Of a DNA stretch of 64,000 bases, positions 1 to 64,000 are shown one piece after another. The notes beneath the pieces are model-generated. The model was not told the origin of the DNA. It ran no database searches and saw only the letters and a list, made by a program, of their open reading frames with translations. Source of the DNA: Spirochaetia bacterium (GTDB taxonomy: Bacteria > Spirochaetota > Spirochaetia > CADAEX01); the NCBI GenBank assembly GCA_024402405.1, contig JAKSTW010000001.1, forward strand, positions 77,190-141,189, given 5' to 3'. Made by a program: the position numbers and the translations under genes. Each line of letters begins with the position of its first letter. The stretch's first letter is position 1.

Positions 1-720
1 CCCGGCTATTATCAGATGCACATCAGATGCCCCTTCCACATGTTTCTTGAATCTGATGAAAGCCTCCACAAGCCGCTTCACATTTTTATGAGGACGCAAT
101 TCGCCCAGATACAGAAAATAAGGTTTATCCAGATTGAATTTTTTGAATATCTCTTTATTCTCAGCCATACTGACAGTGGCACCTTCATAAATAACTCTGG
201 TCTTCTCATCCAGCCCTTTCACTCCTGGAAATTTTTTCAGAAGATCATTTTTTGTGGACTTGGAGACTGCAATCAATTTCTCACAGCATGATGCGGCATT
301 ATGCATCAGTTTTCTGAGATATAATGACTTGGCAGCACCTTTGGAACCCATATATTCCGGATGCACAATATATTTCAGATCATGGATCGTCACCATCTGT
401 TTTCCCTTGAAGAAAAGAGGATGGTTTGAATAAAGACAGTGAAAAAGATCACATGAAAATTCTTTTCTGTACTTCCAGAAAAGAAGATCGCGCTTCAGCC
501 CTATGGCAGGAATATCTTTTCTGAGCAGTCTGGCATTGGGATGCCTTTTTATCATCTCCACAAAAGGATGATTCTCCACAACAGATGTATTTATCATGAC
601 AGTAAAATCCATATCCACAGGTGCGGCAGAAAGAAGCGGATCCAAAAGTTCATGAATATACTGACCTACTCCGGTCTTTCCATTCTCCACCGCCAGTGCA
701 TCTAAAAGCAAATGTCTCAT
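1..720 (-). CDS. Glycosyltransferase family 4 (GT1-fold), N-terminal ~240 aa; 3' end beyond window start
   Basis: Not in ORF track because it runs off the window edge. Manual minus-strand translation from ATG (complement of 718-720) gives MRHLLLDALAVENGKTGVGQYIHELL...KPYFLYLGELRPHKNVKRLVEAF, a GT4 retaining-glycosyltransferase pattern (start of the C-terminal Rossmann domain). ATG overlaps the TGA of the upstream gene (ATGA). Confidence 0.55.
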   Translation of the reverse strand, partial: MRHLLLDALAVENGKTGVGQYIHELLDPLLSAAPVDMDFTVMINTSVVENHPFVEMIKRHPNARLLRKDIPAIGLKRDLLFWKYRKEFSCDLFHCLYSNHPLFFKGKQMVTIHDLKYIVHPEYMGSKGAAKSLYLRKLMHNAASCCEKLIAVSKSTKNDLLKKFPGVKGLDEKTRVIYEGATVSMAENKEIFKKFNLDKPYFLYLGELRPHKNVKRLVEAFIRFKKHVEGASDVHLIIAG

Positions 721-1538
721 TTTATTCTCCTGAACTGTCTGAAAAAATATCTTATCCTTCTGGAATTCTTTATTCCATTGGCAAAATTCTTAAAAACCCG
801 GCTTCTCCGTTTCAGACCGCGATAAAATTCAATGACCGCATAAACAGGACCTTTCCGAAGTCCGGCTTTTCCCAGCCAGTTTTCCTGATTCAGCTCAAAC
901 CGGCCTGAGATAGTCTCCTGAAAATCTTTATTCTGCGGTATGCACACCGGTTTGATACCATAGATCCTTATATCAATTCCCATTCTGTTCCCGGTAAGCC
1001 AGTCCGCAGGCATACGGATAGGATATCCACATTCCAGAAGTTTCTCAGCTCCGCTGAGTCTTATCAGATATCCGCTGGTCCAATTAGGATGCTCAACAAA
1101 TTTCACCAGTTTATACTGATTCCAGACCGGCAGCTTATCCCAGACTGAGCACACAGCATTATTATGTGAGAAGAAAACCAGCTCCCAGTCTTTTGGAAAA
1201 GTTCCTTTTCTTGACAGGATCTCCTTGAAATCCTGATCCAGTATGACATCATCCTCGAGTATCAGCGCCTCGGGAATTTTCTCAGACACCATTTTCTCAT
1301 AAATTTTAAGATGACTCCAGGAACAGCCTATTTCTCCCCGGGTAAGTTCCCGATGGAAAAAATTTATGGCTGCCTTTGAATCATAGGCTGCATCGATTTC
1401 ACTTTGCGGAAGTTTTCTGCCGTCAACTGCATTGAAAATCTCATATTTCAGTCCAAGTTTCTCCAGCTGTTCCGCTATGAATTCTCTTCTGTCAGCAGAA
1501 GACTCCAGATTGACTACAAATATTACTGGCTGCTTCAT
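717..1538 (-). CDS. Glycosyltransferase family 25 (LPS/LOS-type galactosyltransferase-like)
   Basis: 273-aa ORF; N-terminus PVIFVVNLESSADRREF matches the GT25 (Lic2A/LgtB-like) V-I-N-L...RR signature. Overlaps neighbours by 4 nt on both sides. Confidence 0.6.
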   Translation of the reverse strand: MKQPVIFVVNLESSADRREFIAEQLEKLGLKYEIFNAVDGRKLPQSEIDAAYDSKAAINFFHRELTRGEIGCSWSHLKIYEKMVSEKIPEALILEDDVILDQDFKEILSRKGTFPKDWELVFFSHNNAVCSVWDKLPVWNQYKLVKFVEHPNWTSGYLIRLSGAEKLLECGYPIRMPADWLTGNRMGIDIRIYGIKPVCIPQNKDFQETISGRFELNQENWLGKAGLRKGPVYAVIEFYRGLKRRSRVFKNFANGIKNSRRIRYFFRQFRRIK

Positions 1539-2203
1539 ATCATTTCCTTAAGATCGACAGGAGCAGGATCATGATCTTCCAGCAGAAATTCTCTCTTTTC
1601 TCTGCTCCACTGTTTATATCCATGAGTCAAGGCATTTTTTCCATAAAAAGTCTTCAGGACGCTGTCATCTGCCGGAACTGGAAAATCTCTGTCATAAAAT
1701 TTTTCTTTTCTCAGCGGATAAACAGAACTTTTAGGATAAATACGCCGTATATTCTTTGTGACAAACACAATATCATCACCTTCCACATCGCCCCAGATCA
1801 TATCCACATGGAGAGAATTCTTATGGCTGAACTTCAGTTTCAAGCACTCAGGCTTCTCTTCCAGAACATAAGATCTTCCCTGGAGCTTCTTCTCCAGAGC
1901 AGCCAGAACCAGATTTCTGTCCCTGCGCATGACACCGATATCGCCATCAGTTTCCCAGGGAATCAGTCCATGGTGGCGGACTATTCCCAGCTGCGTCCCT
2001 ATGATGGCAAACCATTCTATGCCAGCCTCAGATAACACCTCTGAAAGAAAAACCAGCAGCTCATACAGATGGGTGACACAGCAGGCCGGAGAATTTTTTC
2101 CTCGCCGTTCCCAGTAAAAATTGACGCTGAATGGATTCTCATCACATCTGGCAGTATCTGCTGTACAGACTTTATCCCGCCTGAAAAAAAATATATATCG
2201 CAA
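1535..2203 (-). CDS. licD: LicD-family phospho-alcohol (phosphocholine/ribitol-phosphate) transferase; start codon uncertain
   Basis: Frame contains LYELLVFLSEVLSEAGIEWFAIIGTQLGIVRHHGLIPWETDGDIGV, a match to the LicD core (GTLLGAVRH...DDDID). The track ORF extends to a GTG at 2413 that would overlap the upstream Wzx gene by 150 nt, and no ATG is in frame. A TTG at 2203 is a possible start. A second frame with a TTG at 2238 meets this frame at an A8 tract (2184-2191). Confidence 0.5.
   Translation of the reverse strand: MRYIFFFRRDKVCTADTARCDENPFSVNFYWERRGKNSPACCVTHLYELLVFLSEVLSEAGIEWFAIIGTQLGIVRHHGLIPWETDGDIGVMRRDRNLVLAALEKKLQGRSYVLEEKPECLKLKFSHKNSLHVDMIWGDVEGDDIVFVTKNIRRIYPKSSVYPLRKEKFYDRDFPVPADDSVLKTFYGKNALTHGYKQWSREKREFLLEDHDPAPVDLKEMI
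2184..2191. repeat. A8/T8 homopolymer at the junction of two overlapping minus-strand reading frames in the 5' part of licD (1535..)
   Basis: Seen directly (ctgAAAAAAAAtat). On the minus strand, T8 encodes FF-S in the 2017..2238 frame and FFF in the LicD frame. One extra T would join the frame with a TTG at 2238 to the LicD frame. Confidence 0.8.
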
Positions 2204-2262
2204 TAATAATCTGAAAAGCAGAGTAAAGCCCTTCTCAACTCTGCGGATAAATTTTCTCAAAA

Positions 2263-3705
2263 TCACTGTCTCCTGATAATTCTCAATAAATATCCTAAAC
2301 TTTCCAGCCGGAAAAGAAAAGCCAGACCGAAATAAACCAACATTCCCACAGCAGTCTGAAGCACCATGGTCAGGACAGATCCCAGCCCGAAAAATCTCAT
2401 ACCCACTATGCACAATCCCATGACAGCAGATAAAACCACAGATGGAAATACATCCATAAGCTGCTGATGAATACTGTAATTTATATACCGGCTGTTAGGC
2501 AATGTGCTTATGATCACAGAAATCAATGTAGCCAGTGCATCTAGAATCACTATGGCTTTCAGACTTCGGAACCAGAAAGCAGCCACACAGAATCCTGCCA
2601 CGCAGATGATCTTCTTTATTGTCTCAAATTTAAGCAGTGTACCGCCATAACCCATAGCCTTCAGAACCTGCATATTGGCTGTCTGAATAGGCCAGAAAGC
2701 AAACTTGACACATGCCCACTGAAGGAAAAACACACATGGAAGCCATTTTTCCGTAAGCAGCAGAAGTACCAGCGGTCTGGCAACTATAGCCAGCCCCACC
2801 ATAGCAGGAACCACAAAAAAACAGCTGGTGACAATAGAACGCCGCACCATCTCCTTCAGCCGTTCACGGTTGTCCTGATATGCTGCAAAAGCAGGGAACA
2901 TGACTGACTGGATGGAACCATCCAGATTGGAGACTATAAACTGCGGAAACGTCATACCTTTGCTGTAGATTCCCAAGTCAGCTGAAGAGAATGTCTTTCC
3001 GATCACCAGACTGCAAAGATCGTTATATGCAAAATTAAGAACTGAGGCAAAGAAAGTGTTCACACCAAAGGAAAACAGTTTTTTTATCCTGGTAAAAGAG
3101 AACATCAGCTTCGGCCGCCACTTTATAAGCCAGAACATAATGGCACATGAAACGATATAGCTGACGATCTTCTGCCATACCAGCGCCCACACACCGAATC
3201 CATGATAGGCCATCCAGATACCGATCAAAGCAGAAATCAGCACTGAACTTATGACGATCTTGAAAGATTTTTTGAACTGCATATTTTTTGACAGTATGGC
3301 ATCCTGAATGGAATTCACAGTTCCGATAAAGATTATCACAGAGAGCACCCGCAGTACGGACTGAATCTCCGGTATTCCATAAAATCTGGAAATCCCCGGT
3401 GCCAGGAACCACAGCACAGCATAACATAATCCTGCAATTCCAAGTCCGAAATAGAATACAGATGAAAAATCAAGCTCATCTGCATCCTGCTTCTGGATCA
3501 GCGCCACAGAAAATCCGTTTTCTATGAATGTGATCACAATATCAATAAAAACCCTGGCCAGAACAACGATACCGAAATCTCTGGGCAGAAGGAGTCTAGC
3601 AAGAATTATGGAAATGACAAAAGTGATTCCTTTCTTTCCGATCCTCTCAAAGAGCTTCCAGATAAGAGATGATATAATTTTTGCTTTATTTATATTATCA
3701 CTCAT
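2263..3705 (-). CDS. wzx: Wzx-type polysaccharide flippase (MOP/PST family polysaccharide biosynthesis protein)
   Basis: 480 aa, ~12-14 predicted TM helices, typical PST-family N-terminus (KGITFVISIILARLLLPRDFG) and length. Confidence 0.65.
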   Translation of the reverse strand: MSDNINKAKIISSLIWKLFERIGKKGITFVISIILARLLLPRDFGIVVLARVFIDIVITFIENGFSVALIQKQDADELDFSSVFYFGLGIAGLCYAVLWFLAPGISRFYGIPEIQSVLRVLSVIIFIGTVNSIQDAILSKNMQFKKSFKIVISSVLISALIGIWMAYHGFGVWALVWQKIVSYIVSCAIMFWLIKWRPKLMFSFTRIKKLFSFGVNTFFASVLNFAYNDLCSLVIGKTFSSADLGIYSKGMTFPQFIVSNLDGSIQSVMFPAFAAYQDNRERLKEMVRRSIVTSCFFVVPAMVGLAIVARPLVLLLLTEKWLPCVFFLQWACVKFAFWPIQTANMQVLKAMGYGGTLLKFETIKKIICVAGFCVAAFWFRSLKAIVILDALATLISVIISTLPNSRYINYSIHQQLMDVFPSVVLSAVMGLCIVGMRFFGLGSVLTMVLQTAVGMLVYFGLAFLFRLESLGYLLRIIRRQ

Positions 3706-3710
3706 CGGTT

Positions 3711-4418
3711 TCAGGAGACAGGCTCAAACCGCCCATCCTTTTTATTTACCTCTGCTATATTGCCAGCCATGGTATCGTCCCAATAAACACATGGGACAGT
3801 CCAGCTTTTTCCATACAAAGACTCGAGAAATTTCTCAGGTTCTGCCGGAGCAGGAATATTCATCCCTTTGAAATCAATACACTTCAAACCTGTATTCTTC
3901 CAGCTGAGCCTGATGGCATTCAATCTATTAGACTCATCTTTCAGATATGACCAGCACCAGATCTCATTCTCATTCCTGCTGAATACAAAAAGATCAAAAT
4001 GAATCTGCCCGTTAGAATATTTCTCCACAAAACCCTCATTGGGTATGCGGCTGTCTGCCATATAATATCTGTATTTTTTCTCAAAACCAATTTCCCGGAA
4101 CTTCCATGCCAGCTGTGAATAATATTGATCAGAGAAAACACCAAATTCCAAATCAAAATCATGCTTTATAAAATCATGTTCACGGACAGCCCCCAGCAAG
4201 GTTCCGAAACAGATGAAATAATCGATTCCCAGCTCATCGAATTTTTTTATGATAGCAGGAAAAAATTTATCGACCTGACTATGAAAAACCTGGGCTTTCT
4301 CAAGCTGCTTTTTTACAGCTTTTTTCTTTTTTGCAGCCATAAACAGCTTTTCTGTCACCGGATTGCTTTTCAGCAGTTTTTTCATTCCACAGTAAATCTT
4401 ATTCTCATAAATACTCAT
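3711..4418 (-). CDS. LicD-family protein (divergent; DFDLEF in place of DDDID)
   Basis: 235 aa; YFICFGTLLGAVREHDFIKHDFDLEF resembles the LicD nucleotidyltransferase-fold motif. Confidence 0.5.
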   Translation of the reverse strand: MSIYENKIYCGMKKLLKSNPVTEKLFMAAKKKKAVKKQLEKAQVFHSQVDKFFPAIIKKFDELGIDYFICFGTLLGAVREHDFIKHDFDLEFGVFSDQYYSQLAWKFREIGFEKKYRYYMADSRIPNEGFVEKYSNGQIHFDLFVFSRNENEIWCWSYLKDESNRLNAIRLSWKNTGLKCIDFKGMNIPAPAEPEKFLESLYGKSWTVPCVYWDDTMAGNIAEVNKKDGRFEPVS

Positions 4419-4735
4419 ACAATAATCCTGTCAAAAAAACAGTTTAAACAGTTCCCTGAATTCACGGCGCATTATACCCACAATGCGCTGCCACTGATAT
4501 CCCACATCACCCAGCTTCCTGCTGATACGCATCTTTGCAGTCTTTGAGAATCCGCTGCCGTCAGTATAAACAATGCGTCTTCCGGAACTATTATATTTTG
4601 TTCCCCATGCCGCATCTGTCCTGAAAAGAAGCTCATTACCGTCAGCAGCAGACTTTTCAGAAATAATTCTGTATCCGCAGGTATTGGTGTTGTAAAAGCA
4701 ACATTTTTAACTCAGCAGTTTTCTGAAATACTCAA

Positions 4736-5734
4736 TTACCCCCCCCCTTCACCAACAATCACTTCTTCAGACCATACACTGTCATTCTTGACCATGAGTT
4801 TCTGTTTTCCCTCCAGGGTCTCAGTATAATAGAATCTGTCACTTATATATGCCCAGATATCGTAAGTGCTGTAAATAAAATTATCAACACCCCGGTAATG
4901 ATAGATATCCTCAACCACCAGTTCACGCCTGAATGACAAATCCAGAAGCGGCACACCATCTGTATCAACTTTTTTACCATGCCATTGTGCCACAGTCGGG
5001 AAAATATCCAGCAGAGAGCAGATATTCTGAACTTTATCTACCTGCTTATCGCCCCTGTTATGAATAAACAGCGTTATATTTGTCCGAATAGGACTGACAT
5101 AGGCAAATCTATCACCATTCCTCACATGATCGCCTTTCAGCATACATCCATGATCGGAGAAGATCACAATTTTATCAAAAAAATCATTTCCGACAGCATC
5201 CAGCAGCATATCCATGCATCTGAAAAGATGTTCCTGACCTACAGCATCAGCCTCATCATGGCTTACCACAGAGCCGCAGGAATAAATATCAACAGCATCA
5301 TGATAATCATCAAAACCAGCATAGACACACAGGTCATCATTTCTGTCATTTCCAGCCTTGTCTATGAGAGTCTTATAATCAAAGACGATCTCCGCATAAC
5401 GGTCAAAACCAAATGGAACAATTCCTTCTTTCGGACTGAAAGAATATGGCGAGGCATAATAATAATTTTTATATCCCTCAGATGCCAGGAATTTAAAAAT
5501 ATTATTTTTTTCTGCATCCATAAAATAATATGGCCACTGACCGCACTTTGTGCATCCATTCTCCGCAGGATAGAGACCAGTATAAAAACATGCCATTGCC
5601 CGCGGTGTCTCAGGAGCCGGAGTATAAGCTGATGTATACCAGGTACCTCCCAGACGGCTGAATATCTTATAGACTGCTCCATTCTCAACTTTATCAGGCC
5701 GGAGCATATCACAGAAGAAAAAAAGAATTTTCAT
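4736..5734 (-). CDS. Alkaline-phosphatase-superfamily enzyme, type-I phosphodiesterase/NPP-like (soluble; no signal peptide or TM)
   Basis: 332 aa; ILFFFCDMLRPD resembles the NPP metal-site motif (SFDGFRADY); TGLYPAENG resembles NPP TGLYPESHG; SDHG metal-binding motif present (IVIFSDHGCML). C-terminus ...GEGGG is encoded by a G9 tract that directly abuts the stop codon. Confidence 0.5.
   Translation of the reverse strand: MKILFFFCDMLRPDKVENGAVYKIFSRLGGTWYTSAYTPAPETPRAMACFYTGLYPAENGCTKCGQWPYYFMDAEKNNIFKFLASEGYKNYYYASPYSFSPKEGIVPFGFDRYAEIVFDYKTLIDKAGNDRNDDLCVYAGFDDYHDAVDIYSCGSVVSHDEADAVGQEHLFRCMDMLLDAVGNDFFDKIVIFSDHGCMLKGDHVRNGDRFAYVSPIRTNITLFIHNRGDKQVDKVQNICSLLDIFPTVAQWHGKKVDTDGVPLLDLSFRRELVVEDIYHYRGVDNFIYSTYDIWAYISDRFYYTETLEGKQKLMVKNDSVWSEEVIVGEGGG
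4739..4747. repeat. C9 (G9 on coding strand) homopolymer encoding the terminal Gly residues of CDS 4736..5734, directly abutting its stop codon
   Basis: Seen directly: ...attaCCCCCCCCCttcacc; coding strand reads GGT GAA GGG GGG GGG TAA. Confidence 0.85.
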
Positions 5735-6948
5735 TTACCGCTCCCGGATTTTTTCTTTTTCCAGATAACATTGTTATACATAAACCAATTATATGGCAAT
5801 ACCAGAAATATAACAGAACCTATCATGGAGAGCTGTCTTACCAGCACATTGTCTGCAAATATACGGGTAAAAACGCCTACCACACCAAATTCTATGATGA
5901 TGGCACCCATGGAAGTAAGATTGAATCTCAGAAACCGCAGGAATATATTATCTTTTCTCTGAAAATTCTTCTTCGAGAAAGTCCAGCAGTTGTTCAGAAT
6001 GAAATTACTGCAGATACTGAGCTCTGTAGCCAGACCGGCAGCCCAGGCAGATGCACTGCAGAGAAGCCGACAGTTTTCAATCCGTCCGCGGAACCAGGAA
6101 GCAATGCTCTCACCTGATCCAGCCCGGAAAACCTCAAGGAAAATGGCATTGACCAGAAAACCGATAAACCCGACTATGGCAAATTTCATAAACCTGACAG
6201 TTCCAGGATCTTTCAGACGAAGAAGACACACTGTCTTAAGGATCTCAAAAGGAGTCTGTCCTGTGATTTTTGACACTCCTTCCTCGCGAAGTTTGAAATC
6301 CAGCGGAATCTCTTTGACCTTTGCACCGGCCTTGATTTTCTTAAAGAGCCATTCCAGCTTATAACCGAATCCCCTTGAATATACATGCTCATAATCAACT
6401 TTATTCAGCAGAGTTGTCCTTGTGGCCTTAAGCCCGGTAGTCGGATCCGTGACCTTAAAAAAATCTTTTGTAGGGAAGAACAGGATGACCCGGGCTGTAA
6501 AACCACCGGCTACAGTGAAAAACATCCGTTTGAATCCCCAGGAAGCAGGAAACCCGCCGCCCTTGACCCGTCTGGAACCAAGAATATAGTCATAGCCATT
6601 ATCCAGTTCTTTCAGCAGTAAAGGAATCGTCTCAGGGGGATGCTGGAAATCACCGTCAAATTCAATAACAGCATCTGCACCAAGTTTATCCACAGCATAT
6701 TTAAATCCTTTGATATAGGCTGCGCCGATCCCTTCTTTCTTCTGCTCCACCAGCAGTTCAAGATCGGGATAAGATTTCTGTTTTTCCCTGACCACATCAG
6801 ATGTACCATCAGGTGAATTTCCATCCACCACCAGCACCTTCACATTCCAGCCATCCACCGGTAATATCTTCTGGAAAAGATGATCTGCCATCCTGGCAAT
6901 GGAATCTTTCTCATTATATGTAGGAATAACTATTACTGCTTTTTCCAT
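5731..6948 (-). CDS. Polyprenyl-phosphate glycosyltransferase (GT2, DPM1/ArnC-like) fused to a C-terminal GtrA-like membrane domain
   Basis: 405 aa; N-terminus VIVIPTYNEKDSI...VVDGNSPDGT is GT2 family (DXD); the C-terminal ~120 aa has 4 TM helices typical of GtrA. Confidence 0.6.
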   Translation of the reverse strand: MEKAVIVIPTYNEKDSIARMADHLFQKILPVDGWNVKVLVVDGNSPDGTSDVVREKQKSYPDLELLVEQKKEGIGAAYIKGFKYAVDKLGADAVIEFDGDFQHPPETIPLLLKELDNGYDYILGSRRVKGGGFPASWGFKRMFFTVAGGFTARVILFFPTKDFFKVTDPTTGLKATRTTLLNKVDYEHVYSRGFGYKLEWLFKKIKAGAKVKEIPLDFKLREEGVSKITGQTPFEILKTVCLLRLKDPGTVRFMKFAIVGFIGFLVNAIFLEVFRAGSGESIASWFRGRIENCRLLCSASAWAAGLATELSICSNFILNNCWTFSKKNFQRKDNIFLRFLRFNLTSMGAIIIEFGVVGVFTRIFADNVLVRQLSMIGSVIFLVLPYNWFMYNNVIWKKKKSGSGK

Positions 6949-7907
6949 GTGTACTTCTTATACCAGTCAATAAACTCTTTTATTCCATCCTTCAGATCAA
7001 CAGAAGGGGAATATCCGAAATCAGCTGACAGCCTGGAAACATCTGCAAATGTCTCATGCACATCACCGGCCTGCATCGGCAACATATTCAGGACAGCTTT
7101 TTTTCCCAGTCCCGCCTCGATATATCCTATGAAATCCATAAGTGACTCCGGCTTTCCGCGGCCTATGTTATAAATCCGGTAATTATCCTTTTCCTGGAAA
7201 TCAGAGAATAAAATTCTGACTATACCGGCAACAACATCATCCACATAAGTGAAATCCCGTTTCATATCACCGTAGTTATACACATCAATGGGTTTTCCAG
7301 CTGAAATTTTATCCGCAAATTTAAAGTAAGCCATATCAGGTCTGCCAAAAGGACCATATACAGTGAAAAAGCGGAGTCCCACTGTTTTCAGACTGTACAT
7401 ATCAGAATATACGTGTGCCATGAGTTCATTAGCTTTTTTGGTGGCAGCATAGAGACTAACAGGGCTTTCTGTCTTCTGATCCTCAGAAAATGGCTGCACA
7501 TCATTGCCACCATAGACACTGGAACTGCTGGCATAAACCAGCGGACATTTATGATGATGGGCAATTCCCTCCAGAAGATTCAGGAAACCATAAACATTGC
7601 TGTCAATGTATGTATATGGATTCTTAATGGAATATCGAACTCCGGCCTGTGCCGCCAGATTGCATACGACATCGAATCTCTCATTCTCAAGAAGTTCAGC
7701 CAGAGCATCTTTTTCTCCCAGATCCATCCTGAAAAAACGGAAATCAGGATTCTGGCTCCGCAGTTCTGACAGTCTGAGATTTTTCAGCTCCACATCGTAG
7801 TAGGAATTCATGTTATCCAATCCCACCACTTCGCAATTCATATCAAAAAGTCTTCTGCAAAGATGGAATCCGATAAATCCAGCAGCACCTGTAACAAGTA
7901 TTTTCAT
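6933..7907 (-). CDS. NAD-dependent UDP-glucuronate 4-epimerase (extended SDR)
   Basis: MKILVTGAAGFIGFHL Rossmann motif; YAATK catalytic motif (SLYAATKKANELMAHVY); 324 aa; strongly resembles Cap1J/WbnF-type UDP-GlcA epimerases; sits near ugd. Confidence 0.65.
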   Translation of the reverse strand: MKILVTGAAGFIGFHLCRRLFDMNCEVVGLDNMNSYYDVELKNLRLSELRSQNPDFRFFRMDLGEKDALAELLENERFDVVCNLAAQAGVRYSIKNPYTYIDSNVYGFLNLLEGIAHHHKCPLVYASSSSVYGGNDVQPFSEDQKTESPVSLYAATKKANELMAHVYSDMYSLKTVGLRFFTVYGPFGRPDMAYFKFADKISAGKPIDVYNYGDMKRDFTYVDDVVAGIVRILFSDFQEKDNYRIYNIGRGKPESLMDFIGYIEAGLGKKAVLNMLPMQAGDVHETFADVSRLSADFGYSPSVDLKDGIKEFIDWYKKYTWKKQ

Positions 7908-9139
7908 ATTGATTCCCTCAAAATCTCTACCAGCTGGCGGGCAGCAACCTCACCTGCATGGCTGAAATTATAAACTTCCTCAGCTTTGATCTTCCGTATT
8001 TTATCACGGCAAACATCAACTCTATCATATTCTTCCCTTATAATTCTGTCCAAAACCGGAATCTCATCGGATGTGACGATCCTGGTTATCTCTCTGCTTT
8101 TCTCCAGATCCCAGACTCTGCCACCATCAACATCCAGCACATCATAACCACCCAGTTCATATTCAGCATTGACCAGGAAAATAGGACGCTCAAAAAGAAA
8201 TGCATAATCAAAAATCACACCGGATATATCGGTCACCATAACATGACTTCTGGCCATACTTGCCGCGGCAGTCCTGTTTCTGTCCAGCTCTATAAGGCTG
8301 TTATCTTTTATCTTGGCCTCCACTGCGGCAATCGTCTCTTTGTCCGAGACATACATCTGGGGATGGGGACGGAAAATGACGCGGATCCCGGCAGAGGAGA
8401 GCACATCTATAATTTTTGTACCATATCTGACGACAGAACTTCGTTCTCCCCAGGCTGGGGCATACAGCACTGTAAGCTCATTTTCCTGGGTCTGTGGAAG
8501 CTTTTTCAGTTCCTCCAGCATATAATCAAAATAAGTGCATCCAGTGTCAAGAAGCCTCTTAGCCCTCTCATGCCTGTTCTTTTCTATACTTCGGATACTC
8601 TCCTTCTGATACGGACCTGTGCACAGCAGAGTGTCGTAATAATCAAAGGCATACATCTCATACATGCCGATATCAGCTACAGCATGAAACAGATGGACAT
8701 ATTCTTTCACATGCTTTGACCGTTTAAGCATATACACATCCAGCTGAGGTGTCGTGGAAACAACAACTTTGGCTTTCAGGCTGTTCATATATGAGATCGT
8801 CATAAGTTCCTTGCCGGGACAGACAGGAACCACATTTTTCAAATCAGAACTGAAGACCGGATCATTTTTATCAGATGTCACAAAGCCATATCTGATGCCA
8901 TATTTATCCAAGGCCCTGAGCACAGGATAAAAAACCTGCCAGTACCGGCTTCCCTCTGACTGGAACACCAGATCAGGAAGCTGCTTCACTGTCCCTTTTT
9001 TCCCCATGAAAACTCTGCTCCGCAGTGAATACCAGAAACCGCGCAAAGCAAATAGCACTGTAGTGGTGATGCCCACAACAGCATAGAGCAGAAGAGAACC
9101 GGTACCAGGATCAAGATAGAGAAGTGAGAAATGCATCAT
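7904..9139 (-). CDS. TagF/TagB-family CDP-alcohol:polyol-phosphate transferase (CDP-glycerol glycerophosphotransferase-like), copy 1
   Basis: 411 aa; N-terminal TM anchor then a GT-B-like domain with FRPHPQ and DYAFL motifs typical of the Glyphos_transf (TagF) family; ATGA overlap with the upstream YidC-AP fusion gene. Confidence 0.65.
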   Translation of the reverse strand: MMHFSLLYLDPGTGSLLLYAVVGITTTVLFALRGFWYSLRSRVFMGKKGTVKQLPDLVFQSEGSRYWQVFYPVLRALDKYGIRYGFVTSDKNDPVFSSDLKNVVPVCPGKELMTISYMNSLKAKVVVSTTPQLDVYMLKRSKHVKEYVHLFHAVADIGMYEMYAFDYYDTLLCTGPYQKESIRSIEKNRHERAKRLLDTGCTYFDYMLEELKKLPQTQENELTVLYAPAWGERSSVVRYGTKIIDVLSSAGIRVIFRPHPQMYVSDKETIAAVEAKIKDNSLIELDRNRTAAASMARSHVMVTDISGVIFDYAFLFERPIFLVNAEYELGGYDVLDVDGGRVWDLEKSREITRIVTSDEIPVLDRIIREEYDRVDVCRDKIRKIKAEEVYNFSHAGEVAARQLVEILRESI

Positions 9140-12000
9140 TTCAGCACCTCCCAGTTCTGCGGATCAAAAATGTTGTCATGAACCTCGTAGATATCAAAAT
9201 CAGCATTGCCAGTCCTCAAAAACTTGGAAGATGAATCATACCGGACAGTAGTTACAATCCTATTATCCGGAATAATCACAGGAATATCATCAACCGCATT
9301 TTTCAAAAACTTTGACGCATCGCTGGAACACATCAGTTTATCGCTTTTCTTTAATTCATCACAAGAAGAAAATTTTTTTACCATAAGAAGAGAATTCAAT
9401 CGACTATTTATTTTAGAGCTAACTAAAGGGTTGTCATTTTCATAATCATTCCCATGATCTGACAACAAAATTATATATGTATTGTCATAAATCCCATTAG
9501 CTTTTAACCAATTACACCATTGAACAAATGACCTAATAAATTCCAAAGCGCTGTAATATGCACTATTTCCTGCATAATAGCTATTTTTATTTTTATCTGG
9601 AAATTTTCCTTCAGCAACAAGAGTTCCATTATCATCAACCCCATATGGGCTGTGTGGAAGGCTGTTATGAAAATATTTAAATGTATTATTTTCTATCTCA
9701 ATATTCGAAATTTCAGGAAGTAACTTCATAAATCCATAATTTTTTAATACATGCTCACGGACAGACCAATATAAAGCAGAAGTTGAAAAAATAAACCAAC
9801 AACTGTCATTATAAATCACTGGTTTCAGGAAATATGGTGAATTCTGAAAAATAGAAAGCATTATAAAAAGATGTCCTTGATTTATCCAATTAACGTTTTT
9901 GCTTCCACTATAGTATTTCTGTTCCCAGATTTTTCCAAAAATATCAGAATCGGTACTGACAGTTCCTTTAAGCGTATCTTTTTCCAAAGATGAAGATCCA
10001 GGATTTACAACAGCAATTGAATAACCATGATTAGAAAAATTATCAAACATAATCCGAGCAGACTCCTGAATAAGTTCGTTACCATTTTTCCCCATTTTAG
10101 TCATGGCTATAGGCAGATACTCTTCTCCGGCAAAAATAGACGGCATGGAACATACTGTTTTCCAAGAAGCTGCAACTGTATTCCTGTACCATGTAAATCC
10201 ACTCAGGATCTGTTCATATTCAGGATTTTCCTCAATAATGCGCTGCATATATCCGCCGGAGAACATATCCGCTACAAACAGCACCACATTCTTGCCAGTT
10301 CTGGAATAGCCGTTTATGACATCATTATCAGCAGGGATCTCAACCAATTCTTTTTCAGGAGGCAGATACATATCCGCAGAACACAGATATTTCACAGTTT
10401 TAATACCTGTAAGTATCAGAAGGCAGCAACATATCACAGCAACCACATTCCTGCACTGAACCAAATAATGCCTGATAAAAACCACTGACAGTACAGAAAG
10501 ACAACCAACAACAAGCAGATCACGTATCAGCAGAAACAATGATCTATCCTCAAGTTTTTCTGCCATGCTAAGCATGGTCTTGTCCAGTTCCCCGTAATTT
10601 CCAGGGAAAATATATCTGTAGACTATCACAGCCATAACAAGGAACATAGAGACTGCGGCCATAGCATGACGTCCGGACTTATCAGCAAAATTAAAAATAA
10701 GGAATGATAAAAGGATCAGACACAGGAATACAGGTATATCTGAAAACAGAAGATTCCATATAGAAATACCAGTCTCAGCAGGAGAAGAGAGAAAAATCTG
10801 AACAGGCCATACCAGGGTCACCAGACCGGCAAGAAACAGGACATTCCAGATATAAAGGCTTTTTATATTTTTATCATCTGTGCGACCCACAATATCTTTT
10901 TTCCCCAGAAGATATGCTGTCGCCATATAGATCAATATATCCGCAGATATGGCTGCAATAAAAATAATTTTCTTCAGAAGAGGGCCATCAGCATCCTGTA
11001 ATTTGAGAATAAAACCTGTCCCTGAAACAGCCAGAAACAGAAGCCCTGAAAAAAGTACTTTCACAAAAGGAGCAATGCTGCTTCTTTTCTGTCTGAAATT
11101 CCGATACCAGCACCACAGAAATATAAATACCAGAATAAAAGCAAGCAATGCTATGCCATAAAACAGATGTTCAAACTGTCTTTTATGAAAGATCAATGCA
11201 CGGCACTGAAAAACAAACAGCAGGAAAACCCCAAGTGCAGTACAGAAACCAGGAGTCAGGCATGTGCATACCTCGTCCTTTATCATTCTGATATAGTCTC
11301 TGAGACCTTTTTCATTTTCGTCAGGCACATACTTCTCGTGAGGGAACAGCCGCAGGAAGATAAGGCTCTTTCCCACAGAAAACACATTGTTCATAGTCCA
11401 GTAGAGAACCAGTGCGGACGGACTTCCATAAAGCAGCAGCAGGAAAACTCCGGCCATTACATACAGTTCCACAATATCACGGAACCGGCTCCCCTTCATG
11501 TAGATGCTGGAAGAGACAATGTTTATCAGGGTCATCGCTACCGGAAGGGCGTTGATACCGAATATAAGCCCATCTGGTCTGGCAAAGTCATTTATGAACC
11601 ACCAGCTGACACCTCTGTATGGCTCATAATGGCTCAGAAGATGATACGCAGCAAAGAAAAAAGGTATCTGTATCAGCAGTCCGAAAGATGTTCTGAATGA
11701 CGATGCGGCAGTATATCCCTCCAGCCGGTGAGTAGCTTTGGTAAGACAATACCGTTTCTGACCGCTATAGTATTTCTTGATATGATCAAGCCGCCGCTTC
11801 ATACGTTTTTCCACAGCCTGTTCCTTGCGTTTCCACACCTCTGCTATGTAGAACAGCGGAAACATTATTATTGTGACACTGAGGCTGAGAAGTATGATGG
11901 AGACACCGAAATTTCCGGTCAGTTTCACATAACTGCAGAACAGGAAACTCAGAACAGTCTCTATCGGTCTGATTATGATCAGATATATAAATTTCAGCAT
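9136..12000 (-). CDS. Large membrane protein: YidC/Oxa1-like insertase core (N-term) + extra TM segments + alkaline-phosphatase-superfamily (LtaS/sulfatase-like) ectodomain, copy 1
   Basis: 954 aa. Residues ~25-215 align by eye with Bacillus SpoIIIJ/YidC: NFGVSIILLSLSVTIIMFPL, CL..LIQIPFFFAAYHLL, ALVLYWTMNNVFSVG. The YidC groove Arg is replaced by Thr. The central region has >=6 further TM helices. The C-terminus has NVVLFVADMFSGG and IILLSDHGNDYEN metal-site motifs. The protein ends ...NWEVLK. Confidence 0.6.
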   Translation of the reverse strand: MLKFIYLIIIRPIETVLSFLFCSYVKLTGNFGVSIILLSLSVTIIMFPLFYIAEVWKRKEQAVEKRMKRRLDHIKKYYSGQKRYCLTKATHRLEGYTAASSFRTSFGLLIQIPFFFAAYHLLSHYEPYRGVSWWFINDFARPDGLIFGINALPVAMTLINIVSSSIYMKGSRFRDIVELYVMAGVFLLLLYGSPSALVLYWTMNNVFSVGKSLIFLRLFPHEKYVPDENEKGLRDYIRMIKDEVCTCLTPGFCTALGVFLLFVFQCRALIFHKRQFEHLFYGIALLAFILVFIFLWCWYRNFRQKRSSIAPFVKVLFSGLLFLAVSGTGFILKLQDADGPLLKKIIFIAAISADILIYMATAYLLGKKDIVGRTDDKNIKSLYIWNVLFLAGLVTLVWPVQIFLSSPAETGISIWNLLFSDIPVFLCLILLSFLIFNFADKSGRHAMAAVSMFLVMAVIVYRYIFPGNYGELDKTMLSMAEKLEDRSLFLLIRDLLVVGCLSVLSVVFIRHYLVQCRNVVAVICCCLLILTGIKTVKYLCSADMYLPPEKELVEIPADNDVINGYSRTGKNVVLFVADMFSGGYMQRIIEENPEYEQILSGFTWYRNTVAASWKTVCSMPSIFAGEEYLPIAMTKMGKNGNELIQESARIMFDNFSNHGYSIAVVNPGSSSLEKDTLKGTVSTDSDIFGKIWEQKYYSGSKNVNWINQGHLFIMLSIFQNSPYFLKPVIYNDSCWFIFSTSALYWSVREHVLKNYGFMKLLPEISNIEIENNTFKYFHNSLPHSPYGVDDNGTLVAEGKFPDKNKNSYYAGNSAYYSALEFIRSFVQWCNWLKANGIYDNTYIILLSDHGNDYENDNPLVSSKINSRLNSLLMVKKFSSCDELKKSDKLMCSSDASKFLKNAVDDIPVIIPDNRIVTTVRYDSSSKFLRTGNADFDIYEVHDNIFDPQNWEVLK

Positions 12001-12004
12001 GAGA

Positions 12005-12448
12005 TTATGGTCTTACAACATCTCCATTGACGATCTTTATGACCTGGGTCGTGGAAATGCCCTGTGTACGAGGAACCACGATCACACGCCCCTGCCTGTA
12101 CAGATGACCGAACCAGTATTTCACATATTCCATATCATCTGCGGCAATGAAAAGAGCATCTATTCTGTACTTATCCATAAAATCATTGACTGCCTTCTCA
12201 TCATAGGCATGAGGTCCCCAGCTGCGGTCCACAATAACTGCATCATCCACATATCTGCAGGATCTGATTATTTCCAGCCGCTCTTCCTGAGAGAATATCG
12301 GTCTTCTTTTTTCCTGTTCTGTGAGAGCATCGGAATCAATGGTAGCCACAACTTCTCTGAACATTTCCTTGGCCCGTTTAAGGAGCCTCACATGACCTAC
12401 ATGAAAAAGGTCAAAAACTCCATTCACAGCACATCTGTCGTATTTCAT
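12005..12448 (-). CDS. tagD: Glycerol-3-phosphate cytidylyltransferase (GCT/TagD family; CDP-glycerol synthesis)
   Basis: 147 aa; GVFDLFHVGHVRLL (HxGH), RYVDDAVIV and PRTQGISTT motifs match TagD/GCT-family cytidylyltransferases. Confidence 0.65.
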   Translation of the reverse strand: MKYDRCAVNGVFDLFHVGHVRLLKRAKEMFREVVATIDSDALTEQEKRRPIFSQEERLEIIRSCRYVDDAVIVDRSWGPHAYDEKAVNDFMDKYRIDALFIAADDMEYVKYWFGHLYRQGRVIVVPRTQGISTTQVIKIVNGDVVRP

Positions 12449-12449
12449 A

Positions 12450-13757
12450 TTATCTTATTCCCACTCCAATATATTTAAAGCCTGTATCTTCAATTATCTT
12501 TCTGTTGTAAATATTACGCAAATCTGCAAAAACATTGCCCTTCATGATGGAATGAATCTTCTCCACATCCAGTGCCCGATACTGATTCCACTCGGTGAGG
12601 ATAACCACTGCATCAGCACCCTCGCAGGTTTCATATGGATTATCCAGATACTTGACTTCAGCAGGAAGAAGTTTTCTGGCCTCTTTCATTCCTTCAGGAT
12701 CACAGGCCTGCACTGCAGCACCTGCCTTGAGCAATTCAGGAACAATGACCAGTGAAGGGGCTTCCCGCATATCATCGGTTTCCGGCTTGAATGTCAGTCC
12801 CAGGATGGCAATCGTTTTTCCTCTGACATCACCGCCAAGAGCAGTCCTGATCTTATCCACCATCTTCAGCTTTTGGTTATAATTGACTTCTGTCACAGAT
12901 TCCAGAATACGCGGTTCCAGACCATTATCATGGAAAATTCTGATAAGTGCAGAAACATCTTTAGGGAAACATGATCCGCCATAACCAGGCCCGGCATGGA
13001 GGAATTTGGAACCGATACGTCTGTCCAGTCCCATTCCCTTGGACACATCCCTGATATCCGCACCGGTCTTCTCACACAGCCCAGATATCTCATTGATAAA
13101 AGATATTTTTGCAGCAAGAAAAGCATTGCTGGCATATTTTATAAGCTCTGCTGTCTCCAGATTGGTCATCACGATCGGAGTTTCCAGAAGATACAATGGC
13201 CTGTAGAGCTCTTTAAGTATGGCTTTGGCTCTCTCGCTCTCAGCCCCCAGAACCACTCTGTCAGGACGCATGAAATCATTTATGGCAGAACCTTCCCGCA
13301 AAAACTCAGGATTGGAGGCAATATCAAAATCCGCATCCGGATTTGTCTCTTTGATAAGCTGATATACTGTCTTGGCAGTTCCTACAGGAACAGTACTTTT
13401 ATCAACTACAACAGTATATCCCTTCAGATGCTGAGCTATCTCTTTGGCCGCAGCAAAAACATAGGTCAGATCGGCATGACCGTCACCATGGCGGGAAGGT
13501 GTTCCAACCGCAATGAAAACAGCATCAGACTCCTCAACATAAGGAGCATATTCCATGGAAAAATTCAGACGTCCGGCTTTAACATTTCTTAAAACCAGCT
13601 CATCCAGCCCCGGCTCATAAATAGGTATCATCCCCTGCTCCAGGGCACCTATCCGTTCCTGGCTTTTATCAATGCATGTCACATCCCATCCGAATTCAGC
13701 AAAGCAGGCACCTGAAACAAGACCTACATAACCAGTTCCGATAACTGAAATTTTCAT
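12450..13757 (-). CDS. ugd: UDP-glucose 6-dehydrogenase
   Basis: 435 aa; MKISVIGTGYVGLVSG NAD motif, catalytic GGSCFPKD; full-length match to UDP-glucose/GDP-mannose dehydrogenase family. Confidence 0.85.
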   Translation of the reverse strand: MKISVIGTGYVGLVSGACFAEFGWDVTCIDKSQERIGALEQGMIPIYEPGLDELVLRNVKAGRLNFSMEYAPYVEESDAVFIAVGTPSRHGDGHADLTYVFAAAKEIAQHLKGYTVVVDKSTVPVGTAKTVYQLIKETNPDADFDIASNPEFLREGSAINDFMRPDRVVLGAESERAKAILKELYRPLYLLETPIVMTNLETAELIKYASNAFLAAKISFINEISGLCEKTGADIRDVSKGMGLDRRIGSKFLHAGPGYGGSCFPKDVSALIRIFHDNGLEPRILESVTEVNYNQKLKMVDKIRTALGGDVRGKTIAILGLTFKPETDDMREAPSLVIVPELLKAGAAVQACDPEGMKEARKLLPAEVKYLDNPYETCEGADAVVILTEWNQYRALDVEKIHSIMKGNVFADLRNIYNRKIIEDTGFKYIGVGIR

Positions 13758-13768
13758 ATTTTCTCCCT

Positions 13769-15013
13769 TTATTTCGATCCAAAACCTGTCAGAATAGTCT
13801 TCAGCGTCTTCATGACGATAAGGACATCCAGCCAGAATCCCATATATTTGATATAATAAAGATCATAACTTAACTTCTCTTCTGTTTCTTCCACACCGGC
13901 AGCATATCCCTGCACCACCTGCGCCCAGCCAGTGATCCCAGGAGAAGTCAGATGACGGTATGCATAGAATGGTATCTCTTTCTCAAATTCCCTGACAAAA
14001 GTCACCTGCTCCGGACGTGGCCCGATAAGGCTCATATCCCCTTTCAGCACATTCACCAGCTGCGGCAGCTCATCTATCCTGAATTTCCGCAGAAATTTTC
14101 CCATAGGAATGATACGGCTGTCATTATCCACTGTAAACTTGGCACCCTGAGCCTCAGATTCAGTGATCATTGTCCTGAACTTATACATTCTGAATGGTTT
14201 GCCGCCACGGCCCATCCTCTCCTGGATAAAAAACGGAGAGCCCTTGGAATTGGCCTTGATGAGTATTACTGCAAAAAGTGAGAGCAGCAGAAAAACCGGA
14301 GAAAATATGATTATAGCCACACATTCTGCAAAATGCTTGAATGCAAAATAAAACTTCGGAATCTTAAATCCAGAGACAACTCCATCTGAAAGATGCTTCA
14401 ATGAAATGCGCCCTGTGACTTTCTCATATACTGTGGCAGCATGATAAATAGGAATATTTGTCAGGCTCACATTGGCAATGAAACGCATCCATTCAGGAGA
14501 TATCTTCTCGTGGTAATCAATTATGATTCCATCACAATGCCTGTGCATCTCAGGATGTTCCAGCAGTTCCCAGTGCCGTCCACCCTTTTTTGCCAGCTCA
14601 GTTCCAAGCCCTATAGGACATATCAGATAGAACATGCTTTTTGGATTTCGGTACAGGAAAAGTCCCAGTCCAATCCATACCACAGATATCAGATAGAATA
14701 TTACCAGGTACTTTCTGGAATAATAGACTCTTCCGATAGCAATGGCAGACAGCAGCACGGCCATTATTATGGTGACAAGGAAAATTGCGATGCTCAGCTG
14801 TTCACGGAAAGAGAAACGCTTTATCTTCAGGGAAAGAAGTCCGGCAGCAAGATATGCCAGGACTGTCAGGCTGAGAAATGTCCTGCGATAAATATAACGC
14901 CAGAATATCAGATCATGGTATACAAAGAAATTGCATACAAACAGCGTAATGATCAATCCACCTAAAATCCACACCAAAGCTTTTATCATGGAACTGTCAA
15001 TCTTATTTTTCAT
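13769..15013 (-). CDS. Undecaprenyl-phosphate sugar-1-phosphate transferase (WbaP/CpsE-type initiating polyprenyl glycosylphosphotransferase)
   Basis: 414 aa; N-terminal TM helices and a C-terminal bacterial sugar transferase domain (SPFFIQERMGRGGKPFRMYKFRTM...DELPQLVNVLKGDMSLIGPRP). Confidence 0.75.
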   Translation of the reverse strand: MKNKIDSSMIKALVWILGGLIITLFVCNFFVYHDLIFWRYIYRRTFLSLTVLAYLAAGLLSLKIKRFSFREQLSIAIFLVTIIMAVLLSAIAIGRVYYSRKYLVIFYLISVVWIGLGLFLYRNPKSMFYLICPIGLGTELAKKGGRHWELLEHPEMHRHCDGIIIDYHEKISPEWMRFIANVSLTNIPIYHAATVYEKVTGRISLKHLSDGVVSGFKIPKFYFAFKHFAECVAIIIFSPVFLLLSLFAVILIKANSKGSPFFIQERMGRGGKPFRMYKFRTMITESEAQGAKFTVDNDSRIIPMGKFLRKFRIDELPQLVNVLKGDMSLIGPRPEQVTFVREFEKEIPFYAYRHLTSPGITGWAQVVQGYAAGVEETEEKLSYDLYYIKYMGFWLDVLIVMKTLKTILTGFGSK

Positions 15014-16145
15014 ATTTTTCCCTCATCCTGTCTTTCACACAGGTAAAAGCAAAAGCAAAACACAGAAGCGGAATAAAGATATTAGTACGATACCGTATAG
15101 CCGCCCCTGAATTCATCACACCCTGGACATACTGGGCAAAAATTACAAACATCATGGAACTCATTCCCAGTACAAGCCACTGATAGAATACCCTAAAATG
15201 ACTATATAATGCTATAGGAACATCATGCAGCATATAGATAAAAACCATGAACAGAAAACCGCTTTCAATGAAAGTGCACAGATGCATTACAGAGAGTCGG
15301 CATTCACCTAAAGTCGGTCCCCACAGAGATATAGGAATCCACACAGGCATTTTTCTGAAAAAATCAAATTGCTGGACAAACATAGGCTCTCTGGTAGATT
15401 TGGCACTCACGCTGTAGATCCTGTGCAGCTTATTAATGGCATAATTATCTATTTTATAACGATATAGATAAATGACTCCTATGCAGCACAAAAACATAAG
15501 CACAAGAAGAAGCAGATCCACATACCACTGCAATCTAAGATGCTGCCGTATAAAAATATAGAACAGACTGACACATAAAAATGGTATATAGTAGAATTTT
15601 ATCACAGTTATAAAATAAACAGCCAGGATCAGGGAGACTGAAAATCCAACTTTCTCACCTTTGAAAAATTTGATGATCTCTGCACATATCACTCCCATGG
15701 AAAAAACTATGAATGCCTCTTTTCCTGCCAGAGACGACCAGATCGCAAAGGATGGGGTGAAACACATAAGAATAAGGACATAGTACATTCTGGTGTTGGC
15801 AGTTCTGGCGGCTTTCAGAAATTTATATATTCCATAATATGCCAGCATAGCAAAAACCAGGTGCACCAATATGCGGAAATGAAGAATACTGCTGACGCTG
15901 CTGACAATAAGCCTGGGCAGAAGAACCCAGTCTGTGAATACCCGGTATCCATGGTTTCTGAAAAGCTCTATGGGAGTTCCGCGCATATAAAGGCTGGTAT
16001 CTCCGAGTCGGTGGATCATTCTGGAGACAACAAATTCCCCCATGAAAGACATGAGAAGCCTATAGAACAAAAGAATCTTTATGAGATTATCAGGAGAAAA
16101 TATTTTTTTTAAAGTGCCAGTCTCTGCCTTGTCCAAATTCATCAC
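15003..16145 (-). CDS. Polytopic membrane protein, putative Wzy/EpsG-like polysaccharide polymerase
   Basis: 380 aa, ~10 TM helices, no soluble domain; operon context with WbaP and Wzx; family assignment by context and topology only. Confidence 0.35.
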   Translation of the reverse strand: MMNLDKAETGTLKKIFSPDNLIKILLFYRLLMSFMGEFVVSRMIHRLGDTSLYMRGTPIELFRNHGYRVFTDWVLLPRLIVSSVSSILHFRILVHLVFAMLAYYGIYKFLKAARTANTRMYYVLILMCFTPSFAIWSSLAGKEAFIVFSMGVICAEIIKFFKGEKVGFSVSLILAVYFITVIKFYYIPFLCVSLFYIFIRQHLRLQWYVDLLLLVLMFLCCIGVIYLYRYKIDNYAINKLHRIYSVSAKSTREPMFVQQFDFFRKMPVWIPISLWGPTLGECRLSVMHLCTFIESGFLFMVFIYMLHDVPIALYSHFRVFYQWLVLGMSSMMFVIFAQYVQGVMNSGAAIRYRTNIFIPLLCFAFAFTCVKDRMREKYEK

Positions 16146-16195
16146 CTTGCTAAAAAACTTATAATATTGTTATAATAATACTGTAGGAAAAAATA
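16146..16195. promoter_or_regulatory. Divergent promoter region; extended -10 TGTTATAAT (16169-16177) 18 nt upstream of the ABC ATPase ATG
   Basis: 50-bp AT-rich gap between divergent genes; TGnTATAAT at 16169-16177; AGGAA SD-like at 16186-16190. Confidence 0.4.
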
Positions 16196-16897
16196 ATGTC
16201 CATAATAAAACTGGAAAATGTAATAAAATCATATCCACTGGGAAAAACCATGGTCACAGCCATCAAGGGCGTTTCCTTTGAGATCGCGGAAGGAGATTTC
16301 GCATCCATCATCGGTCCTTCAGGCAGCGGTAAATCAACCATTCTGAATATGATAGGATGCATCGATGTCCCGACAGAAGGAAAAGTCATCATCAATGGAC
16401 AGACAACCACCGGACTTACAGACAGAGAGATCACAAACCTCCGTCATGACGTGCTTGGATTCATATTCCAGTCTTTCAACCTGCTGCCGGTCCTCAATGT
16501 ATATGAGAACATTGAATTTCCATTTTTGATCAGCAGGAAAAAATATTCTGCAGCAGAAAAAAAAGAGCAGAAAGAATATATAGACCACCTTATCGACGCT
16601 GTAGGACTTTCACAGTGGATCACCCACAAACCGGCTGAACTTTCAGGAGGTCAGCGTCAGCGTGTAGCCATAGCCAGAGCACTGGCAACAAAACCAAAAG
16701 TTGTCCTGGCCGACGAGCCGACAGCCAATCTTGACAGCAAGACAGGTGAGGATATCATCGCGCTGATGAAAAAGATCAACAAAGAGATAAAAACAACCTT
16801 TGTTTTCTCCACTCATGACAAAAATATCTTTTCCATAGCCGATCATGTCATCAGACTGAAAGACGGCATCGTTGCAGAAGATTTCAGACAGAATTAA
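16196..16897 (+). CDS. ABC transporter ATP-binding protein (LolD/MacB/FtsE-type)
   Basis: 233 aa; Walker A GPSGSGKST, signature LSGGQRQRVAIARAL, Walker B VVLADEPT. Confidence 0.85.
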   Translation: MSIIKLENVIKSYPLGKTMVTAIKGVSFEIAEGDFASIIGPSGSGKSTILNMIGCIDVPTEGKVIINGQTTTGLTDREITNLRHDVLGFIFQSFNLLPVLNVYENIEFPFLISRKKYSAAEKKEQKEYIDHLIDAVGLSQWITHKPAELSGGQRQRVAIARALATKPKVVLADEPTANLDSKTGEDIIALMKKINKEIKTTFVFSTHDKNIFSIADHVIRLKDGIVAEDFRQN

Positions 16898-18087
16898 AAT
16901 TTAGAAGTAAGCTCGATAAACAAAGTGAATCCCAGTTTGGTCTTGATAGGAAATTCCTCGTAGAAGTCCTTATCCAACTCTTTGTCACCATAATTCCATG
17001 GAACGGCAAATCTGAATTTTATATGCTTCCATGGTGATATGGTCAGTCCTGCTATAAACTGCCCTGACTCTGTCTGCATAGAATGAAGCCATTTGAGACC
17101 AAATCCTACAGGACTTCCGAACAGATTGTCCACGGAAGTGGCCAGACCAAAACAGTTATCCAGCTCATTCTTATCACGGCCATCAAAATAATATTCACCA
17201 TATAATTTTATACGCTGGCTCTCGTTGGGTTTAGACCACTCTTTATAAAAACCGGCCAGAGCCTCATAAGTCGTCTCCCCATCATAGTTTATGATCCCAT
17301 CGGCCAAAAAATCAGTACCGAAAACAACTGTCTTTATGGAACCCAGAAACCGCTGTCCATCCTCTCTGTTACTGGTGGCAGCAAATGTGAAATTTATATC
17401 TCCGATAGTCTTATCCACTTTTCCGGCATAGGTCAGATCATCACGCCGGAGCTTCTTCACAGGATTGCTCTTATGTCTGTTTTTGTAGAGTATTACAAGA
17501 GAAACACCGTCCAGCATATTCGGAAAAGAAGCACGCAGAGAAGTTCCGTCCTCGCAGTCATCCATAAAATCGCCAGGTCTGAACAGTCGTCCCTGTCCCC
17601 ACTTCATATAACACTTTCCGAAACGGAAGAAAGCCATGTCTTTCAGATTGTAATCACACCAGAGCTCATCGGCCTCTATGTCTCCCCAGGTATCATTTCC
17701 CTTGTCAGACTCCAGCTCAGTCTGGAGCTTACCAAACAGCTGCAGGGTAGGATCAGGAGTGATATCAAAAGTAACATATGCTTTTGAATAGGCTCCTGCT
17801 TCTTTTTCAGGTTTAGACTGGAGAGGCTTTTCATCCCATCCGATACCACCACCGCCGCGCATCAGCAGATACCCTCCGATACGAACTTTGTCACTTTTCT
17901 CAGCCTGCTGTTTGTAATCAATATCGACAGGCTTCTCTATGACAACATCTTCCTGTGGATCTTCAAAAATTGAGTCAAAGGCTTCCTGCAGCTCATTGCC
18001 TTCTTCTGCGGACAATACAAGTCCACACAGAAAAAAAATCAGAGAAAGCCATAATTTCAACAGTCGAAAATTCTTTCTATCAGCCAT
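16894..18087 (-). CDS. Secreted protein, putative outer-membrane beta-barrel (C-terminal Phe)
   Basis: 397 aa; N-terminal signal peptide (LWLSLIFFLCGLVLSAEE); alternating amphipathic pattern in C-terminal half, ends ...IELTSKF (terminal aromatic typical of OMPs). Family not recognised. Confidence 0.4.
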   Translation of the reverse strand: MADRKNFRLLKLWLSLIFFLCGLVLSAEEGNELQEAFDSIFEDPQEDVVIEKPVDIDYKQQAEKSDKVRIGGYLLMRGGGGIGWDEKPLQSKPEKEAGAYSKAYVTFDITPDPTLQLFGKLQTELESDKGNDTWGDIEADELWCDYNLKDMAFFRFGKCYMKWGQGRLFRPGDFMDDCEDGTSLRASFPNMLDGVSLVILYKNRHKSNPVKKLRRDDLTYAGKVDKTIGDINFTFAATSNREDGQRFLGSIKTVVFGTDFLADGIINYDGETTYEALAGFYKEWSKPNESQRIKLYGEYYFDGRDKNELDNCFGLATSVDNLFGSPVGFGLKWLHSMQTESGQFIAGLTISPWKHIKFRFAVPWNYGDKELDKDFYEEFPIKTKLGFTLFIELTSKF

Positions 18088-18862
18088 TAGTCCTGTTTAT
18101 TCTCTCCAGATATTCCTTAGTATACAGAGAATCAGGCTGCTTGTTAAGAGAAGGATCTTTAATTGTAACTGTTGTACGCTCATAGATCTTCTTTCCCTCA
18201 ACCTCTCTGAACACCATATGATCCTGGATCATTATAGTGGCAGGAATCCAACGGCTGTTCACCTGTTGATAACTCGGAATGGCAGAAGATCTCATAAGCT
18301 GGTTGGAAAGGCTGTAATCCTCAATTTTTCTGACCAGATTATCTTCAGAGACCCAGATTTTTTCCCGAGGGAAAGATACTGAATTGGTGTTTGCCTTCAG
18401 ATCAAAGACCTTGCAGTTGAACTTACCCAACTTTTCCTCTGTCACAGAGACGATATCATAATTTTTTGCATAATCGGATCCTGTAAAATCTGAAAGTCGG
18501 AATCCGGAATTCTCAAATCGTTCCTTGGCACTTGTAAAAGTAAAACACTTGCCCACCGGATCATAAAGCCAGAGATTCTTACCAAGCTTGAGATATCCTT
18601 TTCCCTTGTCAGCTGAAGGCTGCAGGATCAGGATCAGAAACTGCTCGGACTTATCCCTTCGGAACATGGCTGCAACAGTTGTGGAAGCAGAACCGTTAGG
18701 ATCTTTTTTCACTATAGTATATTCTGCCGCCAGATCTGATTCCTCAAAATTTACCAGCTCATCAACTTTTCTCAGAATTTCCCTATCACTATCTGCAGCA
18801 AAAGCAGAAAACAAAATACATCCCATCAACAAAACTGCAATAATTAATTTTTTCATTTTCAA
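18080..18862 (-). CDS. LolA-like outer-membrane lipoprotein-sorting family protein
   Basis: 260 aa with signal peptide (MKMKKLIIAVLLMGCILFSAFA); ~250-aa periplasmic protein. Resembles the outer membrane lipoprotein-sorting protein family that co-occurs with FtsX-type permeases and a LolD-like ATPase. Confidence 0.5.
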   Translation of the reverse strand: MKMKKLIIAVLLMGCILFSAFAADSDREILRKVDELVNFEESDLAAEYTIVKKDPNGSASTTVAAMFRRDKSEQFLILILQPSADKGKGYLKLGKNLWLYDPVGKCFTFTSAKERFENSGFRLSDFTGSDYAKNYDIVSVTEEKLGKFNCKVFDLKANTNSVSFPREKIWVSEDNLVRKIEDYSLSNQLMRSSAIPSYQQVNSRWIPATIMIQDHMVFREVEGKKIYERTTVTIKDPSLNKQPDSLYTKEYLERINRTNG

Positions 18863-20148
18863 TCCTTTCTCAATGCTTCTGCCGGCGGCATCAGTGATGC
18901 CTTTTTGGCAGGTCCATAAGCTGCGGCCACCACAGCCACAATCATAAACAGCAGATTAAGGAATACAGTCCTGACACTTATAAAGTGCTGCAGATGTCCA
19001 TTCTCAGTGAACATTCCTGCCACAGATATTCCCTTTAAATCAAACAACCCGATCCCCCAGAAAGTTACAAGTCCCAGGAAGAACCCAGCCGCAGAGGCAA
19101 CCACGGCCAGCGCCGCCGCCTCATACAGAAAAATGCGCTTCACATCTCCAGCCTGCATTCCTATGGCCCTCATGGTTCCAATCTCTCTGGTCCGCTCATA
19201 GATCAGCACTCGGTATGTATTCAATATACCCATCATTACGATAAGAAGGAATACCACCAGAACAAAATATGTGCAGACAAGGAAAGCATCCAGAAGATTC
19301 TTCAGCTGCTCCAGCTGTGCCTCCACAGACATCACACCGACCTTCTCATTATCATTATTCCGGTTCGAGCTTCTGAAATCACTGAAATCTTTCCTTGAAA
19401 GTATCGGAGGGAAAACGTCATGATCCTCCGCAAATTTCATACGCAGTTTTTCTGTAAGCTTCGGTATGTCTGATCCCTCTTTAGTATATACGGCAATCTC
19501 GGTAGCCCAGTCTTCCGGCATATTCATCAAAGCATTCAAATCTGTGCGGTTCATATAAGCCGCATATCCGAATATACTGGTCTCATCAAAAATACCTTTG
19601 ACGACCATATAGGCCATATTATACTGACCGCTGATAGTCTTCAGATACAGGATCACATCATCACCAAGCCGGGCACCCAGCAGCCGGGCAGTCTCAGTGC
19701 TTATTATGATTCCGTTGCGTCCGTCCTCCCCTTTCATGCTGTCAATTCCACCGGCTACAAATGGGAGCTTCTCCAGTTCATTTCCCTCACTGTCAAAATC
19801 AGCACCTATCACTCTGAGCAGACGAAGGTAACTGCCGCCGAAGAAAATACGCACTTCCTTTCCATAATAAATGGTTCTAGGTGAAACTGTGCGGAAATGA
19901 ATCCCGGACTCATGGACTGTATCAAGAAAATCCTGGGTATTCTTAATTGAAAATCCTGTATTCTCAAATCCCTGGACTATTATATGACCTGAAAAATACC
20001 TGGCGGCCTTGGTCTTGATGGTCTCCAGCGCACCATAGGAAAGTCCTGTAAGCACTGTGATAAGCGCAAAACCTATGGCAATAGCCACCCCCATCAGTGC
20101 ATAACGTTTTCTCTGGAGGAAAAGATTCCTTAAAGCAAATCTGAACAC
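18859..20148 (-). CDS. ABC transporter permease, FtsX/MacB/LolCE family
   Basis: 429 aa; N-terminal TM, large periplasmic domain, C-terminal FtsX 3-TM bundle; MFRFALRNLFLQRKRYALMGVAIAIG is the classic family start. Confidence 0.75.
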   Translation of the reverse strand: MFRFALRNLFLQRKRYALMGVAIAIGFALITVLTGLSYGALETIKTKAARYFSGHIIVQGFENTGFSIKNTQDFLDTVHESGIHFRTVSPRTIYYGKEVRIFFGGSYLRLLRVIGADFDSEGNELEKLPFVAGGIDSMKGEDGRNGIIISTETARLLGARLGDDVILYLKTISGQYNMAYMVVKGIFDETSIFGYAAYMNRTDLNALMNMPEDWATEIAVYTKEGSDIPKLTEKLRMKFAEDHDVFPPILSRKDFSDFRSSNRNNDNEKVGVMSVEAQLEQLKNLLDAFLVCTYFVLVVFLLIVMMGILNTYRVLIYERTREIGTMRAIGMQAGDVKRIFLYEAAALAVVASAAGFFLGLVTFWGIGLFDLKGISVAGMFTENGHLQHFISVRTVFLNLLFMIVAVVAAAYGPAKKASLMPPAEALRKD

Positions 20149-21603
20149 TCACAGCCTCCCCATTATAGCCACAGGCTGAATCTTCACAGCTACGGAAACA
20201 GGATAGATCCAGGATAAAGCACCGATTATGGCAGCTCCTCCAAGATGCAGCAGGATATTTTTCAAAGTAACTGCAGGAACCAGCATATCTCCACCGAACA
20301 TAGTGATCAGCAGAGTGTTGTGCAGCTCAATACCACCTGAAAAAGCCATGGAAATAATTATTCCCAGAATGATACCGACTACAGCTGCAACCATCGTCAG
20401 GAGCATAGACTCCGCAATGAAAAGGGCACTGATAAATGGCTTGCCGGCACCGATACCTCTCATGGTACCTATCTCATAACTTCTTTCCAGAACAGAGATC
20501 ATGAGGGCATTCATAATAACAAGAACAGCCCCTATAATGATAAATACGATACCCACATTAAATGCTGCCTGAAGGGCAAACACCATCTGAGCGCTGAGCC
20601 CTGCACCCTGCCTCCAGCTCCGCACATTGACAGACAGCTTATTTTCCGCATCAAGATTCCGCAGTTCCTTCATCAGCTGCCCGCGCTCTCCGTCAGCAGC
20701 CCTGAAAAGCACATAGCTCCAGGCATTGGAAGCTTCTGCCGACATGGCATCCCGTTCTGCAGTATCAGCCAGCAGAGCTTCTATGAAATCAAGGGAAAGT
20801 GCATTGCTGTCTTCCTCAACCACATCGGATGCATCATCAAAAAGATCATCCATATCAAAATCATCAGAAACTGCTCCGCTGTCTCCGGTATCTCCGCTGT
20901 CAATAATATTTCCGGCAGTATAATCAATCAGTCCTCTGACAATAGAAGGATCGGCCAGTACTATGGCATCAAACGGAGCAACCCGATTCACATATCTGTG
21001 ACATCCGGCAAAAACGCCTTTGCGGATCTTAAAACTGCCATTGGAATAAAGGCTGAGTTTCAGATCCTCACCTATGGCGATCTTTCTATTAAGTTTCCTC
21101 TCAATTTTCCGCAGCAACGGCTGGCACAGGAATATTCCGCCATTGGAAATATCTGAAGGATCTCCCTTCACTATCTCAATGGCAGAACACACATTGAAAT
21201 AACTTTCCGGAACTATTCCGAATACAGCCGCAGCCGAGCGGAAATCACCGATTTCCACAGCTGCAGCCGCAGATACTACAGGACTGTAAGATTCCGCATA
21301 CTGCAGACTGCCAAGCATCGGCTCTATTTCCGAATATCCCATAATAGACGGAATGACTTCATAATCATCCACCACCGGTATTTCATTGCCGAACAGACTG
21401 AAAGAAGATTCAGTGGCAGCTCCCATCACAACATCACCGGTAAGGCTGCTGACAAATGAATCTTCCACCCCTTTATTAGCACTGGCAAAAATTGCATTGG
21501 CAAAAAACAGGAATGCCATGCCCACTGCAATCAGAGTCCCCAGAAGCAGAGTTTTTCGAGTATTTCTTCTTAAATTACGTAAAGCAAGCTTTAAAATAAG
21601 CAT
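20149..21603 (-). CDS. ABC transporter permease, FtsX/MacB/LolCE family (second)
   Basis: 484 aa; MLILKLALRNLRRNTRKTLLLGTLIAVGMAF start, Asp/Ser-rich periplasmic insert, C-terminal FtsX domain. Confidence 0.75.
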   Translation of the reverse strand: MLILKLALRNLRRNTRKTLLLGTLIAVGMAFLFFANAIFASANKGVEDSFVSSLTGDVVMGAATESSFSLFGNEIPVVDDYEVIPSIMGYSEIEPMLGSLQYAESYSPVVSAAAAVEIGDFRSAAAVFGIVPESYFNVCSAIEIVKGDPSDISNGGIFLCQPLLRKIERKLNRKIAIGEDLKLSLYSNGSFKIRKGVFAGCHRYVNRVAPFDAIVLADPSIVRGLIDYTAGNIIDSGDTGDSGAVSDDFDMDDLFDDASDVVEEDSNALSLDFIEALLADTAERDAMSAEASNAWSYVLFRAADGERGQLMKELRNLDAENKLSVNVRSWRQGAGLSAQMVFALQAAFNVGIVFIIIGAVLVIMNALMISVLERSYEIGTMRGIGAGKPFISALFIAESMLLTMVAAVVGIILGIIISMAFSGGIELHNTLLITMFGGDMLVPAVTLKNILLHLGGAAIIGALSWIYPVSVAVKIQPVAIMGRL

Positions 21604-22460
21604 TTATACTGTCTGCAAAATTCCTCATAATCCTCATAAGGGGATGTATAAGTATAAATCTGATAATACGGACGGTTAGTCCAGTATCCATACAAATCAC
21701 ATTTCTCAGGAAAACTCTTATCCGGAAATGCCTCTTTTTTCAGAGTAAGAACAGGACATCTTTTCTCACCTACAAAAAACTCCTCAGGGATAGTTCTGCA
21801 GAGCAGATCTGAGACTTTGTTTATCCTTTCTCTGAACTGATCCAGGTCAAAGTTCTTGAGCACCTTATGGAAATGCTCATAGATATATGTAGGTGTGGTG
21901 TATGGAGTCTGGTTCTTATCTCCCCAATCCTTGAAAATGCGCAGGTTGAGATATGAGATCTTATCACTGTCCACGCAATATTTCCACTGGTCTTTCTTGA
22001 CACATACCACAGCCAGTCCTGTATAAGACCCCAGCTGCTTATTCAGGCAAGTGCAGAAGATCCTTGTATTCTTAGGTGTGGAATAATATGGAAACGCACT
22101 TACAGCATCAAGAACACATCCTTCTTTATAAAAAGGAGCGGAGACACTGCTCTCAAGACGGCAGCACAGATCCACATCAGGGCAGCCTGCCGGTTTAGGA
22201 TAATTCTCCAGCATACTGGTCCACCGTTTTTTGAAAGATCCGTCATTGCCGATGACAGTTATATTATAGTTCATGGAGAACATAACAGCCTCCACACCAA
22301 CTGTGGCACTGCCAGGAATGAAAATCACATCATAATCATCAAGATCGAATTTTTTGATGAAAAGCTCTTTTACCTCGCCAAAAAGCTTATAGAAAGCCTG
22401 ATCTCTGTGAGATCCATTGATAACTACATTATCAGTAAAATATGTGTTTGGCCCGAACAT
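21591..22460 (-). CDS. Hypothetical protein; N-terminal half resembles the class-V (AGXT/PhnW-like) aminotransferase fold but is short and lacks an obvious PLP-lysine motif
   Basis: 289 aa; DDYDVIFIPGSATVGVEAVMFSM...VIGNDGSFKKRW resembles ...GSGTFAVEAVI...NGAFGERW of AEP/serine-pyruvate transaminases; similarity judged by eye only. Confidence 0.25.
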   Translation of the reverse strand: MFGPNTYFTDNVVINGSHRDQAFYKLFGEVKELFIKKFDLDDYDVIFIPGSATVGVEAVMFSMNYNITVIGNDGSFKKRWTSMLENYPKPAGCPDVDLCCRLESSVSAPFYKEGCVLDAVSAFPYYSTPKNTRIFCTCLNKQLGSYTGLAVVCVKKDQWKYCVDSDKISYLNLRIFKDWGDKNQTPYTTPTYIYEHFHKVLKNFDLDQFRERINKVSDLLCRTIPEEFFVGEKRCPVLTLKKEAFPDKSFPEKCDLYGYWTNRPYYQIYTYTSPYEDYEEFCRQYKCLF

Positions 22461-22469
22461 AACATCCTC

Positions 22470-23699
22470 TTATCTCTGGTTGACTTCCTGCTGAACCTTC
22501 ACCAGAAAATCCACAATGCTCTTTCCGGCACAGCCTCTGTTCTGCCATGCCTGCTCCTTGGCATCTATCCGGTTCTGTTCAGACTGACGGCTGTCAGTAA
22601 CTTTTTTTATTATATCACCAATACAGGCGAAATCTTCTTCTCTCAGTTCATATCCTATCTTCGGCAGAATCTGGAACTGCCATAACTGGTGCGGCACTTT
22701 TCCGGCATCATAAGGTCGCGGATCAAATTCTCCCACAGCAGATAAAAACGGTTTTCCACGCAGGAACGCATAATCAAGCGTAATACTGGAAAAATCAGAA
22801 ATCATTATATCAGCTTTTGCAAGAGAAACAATATTATCAGGCTCAAAATCCCAGCTGAAATCAGGATTATCCCTATACCGATCCTGCAGCCGCTCCAACA
22901 TCTCCCGTTCCACCTGCTTTGACTGAGGATGAGGCCGGACGATCACTTTGTATCCGGTAAGAGCCAGCGCATCCAGCAGTTTCTCGCCGTACATGGAGAG
23001 AAGCCCGCTTTTACCCCAGGATGGTGAGACCAGAACTGTGAACGGATGCTCAGCAGGAATATGATCCCTGATCTTCTCAGCCAGCACATCCAGATATGGG
23101 GAACCCACTGTCACCAATCTTTTCGCCGGCAGTCCACGCAGCTTCTCAAGATAGCGGATATCCTCTTTCTGATAATCTCCTGAGAGAAGTACAGAATCAA
23201 AATAATCCAGACCATACCGCTTATACAGCGTGGCATCATTCACCATATGAAGCACATGACAGTAATGGCTTACACCTTTGGAACGCTTCAGCTGAAAGAC
23301 ATCCAGCCCAGGAGTAGTCATCAGGCATACATCAGCCTCCAGAAGATTCAGTCTGGCAAAAGCCCTGTTTCCAGCACCTATGAACTCAGGTCTCACATGC
23401 TCCCATTTCCGGTCAAACACCAGATCATCCTCAGCTGAGGTATAATAAACCACATCAATATGTCTGTTTTCAAACTCTTCCAGTACCGGACGGAATGTAT
23501 TCCAATACTGTTTTCCCTCGCTGTAGATCACAAATGGAAGTTTTGTTGTCTTTACAACATATTTCTTTCCGGCAAAGAAAATCTTTATTTTTATCCAGAC
23601 TGCCCGGAGTCCGAAGAACGCCAGCGCAAACAGGCTGATGATCACAGAGAACAGCATGCTTCCAGTACCTGGATCTATATAGAGGAACGGCACTGTCAT
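22470..23699 (-). CDS. TagF/TagB-family CDP-alcohol:polyol-phosphate transferase, copy 2 (paralogue of 7904..9139)
   Basis: 409 aa; same N-terminus (MTVPFLYIDPGTGS vs MMHFSLLYLDPGTGS), RPHPQ motif, DYAFL motif; ATGA overlap with upstream YidC-AP fusion copy 2. Confidence 0.65.
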   Translation of the reverse strand: MTVPFLYIDPGTGSMLFSVIISLFALAFFGLRAVWIKIKIFFAGKKYVVKTTKLPFVIYSEGKQYWNTFRPVLEEFENRHIDVVYYTSAEDDLVFDRKWEHVRPEFIGAGNRAFARLNLLEADVCLMTTPGLDVFQLKRSKGVSHYCHVLHMVNDATLYKRYGLDYFDSVLLSGDYQKEDIRYLEKLRGLPAKRLVTVGSPYLDVLAEKIRDHIPAEHPFTVLVSPSWGKSGLLSMYGEKLLDALALTGYKVIVRPHPQSKQVEREMLERLQDRYRDNPDFSWDFEPDNIVSLAKADIMISDFSSITLDYAFLRGKPFLSAVGEFDPRPYDAGKVPHQLWQFQILPKIGYELREEDFACIGDIIKKVTDSRQSEQNRIDAKEQAWQNRGCAGKSIVDFLVKVQQEVNQR

Positions 23700-26269
23700 T
23701 TCAGCACCTCCCAGTTCTCAGCTTTGAAAATACTGTTTTTGATCTTGTACTTCGGCTCATATTTGAAAGCATTCTTATAATGCTCATTGGCTTCCACAGG
23801 TCCTTCAATCAGCAGGATACCCTGCTCTTTCGTATTGCGGCTGAAAAGTGTACCGGTGAAAGGATTGGCCGGTTCAGCACATATCCCGTCAGTCGCCAGA
23901 CCAGGAATATCAGCAATGCACATGAAAGAATCGTCAGTCCTGACATCACCGACAGCATTGAAATCCTTATACAGCAGAAGTGCATTATACCCCATCAGCT
24001 CCTTAACATCAAAATCTGTGACGATCCTGCTATTATCTATTTTCCGGCCATGGTCAGATGCAATTATTATTCTGGTGTTATCATAAACACCATGATCTTT
24101 CATCCACTGGAACCAGACTCCAAGCATACGGATACTGGCAGCATTTATATGGAAATGCCGGAATGTCACATCCGAACCGAATATATTCTCTCCCCTATCC
24201 CCTGCTTCCGGACGCAGCTCATATTCAGGAACATGCATCCATGCCGGCTCATGGGTAGTATCATTCTCTATGGCAAAATACTGGTCACCATCGCCCTCCA
24301 GATCAGACAGTTCCGGCAAATAATCCAGGGCAGAATACCATTTGATGAGGGTAGAATATTCATCTTTTTTCTTATCAGCATCAGAACTCCACCATGTTCC
24401 GTGATAATAAAGTATGCCTCTCAGCGATACAGGGCAGACCCTGAAAAAGTCAAAGAACAGAAAATTCCTTCTGAGTGAGTCAGACAATTTCCACCCGGTG
24501 ACCTCCATGTCATGCTCTTTTCTCCACAACGCAGCATAACGGCTGCTGAGATTCACAGCATACATATCTTTGCTGAAAATGGAATTATCAGGTATCCAGC
24601 TGTAGTTTGCCAGAGGAGCATCAGTTATGGTGATGTCATATCCATTATTCTTGAAAAACCGTGGAAGCACATTAAGCGCCTCATTATGTTTATCGATCAG
24701 AGACTGCTCCTGCCTCTGATTCATATATTCCGGAAGATAATCATATCCTCCGAACAATGAAGGCGCCGCCAGAATAGTGTGGGTACCAGCAGAAACCGTA
24801 TCAGGATAATAGACAAATCCGGAGAACTGCTCCCTGCAGTCAGGTATGGCTTCCAGAATATCAGGGAAAAAAGAATTTATTCCGCGGTCCAGCATTATTA
24901 CCATAATATTTTTGCCCGTCCGGCTGAAGTGATAGACTGGGGAAATCTTCTCCGTACCATTGTTTCCTTCAGACATCATGATCTTATCTATTCGTCTGAA
25001 CTCACTATTGATCTTAAATATATTGAGACATGAAAAAGCAGCCAGTGATATCACAAGCAGAGCACATATATTCTTGACCCATACAAACTTTTTTTTCTGA
25101 AATAAAATAAGAACAGCAGAAAAAACTATTGCCAGCACCAGCAGATCCATCGGGAATTTTGCCAGCTCATTGGCGATCTTCAGTCCGTTTTCAAAATAGA
25201 GCCCGTTATCCACCAGGACAGTGCCATAATCACCCGGGAAAATATAAGTGTTCACCAGCGCACATGCGGCAGCAGAGAACATCAGAAAAGTGAATACTGT
25301 CTGAGTCTTGCGTGAAAACAGGAAATAAAGCCCTATACACCATGCTGTGATACCCAGTGACTGGAAAAACGGAAATTTCAGCAGAGACAGAGGATTTCTG
25401 AATGGATCAATATATGAAAATTCGGAAACCGAAGAACATATAAGCGAAGAAGGAATCACCGCACCCACAAGGAAAAGCAATATCAGACAGGAGAAAAAGA
25501 AAATCAGGAACCTTGCCCTATTCTCCTGATACAGAGGCCGAAGCGGTTTCTTACATACTGACAGGAACTTATCCAAAGTTTTTCTGCAGCATTCAGGCTC
25601 CCGGAATCTGATCTTATAACATATATTCTTGCACAGTGAGAAAACATTGTTCAATGTCCAGTAAAAAACCAGACCGGCAGGTGAATCATACAGCAGCACC
25701 AGAAACAGTCCGGCCATACCATACAGCTGAATTTTTTCTTTCAGTGAAAATCCCTTCACATAGATGGCACTGGCAATAATATTAATAACTGTCATGGCCA
25801 CAGGCAGCACATTCACCTGGAAATTTCCTATGCTGAAGAGCGCATCAGGAGCCCCCAGATCTTCAAAACACCATAAGCTCTGTCCCTTGAGCATCTCCAG
25901 GTTGGAGAGATAGACATAAGCGGCAATAAAGAACGGCACCTGAATCATCAGGCTGATGGAACTTCGCAGTGCCATTACAGGATGATAATGGTTCTGCCGG
26001 TAAAAGGTGGAGAGTATCATATACCGCTCATCACCCTTGAACACAGCCTTTATCTCATCTATCTCCGGTCTGAATACTTTCTGGATATCCCGCTCCTTCT
26101 GCTGCCATCTCTCAGCTATGATATACAGAGGCAGAGAAAGAAAGCTGACAGCCAGACTGACCGCGGCAATAGACACACCGCAGTTGTCCGTAACCTCATA
26201 AGTCAGCTGGAACACCAGTTCAATGAGAAGCTCAATAGGATAGATGAAGATCAGGTACAGAATGTTCAT
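23696..26269 (-). CDS. YidC/Oxa1-like core + polytopic TM region + alkaline-phosphatase-superfamily ectodomain, copy 2 (paralogue of 9136..12000)
   Basis: 857 aa. N-terminus has CGVSIAAVSLAVSFLSLPLYIIAERWQQKE...LMIQVPFFIAAYVYL...GLVFYWTLNNVFSL (YidC-like; groove Arg replaced by Ser). C-terminus has VIMLDRGINSFF and IIIASDHGRKIDN motifs. The protein ends ...NWEVLK like copy 1. Confidence 0.6.
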   Translation of the reverse strand: MNILYLIFIYPIELLIELVFQLTYEVTDNCGVSIAAVSLAVSFLSLPLYIIAERWQQKERDIQKVFRPEIDEIKAVFKGDERYMILSTFYRQNHYHPVMALRSSISLMIQVPFFIAAYVYLSNLEMLKGQSLWCFEDLGAPDALFSIGNFQVNVLPVAMTVINIIASAIYVKGFSLKEKIQLYGMAGLFLVLLYDSPAGLVFYWTLNNVFSLCKNICYKIRFREPECCRKTLDKFLSVCKKPLRPLYQENRARFLIFFFSCLILLFLVGAVIPSSLICSSVSEFSYIDPFRNPLSLLKFPFFQSLGITAWCIGLYFLFSRKTQTVFTFLMFSAAACALVNTYIFPGDYGTVLVDNGLYFENGLKIANELAKFPMDLLVLAIVFSAVLILFQKKKFVWVKNICALLVISLAAFSCLNIFKINSEFRRIDKIMMSEGNNGTEKISPVYHFSRTGKNIMVIMLDRGINSFFPDILEAIPDCREQFSGFVYYPDTVSAGTHTILAAPSLFGGYDYLPEYMNQRQEQSLIDKHNEALNVLPRFFKNNGYDITITDAPLANYSWIPDNSIFSKDMYAVNLSSRYAALWRKEHDMEVTGWKLSDSLRRNFLFFDFFRVCPVSLRGILYYHGTWWSSDADKKKDEYSTLIKWYSALDYLPELSDLEGDGDQYFAIENDTTHEPAWMHVPEYELRPEAGDRGENIFGSDVTFRHFHINAASIRMLGVWFQWMKDHGVYDNTRIIIASDHGRKIDNSRIVTDFDVKELMGYNALLLYKDFNAVGDVRTDDSFMCIADIPGLATDGICAEPANPFTGTLFSRNTKEQGILLIEGPVEANEHYKNAFKYEPKYKIKNSIFKAENWEVLK

Positions 26270-27015
26270 TTGAATTTCTTAAGGACTCCATGAAAAGCAT
26301 AATCTGCAAAATTCATACAGGACTCAGCCAGAGGCATATTCAGTTCCTTGCGGTAAATGTTCCATGTCCATGAAACAGCTGACAGTTTGCTGCCAGATAC
26401 GGACTTGCTGCTTTCCCTGTAATATGCCTCTACCGTACAGGTGTTCATGGCAATCAATCCCTTCCGCAGGATCTCCAGCCACATGAGATAATCTTCGTGA
26501 TGAATCTCTTTCTGATATACCTTTCCCACCTTGGCAGTATCATACATACCGGTAAGATTTCCAATGCAGTTTCCTTTCAGCAGCTGCCTGAAATTCACCT
26601 CGGCAGGAGATTTTACAATACTTTCATGAAGATTTCCATCCTCATTCATTTTTCTGTAATAAGAGAAAACGACACCGCACTGCTCGTTCTTAAACAGCGG
26701 CAGCTGATGTTCCAGCTTCTCAGGCATCCATATATCATCGCAGTCAAGGAAAGCAATATATCTTCCAGAACTTTTTTCGATCCCGATATTTCTCGGTGTT
26801 GCAGGCAATTTTGTACATTTCGGGTTATGATAAATCCTGATACGGCTATCTTTTCTTATGAAATCACAGACAATATCAATGGAATCATCTGTGGAGCTGT
26901 CATCAACTATTATAAGTTCCCAATTACCATAAGTCTGGTTTATAACAGAATTAACAGCATCACCTATTGTCTTTCCACCATTATGACAAGGCATAATTAT
27001 TGAAACATCAGGCAT
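26266..27015 (-). CDS. GT2-family glycosyltransferase
   Basis: 249 aa; VSIIMPCHNGGKTIGDAVNSVINQTY...LIIVDDSSTDDS (GT-A fold, DXD at FLDCDD). Confidence 0.7.
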   Translation of the reverse strand: MPDVSIIMPCHNGGKTIGDAVNSVINQTYGNWELIIVDDSSTDDSIDIVCDFIRKDSRIRIYHNPKCTKLPATPRNIGIEKSSGRYIAFLDCDDIWMPEKLEHQLPLFKNEQCGVVFSYYRKMNEDGNLHESIVKSPAEVNFRQLLKGNCIGNLTGMYDTAKVGKVYQKEIHHEDYLMWLEILRKGLIAMNTCTVEAYYRESSKSVSGSKLSAVSWTWNIYRKELNMPLAESCMNFADYAFHGVLKKFK

Positions 27016-27049
27016 TTTTCCTCCTGTCTTTTATTTTAATCTTTTATTT

Positions 27050-28516
27050 TTATTTAAAAAGATATTTCCTCAATTTTGAAAAAGCCTTTAATGATCTTTT
27101 CAGATCATCCGGATCAGTAAGCCCGACTCTGAGCCGGTGGAGAATGTAACGGAAACGAAGATAATATTTCTTTCTGGCAGTATTACAGAACTCCACCATT
27201 TCGTCAGCACTTAGCCCGGGAAGATTGAGCACTGTATTGTGAGTTCCATCTTCCTTGCAGTAGTGCTCATAGTCAAAAGTCATATATCCATTCTCACGGG
27301 CCCATTCGTATCCTTCAGTTCCAGGATATGGAATCAGCGGGAAAAACTGGGCAGTATCAGTATTCAGTCTCAGTGCCAGCCTCAGAGTCTCTTCCATGGT
27401 CTCTTTTGTCTCTCCCTTATTGCCAACCATATAGCAGGCATGGATAAGAAGACCGGCTTTTTTGGCATTTCTCACATATTCATATACCTGTTCCAGCCTG
27501 ATTCCTTTTTTGATATTATCCAGGATCTGCTGGCTGCCACTCTCGAAGCCTGGAATGATCAGACGGCAACCGGCTTTTTTCATCAGCTTCATAGTCTCAA
27601 GATCCAGTGTGTTGGCTCTGGCATTGCACAGCCATTTCAGACGTTTCTGCAAGCCTTTCTCAATAAGGAGCTGGGAAATTTTCTTTACCCGGGCTTTATC
27701 AATGGTGAAAGTGTCATCTTCAATGACCACTTCCTTTACATCAGGAAAATTGGCAGCAATATACTCAAACTCAGACACCACACTTTCAGGACTTCTGGCC
27801 CGGAACCGGTGACCATGCATGACCTGTGGATATACACAGAAAGTGCAGTGGCATGGGCATCCTCTTCCTGTGAAGATCTGTACAGACGGATATGTGGCCG
27901 CAGCGAAAAAATAATCACGCTCATTCAGATTTTTTTTGATGAACTCCGCCGCAAATGGTATATCATCCATATCCTCCACAGGTGGCATTTTAGGTGTGTG
28001 AACAAAGCTGCCGTTCCGGCGGAAACACAGGCCGCGCACACCATCAAGTGGCTTTCCGGCATCCATAGCATCAGCAAGTTCGCGCACTGTATAATCGAAC
28101 TCCCCTATTGCAGCAGCATCAATCTTATCGCTATAGCCCAAAGTTTCCTCTGGGCATGCCGTAGGATGAGTTCCAACCAGCAGTACAAAAGAATTCTTAT
28201 AAGCAGCCTTAAGTGATGCACCAAAAGCAACATCGCTCTTTATGGATGGTGTACTGGTGTCCAACACAAAAAGAAGCTTTTCGCCAGGTTTTGCCATTCC
28301 AGCGACAAGTTCAAGAGTCTGCTTTTCATTCAGCGGCTTTGCCGGAGCATCGATAAAATCGACCTTATGACCATACTTCTGGGAATACGCCGCAGCATAG
28401 ATAAGCCACAGCGGATAATAAAGAGCTCCGCTTTTGGTTATGGCCGGACTTCGGCTCTCCCGTGAAAATTTTCCATACTCTGCCTTGAACGGCGGATTTA
28501 TAAAAATAATATGCAT
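27050..28516 (-). CDS. B12-binding (class B) radical SAM enzyme
   Basis: 488 aa; N-terminal cobalamin-binding-like Rossmann region, then radical-SAM cluster motif GRGCPCHCTFC (CxxxCxxC) and a TIM-barrel-length C-terminal region. Confidence 0.65.
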   Translation of the reverse strand: MHIIFINPPFKAEYGKFSRESRSPAITKSGALYYPLWLIYAAAYSQKYGHKVDFIDAPAKPLNEKQTLELVAGMAKPGEKLLFVLDTSTPSIKSDVAFGASLKAAYKNSFVLLVGTHPTACPEETLGYSDKIDAAAIGEFDYTVRELADAMDAGKPLDGVRGLCFRRNGSFVHTPKMPPVEDMDDIPFAAEFIKKNLNERDYFFAAATYPSVQIFTGRGCPCHCTFCVYPQVMHGHRFRARSPESVVSEFEYIAANFPDVKEVVIEDDTFTIDKARVKKISQLLIEKGLQKRLKWLCNARANTLDLETMKLMKKAGCRLIIPGFESGSQQILDNIKKGIRLEQVYEYVRNAKKAGLLIHACYMVGNKGETKETMEETLRLALRLNTDTAQFFPLIPYPGTEGYEWARENGYMTFDYEHYCKEDGTHNTVLNLPGLSADEMVEFCNTARKKYYLRFRYILHRLRVGLTDPDDLKRSLKAFSKLRKYLFK

Positions 28517-28523
28517 ACAAACC

Positions 28524-29354
28524 TCAATATTTTCCGAAATCCAGTTCTGCCACCTGGTGAGTCGTGCGCTGCTCTACAGGAGGCAGTTTCATATAATCAC
28601 CGAAAAGTTCTGTAAGAAATTCATGGGATTTTTCCAGAACCATGAATGTGTCATCCTCAAAAGGGAACTCAGTGAAACCGTCAAAAAGATATGCACTGCG
28701 CATCTCCCGCGGGATGCCATACCGTCCCGAAAGATAAGCCATAGTATCAGTCTTTTTCCTATTCAGTCGGTATGGATAATTTATGATGGTATGCCGCAGC
28801 CATTTTTTCGGAACCCAGAAGAAACATATCTTCATGCATTCGGCAACAAATCGTTTAAGTTTTGTGGTACCGTTATGATAGCCATTCTTCATGGAATAAA
28901 GAACTACGCAGAAATTCAGAAAGCAGAAATAAAATTTTGCCAGAAATTTACTGTCATAGATAGTGTCGTATGGGAGAACATCCACCAGAAAGCCTGTATT
29001 CCCCAAAGTCTCCGGCTGCTGAACACTCCGGTAGCTGGTACCGTTAAGCACCACCTTGGCAAAGAAAGTCCCTACTTTCTCATTCTGCTGGATGCACATA
29101 AGTGAGAACTCCGGACTCAATTCTTCAGGAGCAACTTTCAGAAAACGGTCATAATCTTCCCGGAGCATGGCAATGTCAATGTCATCATCCCATGGTATGA
29201 AACCTTTATGCCGTACAGCACCTATCAAAGTACCTCCGGTAAGGAAATATTTTATATCGTGCTTTGCGCAGACTCTTTTTATCTCTTTAAGAACTTTCAG
29301 TTCCAGAAGCTGGACTTTCCTGAGTTCTTCAGGCGTAAGTTTTTTACTCATCAT
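28524..29354 (-). CDS. licD: LicD-family phospho-alcohol transferase (canonical)
   Basis: 276 aa; DIKYFLTGGTLIGAVRHKGFIPWDDDIDIAM is an almost consensus LicD motif. Confidence 0.8.
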   Translation of the reverse strand: MMSKKLTPEELRKVQLLELKVLKEIKRVCAKHDIKYFLTGGTLIGAVRHKGFIPWDDDIDIAMLREDYDRFLKVAPEELSPEFSLMCIQQNEKVGTFFAKVVLNGTSYRSVQQPETLGNTGFLVDVLPYDTIYDSKFLAKFYFCFLNFCVVLYSMKNGYHNGTTKLKRFVAECMKICFFWVPKKWLRHTIINYPYRLNRKKTDTMAYLSGRYGIPREMRSAYLFDGFTEFPFEDDTFMVLEKSHEFLTELFGDYMKLPPVEQRTTHQVAELDFGKY

Positions 29355-30577
29355 AAGTACTCAATCGGAAGAACCACAAGGTTTTCCTTTAAATAAAGTT
29401 TCTGGTCATAGCGGCACAGGATAACTCCCAATCCCCGCTTCTTTTCAACCTCTTTATCCAGGACATTGAATGCATTAGCCATAGAAACATTCGGAGATGC
29501 CGACTTTTTTATCTCTACAGGATAAAGAATTCCATCCTGCTCAATTATCAAATCAATCTCTGAATCTCTGCTTTTATCGTTTCCCCTGTAATAAAATAAA
29601 TTGAAATCATACTCCATTCCTTCGTTAGTAAATGATTTTATGATTTCGGAGACAACGAATGTCTCAAAGATATTTCCACTTATAGCACTTTCTTCAAGAG
29701 CTTCTCCACTGTACCACTTTGAAAGATAACAACACAATCCAGTATCCCTGAAGTAGAGCTTCGGCGTTTTTATTGCCCGGTTAAGATGGCTTGAATAGTA
29801 TGGTTGAAGAATATATATCAAGCCAGTCCTTTCCAAAACAGATATCCATGACTTAATTGTTACCATAGAAACTCCGACATCTTCCGCCATATTTGCATAA
29901 TTAAGCAGTTGCCCTGTTCTGGCAGCACATGCTGCTAAAAATTTACGAAAGGCGATCTCATCTTTAATATTCAGTTCGCTCCGTATGTCCCTTTCCAGAT
30001 ATGTTTTTACATAGGAAGAATAAAAATCCATCCAGTCCCGGTCTGTTGTATGAAGCTGCGGATACATCCCTCTGTGGATGATCTTCCAGAGATTTTCATA
30101 TGGTTTAAGCTTTTTTTCACGCAAGGAGATATATTCTTCTGTCGGAACAAAATGCCTGTTGAATTTCACTCCATTCAGTTCCCTGAGGGAGAGCCCCTGA
30201 AGTTCCAGAATGCTTATTCTTCCTGCAAGAGATTCCTTTGATTTTTCCATAAGCCTCATCTGCTGTGAACCTGTCAAAATATAGCTACCATAATTGTCTG
30301 TATTATCACATTCCATCTTAATGTATGGGAAAATCTTTGAAGCATACTGAACTTCGTCCAGCATCACCGGCTTTGAAGCATTTTTTATAAAAAGTTTAGG
30401 ATCTTCCTCTGATGCTTCAAGAAGAATCTGATCATCAAATGTCATATACTTTATATCAGGGAATATTTTTCTGAGCAAAGTTGATTTTCCGACCTGCCTT
30501 GGGCCAGTCAGAAGAAGACACTTGCTGGTCTTTGACCTTTTTAATACTATCTCTTCAATTTCTCGTTCAATAAACAT
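29351..30577 (-). CDS. AAA-superfamily ATPase of the AAA_14 + DUF4143 type
   Basis: 408 aa; Walker A LLTGPRQVGKSTLL, Walker B VMLDEVQ; C-terminal region typical of DUF4143 proteins; ATGA overlap with licD start. Confidence 0.6.
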   Translation of the reverse strand: MFIEREIEEIVLKRSKTSKCLLLTGPRQVGKSTLLRKIFPDIKYMTFDDQILLEASEEDPKLFIKNASKPVMLDEVQYASKIFPYIKMECDNTDNYGSYILTGSQQMRLMEKSKESLAGRISILELQGLSLRELNGVKFNRHFVPTEEYISLREKKLKPYENLWKIIHRGMYPQLHTTDRDWMDFYSSYVKTYLERDIRSELNIKDEIAFRKFLAACAARTGQLLNYANMAEDVGVSMVTIKSWISVLERTGLIYILQPYYSSHLNRAIKTPKLYFRDTGLCCYLSKWYSGEALEESAISGNIFETFVVSEIIKSFTNEGMEYDFNLFYYRGNDKSRDSEIDLIIEQDGILYPVEIKKSASPNVSMANAFNVLDKEVEKKRGLGVILCRYDQKLYLKENLVVLPIEYL

Positions 30578-30594
30578 TAAGAAAATAACCCTTT

Positions 30595-30629
30595 GTGTAA
30601 AATATAAAGTTGGACTTTATATTTTACAC
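30595..30629. promoter_or_regulatory. Perfect 15-bp inverted repeat GTGTAAAATATAAAG-ttgga-CTTTATATTTTACAC, 18-52 nt upstream of the DUF4143 ATPase start
   Basis: Seen directly; located in the 136-bp gap between the SDR stop (30714) and the ATPase ATG (30577). Could be an operator or a weak intra-operon hairpin/attenuator. Confidence 0.4.
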
Positions 30630-30713
30630 GCCATAATCTTACAATATCACTTAGCAACATTAAACGCAAGTCAGCTAAAGGAAGAAATAAGATCCCTCTC
30701 GTGGTGTAAATCT

Positions 30714-31727
30714 TTACTCATTTTTCTTTTTCCTCATGCTGCGGATCAGATCATGTATCATATCTTCCAGATTTTTTTCAGGATGCCAGCCCAAAGCTTC
30801 CAGTTTTGAGGAATCCAGCTGCAATCTGACAACAGGGTTATATCCAAACCTGGCAGCATCTTCAGCCAGATCAAAAATCACCCGGCTGCCGGAATCAGGA
30901 TATAACTGACAGAAAAGCTTTGCCATATCCGCAATGGATACAGTCGTACTTTTATTTGCTATATTATACGCCTCTCCGGTCTCTCCGGAAAGAAGAACCG
31001 CCATAATTCCAGTTACAGCATCTGAGACATGACAATAATTCCGGACTGTCTCACCACGAGTCTTCAGAATAATATTTTCATGCTCAATAATACTTCTGGC
31101 AAACTGTGCGAATACCCGCCCGTCATCATATGCAACTCCGTCCCCGAAAGTCTGTGCCAGCCGTGCTATCTTAACCGGAATTCCATATTCTGCGGCATAA
31201 GAACAGCACATGCACTCACATAACCGTTTTCCCTCAGAATAACTGGAACGGATAGAAAGAGGATCGGTCAGTCCATAATCTGTCTCGGCAACATTCCTGA
31301 CTTCAGCATCATCAAACTTTCCATAAACTTCCAATGAACTCAGATACACAAAGCCTTTCAGCTTTTTGCCTATGCACTGATCAAGGAGATTTATTGTTCC
31401 CTGAACTGCTGTTTTTATAGTCTCCACAGGCTTTTTTACAAAGCTTATGGAAGATGTTGTACTTGCTGCATGGATAATATGATCAGCAGCACAATTTCTG
31501 ATATCCAGAGTACATATATCCCCATATACAGGCACAATATTATTCAAATCACAGCCCGAAAAGCATGATCTGAACTTTTCCTCACTGCGGCAGCAGGCAT
31601 AGATTCTGATCCCGCGGTTCTCTTCTCTGTTCAATCTGTCCAGAAAAAGAACCAGACGGCTGCCTATAAGACCAGTAGCTCCGGTAATGAGCACCGCTGT
31701 ATCTTTCAGTTCCTCAAACATCATCAT
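30714..31727 (-). CDS. NAD(P)-dependent epimerase/dehydratase-fold reductase (extended SDR), probable partner of the IspD-like cytidylyltransferase (CDP-polyol synthesis)
   Basis: 337 aa; VLITGATGLIGSRL Rossmann motif, YSEGK catalytic motif; ATGA overlap with the IspD-like gene. Arrangement parallels the two domains of Haemophilus Bcs1 (CDP-ribitol synthase). Confidence 0.55.
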   Translation of the reverse strand: MMMFEELKDTAVLITGATGLIGSRLVLFLDRLNREENRGIRIYACCRSEEKFRSCFSGCDLNNIVPVYGDICTLDIRNCAADHIIHAASTTSSISFVKKPVETIKTAVQGTINLLDQCIGKKLKGFVYLSSLEVYGKFDDAEVRNVAETDYGLTDPLSIRSSYSEGKRLCECMCCSYAAEYGIPVKIARLAQTFGDGVAYDDGRVFAQFARSIIEHENIILKTRGETVRNYCHVSDAVTGIMAVLLSGETGEAYNIANKSTTVSIADMAKLFCQLYPDSGSRVIFDLAEDAARFGYNPVVRLQLDSSKLEALGWHPEKNLEDMIHDLIRSMRKKKNE

Positions 31728-32440
31728 ATCCCGAAGATCTGCTGGTTCTCACGGACATCATAAAGAGCCCGGAATGTATAGAAATCAGCAGGAGTTGTTA
31801 TCTTTATGTTGTCAAAAGTACCCAGAACAGTATAGAGCTCATTGCCGTAATACCGCATAAGGCTGGCAGAATCTATCATGTTAAACTTGCCATCCTTTAT
31901 TGCCTGTTCATGGGCTTTCAGTATGTCACCAAGATAAAAACACTGTGGCGCTTTGGCATGGTAACACTTGCTCCTGTCAGTGATAGTCTGGATCCTGTTT
32001 CCATCTGTGGTAACTATCGTTTCGATAGCCGGAGTCACGGTGATGGCAGAACCATGCGCTTTCACAGAATTGATGCAGGCAGAGATAAGCTCATCATTCA
32101 CCAGGGGCCGCACACCGTCATGGATCAGCACAATGGAATCATCCGGTGCAAACTCATGTATGGCTCTGAGTCCGTTATAAATGGATTCCTGACCTGTTTT
32201 TCCACCGGGAACCACCGCCTTTACCTTATCCAGCTCATATTTATCCAGCAGTTTTTTCAGCGCCGGGATCCAAGGCTCCAGGCAGGCAATCACAATATTG
32301 TCGATCTCATGATGATACTGGAAATTCTCAAGTGTATGAATGATTATCTCCTTGCCATACAGTCTGAGAAACTGCTTAGGCTTGGATTTGCTGTTCATTC
32401 GGCTTCCTGAACCGCCTGCAAAAATAAGCACATTATTCAT
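31724..32440 (-). CDS. IspD/TarI-family cytidylyltransferase (ribitol-5-phosphate or related polyol-phosphate cytidylyltransferase)
   Basis: 238 aa; IFAGGSGSRMNSKSKPKQFL matches the IspD/TarI GGxGxRM...KQ(F/Y)L signature. Confidence 0.65.
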   Translation of the reverse strand: MNNVLIFAGGSGSRMNSKSKPKQFLRLYGKEIIIHTLENFQYHHEIDNIVIACLEPWIPALKKLLDKYELDKVKAVVPGGKTGQESIYNGLRAIHEFAPDDSIVLIHDGVRPLVNDELISACINSVKAHGSAITVTPAIETIVTTDGNRIQTITDRSKCYHAKAPQCFYLGDILKAHEQAIKDGKFNMIDSASLMRYYGNELYTVLGTFDNIKITTPADFYTFRALYDVRENQQIFGI

Positions 32441-32444
32441 CGGA

Positions 32445-33794
32445 TCACCTCTTTTTTCTATATTTCTGTGTCGGACTTTTAGGTTTTTCAGGCTGAGTCT
32501 GTTCTATCAGTCCCAGCTTCATGGCAGGCTGTATATAATCAACCATCAAAGTAGGACGATGTTTCAAATTCAGCCGGTCAAGTATTTCTCTGACCGAAAG
32601 CTCTGCATCAAGTACACTCAAAAGCCGCCTGACTTGTTCGGTTACTTGTTCGGTTACTTGTTCGGTTACTTGTTCGGTTACTTGTGTCCTGAAAATTGTA
32701 ACAAAAAGACCACCATCTTTTATCGCAAACTCAGGCTCAGGAAATCCAGCAGTCTTAAAACCATCTACTATTTTCCTAATCCCACGTCCCCATGACTCAA
32801 TAAAACCAGCTTTATAAAAGACATTTGCAATATTTTTATTCCTTGGCTTGGATGAATGAGGCTCAAGTAACGTCTGCGGCGTAAATCCTACAGGAAGTTC
32901 TCCCTCATTCCATAAGGTAATTCTGTCATTGAAAACCCGCATCTGAATAGGAGCACCAGAGTAATTTTTATGGATAATGGCATTAAAAATCACCTCTCTC
33001 AAGGCATCCTCAGGAATCTCCAATGGTTCAATACGTTCCAGCCTCTCATAATGGACAGGTCGGATAATATATTTTGACGAAAGAATTTCAATAACACGAT
33101 CTGCCATCTGCAAGATATTTCCCTCGATAAGATCCTGAAACAACAAATCAGTCTCATCCTTTCCAAAACGACCTATCTTAAACTGCACTGCAGTAAAAAA
33201 TCGCTGAGGATTCTTTGCAAACAGCAAGACTGCTGCATTTTTCAGGCAACCTTCAGGTGTCATCAAATTCAAATTTTCCAATATAGCTGTTTTATCATAA
33301 ATATCCATTTCTGCAGGAATTCTCCCTGATTTCAAGGCCTTGTTTATAAAATATTTTATTGCCTTATCATCAAGACTATCCAAGGTTGCAGATGAGCAAG
33401 CAACATTGTCCCAACTGATTCCCATTTTTTTAAAAAGAAATTCCTGCAATGCTATACCAGTAAGCTCCTGTTTAGTAGAACCAGACCGATAATGATAAGT
33501 ACCTTTATAGGAAATTGGAACATTAGATGCCAGAACAGTTATGCGGAGATATTCTTTTCCGTTTTCAACCAATAAATCGACATCACAGACAATCCCAAGA
33601 AGAGAAATTATTTTATTGGGAATATCCTCAAGTAATCTTCTTGAATTAGGAAGACCGCTGATATTGCCATCATCATCTATACCAATATAAAGTATCCCGC
33701 CATGTGCATTGGCAAATCCGCAGATCCATTTAAGATATTCATCATGCCATGTTTCTTTAAATTCTGTATTCTGATTCTCTTTTCTCAACATCAT
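32445..33794 (-). CDS. AlbA_2 (putative DNA-binding) + HATPase_c_4 (RecG-C-terminal-like) protein with C-terminal winged-helix segment; contains an internal (TEQV)x4 repeat
   Basis: 449 aa; N-terminal NTEFKETWHDEYLKWICGFANAHGGILYIGIDDDG is the AlbA_2 signature; central region resembles HATPase_c_4; the C-terminus (RRLLSVLDAELSVREILDRL) is HTH-like; the 12-nt tandem repeat encodes TEQVTEQVTEQVTEQV. Confidence 0.55.
   Translation of the reverse strand: MMLRKENQNTEFKETWHDEYLKWICGFANAHGGILYIGIDDDGNISGLPNSRRLLEDIPNKIISLLGIVCDVDLLVENGKEYLRITVLASNVPISYKGTYHYRSGSTKQELTGIALQEFLFKKMGISWDNVACSSATLDSLDDKAIKYFINKALKSGRIPAEMDIYDKTAILENLNLMTPEGCLKNAAVLLFAKNPQRFFTAVQFKIGRFGKDETDLLFQDLIEGNILQMADRVIEILSSKYIIRPVHYERLERIEPLEIPEDALREVIFNAIIHKNYSGAPIQMRVFNDRITLWNEGELPVGFTPQTLLEPHSSKPRNKNIANVFYKAGFIESWGRGIRKIVDGFKTAGFPEPEFAIKDGGLFVTIFRTQVTEQVTEQVTEQVTEQVRRLLSVLDAELSVREILDRLNLKHRPTLMVDYIQPAMKLGLIEQTQPEKPKSPTQKYRKKR
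32633..32686. repeat. 12-bp tandem repeat (cttgttcggtta) x4 plus a partial copy, inside CDS 32445..33794
   Basis: Seen directly: four perfect consecutive copies at 32633-32680 followed by cttgtg; in-frame (multiple of 3). Confidence 0.9.
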
Positions 33795-33818
33795 TCCAAT
33801 TATGATCCTAAAGTATAA

Positions 33819-34844
33819 TCATATCTCAAAATCTGACTTTTCAGGAAACATTTTATCAAAAGCACGCAACAGCATATCTGTTTTTTCTTTAAAACAATCA
33901 ATTCCATTTCCTTTATATACATCATCATTAATACATATTTCTTTATATTTGTGAGATGTTATATCTTCAATATCATTTTCAGAAATAGTCTGCAAACAAT
34001 ATTTCCCCTCAAATCTGGTGGCATTAAAAGGAACAAAATTGCCACTGTACAAATTCCAGATACGAAACAGCCACTGATTGACATCTTCATATTGATTTCT
34101 GAATTTATGTGCCATTGTCTTTTCCAGAATATCACCACAATTGTTCCATACTTCAATAAGTGTGGACTTCAAATATGGCTGGGCAAAATGGCGTGTAGCT
34201 AAGGCACCAAAACTGGCTTTATTTACAACCAATAAATTCCTTATCATTCTTTTCCCGTACTTATGTGAAAAAAACTTGCTTTTATTTTTTCTAATCACAT
34301 CGCCTTTATTGAAATGTTTGTTAAGGACTATCAGATCATTCATATAAATATGCGGAATCCCGGAATTCAGAAAATCCAATGCAGCTAAAAAAGCATAATC
34401 ACATGGAAGACCATTTTTGAAGAAATAATCTGGCGAAATAAAATCTGTCAGAAAAAAATCATCATTAAAATAGATGAAATGTTCAGCCAGCCCATTTATT
34501 TTATGCATAAATAATTCAATAGGATGACTGCTGAACACTGGTAAATATTCTGGCAATATATAATCAGAATGCTTGACCCAATTCAATTTAGGATTATTTA
34601 AATTCAGCCAATCAGGTTTTTGACCGCATGTTATAAAATGAACTTTATTCACCCACGATGCATATTTTTCGATTCCCCGAAACCAATATTTTAACAGGCC
34701 ATAATCACGGAAGCGGGAAGCATCTGACAATTTTTCATCAGGTATCAATACCTTATTTCCAGGATTGTATTTATTAAATTGTTCTATCCATACTGGGTCA
34801 TTCCCATCGACCCAGGGAATAACTATATCAATTGGATATTCCAT
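33819..34844 (-). CDS. Stealth-family hexose-1-phosphate transferase (capsule phosphotransferase; SacB/CsaB/XcbA-like)
   Basis: 341 aa; PIDIVIPWVDGNDPVW matches Stealth CR1 (D-V-V-x-T-W-V-N-G-x-D-P) and SRFRDYGLLKYWFRGI resembles CR2 (RFRDNEELRYSLRS). Confidence 0.65.
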   Translation of the reverse strand: MEYPIDIVIPWVDGNDPVWIEQFNKYNPGNKVLIPDEKLSDASRFRDYGLLKYWFRGIEKYASWVNKVHFITCGQKPDWLNLNNPKLNWVKHSDYILPEYLPVFSSHPIELFMHKINGLAEHFIYFNDDFFLTDFISPDYFFKNGLPCDYAFLAALDFLNSGIPHIYMNDLIVLNKHFNKGDVIRKNKSKFFSHKYGKRMIRNLLVVNKASFGALATRHFAQPYLKSTLIEVWNNCGDILEKTMAHKFRNQYEDVNQWLFRIWNLYSGNFVPFNATRFEGKYCLQTISENDIEDITSHKYKEICINDDVYKGNGIDCFKEKTDMLLRAFDKMFPEKSDFEI

Positions 34845-35850
34845 TTTTTATATTCTCCTTCAATTTATGGATAAAATATAACAACTTATATTGCCTGAAC
34901 TGTAAAAGCAAAATGGTCATATTACATCTGAACGGAAATATTTTATAAGGTCTTAAATTCCTTTTTATCTCTTCATGACCTGTCATAAACAGGATATAGT
35001 CTTTAAATTCACTAAAGGTTATATTATCGCGTATTATTTTATAAATAAATCTTAATAGATATTGGATAAGATAAACTGGAAGAATTTTTTCTGTTAGATG
35101 ATTCTTATCTATCTGCTGAATCCTGTTATAAACAACAATTACTGATTTAAATTTATCCTTGGAGAATTTTCGTGTGACCTGCTGTTCTGATAATCTGTAA
35201 TTCCAAAGACAATCTTCAAGAATCACAATTCTTTCAGAATCATTCAAACACTCCAATGTTATTATATTATCTTCAGCATAAAATATTCCCAATGCATGTT
35301 TTATACCTTTTTTTGCAATTTCTTTCTTATAAATTTTACCCCATGCATATATAGGAATACCAAACCCTCTTACTTTTTTATCATAAAACAATGATTCTGA
35401 TATGATCTTATCAATTCCAGATCTGTCGTATATACCCAAAATAGGTTTGATTTCTTTTTTTCTAATATCATTTTTCACTTCATAACACTGACAGACTGCC
35501 ATATCTGCATCATTCTGAAGAGCTGCTCTATAAAGCACTTCCACAGCATCAGGTTCGATCCAGTCATCACTGTCCACAAAAACTATCCATGCTCCGGAAG
35601 CCATATCCAGACCACTGTTTCTGGCAGCACTCAATCCCTGATTCTCCTGATGGATAACCTTCACACGGCTGTCTTTCTGTACATATTCATCACAGATCTT
35701 GCCGCAGCTGTCCGGTGAGCCGTCATCCACCAGAATACATTCAAAATCTGTGAATGTCTGGGCAAGTATGGAATCCACACACTTATTCAAATATGGTTCA
35801 ACTTTATAAACCGGTACTATTATTGATACTTCAGGCATATTACTTTCCAA
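34828..35850 (-). CDS. GT2-family glycosyltransferase (tandem paralogue A)
   Basis: 340 aa; MPEVSIIVPVYKVEPYLNKCVDSILAQTFTDFECILVDDGSPDSCGKICDEY...; the first ~100 codons are near-identical in nucleotide sequence to the next gene. Confidence 0.75.
   Translation of the reverse strand: MESNMPEVSIIVPVYKVEPYLNKCVDSILAQTFTDFECILVDDGSPDSCGKICDEYVQKDSRVKVIHQENQGLSAARNSGLDMASGAWIVFVDSDDWIEPDAVEVLYRAALQNDADMAVCQCYEVKNDIRKKEIKPILGIYDRSGIDKIISESLFYDKKVRGFGIPIYAWGKIYKKEIAKKGIKHALGIFYAEDNIITLECLNDSERIVILEDCLWNYRLSEQQVTRKFSKDKFKSVIVVYNRIQQIDKNHLTEKILPVYLIQYLLRFIYKIIRDNITFSEFKDYILFMTGHEEIKRNLRPYKIFPFRCNMTILLLQFRQYKLLYFIHKLKENIKNGISN
35555..35850. repeat. ~290-bp direct repeat, copy 1 (5' ends of the tandem GT2 genes); copy 2 at 36498..36781
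   Basis: Manual alignment of 35555-35850 with 36498-36781 shows roughly 90% nucleotide identity (about 23 mismatches counted by eye over ~295 nt). Confidence 0.8.
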
Positions 35851-36781
35851 TTTTCACTAATTTATTTACCAGCATATCCATATGAAGAATTATCATAAGA
35901 TATTTGATCTTCTTTTTTCCATGATAAAATCTGACAGCCTGCCAGTTTGCCTCAGGAAACATATTTCTCCAGGTATTAAAATCAAGCGGTTCATGCTTGA
36001 TAAACCAGTTCTTTATTTCCATCTTATATTGGAGGATGGTACTGTAAAATCTGTCAAGCTGTCCGATCTTTGAAATATCTGTTTCAATTCTGCGGCATAC
36101 CTCTGTCTTTGTATAAATATTTTTCCTTCTGATATTATTAATTATTGATCCGCTTCTTTGCCTGTAATGATAAAGCTTATCTGCCATGCACCACACCTTT
36201 CTGCCAGCAGCCAGAGCCATATAAGAAAAATAAGTATCTCCATTATTAGATATATCCTCAGGGAATCTCAGTCCAATTTTTTTAAGCATTTCAAAAGAAT
36301 ACATCCGCATCCAGCACATTCCATTCCACCAGGCAAGAGGTTCATTTCTGGAAAATTTCAATTCTCCCTCTTTGATTCCATCATGTTTCAAGTACTTTTT
36401 TTCATTTATATTTTCATCATAACATACATCAAAATCCCACTGAACAATATCAGCACCATGCCTATCAGCAGAAAGTGCCTTTTCCAACAAATCGCCCTCG
36501 ATCCAGTCATCACCATCCACAAAAACTATCCATGCCCCGGAAGCCATATCCAGGCCGCTGTTTCTGGCTGCATTTACCCCATGATTCTCCTGATGGATAA
36601 CCTTCACACGACTGTCTTTCTGTGCATATTCATCACAGATCTTTCCGCAGCTGTCTGGTGAGCCGTCATCCACCAGAATACATTCAAAATCTGTGAATGT
36701 CTGGGCCAGTATGGAATCCACACACTTATTCAAATATTTTTCAACTTTATAAACTGGGACTATTATGGATATCTCAGGCAT
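35840..36781 (-). CDS. GT2-family glycosyltransferase (tandem paralogue B)
   Basis: 313 aa; MPEISIIVPVYKVEKYLNKCVDSILAQTFTDFECILVDDGSPDSCGKICDEY...; diverges from paralogue A after the GT-A core. Confidence 0.75.
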   Translation of the reverse strand: MPEISIIVPVYKVEKYLNKCVDSILAQTFTDFECILVDDGSPDSCGKICDEYAQKDSRVKVIHQENHGVNAARNSGLDMASGAWIVFVDGDDWIEGDLLEKALSADRHGADIVQWDFDVCYDENINEKKYLKHDGIKEGELKFSRNEPLAWWNGMCWMRMYSFEMLKKIGLRFPEDISNNGDTYFSYMALAAGRKVWCMADKLYHYRQRSGSIINNIRRKNIYTKTEVCRRIETDISKIGQLDRFYSTILQYKMEIKNWFIKHEPLDFNTWRNMFPEANWQAVRFYHGKKKIKYLMIILHMDMLVNKLVKIGK

Positions 36782-38223
36782 CAGTTCATCCTCCGTCTGG
36801 CAGCTGCAATAAAAGAAAGTACATACTCATTTTTCTGAATGAGCAAAAGTATGCCATATACTATAACACCGACCAGTATTCCAATTACAGAACTTATGCC
36901 CAGATTTTTGATATAATTAATGCAAAGAATAACAGGTATTGCCATTATCATAGAATCCATCAGGTATTTTCCGAAAGATCTCCATATCTTTCCCAGATGA
37001 ATCAGATCTCTTGCCCGATAAAGCTGGATCCCGGTCACCATTGATTCAGCACAGACTGTGGCAATGGCAGCCCCCATCGCCTGATAGCGGGGAATAAGGA
37101 TCGCATTGAAGATCACATTGGTAACTGCACCGCCAAGAACTGAATACAATGTCCATTTCTCTTTTCTCATAGGCATAAAAAGCTGGTTTCCTATAAAATT
37201 ACCCATTCCGATAATCAATATAATAGGATTCATGATTTTCATTACAGGAACAGCAGCAGCAAAATGCTCACCGCTCATAAGCAGCACAGCGGGACGCCCC
37301 ACACAGCAGAGTCCTACAGCACATGGAACAGCCAGCATAAATAAAACATCAGCGCCTTTATAAATCAGATCGTCAAATTTCACCTTGTCAGTCTTATAAT
37401 AATAAGATAATCGCGGCAGCAGTACAGCACTTATAGCCACCACAAAATTCAGCACGATTCTGTTGATCTTGGTCGCAGCAGTATAAATTCCCACCTGATA
37501 ATCATCAGACAGAAAACCCAGCATAGTTGTGTCCAATGCAGTGTAGATCTTCACAGCGGCGGCCATGGCAAAAAATATAAAAATAGGCCGCAAGTGCTTT
37601 CTCAGCTCCAATCTCTGATAAAGTGAATATTTTATATACTTTCTGGAATGAATTATATTGCACAGGTTTCCGCCCACACTGGCCAGAACTGAGACAGCTG
37701 CATAATTCAGATAATCCTCTTTGGTCCTGACAAATATGAACAGCAGAGCCAGTCCCACAAAATGGAAAATCATAGAACGGATGGCAATATACTGAAAATC
37801 TTCCATGGCATTGTAAAGCCATTCCATCCCCATCGTATTAAACAGTATGGTGGCACTGAATATGCACAGCAATGCCCTGTAATGGCTGAATTTCGGCACT
37901 GCCACCAATGCAATTCCCAGGAGAATATAAGATACAAGCGTGGAAATCAGGTTGATCGACAGAATTTCCTTAGCAACTTTGCTGCGCTGCGCCAGATCAT
38001 CCCGCACTTTTGCCACTTCCCTGATGCCATAGACAGATATTCCCAACGAAGCTATGATCACAAAATACTGGATGACATACCTGGCAAAATTCACCTTGCC
38101 CACTCCATCTGGCAGCAATATACGGGATGTATATGGGAACGTGATGAGCGGGAAAATTAGATTCATGGCAGTCTTGAACATATTCAGAGCTGCATTTTTC
38201 TTAAGGGAAGGAGCTTTATCCAA
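36781..38223 (-). CDS. wzx: Wzx-type polysaccharide flippase (MOP/PST family), second copy in locus
   Basis: 480 aa; many TM helices; N-terminus KKNAALNMFKTAMNLIFPLITFPYTSRILLPDGVGKVNF is the characteristic PST-family opening. Confidence 0.65.
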   Translation of the reverse strand: MDKAPSLKKNAALNMFKTAMNLIFPLITFPYTSRILLPDGVGKVNFARYVIQYFVIIASLGISVYGIREVAKVRDDLAQRSKVAKEILSINLISTLVSYILLGIALVAVPKFSHYRALLCIFSATILFNTMGMEWLYNAMEDFQYIAIRSMIFHFVGLALLFIFVRTKEDYLNYAAVSVLASVGGNLCNIIHSRKYIKYSLYQRLELRKHLRPIFIFFAMAAAVKIYTALDTTMLGFLSDDYQVGIYTAATKINRIVLNFVVAISAVLLPRLSYYYKTDKVKFDDLIYKGADVLFMLAVPCAVGLCCVGRPAVLLMSGEHFAAAVPVMKIMNPIILIIGMGNFIGNQLFMPMRKEKWTLYSVLGGAVTNVIFNAILIPRYQAMGAAIATVCAESMVTGIQLYRARDLIHLGKIWRSFGKYLMDSMIMAIPVILCINYIKNLGISSVIGILVGVIVYGILLLIQKNEYVLSFIAAARRRMN

Positions 38224-39196
38224 AAATATGTTTCCTTATAAAGTTTTTTATAGGAACAGGTATCATTCTTTTTATTTTCATCTTCAGAAGATTGACAGGA
38301 TCATATCTGAAAAGGATTTTCTCAATTTCTGCGCTTATTCTGCGGATCTTTTTCAGATTTTCATGGGTACTGTTTTTACGGTCACCATTATACATCTGGC
38401 AGAATTTTCTTCCCAGCAGTCCTATATGTGTACCGGCAAGACCATGTTCCTCATAGTATGATACTATCATACTGAATACAGACAACCTTGGGGCAGCTAC
38501 TTTATCTCTGCATCCCATTATTGAATTTGCCCTCTGCCGATATTTATAAAAATATTTATCAAGATAATATCCATACTGAATATTCACAGCATAGCAATAA
38601 AAGAAATAATTATCTTCCAGAATGTATCCGTCTGGGAATCGCAGATTCAGTTTCTTCAGCACAGAAGCCCTGAAAAGTTTATTCCATACAGTAACTGTGG
38701 TATCAAAAATAACATCATCTGTCATTTTCTGCTTGCCGGAAAATTTCATAGCATGATATTTTTTTTCACCTGTCACCCGAGGATGATCGCCAGGCAGATC
38801 ATCAGATACGATCTCAGCGCCAAAACAGACCAGGTCTATTTCTTTATCTTTCTTAAATTCATATAAAACTCGCTCATATGTATCAGGATCGATCCAGTCA
38901 TCAGAGTCTATAAAACCGATATATTCTCCGGAGGCAAGTTCAAGTCCAGCATTACGTGCTACAGACACGCCGCCTTTTTCCAGATCTACAATTTTGATAC
39001 GCTTATCACATCTAGCATATTCTTTCAGAATTTCCAGGGAATTATCTGTGGAACCATCATTAACACAGATTATTTCTATCTTATGGAAGGTCTGATTCAC
39101 CACACTGTCCAGACACTGGCGAAGATATTTCTCAACATTATAGACAGGAATTATCACTGATATCAAAGAACCATTATCTGCATTCATATAACTCAA
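38216..39196 (-). CDS. GT2-family glycosyltransferase
   Basis: 326 aa; LISVIIPVYNVEKYLRQCLDSVVNQTFHKIEIICVNDGSTDNS...FIDSDDW. Confidence 0.75.
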   Translation of the reverse strand: MSYMNADNGSLISVIIPVYNVEKYLRQCLDSVVNQTFHKIEIICVNDGSTDNSLEILKEYARCDKRIKIVDLEKGGVSVARNAGLELASGEYIGFIDSDDWIDPDTYERVLYEFKKDKEIDLVCFGAEIVSDDLPGDHPRVTGEKKYHAMKFSGKQKMTDDVIFDTTVTVWNKLFRASVLKKLNLRFPDGYILEDNYFFYCYAVNIQYGYYLDKYFYKYRQRANSIMGCRDKVAAPRLSVFSMIVSYYEEHGLAGTHIGLLGRKFCQMYNGDRKNSTHENLKKIRRISAEIEKILFRYDPVNLLKMKIKRMIPVPIKNFIRKHIFG

Positions 39197-41196
39197 TTAT
39201 TAATATCGGCAGGATTCCATTCAAGATGCAGCTTAACAATCTGGCCATTCTTAACTTTTTTCGTATATGCGAATGGCTCATCATGCCATACTATCTTGCC
39301 ATCTTGCACTATATTCTCATCATCAACTGTGAAATCAGTATAATTTATATAGACAGGAACCCGTTTATTGTCTGCATTCCGTACATCTTTTCCACGCAAT
39401 GTAATCTTCAGGTTGCCATCATGTCTGCATTTTATTTCTATATCTATATTTCCAGCATTACTTTCTATCACAGTTCCAGTTCCCTTGGCATCTGCAAACC
39501 ACTTTGGAGTATCTGTTCTTGCCGTTTTATCAGAAATACTGATTATCTTGACAGAATTTGAGGCATTTCCATAATTCTTTATGTCTATCCTACCAATGCT
39601 TTGATAAGCATCAGTAAATCTTTGCTCAGTATTTATATCAGACAAAATATACTGTTCTGAACACCAAACAGACAACCTATCAAGTTTATCTGCTTTTACC
39701 GAATCAGGAATCTTTTCTATCTTTTTATTTGAATAAAATAAAATTCTTCCGCCGTCAATCAAATCATAAGCATCTTCAATGGATTTAATGATATAAACCT
39801 CATTGGTATCTTTCAAATATGGAATGATCATACCCAATTTCCACTTTTCATCAGATAAAAGTACAATTTTATTTATGGCATCAGATTTTAAAAATTCCAG
39901 TTTATCGATTTTAGCAGCATCCAGATAATCAATATTCCTGCTGTTGGCATGAACAGGGAATGTACAGCATACCAATATAATGGTCGATATCATTCCAGCT
40001 ATGGTACCAAGGTCTATTCTCTCATTTTTTGCAGTATAAATCAAAGCAAATATAGGTATAGCAGGTGCCACATACCGTCCGGTTTTATATGGTGCCAGGA
40101 ATAGTGCAAATATATAAAACAGCAAAAGTCCACATGAAAACAGCAGAACACCACAATTTTCAGCTCTATTTTTCCTGCATAAAATTAAAATCAGATATAC
40201 GAAATTAATACACCAAAGCAATTTAAGCCATACATTGTTAAAGGTATAGATTTTCAATAAATTATAACATGTTTTTTTAAAGTTACCTGTCAGGTCATGT
40301 CCGGAAAGCTTCTGAAAGGCCGCTGTGCCTTGATATACAAAGAAACCGGAACCATAATCCCAGTATATAATCTTGGCAACCGCAAATCCAAGCAACAGAG
40401 CACCAAACATAAACAGGAGCATATCATATCGTTTATGAACGATCGTCTTTATAACCAGTATCAATCCCAGGATTCCAATATAAATCAGGGAAAAATAACC
40501 TGTCAGAAGAGTCAGTCCGATACACAGTGCACTGACCAGCATATTTCTGACATTGATGACAGGCTCATTGTTATCCACTGCCTTATAAAAGGCAAAATAA
40601 AGATATGTAAACAGGATGAACATCGTCTCCTGCAGTGGATATGGGCGCAGGAAAAGGGATGATGATATTGTCAGCGGATAAAAAAAAGCCACACACAGCC
40701 CTATAAGCACGGCCTTATCCGATGTGGTCAACTCGCACAGCAAGGCACACATCAGATAAAACGATAACATAAAAAACAGCAGATTCAGCAGGAATCCGAT
40801 CCTGATGATACAATGATAATCGCTGGTTTTTATTCCGGTGAAACACAGTCTGAACAGGCTGTAATAAAAATTAGTATGGGGAGTGTCTGGATTATTGTTC
40901 CAAAGAATTTTCAGGTCATGTAATGTATCACGTTTGCTGTCGGAATCAAACAGAAACATTTCCTTTAGCTGGGAACCAGAATATTTCTTTCCACACAATT
41001 CATCAAATGGTTTATAAAATTCATCATTATGGTTTGATATGACAACGCTGAGCCACTCATCCAGATGCAGACTCTTCTTGTTGTCACACCAGCACACCCG
41101 GCACAACATCTGAAGTATGAAGATAACCAGCAGGTAATAGAAGAATTTTTTGTTCTGTGTTCTTTTTTTTATTGTACTGTAAGGATGGATAATCAT
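39193..41196 (-). CDS. Polytopic membrane protein, putative GT-C-fold glycosyltransferase/polymerase, with a ~120-aa C-terminal extracytoplasmic domain shared with the lipoprotein at 46215..48326
   Basis: 667 aa; ~12 TM helices with an early HLDEW (DE-type) motif as in ArnT/PMT-like GT-C enzymes; C-terminal soluble domain RIDIKNYGNASNSVKIISI...WHDEPFAYTKKVKNGQIVKL. Confidence 0.35.
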   Translation of the reverse strand: MIIHPYSTIKKRTQNKKFFYYLLVIFILQMLCRVCWCDNKKSLHLDEWLSVVISNHNDEFYKPFDELCGKKYSGSQLKEMFLFDSDSKRDTLHDLKILWNNNPDTPHTNFYYSLFRLCFTGIKTSDYHCIIRIGFLLNLLFFMLSFYLMCALLCELTTSDKAVLIGLCVAFFYPLTISSSLFLRPYPLQETMFILFTYLYFAFYKAVDNNEPVINVRNMLVSALCIGLTLLTGYFSLIYIGILGLILVIKTIVHKRYDMLLFMFGALLLGFAVAKIIYWDYGSGFFVYQGTAAFQKLSGHDLTGNFKKTCYNLLKIYTFNNVWLKLLWCINFVYLILILCRKNRAENCGVLLFSCGLLLFYIFALFLAPYKTGRYVAPAIPIFALIYTAKNERIDLGTIAGMISTIILVCCTFPVHANSRNIDYLDAAKIDKLEFLKSDAINKIVLLSDEKWKLGMIIPYLKDTNEVYIIKSIEDAYDLIDGGRILFYSNKKIEKIPDSVKADKLDRLSVWCSEQYILSDINTEQRFTDAYQSIGRIDIKNYGNASNSVKIISISDKTARTDTPKWFADAKGTGTVIESNAGNIDIEIKCRHDGNLKITLRGKDVRNADNKRVPVYINYTDFTVDDENIVQDGKIVWHDEPFAYTKKVKNGQIVKLHLEWNPADINN

Positions 41197-43217
41197 AACA
41201 GCCTTTTTATTTTTTTTCTTACTTTTTTGCAGAATAATTTGACTGTATATATGAAACCATGCTGTTTGATGCAGCGCAGACCGCCTTTGAACTTTTTAAC
41301 TAACTTTTTAACCAAATAAAAATATTTGCTTGTCAGGAAAAAATATTTTCTAATAAAATTTTTATAATTCTTATCATTTTTAATTTTATGTTCCAGGAAC
41401 ATGCTACCGTGACTAGCGTCAATATATTCTAATATATTTTTCATAAAAATATCATTTTTATTTTCGGTAACATTACTTTTCCACAAAGCAGTTTCTTGTG
41501 TTTCTGGAATATATCGTAATTTACGCGCTGGATAACAATTTACTACAGGAATATTATTCATAACCTCTATCATTTTCAGCCATAAATCATCCGCAGCTAA
41601 ACACAAATGAGAAATCAATTCTTTATTATAATATTCGGATTTCATCAACTCCACTGGATATAAACACCCACCGACACCAGTTGCCAGTAATGCCATAGAT
41701 GGTATATTTAAACAATAATCATAACTATGAACCCAATCATTATAAGATTTTATTGATCCGTCTTTATTAAAGAGCATCAGATGAGTTCTCAATGTACTTA
41801 TACAATCAGGATGCAATAGATATGAAATATACAAAGATTCCAATAATTTATTATCATATAGAATATCGTCGTCAACTGTAACTACTAAATCTTTTGGATA
41901 TTTATGAAATGCATAAAAATATTTATTATGTGGACGTAAATTATCATCATACCAATGTATTTCAACTTGTTTTGAATCAACTAATGTAAGTAATGTTTTT
42001 GGCAAATTTTTTCCACTATTCTCAAATTCAGATCTTACCAAACACAAAATTATCTTATCTGCCTTATAAGTCTGATTAATAATTGCCGTCAATACAAAAT
42101 GTATACCATCTATTCTTGCAGGATATGTAGTTAAAGAAACAATTAATTTTTTATTTCTTAATTTTTGAATACATTCATATGTATTATTTTTTAATATTAA
42201 GAACTTATAATATTTTAGTTTATCACCAATCAAATCTTCTGATAAAGAAATAAATTCTGAAGTATTAAATTTTTTATGTATTGCATCATAAAAAGGTTTC
42301 ACAACATCAGCGTTAAAATCAGGACAATTATTTTCCAACCCGTAAATATAATTATCAATTATAAAACGATAAAGTGATATTTTTATTTTATTAAAATAAG
42401 GTAATTTTTTTATTTGTGCTTCTGCACTTTCTAATGCCTTTACAATATTCATTATGTTCTTTGCTTTTGTAGAAGTAATAGTGCCAGCTTGACCCCATCT
42501 ATATCTATAGAATTTTTCCGTTGTGTAACTTATTCTTTTCGCTCTTGCCAAAGCAACAGCAGCAAAAGTAATATCATTTTGCGTAGATATAGGTTCAAAA
42601 TACAAATTATTATTTCGAATGAAAGAAGCATTAAAAAGTTTGTTCCATGGCGTAGGATTTATTGTCTGCAAAATATTTTTAGGACAGTCTTTATAATTAA
42701 ATACATTATTTTTTTTATTAATTCTTTTGGGATTTATTTCTGTCCTATCAATTTCAGTACCATCTTCAAAAAATTTTACTCCGTTAAAGGCAACTATATC
42801 AGCTTTATTTTTATCTGCTAATTCCACTGTTTTTGCAAGCAAAAATTCAGAACATAAATCATCTGAATCCATAAAATATACATACTCACCTTTTGCCACA
42901 GTAAATCCTGCATTACGAGCAACACCAGCATGTAAATTTTCTTGGGTTATAACGGTAATTCTATTATCTTTTTTCGCATATTCTCTTAATATTTCTAATG
43001 AACTATCTGTAGAACCGTCATCCACGCAGATGATTTCTATTTCCTGCAAGGTCTGATTCACCACACTGTCCAGACACTGGGGCAGATACTCAGCTGTATT
43101 ATACACAGGAATAATTACTGATACTTTCGGAGTATAACCAATTTTATTTTGAATTAAAATTTTTGCAGTTGTATCTGGATCACCATTAGCATTGTGCACT
43201 AAAATTTTTTCTGTCAT
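41193..43217 (-). CDS. Two-domain glycosyltransferase (N-terminal GT2 + C-terminal second DXD-type GT domain)
   Basis: 674 aa; N-term VSVIIPVYNTAEYLPQCLDSVVNQT...FMDSDD (GT2); the second half begins KLIVSLTTYPARIDGI...VTVDDDILY, a separate GT-A-like module. Confidence 0.6.
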   Translation of the reverse strand: MTEKILVHNANGDPDTTAKILIQNKIGYTPKVSVIIPVYNTAEYLPQCLDSVVNQTLQEIEIICVDDGSTDSSLEILREYAKKDNRITVITQENLHAGVARNAGFTVAKGEYVYFMDSDDLCSEFLLAKTVELADKNKADIVAFNGVKFFEDGTEIDRTEINPKRINKKNNVFNYKDCPKNILQTINPTPWNKLFNASFIRNNNLYFEPISTQNDITFAAVALARAKRISYTTEKFYRYRWGQAGTITSTKAKNIMNIVKALESAEAQIKKLPYFNKIKISLYRFIIDNYIYGLENNCPDFNADVVKPFYDAIHKKFNTSEFISLSEDLIGDKLKYYKFLILKNNTYECIQKLRNKKLIVSLTTYPARIDGIHFVLTAIINQTYKADKIILCLVRSEFENSGKNLPKTLLTLVDSKQVEIHWYDDNLRPHNKYFYAFHKYPKDLVVTVDDDILYDNKLLESLYISYLLHPDCISTLRTHLMLFNKDGSIKSYNDWVHSYDYCLNIPSMALLATGVGGCLYPVELMKSEYYNKELISHLCLAADDLWLKMIEVMNNIPVVNCYPARKLRYIPETQETALWKSNVTENKNDIFMKNILEYIDASHGSMFLEHKIKNDKNYKNFIRKYFFLTSKYFYLVKKLVKKFKGGLRCIKQHGFIYTVKLFCKKVRKKIKRLL

Positions 43218-43251
43218 ATTTACCTCAATATATTATTCATTTCTTCCGATA

Positions 43252-44778
43252 TCACAGACTGTCCCGATATTTTTTCACTGTTTCTCCGGGATCTCCATCA
43301 GCCATTATCTTTCCATGATCGAACCAGATCGCCCGCGTACATTCTTTTTCAACAAATCCCAGACTATGAGTAACCACGATCACGGCCTTGGCGTTTTTCA
43401 TCATGCAGTGAATGGTATCGCTGGCTTTTTTCTGGAAAGAAGCATCTCCAGCGCTGAGAGCTTCATCAATGATGAAAAGTTCAGGCTGGATCGCCGCAGC
43501 AATGCTGAATCCAAGTTTTGAACGCATTCCGCTGGAATAATTCTTCACTTCCTTATCCACATCTTTGCCCAGATCAGCAAACTCAAGGATCTGAGGGCGG
43601 AGTTCCAGCAGTTTTTTCTTAGGTATACCGATCATCATGCCATTAAGAAGAATATTGTCTGAAGCCGGAAGCTGCATATTGAATCCCGACCCCAATGACA
43701 GCAGAGCAGAGGTTTTGCCATCAACAGTAAGAGTTCCCTCATCAGGACGGTAAATACCGGTCAGCACACGGCAGAGTGTAGATTTCCCGGCTCCATTATG
43801 CCCGATGATACCTACAATATCCCCTTCTTTTATCTCAAAACTTACATTCCGCAGTGCCCAGAATTTATCTTTTCCGATCCTGAAGCAGATCCCCATAGCA
43901 GTCGCCTTAATGAAGGTTTTGGCATCAGATATTGGCATAGGTCCAGCAGGCACTTTTTTTATAACTTCCAGATTTTTTCTCACCACAGATGCCGGAGCAG
44001 GAACTTTCTTCTGCGGGATATAGCCTTTTCCATAAACAGATTCAAGGTATGCATCTGCAACTTTCTCAGGAGCCCCTTCTGACTTTATATATCCCTTGTC
44101 GATCCATATTGCCCTGGTGCAGCGAGATCTGACAAATTCCATATCATGAGTGACTATCACGATCATCCGGGCTTTTTTTATCAGCTCTTCCATTTTTGCG
44201 GCTGACTTCTGACGGAACCTTTCGTCTCCGGTGCTTAAAGTCTCATCCAGAACCAGTGTTTCAGGGGCCAGCATGGCAGCTATGCTGAATCCAAGGCGGA
44301 CACGCATACCGGAGGAATATTTTTTCAGAGGGATCCTGATAAATTCTCCAAGCTCTGAAAATTCCACTATCTCATTGAAATGCTGTCTCATCTCCCGGTG
44401 GGAAAATCCCATCATCATTCCATTGAGATAAATATTTTCTTCTCCTGTAAGCTCATTGTCAAAACCGGCACCAAGAGACAGAAGTGCAGATACATTTCCG
44501 TCTATGGAAAGTTTTCCGCGGTCAGGTCTCAGAAGATCACTCAGGATCCTGCACAGAGTGGTCTTCCCGGTGCCATTGGAACCGATAATGCCCAGAATTT
44601 CTCCGGCAAATCCTTCAAAGCTGATATCCTGAAGTATCCATTTTTTTCCTCTACCGGCTTTCTTTCCTTTGGCTATATTCAGCATCATGGAACGGAAATC
44701 ATCGCAGGTACGGTCTGCATAATAATAGAGAGCTAAATTCTGTGCATCGATTATTTTTTCAGGATCATCACTCATCAT
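43252..44778 (-). CDS. ABC-2-type polysaccharide/teichoic-acid exporter ATP-binding protein (TagH/Wzt/KpsT-like) with two tandem NBDs
   Basis: 508 aa; two complete sets of Walker A (GSNGTGKTT; GHNGAGKST), signature (YSSGMRVRLGFSIA; YSSGMRSKLGFSIA) and Walker B (LVLDETLS; FIIDEALS). Confidence 0.7.
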   Translation of the reverse strand: MMSDDPEKIIDAQNLALYYYADRTCDDFRSMMLNIAKGKKAGRGKKWILQDISFEGFAGEILGIIGSNGTGKTTLCRILSDLLRPDRGKLSIDGNVSALLSLGAGFDNELTGEENIYLNGMMMGFSHREMRQHFNEIVEFSELGEFIRIPLKKYSSGMRVRLGFSIAAMLAPETLVLDETLSTGDERFRQKSAAKMEELIKKARMIVIVTHDMEFVRSRCTRAIWIDKGYIKSEGAPEKVADAYLESVYGKGYIPQKKVPAPASVVRKNLEVIKKVPAGPMPISDAKTFIKATAMGICFRIGKDKFWALRNVSFEIKEGDIVGIIGHNGAGKSTLCRVLTGIYRPDEGTLTVDGKTSALLSLGSGFNMQLPASDNILLNGMMIGIPKKKLLELRPQILEFADLGKDVDKEVKNYSSGMRSKLGFSIAAAIQPELFIIDEALSAGDASFQKKASDTIHCMMKNAKAVIVVTHSLGFVEKECTRAIWFDHGKIMADGDPGETVKKYRDSL

Positions 44779-45551
44779 AAAGCCTTGACGATCTTATGCT
44801 CATTTTTATCAAAAAACCATAACAATCCCAGAATTGCAGCCACAGAGAAACCCATCAGAACAGCAAGAAGCCTGAAATCAGGGAATCTTCCATACATGAA
44901 TACATCTCTGTATGCCTGAAGCAGCCAGGCGATTGGATCATATCTGACCACCCACTGATATTTTTCAGGCAGAAATGTAACCTCCCATATTACAGGGGCA
45001 ATGAAATGAAGGATCATTATTATGTGTCCCACTACATTCTTAAAGTCCCGGATAAATATGCAGATATAGGAAAGGAACATGGCTATGGCCAGCTGGAACA
45101 GCAGTTGTACCAGAATGATCAGCGGCAGGCATACCAGCTGTATTCCCGGCATTCTGTGGAAAAACAGCATGAATCCCTCAACTATCAGAAGTCCGAACAG
45201 AAAGTTTATAGTCTGGGACAGAGTAGTTCCCACCGCAAAAATAGCCTTGGGCAGATAGACCTGGGTTATTATTCCGCTGTGGGACAGAATGGCATTGCAG
45301 GACATGCTTACTGTGGTGCTGAAATACCTGAACACGATCATTCCGACAACAAGAAACGGTGAATAATCAGGAGAGCCGCGTTTCATTATCACAGCTACAA
45401 GAAAATAATAAATCAATATATTCAGAAACGGATCCAGCAGCCACCATAAATAACCAAGCGCCGTGTTTCTGTTCTCTGCCTTCAATCCGGTGACCACCAG
45501 ATAGGAAACCAGATCTTTTCGCTTCCACATCTCCTTCATATATCTGATCAT
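44775..45551 (-). CDS. ABC-2-type exporter permease (TagG/Wzm/KpsM family)
   Basis: 258 aa, 6 TM helices; YLWWLLDPFLNILIYYFLV is the ABC-2 family signature region. Confidence 0.7.
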   Translation of the reverse strand: MIRYMKEMWKRKDLVSYLVVTGLKAENRNTALGYLWWLLDPFLNILIYYFLVAVIMKRGSPDYSPFLVVGMIVFRYFSTTVSMSCNAILSHSGIITQVYLPKAIFAVGTTLSQTINFLFGLLIVEGFMLFFHRMPGIQLVCLPLIILVQLLFQLAIAMFLSYICIFIRDFKNVVGHIIMILHFIAPVIWEVTFLPEKYQWVVRYDPIAWLLQAYRDVFMYGRFPDFRLLAVLMGFSVAAILGLLWFFDKNEHKIVKAL

Positions 45552-46087
45552 GATTCAATTCCTTTTCCGTCAATATTTCCTGTTATGTTCAGAATAAAAA
45601 GTTCTTCGATATCATGCCCTATGATAAAAATACAGGAATTTTTATCAGAAACCGAATCCACAAGTTCCAGTCTGTTTTTCAGACACATATATTCAGCAAT
45701 TCCGCGCAGAAAACTGGAAACAGGAATATAAACTTTCCGGATATCTTTCCCAGCCTGCTGATAAATTATCTTTTCCAGCAGCTCTGAATAATATCTCATT
45801 CTTGAATTAAATTCAGAGATCTCCAGCGCTGAATCTGCTTTCAGCATTCCGATACCAGCCTCTGTCAGCTGATAGCGCATATTACGGCTGTTGGTCTTTA
45901 TCAATCTGATAAGTCCATTTTTCTCCATATTCCGGAGAATGGCATTGATCATACCCAATGATAAGGATGCAGCATCTGCAAGCTCACGCTGCTTGATGGA
46001 GGAGTTTTTATAAATATGTCTGAGGATAACGGTTTCTTTAGTCACCAGTTCAAGATTCAGGGCATAATCTGCCCAGTGAAATGACAT
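45548..46087 (-). CDS. Winged-helix (MarR/PadR-like) transcriptional regulator; first gene of the minus-strand operon
   Basis: 179 aa; SIKQRELADAASLSLGMINAILRNMEKNGLI is an HTH; 127-bp promoter-type gap upstream (46088-46214) containing a TTGTTC-n7-GAACAA inverted repeat. Confidence 0.45.
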   Translation of the reverse strand: MSFHWADYALNLELVTKETVILRHIYKNSSIKQRELADAASLSLGMINAILRNMEKNGLIRLIKTNSRNMRYQLTEAGIGMLKADSALEISEFNSRMRYYSELLEKIIYQQAGKDIRKVYIPVSSFLRGIAEYMCLKNRLELVDSVSDKNSCIFIIGHDIEELFILNITGNIDGKGIES

Positions 46088-46214
46088 GAAAATTTCATTT
46101 TATAAAAGCAAAACGCCGCCGCAACAGGCTGTTTCCCAGAATAAAATGTTGTTCAAAGATAGAACAAGTTTATATCATTCTGCGAGGTTTTGCAATGAAA
46201 AAAGAAAATTTTAT

Positions 46215-48326
46215 TTAAGGAGTTGAATACTGCTTATATACTGCATCTGTAATTTTTTCAATATTCTGCTTGATATATTCATTTTCAGGATAAAGCTTCA
46301 GAATCGTATCCTGCAGTTCTGCCCTGGAATACTGATGTGGCTGTGTCGTTACTTCTACTTCAACTATCTGACCATCTTTCACAGCCATTTCATATTTATA
46401 TGGTTTGTCGTGCCATGTAGCAACAGGAGCAGATAATATCTCATGTCCATTTATTTTAATAGAAGAATAATCCGCCCAAAGAGGGAAACGGACATTATCT
46501 ATTCTTTTATCAATTCCCTTGAAAGCAAGTTTAAGCTGGCCATTATTTTTTATCTCAATGGTCATTTTCTGCTTCGCAATTGAACTCTCAACGACCTTTC
46601 CATGTCCCTTGGAATCAGAAAACCATGAAGGTTCAGTAACTTTTTCTGTACTTTTAATTACAATACGATTATTCTCACCACCATAATTCTTTATATCTAT
46701 GCGTGAAGAATTCAGTATAGAAAGGAGATAATGTTTTATTGGATCCATATGGGAAATTTTTGATGTCGACTGCCATTGCTTATCCTTTCCAAAGACCTCA
46801 CTTCTGAGCCAGTCAGTACGAACAGCCAGCCAATATGAAATATAATTCATATCCTCCTGAACAGTATTATAATTTTTACTCCACCTGACAGAATCATATT
46901 TTCTGGACTGATTTATCTCATCGATCAATGCCTTATCAAAACTATGAAAAAAATCCTGCACATCATTCTGCACAGATTCTGTCATCAGAGACATTTTTTC
47001 ATTATAAATTTTCTGGAATGCAGGATTTTTACTATTAATAAAATCATTTTCATAAAAATTTGTTTTAATTTCTCCGGTCTGTGTTATGTAATTAAATGTC
47101 GAATCAAAATCCCATACTGTAGCTATTTTTATCTTTGAATTTTCTGTATTATCATACTTTACTAAATATTTATTTGTTCCATATCGGTCTTTGGTTCCTA
47201 CAATATTATGAAAAAGATAAAAGCTGGTAAAAGAATCAACATCCAGAATATCATCGTATGTACCTTGCTTTATAGAATTTTTCATTTCATCTATCTCTCT
47301 CTTCACAGCAGAAATTCTTTCATCATCTAAATCTTTATCTTCAGGGTATTTAAAAGAATAATAATTAGAAGATCGAAATTTCTTTTTATCCTCAAACTGA
47401 CTGCGCCATAAATTCTCAACACAGAAACCGCTTTTATCAACCAATATTTTATTCTCAGTACCTGCTTCTACTGCTTCAATCAGCAGATAAATTCCTCTAT
47501 ACTCATTGTTCATCACCACATTCACAAATGTCCACTTTGGAATCCAGTCAAAATCAAATTTCGATGCTATATGAAAAGCAGTTACTGTATTCAGGGTATT
47601 GGCATCCCAGAGCAGACTCCATTCTTTTGACTTATATCCGGTACTTTTGCCAGTGATACATTCCAGTAGATCAGCATCTTTCTCAAGTTTTATCTTATAT
47701 GGTTTCTTGGAACCATAAGCACTGCTGTTTCCCCTTATACGGATTTTCATTCCTGACTGTTTCTTTGCATACTCCCCGCTGTCATAAAGAACTCTTTCCG
47801 CTTTTAATATTTTAACCTGCCCCGGTACTTTTATTTTATTTTCAACAGTCCAAGCTTTGGTTTTTTCCTTAGTATATTCTGCTGTAGGCTCCACATTATC
47901 TACTGTATTAATATTCAAAACAGGAAGCGCATCAATTTTCTGAGTCACATGGGCTGTCCTAGTATAAGCAAGTTCTTCAGCACCATCTGACACTGTTTTT
48001 ATTTGGCAGAAATAATCATTTTCAAGGTAGTTACTTCTAGGAATCGGCAAAGTTATAACAATCTTACTACCTTTTTTCAGGGAATATATACTGCCTGAAT
48101 CTTCCAATGAGATAGCAGATTCCATGCTGTTTCCATTAAACCACTGGACATTGACCTGACAATTTCTATTGGCCTGGATCTGAAAACTCAATTCATACTT
48201 TTCTTCTTCATACATCTGAAAAGTTATATCTTCAGGCTGAGAAATAATAGAAATAAATTCTTCCTCATTACTGCACGATACAGCAAGCAAGGTCAAAATA
48301 ATTATAAAAATTAAATATCTTTTCAT
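46215..48326 (-). CDS. Secreted lipoprotein with central CotH-like (atypical kinase fold) domain and C-terminal domain shared with 39193..41196
   Basis: Likely start at MKRYLIFIIILTLLAVSCSNEEEF (lipobox LAVSC); the ORF-track start 48410 overlaps the metK stop. Central region IRIRGNSSAYGSKKPYKIKL...NKYLVKYDN...ATVWDFDSTFNY resembles CotH-family motifs (recalled, not searched). C-terminal RIDIKNYGGENNRIVIKS...WHDKPYKYEMAVKDGQIVEV. Confidence 0.4.
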   Translation of the reverse strand: MKRYLIFIIILTLLAVSCSNEEEFISIISQPEDITFQMYEEEKYELSFQIQANRNCQVNVQWFNGNSMESAISLEDSGSIYSLKKGSKIVITLPIPRSNYLENDYFCQIKTVSDGAEELAYTRTAHVTQKIDALPVLNINTVDNVEPTAEYTKEKTKAWTVENKIKVPGQVKILKAERVLYDSGEYAKKQSGMKIRIRGNSSAYGSKKPYKIKLEKDADLLECITGKSTGYKSKEWSLLWDANTLNTVTAFHIASKFDFDWIPKWTFVNVVMNNEYRGIYLLIEAVEAGTENKILVDKSGFCVENLWRSQFEDKKKFRSSNYYSFKYPEDKDLDDERISAVKREIDEMKNSIKQGTYDDILDVDSFTSFYLFHNIVGTKDRYGTNKYLVKYDNTENSKIKIATVWDFDSTFNYITQTGEIKTNFYENDFINSKNPAFQKIYNEKMSLMTESVQNDVQDFFHSFDKALIDEINQSRKYDSVRWSKNYNTVQEDMNYISYWLAVRTDWLRSEVFGKDKQWQSTSKISHMDPIKHYLLSILNSSRIDIKNYGGENNRIVIKSTEKVTEPSWFSDSKGHGKVVESSIAKQKMTIEIKNNGQLKLAFKGIDKRIDNVRFPLWADYSSIKINGHEILSAPVATWHDKPYKYEMAVKDGQIVEVEVTTQPHQYSRAELQDTILKLYPENEYIKQNIEKITDAVYKQYSTP

Positions 48327-48406
48327 TGAATTTATAATGTTCCAACCCTGATCTATATCCTTTGAGAGATAGGTACAATCACAGAAACATCGATAGCACC
48401 CATATA

Positions 48407-49561
48407 TCACAGTGCTCTTTTAATTGCTTCAACCTTATCCAGCTTTTCCCATGCAAAGATATCCCGCCCGAAATGCCCGTAAGAAGCTGTCCTGCGATAG
48501 ATCGGTTTTTTCAGATCCAGTGTCTTTATTATTCCGGCAGGTGAAAGATCAAAGATATCGGTGATCGCCTTCTCGATCTTCTTTTCTTCCACCACGGCAG
48601 TTCCGAAAGTATCCACCATGACAGACACAGGGAACGGCACACCGATGGCATAGGCCAGCTGGACTTCACAACGGCTGCAGGCACCTGATGCCACCACATT
48701 CTTGGCTATGTATCTGGCCATATATGCTGCAGAACGGTCGACTTTGCTGGGATCTTTTCCTGAGAAAGCACCACCGCCATGACGCCCCATGCCGCCGTAT
48801 GTATCAACGATGATCTTACGTCCTGTCAGTCCGGTATCCCCGTGGGGACCTCCTGTGACGAACCTGCCTGTAGGGTTAATGAAATAACTGGTACCCTCAT
48901 GGGTGAAGTTCTCTTCTTCAAGGACCGGATCTATGATCTGAGAAATGATGATATCCCTCAATTCCTCATAACTGATGTTCTCATCATGCTGATGTGAGAC
49001 AACCACAGTATCTATTCTTTTCGGAATAAAGCCCTCATACTCTATTGTCACCTGGCTCTTGGAATCAGGACGCAGACATCCGATGGTACCGCTTTTTCTC
49101 AGCTCAGTAGCTTTCAGAAGGATCTTATGTGCCAGCATGACAGGTGCAGGCATCAGCTCCTTTGTTTCAGAACAGGCAAATCCGAACATCAGTCCCTGGT
49201 CACCGGCTCCCTGCTGTCCTTTATACAGTCCGGTACCGGAAACACCCTGAGAAATATCAGGAGACTGGGAATGAATGGTATTCAGCACCGCCATGGAATC
49301 ACAGTCCAGACCATATTCAGCTTTGGTATACCCGATATCCTTAGCCACATCTCTGGCGATCTGCTGCACATCCACATATGTCTCAGTTGTGATCTCGCCG
49401 CCTATCAGAACCATTCCGGTAGTAGCAAAACACTCACATGCGACCCTGGATTCAGGATCATCCTGAAGGCAGGCATCCAGTACACCGTCGGAAATCTGAT
49501 CACAGAGTTTGTCAGGATGTCCCTCGCCCACGGACTCAGATGTAAATAAATATTTTTTCAT
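48407..49561 (-). CDS. metK: S-adenosylmethionine synthetase
   Basis: Start taken at [25 protein letters not shown] (the track ORF has 7 extra codons); [16 protein letters not shown] motif; full-length MetK. Confidence 0.9.
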
Positions 49562-49578
49562 ATCAAATCCCTCATAAA

Positions 49579-51003
49579 TCAATATCTGTAAAAATCAGGC
49601 TTGTAAGGACCTTCCACCGGAACTCCTATATAATCGGCCTGTGCCTGGGTCAGTGTTGTCAGCTTCACACCGATCTTCTCCAGATGGAGACGGGCAACTT
49701 CCTCATCAAGTTTCTTAGGCAATCTGTAGACCTCAGGTTTCAGCTCATTCTGCTTTTCCCACAGTTCGATCTGTGCCAGCACCTGATTGGTGAAAGAATT
49801 GGACATGACAAAAGATGGATGTCCTGTGGCACAGCCAAGATTCACAAGACGCCCCTCTGCCAAAATATAAATGGCACGGCCGTCTGGCAGGATATACATA
49901 TCATACTGCGGTTTGATATTCACATGTCTGATTCCCGGAACTTCTTTCAGCTTGCCGACCTGGATCTCGCTGTCAAAATGGCCGATGTTACATACAATAG
50001 CCTGATCTTTCATCTTAAGCATATGTTCCACTGTGATGACATCAATGTTGCCGGTTGCAGTAACATAAATATCAGCCTTGCCCAGAGTATCTTCTGTCGT
50101 TGTCACCTCATATCCTTCCATGGCAGCCTGCAGCGCACAGATAGGATCTGCCTCAGTGACCAGCACTCTGGCACCCATTCCACGCAGAGACTGAGCAACT
50201 CCCTTGCCCACGTCACCATATCCGCAGACAACAGCGACCTTACCGGCGATCATAACATCAGTTCCACGCTTGATACCATCCAGCAAGGACTCTCTGATTC
50301 CATACATATTGTCAAATTTGCTCTTTGTGACAGAATCGTTCACATTTATGGCAGGGAACAGCAGCTTTCCGGAAGCAGCCATATTATACAGACGGTGGAC
50401 ACCTGTGGTAGTCTCCTCAGAGACACCCCTCAGATCTTTGACCAGGTCATGCCAGTGATTTCTGTCCTTTTCATACACCTTCTTCAGCTGCTTTAAAAGA
50501 TAATATTCATCATTGCTTCCTGCCTTTTTATTCAGCAGTTCAGGATCGTTCTCAATATCATATCCCAGGTGAACCATAAGTGTGGCATCACCGCCATCAT
50601 CCACGATCAGCTGCGGTCCTTTTCCTCCAGGGAACGAGAAAGCATTGTACAGATACTCCCAGTATTCCTCAAGAGACTCACCCTTATAGGCAAACACATT
50701 TGCCCCGGCAGGCTCCTCTTTTGTTCCCTTGCCTACGACTACCCCGGCAGCTGCATGATCCTGAGTGGAAAAAATATTGCAGCTGGACCAGCGGACTTCA
50801 GCACCTAACTCAATCAATGTCTCTATCAGGACAGCTGTCTGTATGGTCATATGAAGAGATCCTGTGATTCTGACTCCCTTCAATGGTTTTGTCGGACCAT
50901 ATTTTTTTCTGATGGACATAAGTCCAGGCATCTCGTATTCAGAAACTGTTATTTCCTTTCTGCCCCAATCACACAAGTTTATGTCTTTGATAATATAATC
51001 CAT
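49579..51003 (-). CDS. ahcY: Adenosylhomocysteinase
   Basis: Start taken at [18 protein letters not shown] (ATG at complement of 51001-51003, preceded by GGAGGA SD); NAD-binding GYGDVGKG motif; the track ORF N-terminal extension lacks an RBS. Confidence 0.9.
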
Positions 51004-51067
51004 AGCTGTCCTCCATTCTAAGAAATTATCACTTTTATTTTTTTTTATAAAGTGGTATTGTTGTTTT

Positions 51068-52150
51068 ATGCTACATATTGCCGCCGGCACTATTATTTTT
51101 TTCATAGCTTTTTTCTCCAATATGATTTTCACACCGATCCTTATCAGACTGTCGCATAAATACAGCTGGTACGATTTTACTGATGCGAGAAAAATACATC
51201 CGGCAAAAATGCCCCGGATAGGCGGAGTCGGAATATTTGCAGGCTTTGCTCTGGCAGCCTTTGTATTTGTGGTCAGCTGCCATTGTTTTCACGTGAAACA
51301 ATTGAATGACCTTTCAAAATATGCCCATCTGCTGCTGGTCACAGGCTTTTTCATTATCACGACCATGGGGCTTCTTGATGATTTTCTGAATCTGAAGGCA
51401 AAACTGAAATTCTTTATACAGGTGCTAGCAGCCCTGTGTATCTCTCTCGGCGGATTCAAATTCGATATTTTTGCAATTCCAGGTACCGAAATAGGAATAA
51501 TGCTGCATCCTGTTGCTGCCCATGCACTGACAATTCTGTGGATAATCAGCTTTTGCAATGCCATCAATCTTCTGGATGGTCTGGATGGTCTGGCAGGCGG
51601 CGTCTCTTTCATCGGCGCAGTTTTTTATATAATAATCTTTACGATCACAGGAAACTTCACAGCGATTGCAGTCTCAATATGTATTCTTGGGGCGATCGCA
51701 GCATTCCTGTTTTTTAATTTTCCGCCGGCAAAAATCTATATGGGAGATTCCGGCAGCCTTTTCCTCGGATTTTCCATGGCAGTAATACCGCTGATAAACA
51801 ATGTGCCGCCAGTTTCCAGCAATGTCTTCCTTCCGTCACTGCTGATCTTCATCATACCGATAATCGACATGATAGCTGCTATAATCAGACGGAAACGCCG
51901 CGGTCTCTCAATATTCTCACCTGACAGAGAACATCTCCACCACAAGCTTCAGGATTTTGGCTTTTCCACCAGGAAAATCCTGGCAATAATCTATTCATTC
52001 ACTCTGATTTCCGGAATATCAGCAGTTATTTATGCAAAACTCACACTTCCATTCAACATGATATGGTTCTTTGCGATGTGGATCATATATATCATTCTGT
52101 TCTCGATCCTTCACTACAAGAATAAAGCAAGAAAGCAGCAGTCAAACTGA
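51068..52150 (+). CDS. wecA: Polyprenyl-phosphate N-acetylhexosamine-1-phosphate transferase (WecA/TagO family, MraY-like)
   Basis: 360 aa, ~11 TM; [19 protein letters not shown] and [15 protein letters not shown] motifs of the WecA/TagO/MraY family; not in a dcw cluster, so WecA/TagO-type rather than MraY. Confidence 0.7.
51284..51300. promoter_or_regulatory. Degenerate parS-like site TGTTTTCACGTGAAACA (one extra T in left arm) inside wecA coding sequence
   Basis: Seen directly; 12-bp core TTTCACGTGAAA is a perfect palindrome; compare with the perfect parS at 56608-56623. Confidence 0.45.
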
Positions 52151-52993
52151 TCATTCAGGCTTTTCCAGGCAGAACCTGCATATACGGCCGTCTCTTATTT
52201 CAGTAAGCACTATTCTGGCAGCTTTTTCAGTATCAACCTTTCCGCCAGAAATAAGGCATCCTCTTTTCCGCCCTATCTCTTCCAGAATCTCGTATGATTC
52301 TTTATTCTGAATATCTTCAATTTTAAGGTTAAATCGTTCACAAAGCTTTGCAGGATAAAGACTTCTGAAAATATCAAGTCCACGGCAGGCTATATCCTCA
52401 CGGAAGAGGATCTCATCATTGATACTTCCCAGAACAGCCAGTTTCTCCCCGACTTCCGGATCCTCGAATTTATGCCACAGGATACCTGGCGTATCAATAA
52501 CCTTCAACGATGCTGAGATCTTAAGGCTCTGTGAAACATCCTTTGTGACCCCGGGTCTGTTTCCGACACTTCTTGAACGGCGTCCCAGAAGATAATTTAT
52601 GATGGCAGATTTACCGACATTAGGCACACCCAGCACCATAGCTCTGACAGCTCTGTTGCCTGCCCAGCTCATATTGCGGCACAGATATTTACTTTTCTCA
52701 ATAAGCTGTGTCAGATTCTTTCCGGTCTTCACAGAAATCTGCACGACCTCTATATTTTCCGACGTTCTGAGTTTCTTCTCCCATAATGTCAGCATATTAG
52801 GATCTGCCAGATCAGATTTATTCAGCACCACCAGCCGCGGTTTCTTCCCAGTAAGCTCGCCTATCATGGGATTTCTGCTGGACAGCGGAATCCTGGCATC
52901 AAGAACCTCAATGACAATGTCTGCCTTGGTGAGATTTTCTTTGATAAGGCGCACAGCCTTTGTCATGTGCCCCGGAAACCACTGCAGCGGCAT
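52151..52993 (-). CDS. rbgA: Ribosome biogenesis GTPase A (YlqF/RbgA)
   Basis: MPLQWFPGHMTKA start; circularly permuted GTPase motifs NKSDL...GVPNVGKSAIIN...DTPG. Confidence 0.85.
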   Translation of the reverse strand: MPLQWFPGHMTKAVRLIKENLTKADIVIEVLDARIPLSSRNPMIGELTGKKPRLVVLNKSDLADPNMLTLWEKKLRTSENIEVVQISVKTGKNLTQLIEKSKYLCRNMSWAGNRAVRAMVLGVPNVGKSAIINYLLGRRSRSVGNRPGVTKDVSQSLKISASLKVIDTPGILWHKFEDPEVGEKLAVLGSINDEILFREDIACRGLDIFRSLYPAKLCERFNLKIEDIQNKESYEILEEIGRKRGCLISGGKVDTEKAARIVLTEIRDGRICRFCLEKPE

Positions 52994-53008
52994 TTACAGT
53001 ACCTGCCC

Positions 53009-54700
53009 TTATTTGGACCAGCTGTCTTTCAGTGAGACACTTCTGTTGAAGATCAGTTTATCTGCGGTAGAATCATAATCCAGTGAGAAATATCCCTGCC
53101 TAAGAAACTGATAATATTCGCCATTTTTCGCCTTGGCTTCTTTCAGTGAGACCTCACCCAGACAGTTTTCCAGGACCTTGAACGAATCAGGATTCAGACA
53201 ACTTAGGAAATCTCCATCCTCATCAGGATTCTCTTTAGTAAAGAGTCTGTCATAAAGGCGGACCTCAACTTTCAGATTTTCCTTTGCACTTACCCAGTGG
53301 GATGTTCCCTTGACTTTTCTTCCATCCTCTGTCCAGCCACCTTTGCTGGCAGGATCATAAGTACAGTGCACCTCAGTCACATTTCCATTCTCATCTGTCT
53401 TATAGCTGACACATGTAATGTAATATGCATGTTTCAGCCTTATCTCTTTTCCAGGTGACAGCCTGAAATATTTCTTAGGAGGATCGATCATGAAATCCTC
53501 TCTCTCGATATAAAGTTCACGTGTGAACGGAATTTTTCTGGTACCGCTGTTCTCCTGTTCAGGATTGTTCTCACCTTCCAGCCATTCGACCTGATCCTCA
53601 GGATAATTGTCGATAATGACTTTAAGCGGATCCAGAACCACCATACGGCGGAGAGCCCGCTGATTCAGATCTTCCCGGAGACAATGCTCCAGCAGAGCTA
53701 TATCCACGATGCTGTCCATCTTGGCAACACCGATCTTGGCTGCAAACTCTCTGATAGACTCCGGTGAATATCCTCTTCTTCTCAAACCTGAAATTGTAGG
53801 CATTCTCGGGTCATCCCATCCTTTCACATGATTTTCCTTGACCAATTTCAGCAGTTTTCTCTTGCTCATGACAGTATAATTCAGGTTCAGGCGGGCAAAC
53901 TCGATCTGCTGAGGATGATGCATTTCCTCAAACTGCTCCAGGAACCAATCATAAAGAGGACGGTGGCTCTCAAACTCCAAAGTGCAGATAGAATGGGTGA
54001 TTCCCTCAATTGAGTCCTCAAGGCCATGAGCCCAGTCATACATAGGATAGATACACCATTTATTGCCCTGACGCGGATGTGATGCCCTGACAATTCTGTA
54101 CATGACCGGATCACGGAAATTAAGGTTTCCTGATGCCATATCGATCTTTGCTCTCAATGTCTTGGAACCATCTGGGAATTCGCCATTTTTCATCTTTTCA
54201 AAAAGATCCAGGTTCTCTTCAACACTTCTGTTTCTGTATGGACTTTCCTTTCCTGGTTCTGTCAGCGTACCTCGGTATTCCCTGATCTCATCTGCTGAAA
54301 GATCATCCACATAAGCCTTCCCCATTTTTATCAGCCGGACAGCCAGTTCGTACATTTTATCAAAATAATTCGATGCATAGCAGACCTTATCGCCCCAGTC
54401 AAATCCCAGCCATCTGACATCTTCCTGAATAGAATCTATATATTCATTTTCCTCTTTTGCAGGATTGGTATCATCAAATCTGAGGTTTGTCCGTCCGCCA
54501 TACTGTCTGGCAATTCCGAAATTGAGACAGATCGACTTTGCATGTCCTATATGCAGATATCCATTAGGTTCAGGCGGGAATCTTGTGATCACAGCACCGC
54601 CGTTTTTACCATTGCTGATATCATCCTCAATGATTTTCTGAATAAAATTTTTAAGTACAATTTCTTTTTTATCTTCTTCCATACCATCCACCCATATCAT
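53009..54700 (-). CDS. glnS: Glutamine--tRNA ligase
   Basis: [25 protein letters not shown] (HIGH), VMSKRK (KMSKS-type); near-colinear with E. coli GlnS. True start may be the internal MEEDKKEI (54679). Confidence 0.85.
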
Positions 54701-55554
54701 TCAAAATTACTGATGAAATTCTGCAGCTCATCATTTGAACGATAAGAAATTATCAGTTTTCCTTTTTCCTCAGTTCCCTTGATGGAAACTTTGGTTTTCA
54801 ATAATTTTTTCAGCTTCTGTTCAATTTGAATCAAATCAGAACTTTTTTCAATGTTTTTTGATTTCTTTCCGCAATTATTTTCATTCATATCTGCTGCGAT
54901 CTTCTCAGCCTCACGCACAGATATCTGATTTCCAATAATTCTGTCAAAAAGTTTTTCTCTATTTTCTTCCGCATCTACTGAAAGCAATGCCCGGGCATGA
55001 CCTGCGGTGAGATGTCCCTGGGCCAGAGCGTTCTGCATTTCTGGCGACAGTTTAAGCAATCTTAGGCTGTTGGCTACAGTAGAACGGTTCTTGCCTACGA
55101 TTTTAGCCAGTTCATCCTGACTGAGATCTTCTTCAGCCATAAGTGCATTATACGCATTTGCTTCCTCAATAGGAGTCAGATCTTTTCTCTGGATATTTTC
55201 TATAAGGGCAATTTCCAGCTTTTCCCTGGGGGTAAATGTACCAAAAACCACGGGGATTGCTGTTAACCCCGCCATTTTTGCTGCACGATAACGCCTTTCA
55301 CCAGCAATAATCCTGTATCTGCCATCATTTTCTTTTTCCACAAGAATTGGCTGTATGATACCTTTTTCTTTTATAGAAGCAGCTAATTCTTCCAAAGCTG
55401 ATAGATCGAATTCCTTGCGCGGCTGATTCGGATTCGGAATGATTTTATCTATATCTATTTTCATGTCTGTCTGAACATTTTCTGAATATTCAGTTTTCAT
55501 CAACGCCTCAAGCCCACGTCCCAGCCGTTTTTTTTCACCGAGCAAATTAGACAC
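54697..55554 (-). CDS. parB: Chromosome partitioning protein ParB (Spo0J)
   Basis: [12 protein letters not shown]-terminus, [13 protein letters not shown] ParB box, HTH region. Confidence 0.9.
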
Positions 55555-56320
55555 GCTGCAATACCTCCTCTGCCAATCTTTTATATCCTATAGCACCCTG
55601 ACAGTTCGTCCTGTAAATATTGATAGGCTCGCCATGAGAAGGTGCCTCTGACAATGCTACATTTCTGGGAATGACCGTTCTGAATACCCTGTCACTGAAA
55701 TACGCTGTCACATCCCTGACAACTTCATTGGCAGACCTTATTCGTGAATCATACATTGTAAACACAATACCAAGTATTTTCAGAGATGGGTTCAAGCCAT
55801 GCCGCAGATTATTGACTGTATGAACCAAGAGACTCAGTCCTTCCAGAGCAAAATACTCACACTGCATTGGGATAATGATATAATCTGCCGCAACCAATCC
55901 GTTAAGAGTGAGGATGCCAAGAGATGGAGGACTGTCTATAAAAATATAGTCCCAGTTATCTCTGATACCATCAATAATATCTTTCAGATAGCTTTCCTTA
56001 TTTTCTAGTGAGATCAGCTCCACAGATGCTCCGCTCAGATTTATATTTGAACTTATGCCGTAAAGATTTTCCACCGGGGTCTTCTGTATCACTTCATCAG
56101 TGGTCTTATCCCCTGCCATAACCTCATATATTCCGGCAGTTTCTTTATTCAGACCGGCAGCCGAGGACAGATTTCCCTGAGGATCAAAATCTATAAGAAG
56201 TACTTTTTTGCCTTTTTCAGCGATATATGCGCCAAGATTGACAGTAGTGGTGGTTTTTCCTACCCCGCCTTTCTGATTGGCCAAAACAATTACTTTTCCC
56301 ATTGGTTTAGTATAGCACAC
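55547..56320 (-). CDS. parA: Chromosome partitioning ATPase ParA (Soj)
   Basis: KVIVLANQKGGVGKTTTTVNLGA deviant Walker A; start may be the internal MGKVIV (56302). Confidence 0.9.
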   Translation of the reverse strand: MCYTKPMGKVIVLANQKGGVGKTTTTVNLGAYIAEKGKKVLLIDFDPQGNLSSAAGLNKETAGIYEVMAGDKTTDEVIQKTPVENLYGISSNINLSGASVELISLENKESYLKDIIDGIRDNWDYIFIDSPPSLGILTLNGLVAADYIIIPMQCEYFALEGLSLLVHTVNNLRHGLNPSLKILGIVFTMYDSRIRSANEVVRDVTAYFSDRVFRTVIPRNVALSEAPSHGEPINIYRTNCQGAIGYKRLAEEVLQRV

Positions 56321-56376
56321 CTATTGAAAAATTTTCAATTGCTCTATATTCTAACTTTATAAATAAGGAGTCAGAT

Positions 56377-56604
56377 ATGTTAAAGGAACAGATAAGTGAA
56401 CTTATTCAGGATATTCGCCCAAGCCTTCAGGCAGATGGTGGAGATATCGAACTGGTCAGCGTAGATGACAATGGCCTGGTACTGGTAAAGCTCAAGGGAC
56501 ACTGCAACGGATGTCCGATGGCAAAAATGACACTTAAAAATGGTGTTGAAAATTATCTGAGAAAACAGCTTGCCAACGATTCCATAACTGTAGAAGAAGC
56601 ATAA
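56377..56604 (+). CDS. nfu: NifU-like (Nfu-type) Fe-S cluster scaffold domain protein
   Basis: 75 aa; ADGGDIELVSVDDNGLVLVKLKGHCNGCPM matches the NifU C-terminal domain with CxxC. Confidence 0.75.
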   Translation: MLKEQISELIQDIRPSLQADGGDIELVSVDDNGLVLVKLKGHCNGCPMAKMTLKNGVENYLRKQLANDSITVEEA

Positions 56605-56607
56605 AGC

Positions 56608-56623
56608 TGTTTCACGTGAAACA
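56608..56623. promoter_or_regulatory. parS: parS centromere site, perfect 16-bp palindrome TGTTTCACGTGAAACA
   Basis: Exact match to the ParB-binding parS consensus; lies 4 nt after the nfu stop and ~290 bp from parA. Confidence 0.85.
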
Positions 56624-56626
56624 AAA

Positions 56627-56657
56627 GCCCCATTTTCATGGGGCTTTATTTTTTTAT
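56627..56657. terminator. Bidirectional rho-independent terminator between convergent nfu (+) and gyrA (-)
   Basis: GCCCCAT-TTTC-ATGGGGC hairpin followed by TTTATTTTTTTAT on the plus strand and by A-rich (U-rich on minus transcript: UUUUGUUU) on the other side. Confidence 0.75.
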
Positions 56658-59119
56658 TCTTCTTCCTCTGCTATTTCCTCGTCAGGGGAAACTTTAGCTA
56701 AAGTCTTTATATAGTCTGGAGATACAACATTAACAACGGTCACGCCCATAGCAGTTCTTCCCTGAGAAGAAATAGATTTGACCTTGGTCTTCACTGTATT
56801 TCCATTGGCAGTTATGCACATTATCTCATCATCTTCTGTGACAGAAACCGCACCTACCACAAGACCTGTCTTATCACTGGTCTTATAAGCCATCTGTCCC
56901 TTTGTATTACGGCCATGAGACTTGAACAACTCATGATCAAGCCGCTTGCCAAAGCCCTGCTGGGAAATAATAAGCATCATTTCCTCAGATCTGGCACACA
57001 GAATAGAAACTATCTTATCACCATCTTCCAATTTCATGCCGATGACACCCATGGAAGAACGCCCTGTCGCACGTATGCATGACTCATTGTATTTCAGCGC
57101 ATTGCCATTCTGAGAAATCACCACCAGATCATCATTACCATTTGTCAGAATAGCGCTTACCAGGCTATCCCCTTCTTTCACATCAATGGCAATGATTCCC
57201 TTTGTCTTGGCATGGATAAAAGCTGATGTATTCACCTTTTTCACGATACCGCCGGCAGTGCCCATAAGAATAAAATTATCTTCCGAAAAATTCTGGAATG
57301 ACATTACGGCCTGAATATCCTCATCCTGGGCAATGTTAAGAATCGTTCTTACAAATGTACCCCTGGAACTCTTGGCAGCTTCAGGAATCTCATGGACTTT
57401 AAGCCAGTAGGCCTTACCCTTATTTGTGATAAAAAAGATTATATCGTGAGTGGAGGCAATAAAAAGATTCTTTACAAAATCATCATTCCTCATTCTGGAA
57501 GCCAGAGAACCTTTTCCACCACGACTCTGGTTCTTATAGGCAGTCATAGGAACTCTTTTAATGAATCCCTGATTTGAAATGAGAACCGCCATATTCTCTC
57601 TGTTTATAAGATCTTCTGCATTAAGTGATTCCACCTCATCAGGCACGATCTCTGTCTTTCTCTTATCACCATATTTTTCAGCGATCTCATTAGTCTCATC
57701 TTTGACCAAAGCAAGGATCTTCTCATGGTGTTCCAGAAGATCAGTATAATAAGCAATGAGTTTCTGAACCTCAGCCATCTCAGCCCTGAGCTCATCAATC
57801 TGGAGATGTGTCAGCCGTTTCAGCTGCATATCAACAATTGCCTGTGCCTGAACATCATCAAATGAGAACCGCTTGCACAGCCTTGCCTTTGCATCCTGGA
57901 CATCGGCACTGCTGCGGATGATCTGAACCACTTCATCAATGTTGTCCACTGCAACGATAAGAGCTTCCAATATATGTGCTCTGTCCAATGCCTTGTTAAG
58001 ATCAAACCGTGTCCGTCTTGTCACCACATCATCACGATGGTCTACAAAGCATTTGATAATTTCTTTCAACGTAAGGATTTTCGGCTGGCCACCAACAAGA
58101 GCCAGGTTGATGACGCCAAAATTTGACTGCAATTCTGTCTTGAGATACAGCTGGTTAAGCACGGTTCTAGGATTCATTCCGCGTTTAAGCCCGATCACAA
58201 TACGCATACCGGCTCTGTCAGAAGTCTCATCATTGGCATCAGTGATACCGTCAAGAGCCTTATCTCTGACCAGATCTTTTATCTTCTTTATAATATTAGT
58301 AGTGTTTACGCCATAAGGAACTTCTGTGAATATCAGAGATTCCTTGCCGTTTTTGGCAGTCTCTATGGTTACTTTTGAACGTATTACAACTTTTCCGCGG
58401 CCTGTCCGGTAAGCAGATTTAAAACCTGATGTGCCATAAATCACACCACCGGTAGGAAAATCAGGTCCTTTTATATAATTCACCAGCTCATCAACTGATA
58501 TTTCCGGATCATCTATATATGCACTGATGGCCGCAGCAACTTCCCGAAGGTTATGCGGAGGCATATTTGTAGCCATTCCAACAGCAATACCAGTAGTTCC
58601 ATTACAAAGAAGAAAAGGAAATTTTGCAGGAAGCACTGTAGGTTCCTTAACTGTCTCATCGAAGTTAGGGATCATATCCACAGTATCCTTATCAATATCC
58701 TTCACCATCTCCTCTGCGATCTTCGCCATCTTGGCCTCTGTATATCTGTATGCGGCGGCAGGATCTCCTGCAATGGTACCGAAGTTTCCCTGTGGCGTGA
58801 TGATCGTATATCTCTGGGCAAAATCCTGTCCCAGCCTTACCAGGGCATCATAAACTGAAGCATCTCCATGCGGATGGTATTTTCCAAGCACATCACCGAC
58901 GATCTTTGCACATTTTCTTGTGGGACCGCTGTTGACCATATGGAGTTCATCCATAGCATAAAGGATCCTGCGGTGAACAGGTTTGAGGCCGTCACGCACA
59001 TCAGGGAGAGCTCTCTGAACAATTACAGACATAGAATAATCTATATAAGCCTGCTTCACTTCCTCTTCAATAGGAATCTGTATTAAGCTGCCACCCTCAG
59101 GTGTCTTTATCTCTTCCAT
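56654..59119 (-). CDS. gyrA: DNA gyrase subunit A
   Basis: 821 aa; AMSVIVQRALPDVRDGLKPVHRRILYAM and catalytic-Tyr region AAYRYTEA...; C-terminal beta-pinwheel repeats. Confidence 0.95.
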   Translation of the reverse strand: MEEIKTPEGGSLIQIPIEEEVKQAYIDYSMSVIVQRALPDVRDGLKPVHRRILYAMDELHMVNSGPTRKCAKIVGDVLGKYHPHGDASVYDALVRLGQDFAQRYTIITPQGNFGTIAGDPAAAYRYTEAKMAKIAEEMVKDIDKDTVDMIPNFDETVKEPTVLPAKFPFLLCNGTTGIAVGMATNMPPHNLREVAAAISAYIDDPEISVDELVNYIKGPDFPTGGVIYGTSGFKSAYRTGRGKVVIRSKVTIETAKNGKESLIFTEVPYGVNTTNIIKKIKDLVRDKALDGITDANDETSDRAGMRIVIGLKRGMNPRTVLNQLYLKTELQSNFGVINLALVGGQPKILTLKEIIKCFVDHRDDVVTRRTRFDLNKALDRAHILEALIVAVDNIDEVVQIIRSSADVQDAKARLCKRFSFDDVQAQAIVDMQLKRLTHLQIDELRAEMAEVQKLIAYYTDLLEHHEKILALVKDETNEIAEKYGDKRKTEIVPDEVESLNAEDLINRENMAVLISNQGFIKRVPMTAYKNQSRGGKGSLASRMRNDDFVKNLFIASTHDIIFFITNKGKAYWLKVHEIPEAAKSSRGTFVRTILNIAQDEDIQAVMSFQNFSEDNFILMGTAGGIVKKVNTSAFIHAKTKGIIAIDVKEGDSLVSAILTNGNDDLVVISQNGNALKYNESCIRATGRSSMGVIGMKLEDGDKIVSILCARSEEMMLIISQQGFGKRLDHELFKSHGRNTKGQMAYKTSDKTGLVVGAVSVTEDDEIMCITANGNTVKTKVKSISSQGRTAMGVTVVNVVSPDYIKTLAKVSPDEEIAEEEE

Positions 59120-59128
59120 ATCGTATCC

Positions 59129-61057
59129 TTAAACATCCAGTTTCGCATAAATAGCATTATCTTCAATAAATTTACGTCTTGGCTCAACTTCTTCGCCCAT
59201 GCAGATGGTAAAGATCCTGTCAGCAGCCTCTGCATCAGGAATCGTGACAACTTTCATCTTTCTTCTTGCAGGATCCATGGTGGTCTCCCACAGCTGGTTT
59301 CCATCCATCTCACCAAGACCCTTATAGCGCTGCACACTGGCTTTATTTCTGTTCTCGCCCAATGCTGCCAGTGCCTGCTCCCGCTCCTCCTCTGTATAAA
59401 CATAAACAGGTTTTCCCTTTCCAAGCTGAACCTTAAAAAGCGGCGGCATGGCCAGATAGACATATCCCCTCTCAATAAGCTCAGGCATATACCTGAAAAA
59501 GAAAGTCAGCAGAAGAGTACGGATATGGCTGCCATCCACATCGGCATCTGCCATTATGATGATCTTATGATATCTGAGTTTATTTATATCAAAATCCTGC
59601 CCGAAACCTGCACCCAATGTGGCAATAACAGGTTCAAGCTTATCATTATTCATGACTTTCTCAGGCCGCACTTTCTCCACATTCAGCATTTTTCCCCAGA
59701 GCGGCAGAATTGCCTGTGTCTTGCTGTCCCTGCCCTTCTTTGCAGAACCGCCGGCACTGTCTCCCTCCACGATATAAACCTCACAGAGCTCAGGATTTTT
59801 CAGAGAACAGTCAGACAATTTCTCCGGCAGACCAAAACTGTCAGAAAAGGATTTTTTTCTCAGGGCATCTTTGGCTTTTCTTGCGGCAATACGTGCGGTA
59901 GCCTCATTGATAGCCTTTTCAAGTATTTTATCCAGAACTTCAGGATTCTTATCAAAAAATAATGAAAGCTCATCTTTGACCAGGGCATCCACAATGGTAC
60001 GCACCTCTGTATTTCCGAGTTTCTCCTTGGTCTGTCCCTCAAACTCAGGCTCCGGCACCTTCATGGAAAGTACTGCCACAATACCGGCACGGACATCATC
60101 ACCTGTCAGCTTTTCTTCTTTTTCCAGCTTTTTCTTCAGTTTTTCCCTGGAATCCAAAGCTTTATTCAAAACAAAAGTAAGAGCGGATTTAAAGCCCTCC
60201 AGATGAGTTCCGCCTTCTCTGGTATTTATATCATTGACATAAGTGTTGATATTCTCCGAATAACTGTCATTGTACTGGAATGCCAGCTCGGTAATGACAT
60301 CATTCTTCTCACCGGTTATATAAATAGGCTCCTCAGGATAAAAGAATTTACTGTTGGAATGGCTGTTGATCTGCTTCACATACTGGCGGATTCCACCCTC
60401 ATAGCGGAGTGTCTCCTCATATGGCTCCTCGCCGCGCTCATCACGGAAGATGATGGAAATTCCACTGTTCAGAAAAGCCAGTTCACAGAGTCTTTTCTTA
60501 AGGATCTCGTAATCATAGAATGTGGTCTCGGCAAAAATATTGCTGTCGGCTTTCCAACGGATCACAGTTCCATGTCTGTCAGTATCACCGATCTGCATCA
60601 CAGGGGTCTTTGGAATACCGATCTCGTATCTCTGGCTATAAACATGACCATCTCTGGATATCACTGCCTCCATCCACTGGGAAAGAGCATTCACACAGCT
60701 GACACCAACTCCATGAAGACCTCCGGAAACTTTATATGAACCTTTGTCAAACTTTCCGCCTGCATGAAGTTTTGTAAGAACCAGCTCCAGGGCACTGATA
60801 TGTTCAGTAGGATGTATATCGACAGGAATACCGCGGCCATTGTCCTCTACCCTTACAATATCATCTTTTTCCAGAACTACTGTAATGGTATTGCAGAAAC
60901 CGGCCATAGCCTCATCAATACTGTTGTCCACCACCTCATATACAAGATGGTGCAATCCTGCGGGACCGGTAGAGCCGATATACATACCAGGCCTTTTTCT
61001 TACAGCCTCAAGCCCCTTAAGAATCTGTATATTCTGTGCAGAATATTTATTTTCCAT
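59129..61057 (-). CDS. gyrB: DNA gyrase subunit B
   Basis: 642 aa; GLHHLVYEVVDNSIDEA, GGLHGVGVS, TOPRIM EGDSAGGSAK and PLWGKMLNVE motifs. Confidence 0.95.
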   Translation of the reverse strand: MENKYSAQNIQILKGLEAVRKRPGMYIGSTGPAGLHHLVYEVVDNSIDEAMAGFCNTITVVLEKDDIVRVEDNGRGIPVDIHPTEHISALELVLTKLHAGGKFDKGSYKVSGGLHGVGVSCVNALSQWMEAVISRDGHVYSQRYEIGIPKTPVMQIGDTDRHGTVIRWKADSNIFAETTFYDYEILKKRLCELAFLNSGISIIFRDERGEEPYEETLRYEGGIRQYVKQINSHSNSKFFYPEEPIYITGEKNDVITELAFQYNDSYSENINTYVNDINTREGGTHLEGFKSALTFVLNKALDSREKLKKKLEKEEKLTGDDVRAGIVAVLSMKVPEPEFEGQTKEKLGNTEVRTIVDALVKDELSLFFDKNPEVLDKILEKAINEATARIAARKAKDALRKKSFSDSFGLPEKLSDCSLKNPELCEVYIVEGDSAGGSAKKGRDSKTQAILPLWGKMLNVEKVRPEKVMNNDKLEPVIATLGAGFGQDFDINKLRYHKIIIMADADVDGSHIRTLLLTFFFRYMPELIERGYVYLAMPPLFKVQLGKGKPVYVYTEEEREQALAALGENRNKASVQRYKGLGEMDGNQLWETTMDPARRKMKVVTIPDAEAADRIFTICMGEEVEPRRKFIEDNAIYAKLDV

Positions 61058-61421
61058 AAGATAACCCTACTAAAATTAATATCAGAATTGAATAATTATA
61101 TATTTTTTTCAAAAATAAATCAAACTTAATATGAAAAAAAATAAAATTTCCCTTGCCAATACATATTCTTTGATTTACACTTGAGTTTACCTGTTTTCTG
61201 CCCTGAACAAGCAGAAATAACATACTGGACATAAATTGTGGATAACTTGTTATTAATTTTCTGATTTGGTGAGGAAAATTAATTTTTTTTATCACTTTTT
61301 GTGAATACTATTTGTAAATACTTATATTATAATGATTTACATATGGTTTTTTATTCCGGTGCAAACTGAAAAAGATATTAACATGTTGTGGATAACTTGT
61401 TGAAAAAGGTATAAAGTAATT
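61058..61421. other. oriC: Chromosomal replication origin (oriC) between divergent gyrB and dnaA
   Basis: 364-bp AT-rich non-coding region containing two identical copies of TGTGGATAACTTGTT (DnaA box TGTGGATAA at 61237-61245 and 61387-61395), weaker DnaA-box-like sites (TGTGAATAC) and A/T tracts; flanked by dnaA-dnaN. Confidence 0.75.
61387..61395. promoter_or_regulatory. DnaA box TGTGGATAA 27 bp upstream of the dnaA ATG (second copy at 61237-61245)
   Basis: Exact match to the DnaA-box consensus (TTATCCACA reverse complement). Confidence 0.75.
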
Positions 61422-62777
61422 ATGTATAAAACATTTTGGGATGAAACACTGTTCCAAATAAAAAAAGAAATATCGCCTGAGGAATTTGCCATGTGGTTTA
61501 ATTCCATGCGGTATCTGTCATCAAAAGACGGTATACTGAAGCTGTCTGTCCCTTCAAAATTCATCATAGACCAGATCAAAAACAGATATCTGAAAAAGCT
61601 TGAGAAAAAACTCTCAGAGATCTCAGGAACTGACATAAAAATAGAATTCTCCATACAAAAAAGAGAAACAGAGAATCTTTCTGCAGATGATGATAAGAAG
61701 ATAAAAGAGATATTTCCGGCTCCGCGGATCAAAAGAAAGCATCCGGATCTGAAAGAAGAATATACATTTGAAAATTTTGTCATAGGATCAAATAATGACT
61801 TTGCTGCCAACGCTGCCATAGCCATATCAAAGAATCCGGGTAAGGCTTACAATCCGTTCTTCATATATGGAGGTGTGGGACTTGGAAAAACACACCTTAT
61901 ACAGGCTTTGGGAAATGAGATATACAGCACACATCCTGAAAAGAAAATCGTATTCGTGACTGCAGAGCAGTTTGGAAATGAATTTGTGGAAAGTATAAAC
62001 TGCAAGAAGGCCAATGCATTCAAAAATAAATACAGGACCGTCGATGTACTGCTCATAGATGATATCCACTTTTTTCAGGGAAAAGATGGAATGCAGGAAG
62101 AACTTTTCAATACATTCAATGCACTCTATGACTCAAAGAAAGCTATGGCATTCACCTGTGACCGTCCCCCTTTGGAACTGAAAAATTTCACAGACAGAAT
62201 GAAAAACAGGTTTCAGCAGGGACTTATAGTAGATCTTACAATACCGAATTTTGAGACCAGACTTGCTATCCTCAGAAACAAATCAGAGAAACTGAATATA
62301 AGGATCAGCAATGATATTCTCGATCTCATAGCTGAAAAGGTCACCACAAATGTAAGAGATCTGGAATCAGCTCTCACAAAGATCGCCGCATATGCCGAGC
62401 TTATAGGAAATGACATAACAAAAGACGTGGTAGAAACTCAGCTTTCATATCTGAAGGGGGAGACAAAACCCGAAAATATATCAATAGACCTTATAATCAG
62501 ATGTGTAGCTGAATATTTCAACGTATCTCAGAATGATATAAGAGGCAAAAAAAGAATAAAAAATATAGTGCAGGCCAGACATATAGCAATGTATATAGCA
62601 AGAAATCTTACTGAGCTGTCACTGATCGAAATCGGAAATGAATTTGGCGGAAAAGATCACAGTACTATAATAAGTGCTATAAACAAAGTTGAGCAGACTC
62701 TGATAGTAGATACGACAATGGAAACAGTTATCCACAAGATAGAAACAAAAGTAAGAGAAAAGATGGGGAAAAACTGA
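61422..62777 (+). CDS. dnaA: Chromosomal replication initiator protein DnaA
   Basis: 451 aa; Walker A GGVGLGKTHL, box VII and C-terminal DNA-binding helix (VQARHIAMYIARNLT). Confidence 0.95.
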   Translation: MYKTFWDETLFQIKKEISPEEFAMWFNSMRYLSSKDGILKLSVPSKFIIDQIKNRYLKKLEKKLSEISGTDIKIEFSIQKRETENLSADDDKKIKEIFPAPRIKRKHPDLKEEYTFENFVIGSNNDFAANAAIAISKNPGKAYNPFFIYGGVGLGKTHLIQALGNEIYSTHPEKKIVFVTAEQFGNEFVESINCKKANAFKNKYRTVDVLLIDDIHFFQGKDGMQEELFNTFNALYDSKKAMAFTCDRPPLELKNFTDRMKNRFQQGLIVDLTIPNFETRLAILRNKSEKLNIRISNDILDLIAEKVTTNVRDLESALTKIAAYAELIGNDITKDVVETQLSYLKGETKPENISIDLIIRCVAEYFNVSQNDIRGKKRIKNIVQARHIAMYIARNLTELSLIEIGNEFGGKDHSTIISAINKVEQTLIVDTTMETVIHKIETKVREKMGKN

Positions 62778-62977
62778 TACTTTTTAACACCATAAAATAA
62801 AATATTTGTTTTTTTGAAAAAAAGAGTGTCAATTATGTGAAAAAATGATAAGATAACATACAGGTTATAAACTTAAGAAAATTATTATCAAGTATAGTTT
62901 TAATACGGTTTATAACAAATCAACTTAGATTATTACTATTATTACTATTTTTTTTAAAAAATTAATAATGATAAGGC

Positions 62978-64000
62978 AGGAAAGTCATGAAATTCATTTG
63001 CAATAAAAATTCAATTCTGAATGAAATATCGATCGCACAGGGAATTATTTCATCCAGAAATACCATGTCGATACTTTCAAATGTGCTTCTTGAGGTCTTT
63101 GACGGAAATTTATATATAAAAGCAACTGATCTGAAAATAGGATATGAAACATCAATACCAGTGGCTGTGGAAGAAGAAGGAAGCACTACTGTATATTGTG
63201 ATAAATTTTCTGGCGTCATAAAAACATTTCCAGATGGAGATATAAAGTTCACTCTGAAAGATGATAAACTTGTCATAGAGTCTGAAAATGGAGATTCTAA
63301 AGCACAGCTGAAAGTCATAGGAGCTGATAAATATCCTGAACTCTGTAAGATCGAAGATGAAAAATATTTTGAGATATCACAGAAAGATTTCATCGAGATG
63401 ATAAATAATACATCTTTTGCAGTATCTTCTGATGAGACAAAATATTTCATGAACGGAATATTTTTTGAAAAAGGAGAAGGATGCATCAAGATGGTTGCCA
63501 CTGATGGAAGAAGACTTTCTCTTATAAAAAAAGATATTTCTTTAGATGGAATCGACTTTAAAAGTATAATAATTCCTGTCAAAGTTCTTCAGCTCATCAA
63601 AAAACTTTCATCCGGAGAGGGAAATTTCAAGATTGCTATATCTGATAAATGTTTCTTTGCTAAATTTGATAAGAATAAGATATATTCAACTCTCATAGAG
63701 GGTAATTTTCCTAATTATCAGAGAGTGATACCTGATAATCCGAAATTCACTGCGATTTTGAACAGAAATTCTTTTATGATGGCCCTTACAAGAGTCTCTA
63801 TTTTTGCAGAACAGAAAGCTAAGAAGATATTTTTTGATTTTTCTGAGGATAATCTTGTCATTTCTTCAGAAGAGACAGATATCGGAACAGCCACTGTAAA
63901 AGTTCCATGTGAGTATAAGGGCGATGATATGAAGATAGCAGTTAATTATGTTCACTTCATGGATCCTCTTAAGGTGATATCAGAAAATGACGTGGCTATC
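62978..64000 (+). CDS. dnaN: DNA polymerase III beta sliding clamp (partial, continues past window end)
   Basis: Not in ORF track (no stop in window); manual translation from ATG 62978 gives MKFICNKNSILNEISIAQGIISSRNTMSILSNVLLEVFDGNLYIKATDLKIGYETSIP..., the canonical DnaN start; preceded by GGCAGGAAAG SD-like. Confidence 0.85.

Follow-up and report, generated by a model that had tools for sequence, protein, structure and literature searches.

TagF/TarF enzymes (PF04464; S. epidermidis TagF, PDB 3L7I-3L7L) are peripheral membrane proteins with a cytoplasmic GT-B domain, and enzymes of this type normally modify lipid-linked glycans that are moved by other exporters. On the opposite face of the membrane, LtaS/LtaP, EptA/MCR-1/EptC, OpgB, GacH, BcsG and the regulator PbgA/YejM share five transmembrane (TM) helices followed by an extracytoplasmic alkaline phosphatase (AP)-fold domain. 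The known enzymes of this group use bulk phospholipids, and PbgA is a lipid-binding regulator, not a transferase. YidC/Oxa1 insertases (PF02096; B. halodurans YidC2, PDB 3WO6/3WO7) carry in TM1 a conserved groove arginine (R366 in E. coli and R72 in B. halodurans), which serves protein insertion. The GtrA/GtrB/GtrV, ArnC/ArnEF/ArnT and LTA (YpfP, LtaA, LtaS) systems follow a common logic, in which a lipid is loaded in the cytoplasm, passed on by a flippase and used by an outward, acceptor-specific transferase. In vitro, E. coli YidC acts as a phospholipid scramblase (PMC11047089). The Pnt pathway of Treponema denticola, with PntC (Tde1415) and CMP-AEP, was described by Rice et al. 2019 (PMC6697681); that paper terms the steps after Ppm "enigmatic," names, among the genes of the neighborhoods, LicD-like phosphotransferases or glycosyltransferases alone and is silent on TagF-like, YidC and sulfatase genes.

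Here we describe a two-gene unit of a TagF-like transferase and a YidC-phosphotransferase fusion, which is widespread yet unstudied. We count 589 or more species genomes with the module, the majority from Treponema, and ~2,100 clusters at 50% identity. It occurs twice in the window, by which we mean the whole 64,000-nucleotide stretch of DNA analyzed, and positions 22470-26269 are an intact second copy of it (cassette 2; Table 1). Both cassettes have the same Pfam architecture, PF04464 in the TagF-like protein and PF02096 plus PF00884 in the fusion. The module's probable role is the addition of glycerol-phosphate-like groups to the surface of the spirochaete cell. The window also contains two Wzx flippase genes and an ABC-2 exporter.

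Table 1. Positions of the two cassettes, their predicted domains and neighboring genes in the window
Feature	Position	Strand	Description
TagF-like gene 2	22470..23699	-	409 aa; paralogue of 7904..9139
Fusion gene 2	23696..26269	-	857 aa; YidC-like domain, five-TM bundle and periplasmic AP-superfamily domain
YidC-like domain of fusion 2	25613..26269	-	aa 1-219; five TM helices, cytoplasmic C1 hairpin, without groove arginine
Five-TM bundle of fusion 2	24971..25522	-	aa 250-433; resembles membrane domain of LtaS, EptA, PbgA
Periplasmic AP-superfamily domain of fusion 2	23699..24937	-	aa 445-857; predicted Thr nucleophile, Asp / Asp-His metal ligands
Translational-coupling junction, cassette 2	23696..23718	-	23 nt, AGAACTGGGAGGTGCTGAAATGA
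TagF-like gene 1	7904..9139	-	411 aa; paralogue of 22470..23699
Fusion gene 1	9136..12000	-	954 aa; paralogue of 23696..26269
Translational-coupling junction, cassette 1	9136..9158	-	23 nt, identical to cassette 2 junction
TagD-like cytidylyltransferase	12005..12448	-	147 aa; directly upstream of fusion 1; PF01467 at 75.5 bits
LicD, cassette-2 operon upstream gene	28524..29354	-	upstream block 26266..29354
B12-binding radical SAM protein, cassette-2 operon upstream gene	27050..28516	-	
TuaG-like GT2, cassette-2 operon upstream gene	26266..27015	-	stop overlaps fusion-2 start by ATGA
Last gene of cassette-2 operon	21591..22460	-	289 aa; weak class-V aminotransferase similarity (AepZ, SerC)
IspD-like + SDR pair	30714..32440		5-8 kb from cassette 2

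Ancient paralogues passed on as pairs

The preliminary description presented cassette 2 as a diverged copy of cassette 1 that did not arise by recent nucleotide-level duplication, and our alignments bear this out. The four open reading frames were recovered on the minus strand at the lengths given in Table 1, together with the matching TagF N-termini (MTVPFLYIDPGTGS and MMHFSLLYLDPGTGS), the NWEVLK ends and the ATGA overlap at both junctions. The TagF-like proteins align end to end with 138 of 411 residues identical (34%; E, 4e-76). The fusion proteins are 27% identical globally, with 39% identity in the YidC-like part (residues 1-270; E, 3e-56) and 24% in the TM and sulfatase-fold part down to the last residue (E, 1e-36). 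Homology therefore spans the full length of the proteins and is not limited to a shared generic sulfatase domain. The ~100 residues that fusion 1 has in excess form hydrophobic segments, located after the YidC-like domain and ahead of the five-TM bundle. At the DNA level just two short similar patches were detectable. One, in YidC TM5, covers 100 nt (74%); the other covers 60 nt of the junction (80%) and includes a 23-nt exact match (100 shuffles gave a longest match of 12 on average and 16 at most). The near disappearance of DNA similarity indicates that the duplication is old.

Both cassette-2 proteins have their nearest relatives in locus L001 (69% and 65% identity), and those of cassette 1 lie in L079 (81% for TagF-like 1 and its counterpart there, and 53%) and in the T. 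putidum locus L067 (44% and 29%). Because the nearest relatives of both partners are found in the same foreign loci, the two genes travel together, and we conclude that the cassettes are ancient paralogues of two subfamilies, each passed on as a pair. Fusion 1 has a subfamily of its own, in which relatives at 50-59% identity are numerous and to which the T. denticola protein P0318 belongs. A same-strand fusion gene lies within 150 bp of 46 of the 54 TagF-like genes, and both gene orders are seen (34 versus 12). Both genes are present in 35 of 44 fully flanked loci, and the fusion gene has no TagF-like gene within 8 kb in 9 of the 44. There are one to four fusion paralogues per TagF-like gene, many genomes having two to four. 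A deltaproteobacterium has the pair as an isolated two-gene unit with a 4-bp overlap, and a TagD-like gene and an ABC importer are located 4-6 kb from it. Glycan loci that contain Gtr-like systems also harbor the module; in L084 it shares one operon with PMT_2, GtrB-like and GtrA genes. The best-conserved parts are the TagF-like N-terminal motif and the YidC-like domain (0.92 and 0.68), the least conserved the five-TM bundle and the AP domain (0.42 and 0.50).

Architecture of the TagF-like and fusion proteins

PF04464 matches TagF-like 2 with 33.8 bits and TagF-like 1 with 39.5 bits (cutoff, 22.1), in both cases over part of the protein (residues 181-326 and 121-327). The AF2 model of TagF-like 2 (pLDDT, 86.2) has the two Rossmann domains of a GT-B fold, and its top three Foldseek matches are the TagF structures 3l7l, 3l7j and 3l7k (E, 6e-12 to 2e-11; TM, ~0.53), followed by generic GT-B enzymes. 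TagF is thus the best structural match, although the TagF-like proteins are only 16-18% identical to it and had no sequence-level PDB match, even by profile. Residues Y7, D9-S14, H151, W228, R255, Q259, D302 and S304 are invariant in 54 of 54 relatives, and H148 and H257 are conserved in 53. The His, SPSWG, RPHPQ and ISDFSG motifs are placed like those of the TagF family, and H148, H151 and H257 are candidate counterparts, matched by motif, of the catalytic histidine pair of S. epidermidis TagF, H444 and H584. The catalytic domain is predicted to be cytoplasmic, as in TagF/TarF, and a TagD-like gene adjoins cassette 1. In contrast to these peripheral proteins, the module's enzyme has a short periplasmic N terminus with the motif YIDPGTGS and a single TM helix followed by basic residues (N-out), and its gene forms an obligate pair with that of the fusion. 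Some homologues have a cleavable-looking signal peptide that ends exactly before Y[IL]DPGTGS. Fold and motifs together identify the protein as a predicted TagF-family (GT-B) CDP-alcohol phosphotransferase with an N-out TM anchor and an invariant periplasmic Y[IL]DPGTGS tip.

The first domain of the fusion scores above the PF02096 cutoff of 35 (70.6 bits in fusion 2 and 82.6 bits in fusion 1) and below that of TIGR03592 (71.1 and 79.4 bits; cutoff, 84.3), and all YidC equivalog models are far under cutoff. The five-TM core with its cytoplasmic hairpin is present. However, the groove arginine of the insertases is absent in 107 of 107 relatives, and TM1 has no R or K at any position; the equivalent residue is S42 in fusion 2, T in fusion 1 and T, S or N in 102 of the 107. 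The fusion also differs from YidC/Oxa1 in having no ribosome-binding tail; its C-terminal continuation consists of ten more helices plus an enzyme domain. The database name "YidC/Oxa1 family membrane protein insertase" is probably misleading.

The AF2 model of fusion 2 (pLDDT, 85.9) has fold matches to PbgA, MCR-1, EptA, LtaS/LtaP and YidC2, those over the full length being PbgA (6xlp, the best), MCR-1 (9nww) and EptA (5fgn). Model helices and K/R distribution place residues 220-249 and 392-394 inside and 280-292 and 344-371 outside, and the positive-inside charge counts agree with the model and the full-length fold matches in showing an AP-fold domain outside the cytoplasm, after five TM helices. 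PF00884 matches fusion 1 with 39 bits and fusion 2 with 24.7 bits, just below the cutoff of 25. The fold by itself does not separate LtaS/EptA-type enzymes from sulfatases. Residues D461, T498, D739 and H740, as well as H673, are invariant in 107 of 107 relatives (~40% identical) at canonical secondary-structure positions, and we assign the nucleophile and metal ligands by motif and position, not by superposition. Shared with the LtaS/EptA-type enzymes are the Thr nucleophile at a helix N terminus, the Asp after the first strand and the DH(G) metal motif. A T-x4-P-x2-F spacing is also common to the fusion, EptA and MCR-1, and EptA-like T-x4-P spacing is found in 88 of 107 relatives. The C/S-x-P-x-R formylglycine motif of sulfatases (CxPxR) is absent from both fusion proteins, which, with the invariant Thr as the nucleophile, rules out a type I sulfatase. 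On these sequence features the periplasmic domain matches the EptA/LtaS phosphotransferase type. Orthology to LtaS was rejected (NF053595 gave 20.6 bits for fusion 1 only; cutoff, 970). Unlike these enzymes and PbgA, the fusion has an N-terminal YidC-like domain, and its gene is coupled to that of a CDP-alcohol transferase in the cytoplasm.

Donors, acceptors and a possible relay

The TagD-like protein scores 69.9 bits with TIGR01518 (glycerol-3-phosphate cytidylyltransferase), under the cutoff of 165. The trio of TagD, fusion and TagF-like genes recurs in L079, L082 and L083, with relatives ~50% diverged, and this stable linkage points to CDP-glycerol, of which the TagD-like enzyme is the probable supplier for cassette 1. 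TagD was beside cassette-2 relatives in 0 of 78 loci; in other genomes such relatives adjoin LicC-like/CobD-like fusions or phosphonate (PEP mutase) genes. NTP-transferase/CobD-like fusions are neighbors of the module in 20 loci. Relatives of the module lie beside PEP mutase/phosphonate genes in 13 of 78 loci, and phosphonopyruvate decarboxylase and PntC-AEPT genes are found in 8 of 78 each; all three kinds occur in L085, there as a compact operon. These are genes of the Pnt pathway, but the window has no PEP mutase and the link is one of neighborhood in other genomes alone. Because relatives adjoin phosphonate or amino-alcohol activation genes, the donor range of the TagF-like family is probably wider than CDP-glycerol. 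In L001 the closest relative of cassette 2 is surrounded by the same gene set as the cassette-2 operon, including a 68% identical counterpart of the 21591..22460 protein, which had no Pfam match and whose NCBIfam match (E, 1.4e-8) is far under cutoff.

The two active sites are predicted to lie on opposite faces of the membrane in a self-contained unit, which would call for an intermediate that crosses it. We hypothesize, with somewhat less than even confidence, a relay of inside loading, crossing through the YidC-like groove and outer transfer. At the cytoplasmic face, a CMP-activated donor would give up its phospho- or phosphono-alcohol, which the TagF-like enzyme would attach to a membrane lipid or glycolipid; this donor would be CDP-glycerol for cassette 1 and possibly a CDP-amino-alcohol or CMP-phosphonate in relatives. 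The charged head group would then cross through the hydrophilic groove, with the TagF-like anchor docked nearby, and the periplasmic domain would accept it as a covalent Thr-phosphoryl intermediate and pass it to a surface glycan or glycolipid. Making the donor and delivering it would fall to the conserved TagF-like and YidC-like parts, and selection of the acceptor to the periplasmic part, which is variable and often present in several copies; the two cassettes would represent two donor/acceptor combinations. Gtr, Arn and LTA systems likewise combine a conserved donor part with a variable, multiplied outer transferase; in the module, however, the cargo would be a phospho(no)-alcohol in place of a sugar, the YidC-like domain proposed as flippase is part of the same protein as the outer transferase, and the lipid intermediate is hypothetical. 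The loss of the groove arginine in all relatives, the scrambling activity of E. coli YidC and the varied donor genes beside the module (TagD, NTP-transferase/CobD-like, PEP mutase/phosphonate) count for the relay. So do the homology and architecture of the cassettes, the invariant catalytic residues, the topology with the AP domain outside and the TagF-like domain inside, the tight linkage of the two genes, the isolated deltaproteobacterial unit and the pattern of conservation with its multiplied fusion paralogues. We consider it unlikely, at present, that an Oxa1-superfamily fold was recruited from protein insertion to the transport of a lipid-linked phospho(no)-alcohol head group through the membrane, directly fused to the consuming enzyme and docked to the one that makes the group. 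If true, the module would be a self-contained three-step machine and the missing transferase stage for decorating Treponema surface glycolipids with glycerol-phosphate, amino-alcohol-phosphate and phosphonate (AEP/HEP).

Counting against the relay are the usual action of TagF-type enzymes on glycans moved by other exporters, with Wzx flippases and an ABC-2 exporter present in the window, the nine fully flanked loci without a nearby TagF-like gene, the fold's failure by itself to tell LtaS/EptA-type enzymes from sulfatases and the fact that PbgA, the best structural match, is a regulator. The exporters and the nine loci, together with the setting in glycan loci with Gtr-like systems and the fact that LtaS and EptA enzymes require no dedicated donor synthase, fit a somewhat unlikely account without a relay. 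Here, the TagF-like enzyme would decorate or polymerize on an Und-PP-linked glycan in the cytoplasm for export by Wzx or ABC-2, the fusion would independently transfer PG/PE head groups to the same glycan (like LtaS, OpgB, GacH and EptA), and the YidC-like part would be an inherited scaffold. This leaves unexplained the near-obligate adjacency in either order, the isolated deltaproteobacterial unit, the YidC-like domain being the most conserved part of the fusion, and the phosphonate/amino-alcohol donor genes, for which an ordinary phospholipid donor is not expected.

The preliminary description also suggested that the cassettes serve either two polyol-phosphates or two acceptors. Glycerol-P fits cassette 1, next to TagD, but nothing ties cassette 2 to ribitol-P. 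A difference in acceptor is no less likely than one in donor: in many genomes two to four fusion paralogues accompany each TagF-like gene. A difference in donor only, with glycerol-P for cassette 1, ribitol-P for cassette 2 and the same acceptor logic, would agree with the TagD gene and with the presence of the IspD-like + SDR pair in the window, but is distinctly unlikely. LicD, the radical SAM gene, GT2 and an unrelated ATPase gene separate that pair from cassette 2, and the adjacent LicD could itself use CDP-ribitol, as LicD-family enzymes can. Moreover, cassette-2-type loci elsewhere have amino-alcohol/phosphonate donor genes and not IspD or TagD, and the periplasmic domains (24%) are more diverged than the TagF-like enzymes (34%), which argues for acceptor differences.

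The YidC-like domain could instead be a private insertase or assembly chaperone that inserts either the TagF-like N-out anchor or the ten helices of the fusion itself and keeps the two enzymes together, with no substrate transport. The YidC fold is intact, the TagF-like N-terminal motif and TM helix are invariant, and a short N-out tail followed by a single TM helix is the classic YidC-only type of substrate. We regard this role as improbable, as the groove arginine is missing throughout, two to four insertase copies per partner are hard to rationalize, and homologues with Sec-type signal peptides, whose tails are expected to be translocated without YidC, still pair with a YidC-like fusion. 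That the fusion is a noncatalytic PbgA/YejM-like lipid or glycolipid sensor regulating the TagF-like enzyme is very improbable despite the top full-length match to PbgA, given the invariance of the Thr nucleophile and all metal-ligand positions in 107 sequences and the prevalence of EptA-like spacing.

The gene junction

NWEVLK had been taken for a possible functional or sorting motif of the family, a reading refuted by the alignment of relatives: N-W alone is conserved (W in 107 of 107), and what follows is variable, 3-16 aa long. In both cassettes the 23 nt AGAACTGGGAGGTGCTGAAATGA encode N-W-E-V-L-K-stop and hold a perfect Shine-Dalgarno sequence, GGAGGTG, along with the ATGA overlap. Judged by this sequence, the NWEVLK codons are the predicted ribosome-binding site and start overlap for the downstream TagF-like gene.

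Inheritance of the two cassettes

The preliminary description reported a second TagF-like plus fusion cassette at 22470-26269. The fusion protein joins a YidC-like domain, five further transmembrane (TM) helices and an alkaline-phosphatase-fold (AP) domain. The window derives from a Spirochaetia metagenome-assembled genome, and the proteins match NCBI entries at 100%. The four ORFs of the two cassettes (table) are indeed homologous over their full length. TagF-like 1 and 2 are 34% identical end to end (pairwise alignment, E 4e-76), and the fusions share 39% identity in the N-terminal YidC-like part (E 3e-56) and 24% in the remainder (E 1e-36). The last alignment extends to the final residue, so more than a generic sulfatase domain is shared. 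The Pfam domain architecture is the same in both cassettes, and in both the gene junction is an ATGA overlap. DNA similarity is limited to two short patches, and hence the duplication is old and, as had been noted, not a recent nucleotide-level event. dN/dS is meaningless for these cassettes, because protein identity is only 24 to 34%, DNA similarity is confined to the two patches and synonymous sites are saturated.

The paralogues inside the window are merely 27 to 34% identical, whereas closer relatives exist in other genomes (loci designated L). For both cassette-1 proteins the closest relatives lie in L079 (81% and 53%) and in the second Treponema putidum pair (44% and 29%), and for both cassette-2 proteins in L001 (69% and 65%). 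The split between the cassettes thus predates these lineages. Because the paralogue-specific nearest neighbours fall in the same foreign loci, these comparisons indicate that each TagF-like/fusion pair is inherited, or moved, as a unit. We prefer this result to the significant Mantel correlation between TagF-like and fusion distances (r = 0.65, 0 of 2000 permutations), since shared species history can yield the same signal.

The earlier interpretation is partly supported: it stands for the ancient paralogous cassettes and fails for the C-terminal NWEVLK as a sorting motif. Only N-W is conserved at the fusion C-terminus (W in 107/107 relatives), and the tail that follows varies in sequence and in length (3 to 16 aa). 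Relatives of the cassette-1 subfamily (type 1) end in NWQVTK or NWKVIK, those of the cassette-2 subfamily (type 2) in NWEKLK. The last six codons and the stop of both window fusions are an identical stretch of 23 nt, AGAACTGGGAGGTGCTGAAATGA; the longest match in each of 100 shuffles was 12 nt on average and 16 nt at most. Within the shared stretch lie the ATGA overlap and, five bases ahead of the TagF-like ATG, a perfect Shine-Dalgarno sequence, GGAGGTG, and other loci having the 4-bp overlap carry GGAG-like sequences inside the terminal codons. Given these signals in the tail codons and the variable tail of the family, the shared NWEVLK reflects a signal for translational coupling or a short gene-conversion tract, not sorting. 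Convergent selection and gene conversion are indistinguishable here as sources of the match.

Coordinates of cassette genes, predicted protein parts, related loci and island genes
Feature	Location	Strand	Details
TagF-like 1	7904-9139	minus	411 aa; PF04464
Fusion 1	9136-12000	minus	954 aa; PF02096 + PF00884
TagF-like 2	22470-23699	minus	409 aa; PF04464
Fusion 2	23696-26269	minus	857 aa; PF02096 + PF00884
Exact 23-nt match AGAACTGGGAGGTGCTGAAATGA	9136-9158 and 23696-23718	minus	in otherwise saturated paralogous cassettes
YidC core	fusion 2 aa 1-219		five helices + cytoplasmic hairpin (AlphaFold2)
Five further TM helices	fusion 2 aa 250-433		after polar cytoplasmic helix (AlphaFold2)
Alpha/beta domain	fusion 2 aa 445-857		AlphaFold2
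TagF-like homologues with cleavable-looking signal peptide	L064:1247-2578; L067:10630-12012; L081:11030-12400; L084:5691-7004; L085:654-1955		L067: T. putidum type-1
IspD + SDR pair	30714-32440		glycan island
Stealth hexose-1-phosphate transferase	33819-34844		glycan island
ABC-2 exporter	43252-45551		glycan island
CotH kinase-like protein	46215-48410		glycan island

Predicted structure and active sites of the two enzymes

The AlphaFold2 model of fusion 2 (pLDDT 85.9) has three parts. By charge counts, the last of them faces outward, and the hairpin and aa 220-249 face inward. Fold searches gave full-length matches to PbgA, MCR-1 and EptA. D461, T498, H673, D739, H740, K768 and D787 are invariant across 107 fusion relatives, and the C/S-x-P-x-R motif that defines sulfatases is absent from the fusion. 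The invariant threonine and metal-ligand residues and the missing motif rule out a sulfatase and mark the outer domain as an EptA/LtaS-type phosphotransferase or phosphodiesterase with a Thr nucleophile. Conservation within the protein is highest in the YidC-like domain (0.68, compared with 0.42 and 0.50 elsewhere). In contrast to YidC insertases, every one of the 107 relatives lacks the defining groove arginine and has T, S or N instead, and no member has basic residues in TM1 of this domain.

Databases label the fusion proteins simply 'YidC insertase'. In public gene calls for L079:4534-10328, both fusion genes are cut down to 'sulfatase' products (776 and 796 aa), and 119-aa antisense ORFs cover the YidC-like part. 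The apparently 'YidC-less' sulfatase-only relatives P0291, P0295 and P0296 are start-codon miscalls; tblastn finds the whole YidC-like part upstream in L079, where both genes are intact at full length. Counts of the fusion will come out too low in domain censuses that rely on such calls.

TagF-like 2 was modeled as a GT-B enzyme (pLDDT 86.2) whose best structural match is TagF. This match came from the fold search alone; TagF was not among the PDB sequence matches of either the protein or a 20-sequence profile. Its His, SPSWG, RPHPQ and ISDFSG motifs are invariant. Within the first 14 residues of TagF-like 2 stands Y[IL]DPGTGS, a motif that does not vary in 54/54 relatives; one TM helix and then a basic stretch follow it. 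Most TagF-like proteins, including both window copies, have only 2 to 9 residues ahead of it. Five homologues (table) carry a cleavable-looking signal peptide that ends in (A/F)xA directly before the Tyr, which argues that the motif is a periplasmic N-terminus and the catalytic domain cytoplasmic. Y[IL]DPGTGS thus looks like a functional free periplasmic N-terminus. Its use, with the TM helix, as a portable anchor on other enzyme classes was rejected, as within the window and the 78 loci it is confined to TagF-like genes. In this topology the active sites of the two enzymes lie on opposite faces of the membrane.

Distribution, donor genes and a possible relay

Fusion relatives occur in at least 589 genomes (scan with one genome per species), and the matches of a profile search at E <= 1e-30 form 2,111 clusters (50% identity). 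The fusion-bearing genomes among the matches listed are mostly Treponema, T. putidum included, and other Spirochaetaceae; contigs labeled Lachnospiraceae and Butyrivibrio, a taxonomy given by the bin label alone, also bear the pair. In 78 fetched loci, the TagF-like gene lies within 150 bp of a same-strand fusion gene in 46 of 54 cases, with both gene orders represented (34 versus 12), and of the 44 loci with complete flanks 35 have both genes. In 25 of the 78, the fusion is present as two to four paralogues. The Treponema denticola locus L080 (CP051634.1, 1309411-1332254) and the T. putidum locus L067 have four fusion and two TagF-like genes in tandem; these arrays contain both subfamilies and are followed by glycosyltransferase and dTDP-sugar genes. 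In the complete genome of a deltaproteobacterium (LT599018.1, 319614-324013), the pair stands isolated, with the 4-bp overlap, amid flagellar, chemotaxis and toxin-antitoxin genes, some kilobases from a TagD-like gene and an ABC importer. The genetic coupling of the module is tight, and at least one genome has it as a self-contained unit.

None of the other window genes is a conserved neighbor in the 78 cassette-2-type loci, and TagD is found in 0 of them. The common genes near these modules encode a GT4 glycosyltransferase (30 loci), a fusion of NTP-transferase and CobD-like PLP decarboxylase (20), UDP-glucose dehydrogenase (16), an epimerase (15), cytidylyltransferase-PEP mutase (13), phosphonopyruvate decarboxylase (8) and PntC-AEP transaminase (8). 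The GT4 gene follows the TagF-like gene, and its best NCBIfam match, LTA-anchor glycolipid synthases (IagA/BgsA; 65 bits against a cutoff of 460), gives only a hint of kinship. Module relatives lie inside phosphonate operons (cytidylyltransferase-PEP mutase, phosphonopyruvate decarboxylase, Fe-alcohol dehydrogenase or PntC-AEPT) in L085, L044, L036 and L028. The compact operon of L085 (654-14201) contains the TagF-like gene, three fusion genes, PEP mutase, decarboxylase and Fe-alcohol dehydrogenase; in L084, the pair is joined with PMT_2, GtrB-like and GtrA genes. Because the donor genes beside the modules vary, several CMP-activated phospho- or phosphono-alcohols are probably substrates of the TagF-like enzymes. 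Rice et al. (PMC6697681) showed CMP-AEP to be the product of T. denticola PntC and called the Pnt pathway steps past Ppm enigmatic. The 'multiple sulfatases' beside AEP genes in Selenomonas (PMC8942020) may belong to the fusion family.

We tentatively favor, at somewhat below even odds, a three-step relay. The TagF-like enzyme would put a group onto a lipid or glycolipid inside, the head group would cross through the YidC-like groove, and the outer domain would pass the group on via a Thr-phosphoryl intermediate. YidC scrambles phospholipids in vitro (PMC11047089). A constant part would make and deliver the donor and a variable part would pick the acceptor, the same logic as in the Gtr and Arn systems; the conservation profile and the multiplication of the fusion gene alone fit this division. 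A rather unlikely alternative is that the two enzymes act in parallel. It is doubtful that the YidC-like domain is a private insertase, given the loss of the groove arginine and the signal peptide on some TagF-like partners. A PbgA-like sensor, despite the fold match, is very improbable with invariant catalytic residues.

Treponemes have no classical LPS and have poorly understood glycolipids, T. denticola whole cells give phosphonate signals, and the steps adding phospho- or phosphono-groups to treponeme surfaces are unknown (PMC3285142, PMC6697681). If true, the relay would name the missing transferases for this decoration, show the YidC fold in a new role and account for the gene multiplication in rumen and oral spirochaetes as surface variation. 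A conservative reading still puts right a systematic error of annotation and yields an enzyme pair that can be tested, and cultivable oral treponemes with tandem arrays are a tractable system for this. The parts of the module come from known families and their combination is undescribed in the literature found; we found no relevant study on YidC-sulfatase or YidC-LtaS fusions, Treponema glycerophosphotransferases or the pairing.

Surroundings of the cassettes in the window

The cassette-1 block (Bac_transf, UDP-glucose dehydrogenase, TagD-like, fusion, TagF-like) is kept in relatives about 50% diverged. Two proteins are encoded downstream, at 4736-6948: one of 332 aa has a sulfatase fold and stands alone, and the other, a GT2 with a fused GtrA-type TM domain, resembles a polyprenyl-phosphate sugar synthase. 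L079, L082 and L083 have a YfhO-family gene in their place. Between the cassettes, 16196-21603 encodes an ABC ATPase, two FtsX/MacB-type permeases and a LolA-like (TP_0789-like) protein. L082 and L083 show this region in synteny with the cassette-1 block, and it is a candidate exporter of a lipid or lipoprotein in the same pathway.

The cassette-2 operon (LicD, B12-radical-SAM, TuaG-like GT2, fusion, TagF-like and a 289-aa protein) is common to the closest relative. The B12-binding radical SAM protein (27050-28516) has its best match in HpnJ, an enzyme of hopanoid cyclitol ring contraction (394 bits; cutoff 578), and also resembles PhpK-type P-methyltransferases. Its gene is co-operonic with the GT2 (26266-27015), LicD (28524-29354) and cassette 2, a set kept in L001, and the protein may make a head group or sugar of an unusual kind. 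The 289-aa ORF (21591-22460), last in the operon, has no Pfam match, is weakly similar to AEP/phosphoserine aminotransferases and has a 68% identical counterpart in L001; it may be a PLP enzyme, either truncated or divergent.

The window from about 700 to 48400 is one large glycan island with four LicD genes, two Wzx flippases and many GT2 genes, among others (table). Housekeeping genes (metK, ahcY, Glu/Gln-tRNA synthetase, gyrA) begin at about 48.4 kb. An AAA_14/DUF4143 ATPase (29351-30577) and a Schlafen/AlbA_2-HATPase_c_4-Fic-like_C protein (32445-33794), unrelated to glycan synthesis, look like insertions between operons that interrupt the island.

Follow-up and report, generated by a model that had tools for sequence, protein, structure and literature searches.

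Two otherwise unrelated envelope proteins encoded by one sugar-polymer locus of a Spirochaetia bacterium, a polytopic membrane protein of 667 aa and a CotH-family lipoprotein of 703 aa, each carry a C-terminal copy of the same module, a domain of ~125 residues that is a beta-sandwich as judged from structure prediction. The family to which it belongs ranges across diderm bacteria and Methanobrevibacter; it is uncurated and new as a domain family, and of a functional kind that is already known. Each of the two fusions is specific to its lineage and adds a different module subtype to an extracytoplasmic protein of this one locus. With about even confidence, the module is read here as a CBM-like, non-catalytic element that would tether enzymes to a lipid-linked glycopolymer, and in this reading it is the ligand and the tethering that we infer. 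The window referred to below is the whole 64,000-nucleotide stretch of DNA that was analysed (GCA_024402405.1, contig JAKSTW010000001.1, positions 77,190 to 141,189), and all coordinates are numbered within it.

Two copies of one module within the window

A comparison of the full-length proteins by BLASTP gave one significant segment, in which aa 535-662 of the 667-aa protein align with aa 541-663 of the CotH protein (47/128 identities or 37%, 58% positives, 5 gap positions, E=4e-24); every other segment between the two had an E-value of at least 2. The C-terminal similarity that the original prediction had picked out by eye is thus real, and the objection that the alignment might not be significant fails. 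Copy A, of the 'short' type that ends ...EWNP, occupies 39211..39594 on the minus strand (BLASTP, translation, AF2; HMM match at 4e-58), and copy B, of the 'long' type, 46338..46706 on the same strand (BLASTP, translation; HMM match at 2e-84). Beyond copy B, at 46218..46337 (minus strand), comes a tail of ~40 aa (HQYSRAELQDTILKLYPENEYIKQNIEKITDAVYKQYSTP) that goes with long-type modules, spans profile positions about 170-212 and is kept in P0002-P0004 as well as many others. The translations of 39211..39594 and 46218..46706 (both minus strand) are the very peptides that had been quoted beforehand, and the ranges then given, 39193-39590 and about 46215-46710, were right to within a few codons, the former also taking in 5 residues past the module and the stop codon and the latter the 40-residue tail. 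Among the six-frame ORFs of the window, the module profile matches exactly two, those of the GT-C-fold and CotH proteins, and both copies contain the family signature, R-x-D-x-K-N, P-x-W, G-x-G, G, D-x-R, R-x-P and W-H-D-x-P, whose positions are 63-99% conserved in 211 module instances.

The nearest relative of copy B is a module from an alphaproteobacterial rumen MAG (L011), with 58% identity. A recent duplication within the locus is ruled out, since the copies are about 37-38% identical, belong to different subtypes, and copy B has this closer alphaproteobacterial relative. Horizontal spread across phyla, as indicated by such identity between a spirochaete and an alphaproteobacterium, suggests a selectable function.

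The two carrier proteins

The first carrier is encoded at 39193..41196 (minus strand, stop codon included; ORF list, AF2, Foldseek). Its full-length AF2 model (pLDDT 84.8) has 11 TM helices (by DSSP of the model, aa 16-38, 127-156, 160-181, 186-208, 216-230, 235-253, 257-277, 322-340, 348-367, 369-388 and 396-412), with which hydropathy is consistent. The top 20 Foldseek matches of this model in the PDB are all GT-C proteins, at probabilities of 0.98-1.0 and TM-scores of merely 0.26-0.53, led by DPY19 (E=2.8e-4), ALG12 (7.3e-4) and EmbC (9.8e-4, 7bvh_A) and followed by STT3, ALG9, ArnT and AglB. On the evidence of the model, then, the protein has a GT-C fold, as had been proposed. The membrane core (aa 1-415, 39952..41196, minus strand; DSSP of the model, hydropathy, invariant columns) is followed by a small alpha/beta domain that is common to all homologues (aa 434-512, 39661..39897, minus strand) and by a low-confidence linker before the module (aa 513-534, 39595..39660, minus strand; pLDDT <50 at residues 512-529), where the homologues stop; the 18 closest of these are all without the module. 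In an alignment of 20 sequences (the protein itself, the 18 homologues and P0045), D46-E47 immediately after TM1 is invariant, as are D94, H107 and Y111-Y112 within the same first extracytoplasmic loop. The N-terminus and even-numbered loops of the protein and its homologues are rich in K/R; the predicted topology is N-in, C-out, which places copy A on the extracytoplasmic side. A cytoplasmic C-terminus was considered and rejected; the matter hinges on helix 369-388 spanning the membrane, and in the homologues this stretch comprises 16-19 hydrophobic residues and leads into K/R-rich loops. As to family membership, NCBIfam NF047440 (LA_3751/LA_3752 putative GT) matched at 30.8 bits (E=1.3e-7), below its cutoff of 200 bits, and by this sequence comparison the protein is only a distant relative of the LA_3751/LA_3752 family. 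Pfam gave no match, so the protein is not a member of the GtrII family, and a GtrB-like donor synthase with TM segments at its C-terminus was not identified among the window genes scanned.

The second carrier is encoded at 46215..48326 (minus strand, stop codon included; ORF list, Pfam, translation). Its reading frame stays open as far up as a GTG at 48410, and the ATG at 48326 begins a lipoprotein signal peptide, MKRYLIFIIILTLLAVS and then the lipobox Cys18 (48273..48326, minus strand; translation, by inspection), which by hydropathy is the only hydrophobic segment of the protein. With the lipobox assigned by inspection, the protein is predicted to be a lipoprotein. The CotH kinase-fold domain (aa 195-507, 46806..47744, minus strand) matches PF08757 at E=1.7e-23, scoring 84.1 bits against a gathering cutoff of 23.8 and covering the whole profile (positions 1-322 of 322); the sequence contains a WDFD motif, and the name given to the same protein by NCBI is 'CotH kinase family protein [Spirochaetia bacterium]'. 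Both the profile match and the lipoprotein-type signal peptide bear out its earlier description as a CotH-like lipoprotein. A search of the protein against PDB sequences gave no match. Among 132 representatives of the module family, a CotH protein with the module occurs once, in this MAG; together with the 18 module-less homologues of the GT-C-fold protein, this single case points to selection tied to the locus.

Fold and search for known relatives

The AF2 model of copy A is all-beta (pLDDT 93.2), in agreement with the guess of a beta-sandwich. When compared with Pfam, NCBIfam and PDB sequences, the module matched no family or entry significantly, in line with the original prediction, where the domain went unrecognised; copy A matched zero Pfam families at E<=10, and copy B only GH127M, at 0.065. 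Foldseek with the module alone returned no significant neighbour, including within the PDB. A set of 58 diverse modules gave sporadic sub-threshold matches to Pfam, e.g. to NPCBM (0.12), SusF_SusE (0.076), Filamin (0.03) and C2_GRDP (0.096). The sole curated family with recurrent weak matches is PF20736, the middle domain of GH127 beta-L-arabinofuranosidases, which was matched at E<=1 by 7/58 modules (best 0.0039; gathering score 24.2 bits) and, within two full-length multi-copy carriers, at 1e-6 and 7.6e-6. PF20736 and the module are alike in being non-catalytic beta-sandwiches on carbohydrate-active enzymes; however, the matches are confined to roughly the module's second half, mostly lie under the gathering score and do not extend to copy A. 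Neither the module profile nor Foldseek recovered any GH127 chain from the PDB, and known CBM, lectin and Wzt, TarS or EmbC domains gave no significant match in sequence or structure. Weak Foldseek matches to lambda gpJ and the like prompted the idea of a phage receptor-binding module, which was dropped after a search of IMG/VR gave no relative.

A large family on glycopolymer enzymes

An exhaustive HMM search recovered at least 1107 clusters (50% identity) at E<=1e-3, and 932 at E<=1e-10. This rules out a rare, locus-specific domain, as word-indexed searches (6 and 23 matches) had hinted, and the notion that the module is special to this locus was mistaken. Carriers have one to four copies in tandem, at N-terminal, internal or C-terminal positions, and stand-alone forms exist too; binding modules typically behave in this modular, repeatable way. 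In the 132 representatives, the partner domains include GT2 (57), GT8 (16) and TupA ATP-grasp (14), and further GT1/4, GT61, TagF-like, Capsule_synth, FkbM methyltransferase, sulfotransferase, PMT_2, GtrII and CotH domains, to which the carriers found in genomic loci add LicD, GT10 and DUF6270. Nearly all of the partners are enzymes that act on glycopolymers; their folds are unrelated, and they belong to at least 10 enzyme classes. A known CBM or Ig-like family of generic distribution, which would have counted against the original prediction, is not what was found, the module being specific to glycan-pathway enzymes. The GT2 domain of one carrier is 41% identical (E=1e-65) to that of Campylobacter jejuni Cj1434, an experimentally characterised capsule-polymerising transferase (PMC11800379). 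Equating the module with the 'domain of unknown function' of C. jejuni Cj1438/Cj1434 was ruled out, as the C-terminus of Cj1434 is helical and hydrophobic and is without the signature; homology to Cj1434 is limited to the GT2 part. An obligatory tie to ABC-transporter export was likewise unsupported by a Pfam census of 87 ORFs from seven loci, which was dominated by GT2 and had no ABC families at the top of the list.

That the module is extracytoplasmic, as first described, stands for the two window copies, both of which are predicted to lie outside the cytoplasm, but does not extend to the family, in which ~140 of the best 153 representatives have no TM segment. These TM-less carriers, whose classes include GT2, GT8, TupA ATP-grasp, GT10, LicD and TagF-like enzymes, are predicted to be nucleotide-sugar-dependent cytoplasmic enzymes. 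GtrII-type carriers have the module between TM1 and TM2, i.e. in periplasmic loop 1 (L015, L016, L020, L021, L025, L028 and L031), and polytopic proteins of L036 have it at the C-terminus. Membrane carriers of the GT-C or GtrII type often share their locus with a cytoplasmic carrier; 17/36 genomic loci have two to five carriers, and at least eight have a TM-less GT2-type carrier beside a polytopic one. Cultivable carriers include Ruminobacter amylophilus DSM 1361 (L030) and strains of Selenomonas and Akkermansia.

Several carriers per locus might be taken to mean that the module serves oligomerisation or scaffolding, joining pathway enzymes of the same compartment through homo- or hetero-oligomers; in the window, such a periplasmic complex would comprise the GT-C enzyme and the CotH lipoprotein. 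Consistent with this, the tail after long-type modules is helical, and some proteins also have a coiled coil there (P0003, P0028, P0018, P0030); the CBM-like domains of TarS form a trimer interface (PMC5156392) and the Wzt CBDs strand-swapped dimers (PMC9445017); and pairings of long and short subtypes are conserved, recurring in Akkermansia and alphaproteobacterial loci. In those pairings, however, one carrier is TM-less and the other has its module in a periplasmic loop, so that docking via the module is impossible, and up to four tandem copies per chain and a signature of charged, aromatic, Gly and Pro residues are less typical of interfaces. We consider the scaffold explanation unlikely. 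Mutual docking of carriers as a general role, one of the functions first envisaged, is improbable as well, because the carriers of one locus often lie on opposite sides of the membrane.

The conserved signature and its possible ligand

Polar and aromatic residues make up most of the signature (R 93%, D 94%, K 83%, W 95% and H 91% of the 211 instances, along with D-x-R and R-x-P), and such positions would suit a putative binding site. Conserved His, Asp, Arg and Lys might also befit a small catalytic domain, e.g. one that acts on the polymer as a phosphodiesterase or transferase; yet a 125-aa beta-sandwich in up to four tandem copies, always accompanied by bona fide catalytic domains and matching no enzyme family, makes this exceedingly improbable. 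An inert, ligand-free spacer or stalk, an Ig-like filler that sets the distance of catalytic domains from the membrane or from each other, would account for the beta-sandwich, the tandem arrays and the sub-threshold matches to the GH127 middle domain and OCRL ASH. It is nevertheless a very unlikely explanation, given that >90% conservation of surface-type R, D, W and H across phyla and domains of life is rare for spacers, that the partners are so uniformly glycan enzymes, and that the module has spread between phyla.

The signature is also near-invariant across makers of very different polymers, which fits better with a common ligand (a lipid-carrier head group, phosphate or metal) or a structural role than with polymer-specific recognition. 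A binder of the membrane surface or of the lipid carrier, attaching to undecaprenyl-(pyro)phosphate or to the head group of a phospholipid and holding enzymes at the face of their lipid-linked substrate, would accommodate an invariant basic and aromatic signature as well as the presence of the module on both membrane faces. Moreover, TM-less GT2 carriers need a route to the membrane, and P0010 has three modules where its homologue Cj1434 has a hydrophobic helical C-terminal region. Against it, such a function would be redundant on polytopic or lipid-anchored proteins, both window carriers included, the window modules are roughly charge-neutral by sequence inspection, and there was no significant match to a C2 or other lipid-binding fold beyond the single sub-threshold C2_GRDP match. 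On balance, lipid binding appears decidedly doubtful.

Proposed tethering to a lipid-linked polymer

The occurrence of carriers on both membrane faces would be accounted for most simply by a ligand that both faces share, namely the exported lipid-linked chain. In the tethering reading, the ligand of the module would be the glycopolymer chain itself or some conserved feature of the lipid-linked intermediate, and by holding on to it the module would stop its catalytic domain from leaving the polymeric acceptor. Within the window, that polymer is probably teichoic-acid-like and phosphodiester-containing; its assembly would take place in the cytoplasm and its export through the window's TagG/TagH-like ABC transporter, after which the GT-C-fold transferase, presumably using a polyprenyl-phosphate-sugar donor, and the CotH kinase-fold lipoprotein may act, via their modules, on the same exported chain. 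Several points count against tethering. The near-invariance of the signature is one, and the absence of a significant match to known CBM, lectin, Wzt, TarS or EmbC domains another. Only 13/51 modules have their nearest neighbour within their own locus, which speaks against co-adaptation of modules within a locus; and for an ATP-dependent kinase fold, no phosphate donor is obvious outside the cytoplasm.

A bolder version, speculative and not the outcome we would expect, is that the module is a dedicated reader of one conserved feature of lipid-linked glycopolymers, such as a carrier-proximal primer, phosphodiester unit or terminal cap, on both membrane faces, and addresses cytoplasmic polymerases, periplasmic GT-C/GtrII decorators and the CotH lipoprotein to the same chain. 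If true, this would amount to a shared substrate-addressing system that has spread horizontally among gut and rumen bacteria and methanogens, and the extracytoplasmic CotH enzyme would act on glycan rather than protein. Once defined, the ligand of the module would annotate thousands of hypothetical regions in loci for capsule, teichoic acid and O-antigen from gut and rumen organisms, offer a handle on how multi-enzyme glycan pathways retain their substrate across export, provide a possible affinity reagent for these polymers, and hint at the substrate of the poorly understood secreted CotH proteins.

Comparison with known systems

Few glycan-synthesis enzymes are known to have accessory modules for polymer binding, the cases being TarS, Wzt and EmbC. 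Serotype-converting glucosyltransferases of the GtrII/Gtr type (PF14264), which in Akkermansia and alphaproteobacterial loci have the module in periplasmic loop 1, offer a further comparison, as they are periplasmic polymer-modifying enzymes and so of the same functional class as is proposed for the GT-C protein of the window; the latter, however, lies outside their family and has its module at the C-terminus. In the classical Gtr proteins of Shigella, loop 1 matters for function.

The mycobacterial GT-C arabinosyltransferases EmbC and EmbB have a C-terminal lectin-like CBM (PMC3044687). Like EmbC, the window protein combines a GT-C membrane core with a beta-sandwich at an extracytoplasmic C-terminus, which in EmbC binds the polymeric acceptor, but the Emb C-terminal domains are larger, with two subdomains, and the fold match of EmbC to the 667-aa model stems from the membrane core and not the module. 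Wzt, of O-antigen ABC transporters, has a C-terminal carbohydrate-binding domain of jelly-roll or beta-sandwich fold that recognises the lipid-linked polymer in the cytoplasm (PMC9445017). Here too a beta-sandwich extends a protein from a glycan pathway that depends on an ABC transporter, but no homology was detected, and the Wzt domain is confined to the transporter, whereas the module is found on many enzyme classes and both membrane faces; the ABC ATPase of the window is itself a tandem-NBD fusion without a CBD. Finally, TarS of Staphylococcus aureus has tandem C-terminal CBM-like (Ig-like) domains that resemble CBM48/68, form a trimer, are dispensable for chemistry and have been proposed to be polymer binders (PMC5156392). 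No match between these and the module was detected in sequence or fold (a PDB-sequence profile search was empty, and TarS is absent from the Foldseek matches), and the module also occurs on periplasmic GT-C enzymes and a CotH lipoprotein; however, TarS is a cytoplasmic GT2 enzyme with tandem beta-sandwiches behind its catalytic part, and decorates a glycopolymer of the polyol-phosphate type, and in both position and logic these domains match the GT2 carriers P0010, P0023 and L020. TarS, Wzt and EmbC are thus precedents for the same tethering logic and, as such, support the tethering reading of the module.

Shared module in two proteins of the window

The 667-aa polytopic protein (39193..41196, minus strand) and the 703-aa protein with an N-terminal hydrophobic segment (46215..48326, minus strand), whose genes lie on the same strand with a separation of ~7 kb, share a real module. 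In a BLASTP comparison of the full-length proteins, aa 535-662 of the former match aa 541-663 of the latter in an alignment of 128 columns (37 % identity, 58 % positives, E=4e-24), with no further significant alignment outside this segment. Translation of 39211..39594 (-) and 46218..46706 (-) recovers the peptides quoted in the original prediction. The similarity that it had drawn by eye between the two C-terminal regions is borne out as significant. When the module profile was run against the six-frame ORFs of the window, these two ORFs were the only carriers, with a short subtype on the GT-C-fold protein (copy A, 39211..39594, -) and a long subtype, bearing a 40-aa tail, on the CotH protein (copy B, 46338..46706, -).

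The domain had not been recognised at first reading, and database searches agree: no Pfam family matches copy A at E<=10, the same is true of copy B save for the GH127 middle domain at 0.065, and module profiles built from 7 and 58 sequences gave nothing meaningful against all PDB sequences. As had been guessed, the AF2 model is a compact all-beta sandwich (11 strands, pLDDT 93.2). Foldseek returned no match at E<=1e-3 in the PDB or BFVD, the noise-level matches being lectin-like jelly rolls, i.e. CBM35, CBM4, PA14, phage tail-fibre tips and C1q-like domains. Across 211 module instances, the conserved positions (numbered as in the 667-aa protein) are chiefly polar, aromatic or Gly/Pro, and comprise R535 (93 %), D537 (94 %), K539 (83 %), P563 (92 %), W565 (95 %), G571 (94 %), G573 (96 %), G593 (99 %), D603 (81 %), P613 (96 %), W636 (80 %), H637 (91 %), D638 (79 %) and P640 (82 %); this signature is retained in both copies. 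That the module is an inert spacer is improbable, and that it is a catalytic domain more improbable by far.

Carrier proteins and their locus

The 667-aa protein has no Pfam family, and its single NCBIfam match, which falls far short of the cutoff, is to the putative glycosyltransferases LA_3751/LA_3752 of Leptospira. Its AF2 model (pLDDT 84.8) contains 11 transmembrane (TM) helices, followed by a small alpha/beta domain (aa 434-512), a low-confidence linker and the module. The GT-C-like nature first proposed for it holds, as all 20 best Foldseek PDB matches are GT-C enzymes (DPY19, ALG12, EmbC, STT3, ALG9, ArnT and AglB), with probability near 1 but modest E-values (3e-4 to 3e-2) and TM-scores (0.26-0.53). 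Its 18 closest homologues, which are 27-34 % identical and include Treponema sp. MAG proteins, share an invariant D46-E47 immediately past TM1 as well as invariant D94, H107, Y111-Y112, R184/Y186, G284 and P369/R374/Y375. Since K/R-rich segments occur at the N-terminus and past TM2, 4, 6, 8 and 10, and the invariant motifs fall in other loops, the topology is likely N-in, C-out, and copy A is therefore predicted to be extracytoplasmic. Helix 369-388, the only doubtful one, is supported as a true TM segment by the homologues, which have 16-19 hydrophobic residues there and then a K/R-rich loop. All 18 homologues end ahead of the module, which argues that it is a lineage-specific addition.

The 703-aa protein matches the whole Pfam CotH profile (aa 195-507, 84 bits) and begins with a lipoprotein-type signal peptide, MKRYLIFIIILTLLAVS-C, in keeping with the CotH-like lipoprotein originally suggested; an identical NCBI protein, on a 152-kb MAG contig, is annotated 'CotH kinase family protein [Spirochaetia bacterium]'. 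Its gene is adjoined upstream, on the same strand, by metK and ahcY of the SAM cycle (48407..51132, -), and a MarR/winged-helix regulator gene (45548..46087) lies between it and the ABC permease gene.

The neighbouring minus-strand genes encode, among others, a TagG/Wzm-like permease, a tandem-NBD TagH/Wzt-like ATPase, several GT2 enzymes, a Wzx-like protein, Stealth, an IspD-like cytidylyltransferase, LicD, a TagF-like transferase and a Bac_transf initiating enzyme. By gene content, this is a locus for a putative phosphodiester-containing, teichoic-acid-like surface polymer. The export ATPase (43252..44778, -) is a single 508-aa chain with two nucleotide-binding domains in tandem and no C-terminal carbohydrate-binding domain, and is paired with a single permease gene (44775..45551). 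The gene of a 674-aa protein (41193..43217, -) shares its last 4 bases with the start of the GT-C gene; a GT2 domain occupies aa 33-173 at the N-terminus of this protein, and its C-terminal half (about aa 350-600), to which no Pfam family matches, contains a second DxD-like region. Between a GT2 gene and a TagF-like gene lies that of an 857-aa protein (23696..26269, -) with a YidC/60KD_IMP insertase domain (aa 31-217), the remaining ~640 residues having no Pfam match. A B12-binding radical-SAM enzyme (27050..28516, -), encoded directly downstream of LicD (28524..29354), may act by modifying either the polymer or one of its precursors. Two genes break the run of glycan-synthesis genes: 32445..33794 (-), for a Schlafen AlbA_2 + HATPase_c_4 + Fic-like_C protein, and 29351..30577 (-), for an AAA_14/DUF4143 ATPase. 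They may have a regulatory role or be insertions of the defence type.

Distribution of the module family

Only a few short fragments came out of word-indexed searches, whereas an exhaustive HMM search across 1.84 billion cluster representatives yielded 1107 proteins at E<=1e-3, a number that falls to 932 at E<=1e-10 and to 324 at E<=1e-30. Carriers are about 100-1850 aa long, with 1-4 module copies each. Of the 153 best representatives, about 140 lack TM segments, such that the extracytoplasmic placement originally proposed stands, as a prediction, for both window copies and fails as a property of the family. Pfam partners among 132 representatives include GT2 (57), GT8 (16), TupA-like ATP-grasp (14) and DUF1796 (9), along with GT1/4, GT61, TagF-like, Capsule_synth, FkbM methyltransferase and sulfotransferase; PMT_2, GtrII and CotH occur once each, the last in the window protein itself. 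The GT2 domain of one carrier (P0010) shares 41 % identity (E=1e-65) with Cj1434 of C. jejuni, a biochemically characterised capsule GalfNAc transferase (PMC11800379) whose C-terminal region is unrelated to the module. DUF6270 (PF19786) and DUF1796 (PF08795, 'putative papain-like peptidase') are recurrently fused to the module (loci L003 and L034, and among the representatives P0007-P0138), which suggests that they are glycopolymer-modifying enzymes.

In some carriers (P0018, P0030, P0003 and P0028) a long coiled coil follows the modules, and P0018 and P0030 end in an amphipathic motif (…SNWWYRVFHRLKLVD and …SGWWYKVFHRLKLVG), an arrangement that resembles WbdD and other 'ruler' proteins with a membrane-anchored coiled coil. 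Stand-alone module proteins also adjoin glycan genes (L001, 655..1338; L005/L007, 12499..13008), either as a 227-aa module, tail and coiled-coil protein or as signal-anchor and module proteins of about 170 aa.

Among species-representative genomes, the hosts are gut and rumen organisms, including many uncultured Alphaproteobacteria, rabbit Akkermansia, Selenomonas/Selenomonadaceae, Ruminobacter amylophilus DSM 1361 and Methanobrevibacter; IMG/VR yielded no relative. Copy B shares 58 % identity with a module from an alphaproteobacterial rumen MAG (L011) vs 38 % with copy A, which indicates horizontal movement across phyla among such organisms.

Candidate function

Docking between carriers, one of the roles originally envisaged, is disfavoured as a general role by loci with several carriers (2-5 in 17 of 36). 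In Akkermansia (L020), GT2+module and GT2+TupA+module proteins, both without TM segments, accompany a polytopic GtrII-family protein in which TM1 and TM2 flank the module; an alphaproteobacterial locus (L015) pairs a 1740-aa triple-GT2 carrier with a GtrII protein of the same layout; and in L036 two polytopic proteins with the module at their C-terminus occur together with a GT10 fucosyltransferase+module. The carriers in Methanobrevibacter (L003) include LicD+module and DUF6270+module. Where TM-less and polytopic carriers coexist, they should sit on opposite membrane faces, making mutual docking through the module impossible between them; what the carriers of one locus would have in common is a lipid-linked polymer, made inside and decorated outside. 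An oligomerisation scaffold is an unlikely alternative reading, and a membrane or lipid-carrier binder slightly less likely still.

The best-supported reading is that the module would be non-catalytic and CBM-like, serving to tether glycopolymer enzymes. The two extracytoplasmic enzymes of the window locus appear to have gained different subtypes independently, which fits a scheme in which the GT-C and CotH proteins would both act on the exported chain. Counting against tethering as stated is a module signature that stays nearly invariant although the polymers must differ, which fits a common ligand (carrier head group, phosphate or structural metal); a further weakness is that most modules do not have their closest relative in the same locus (13 of 51 do). 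The module is an uncurated, widespread domain family whose proposed functional kind is already known: the logic proposed for it is that of the tandem CBM-like domains of TarS (PMC5156392), the carbohydrate-binding domain of Wzt (PMC9445017) and the C-terminal lectin-like CBM on the GT-C enzyme EmbC (PMC3044687), although it has no detectable homology to any of the three.
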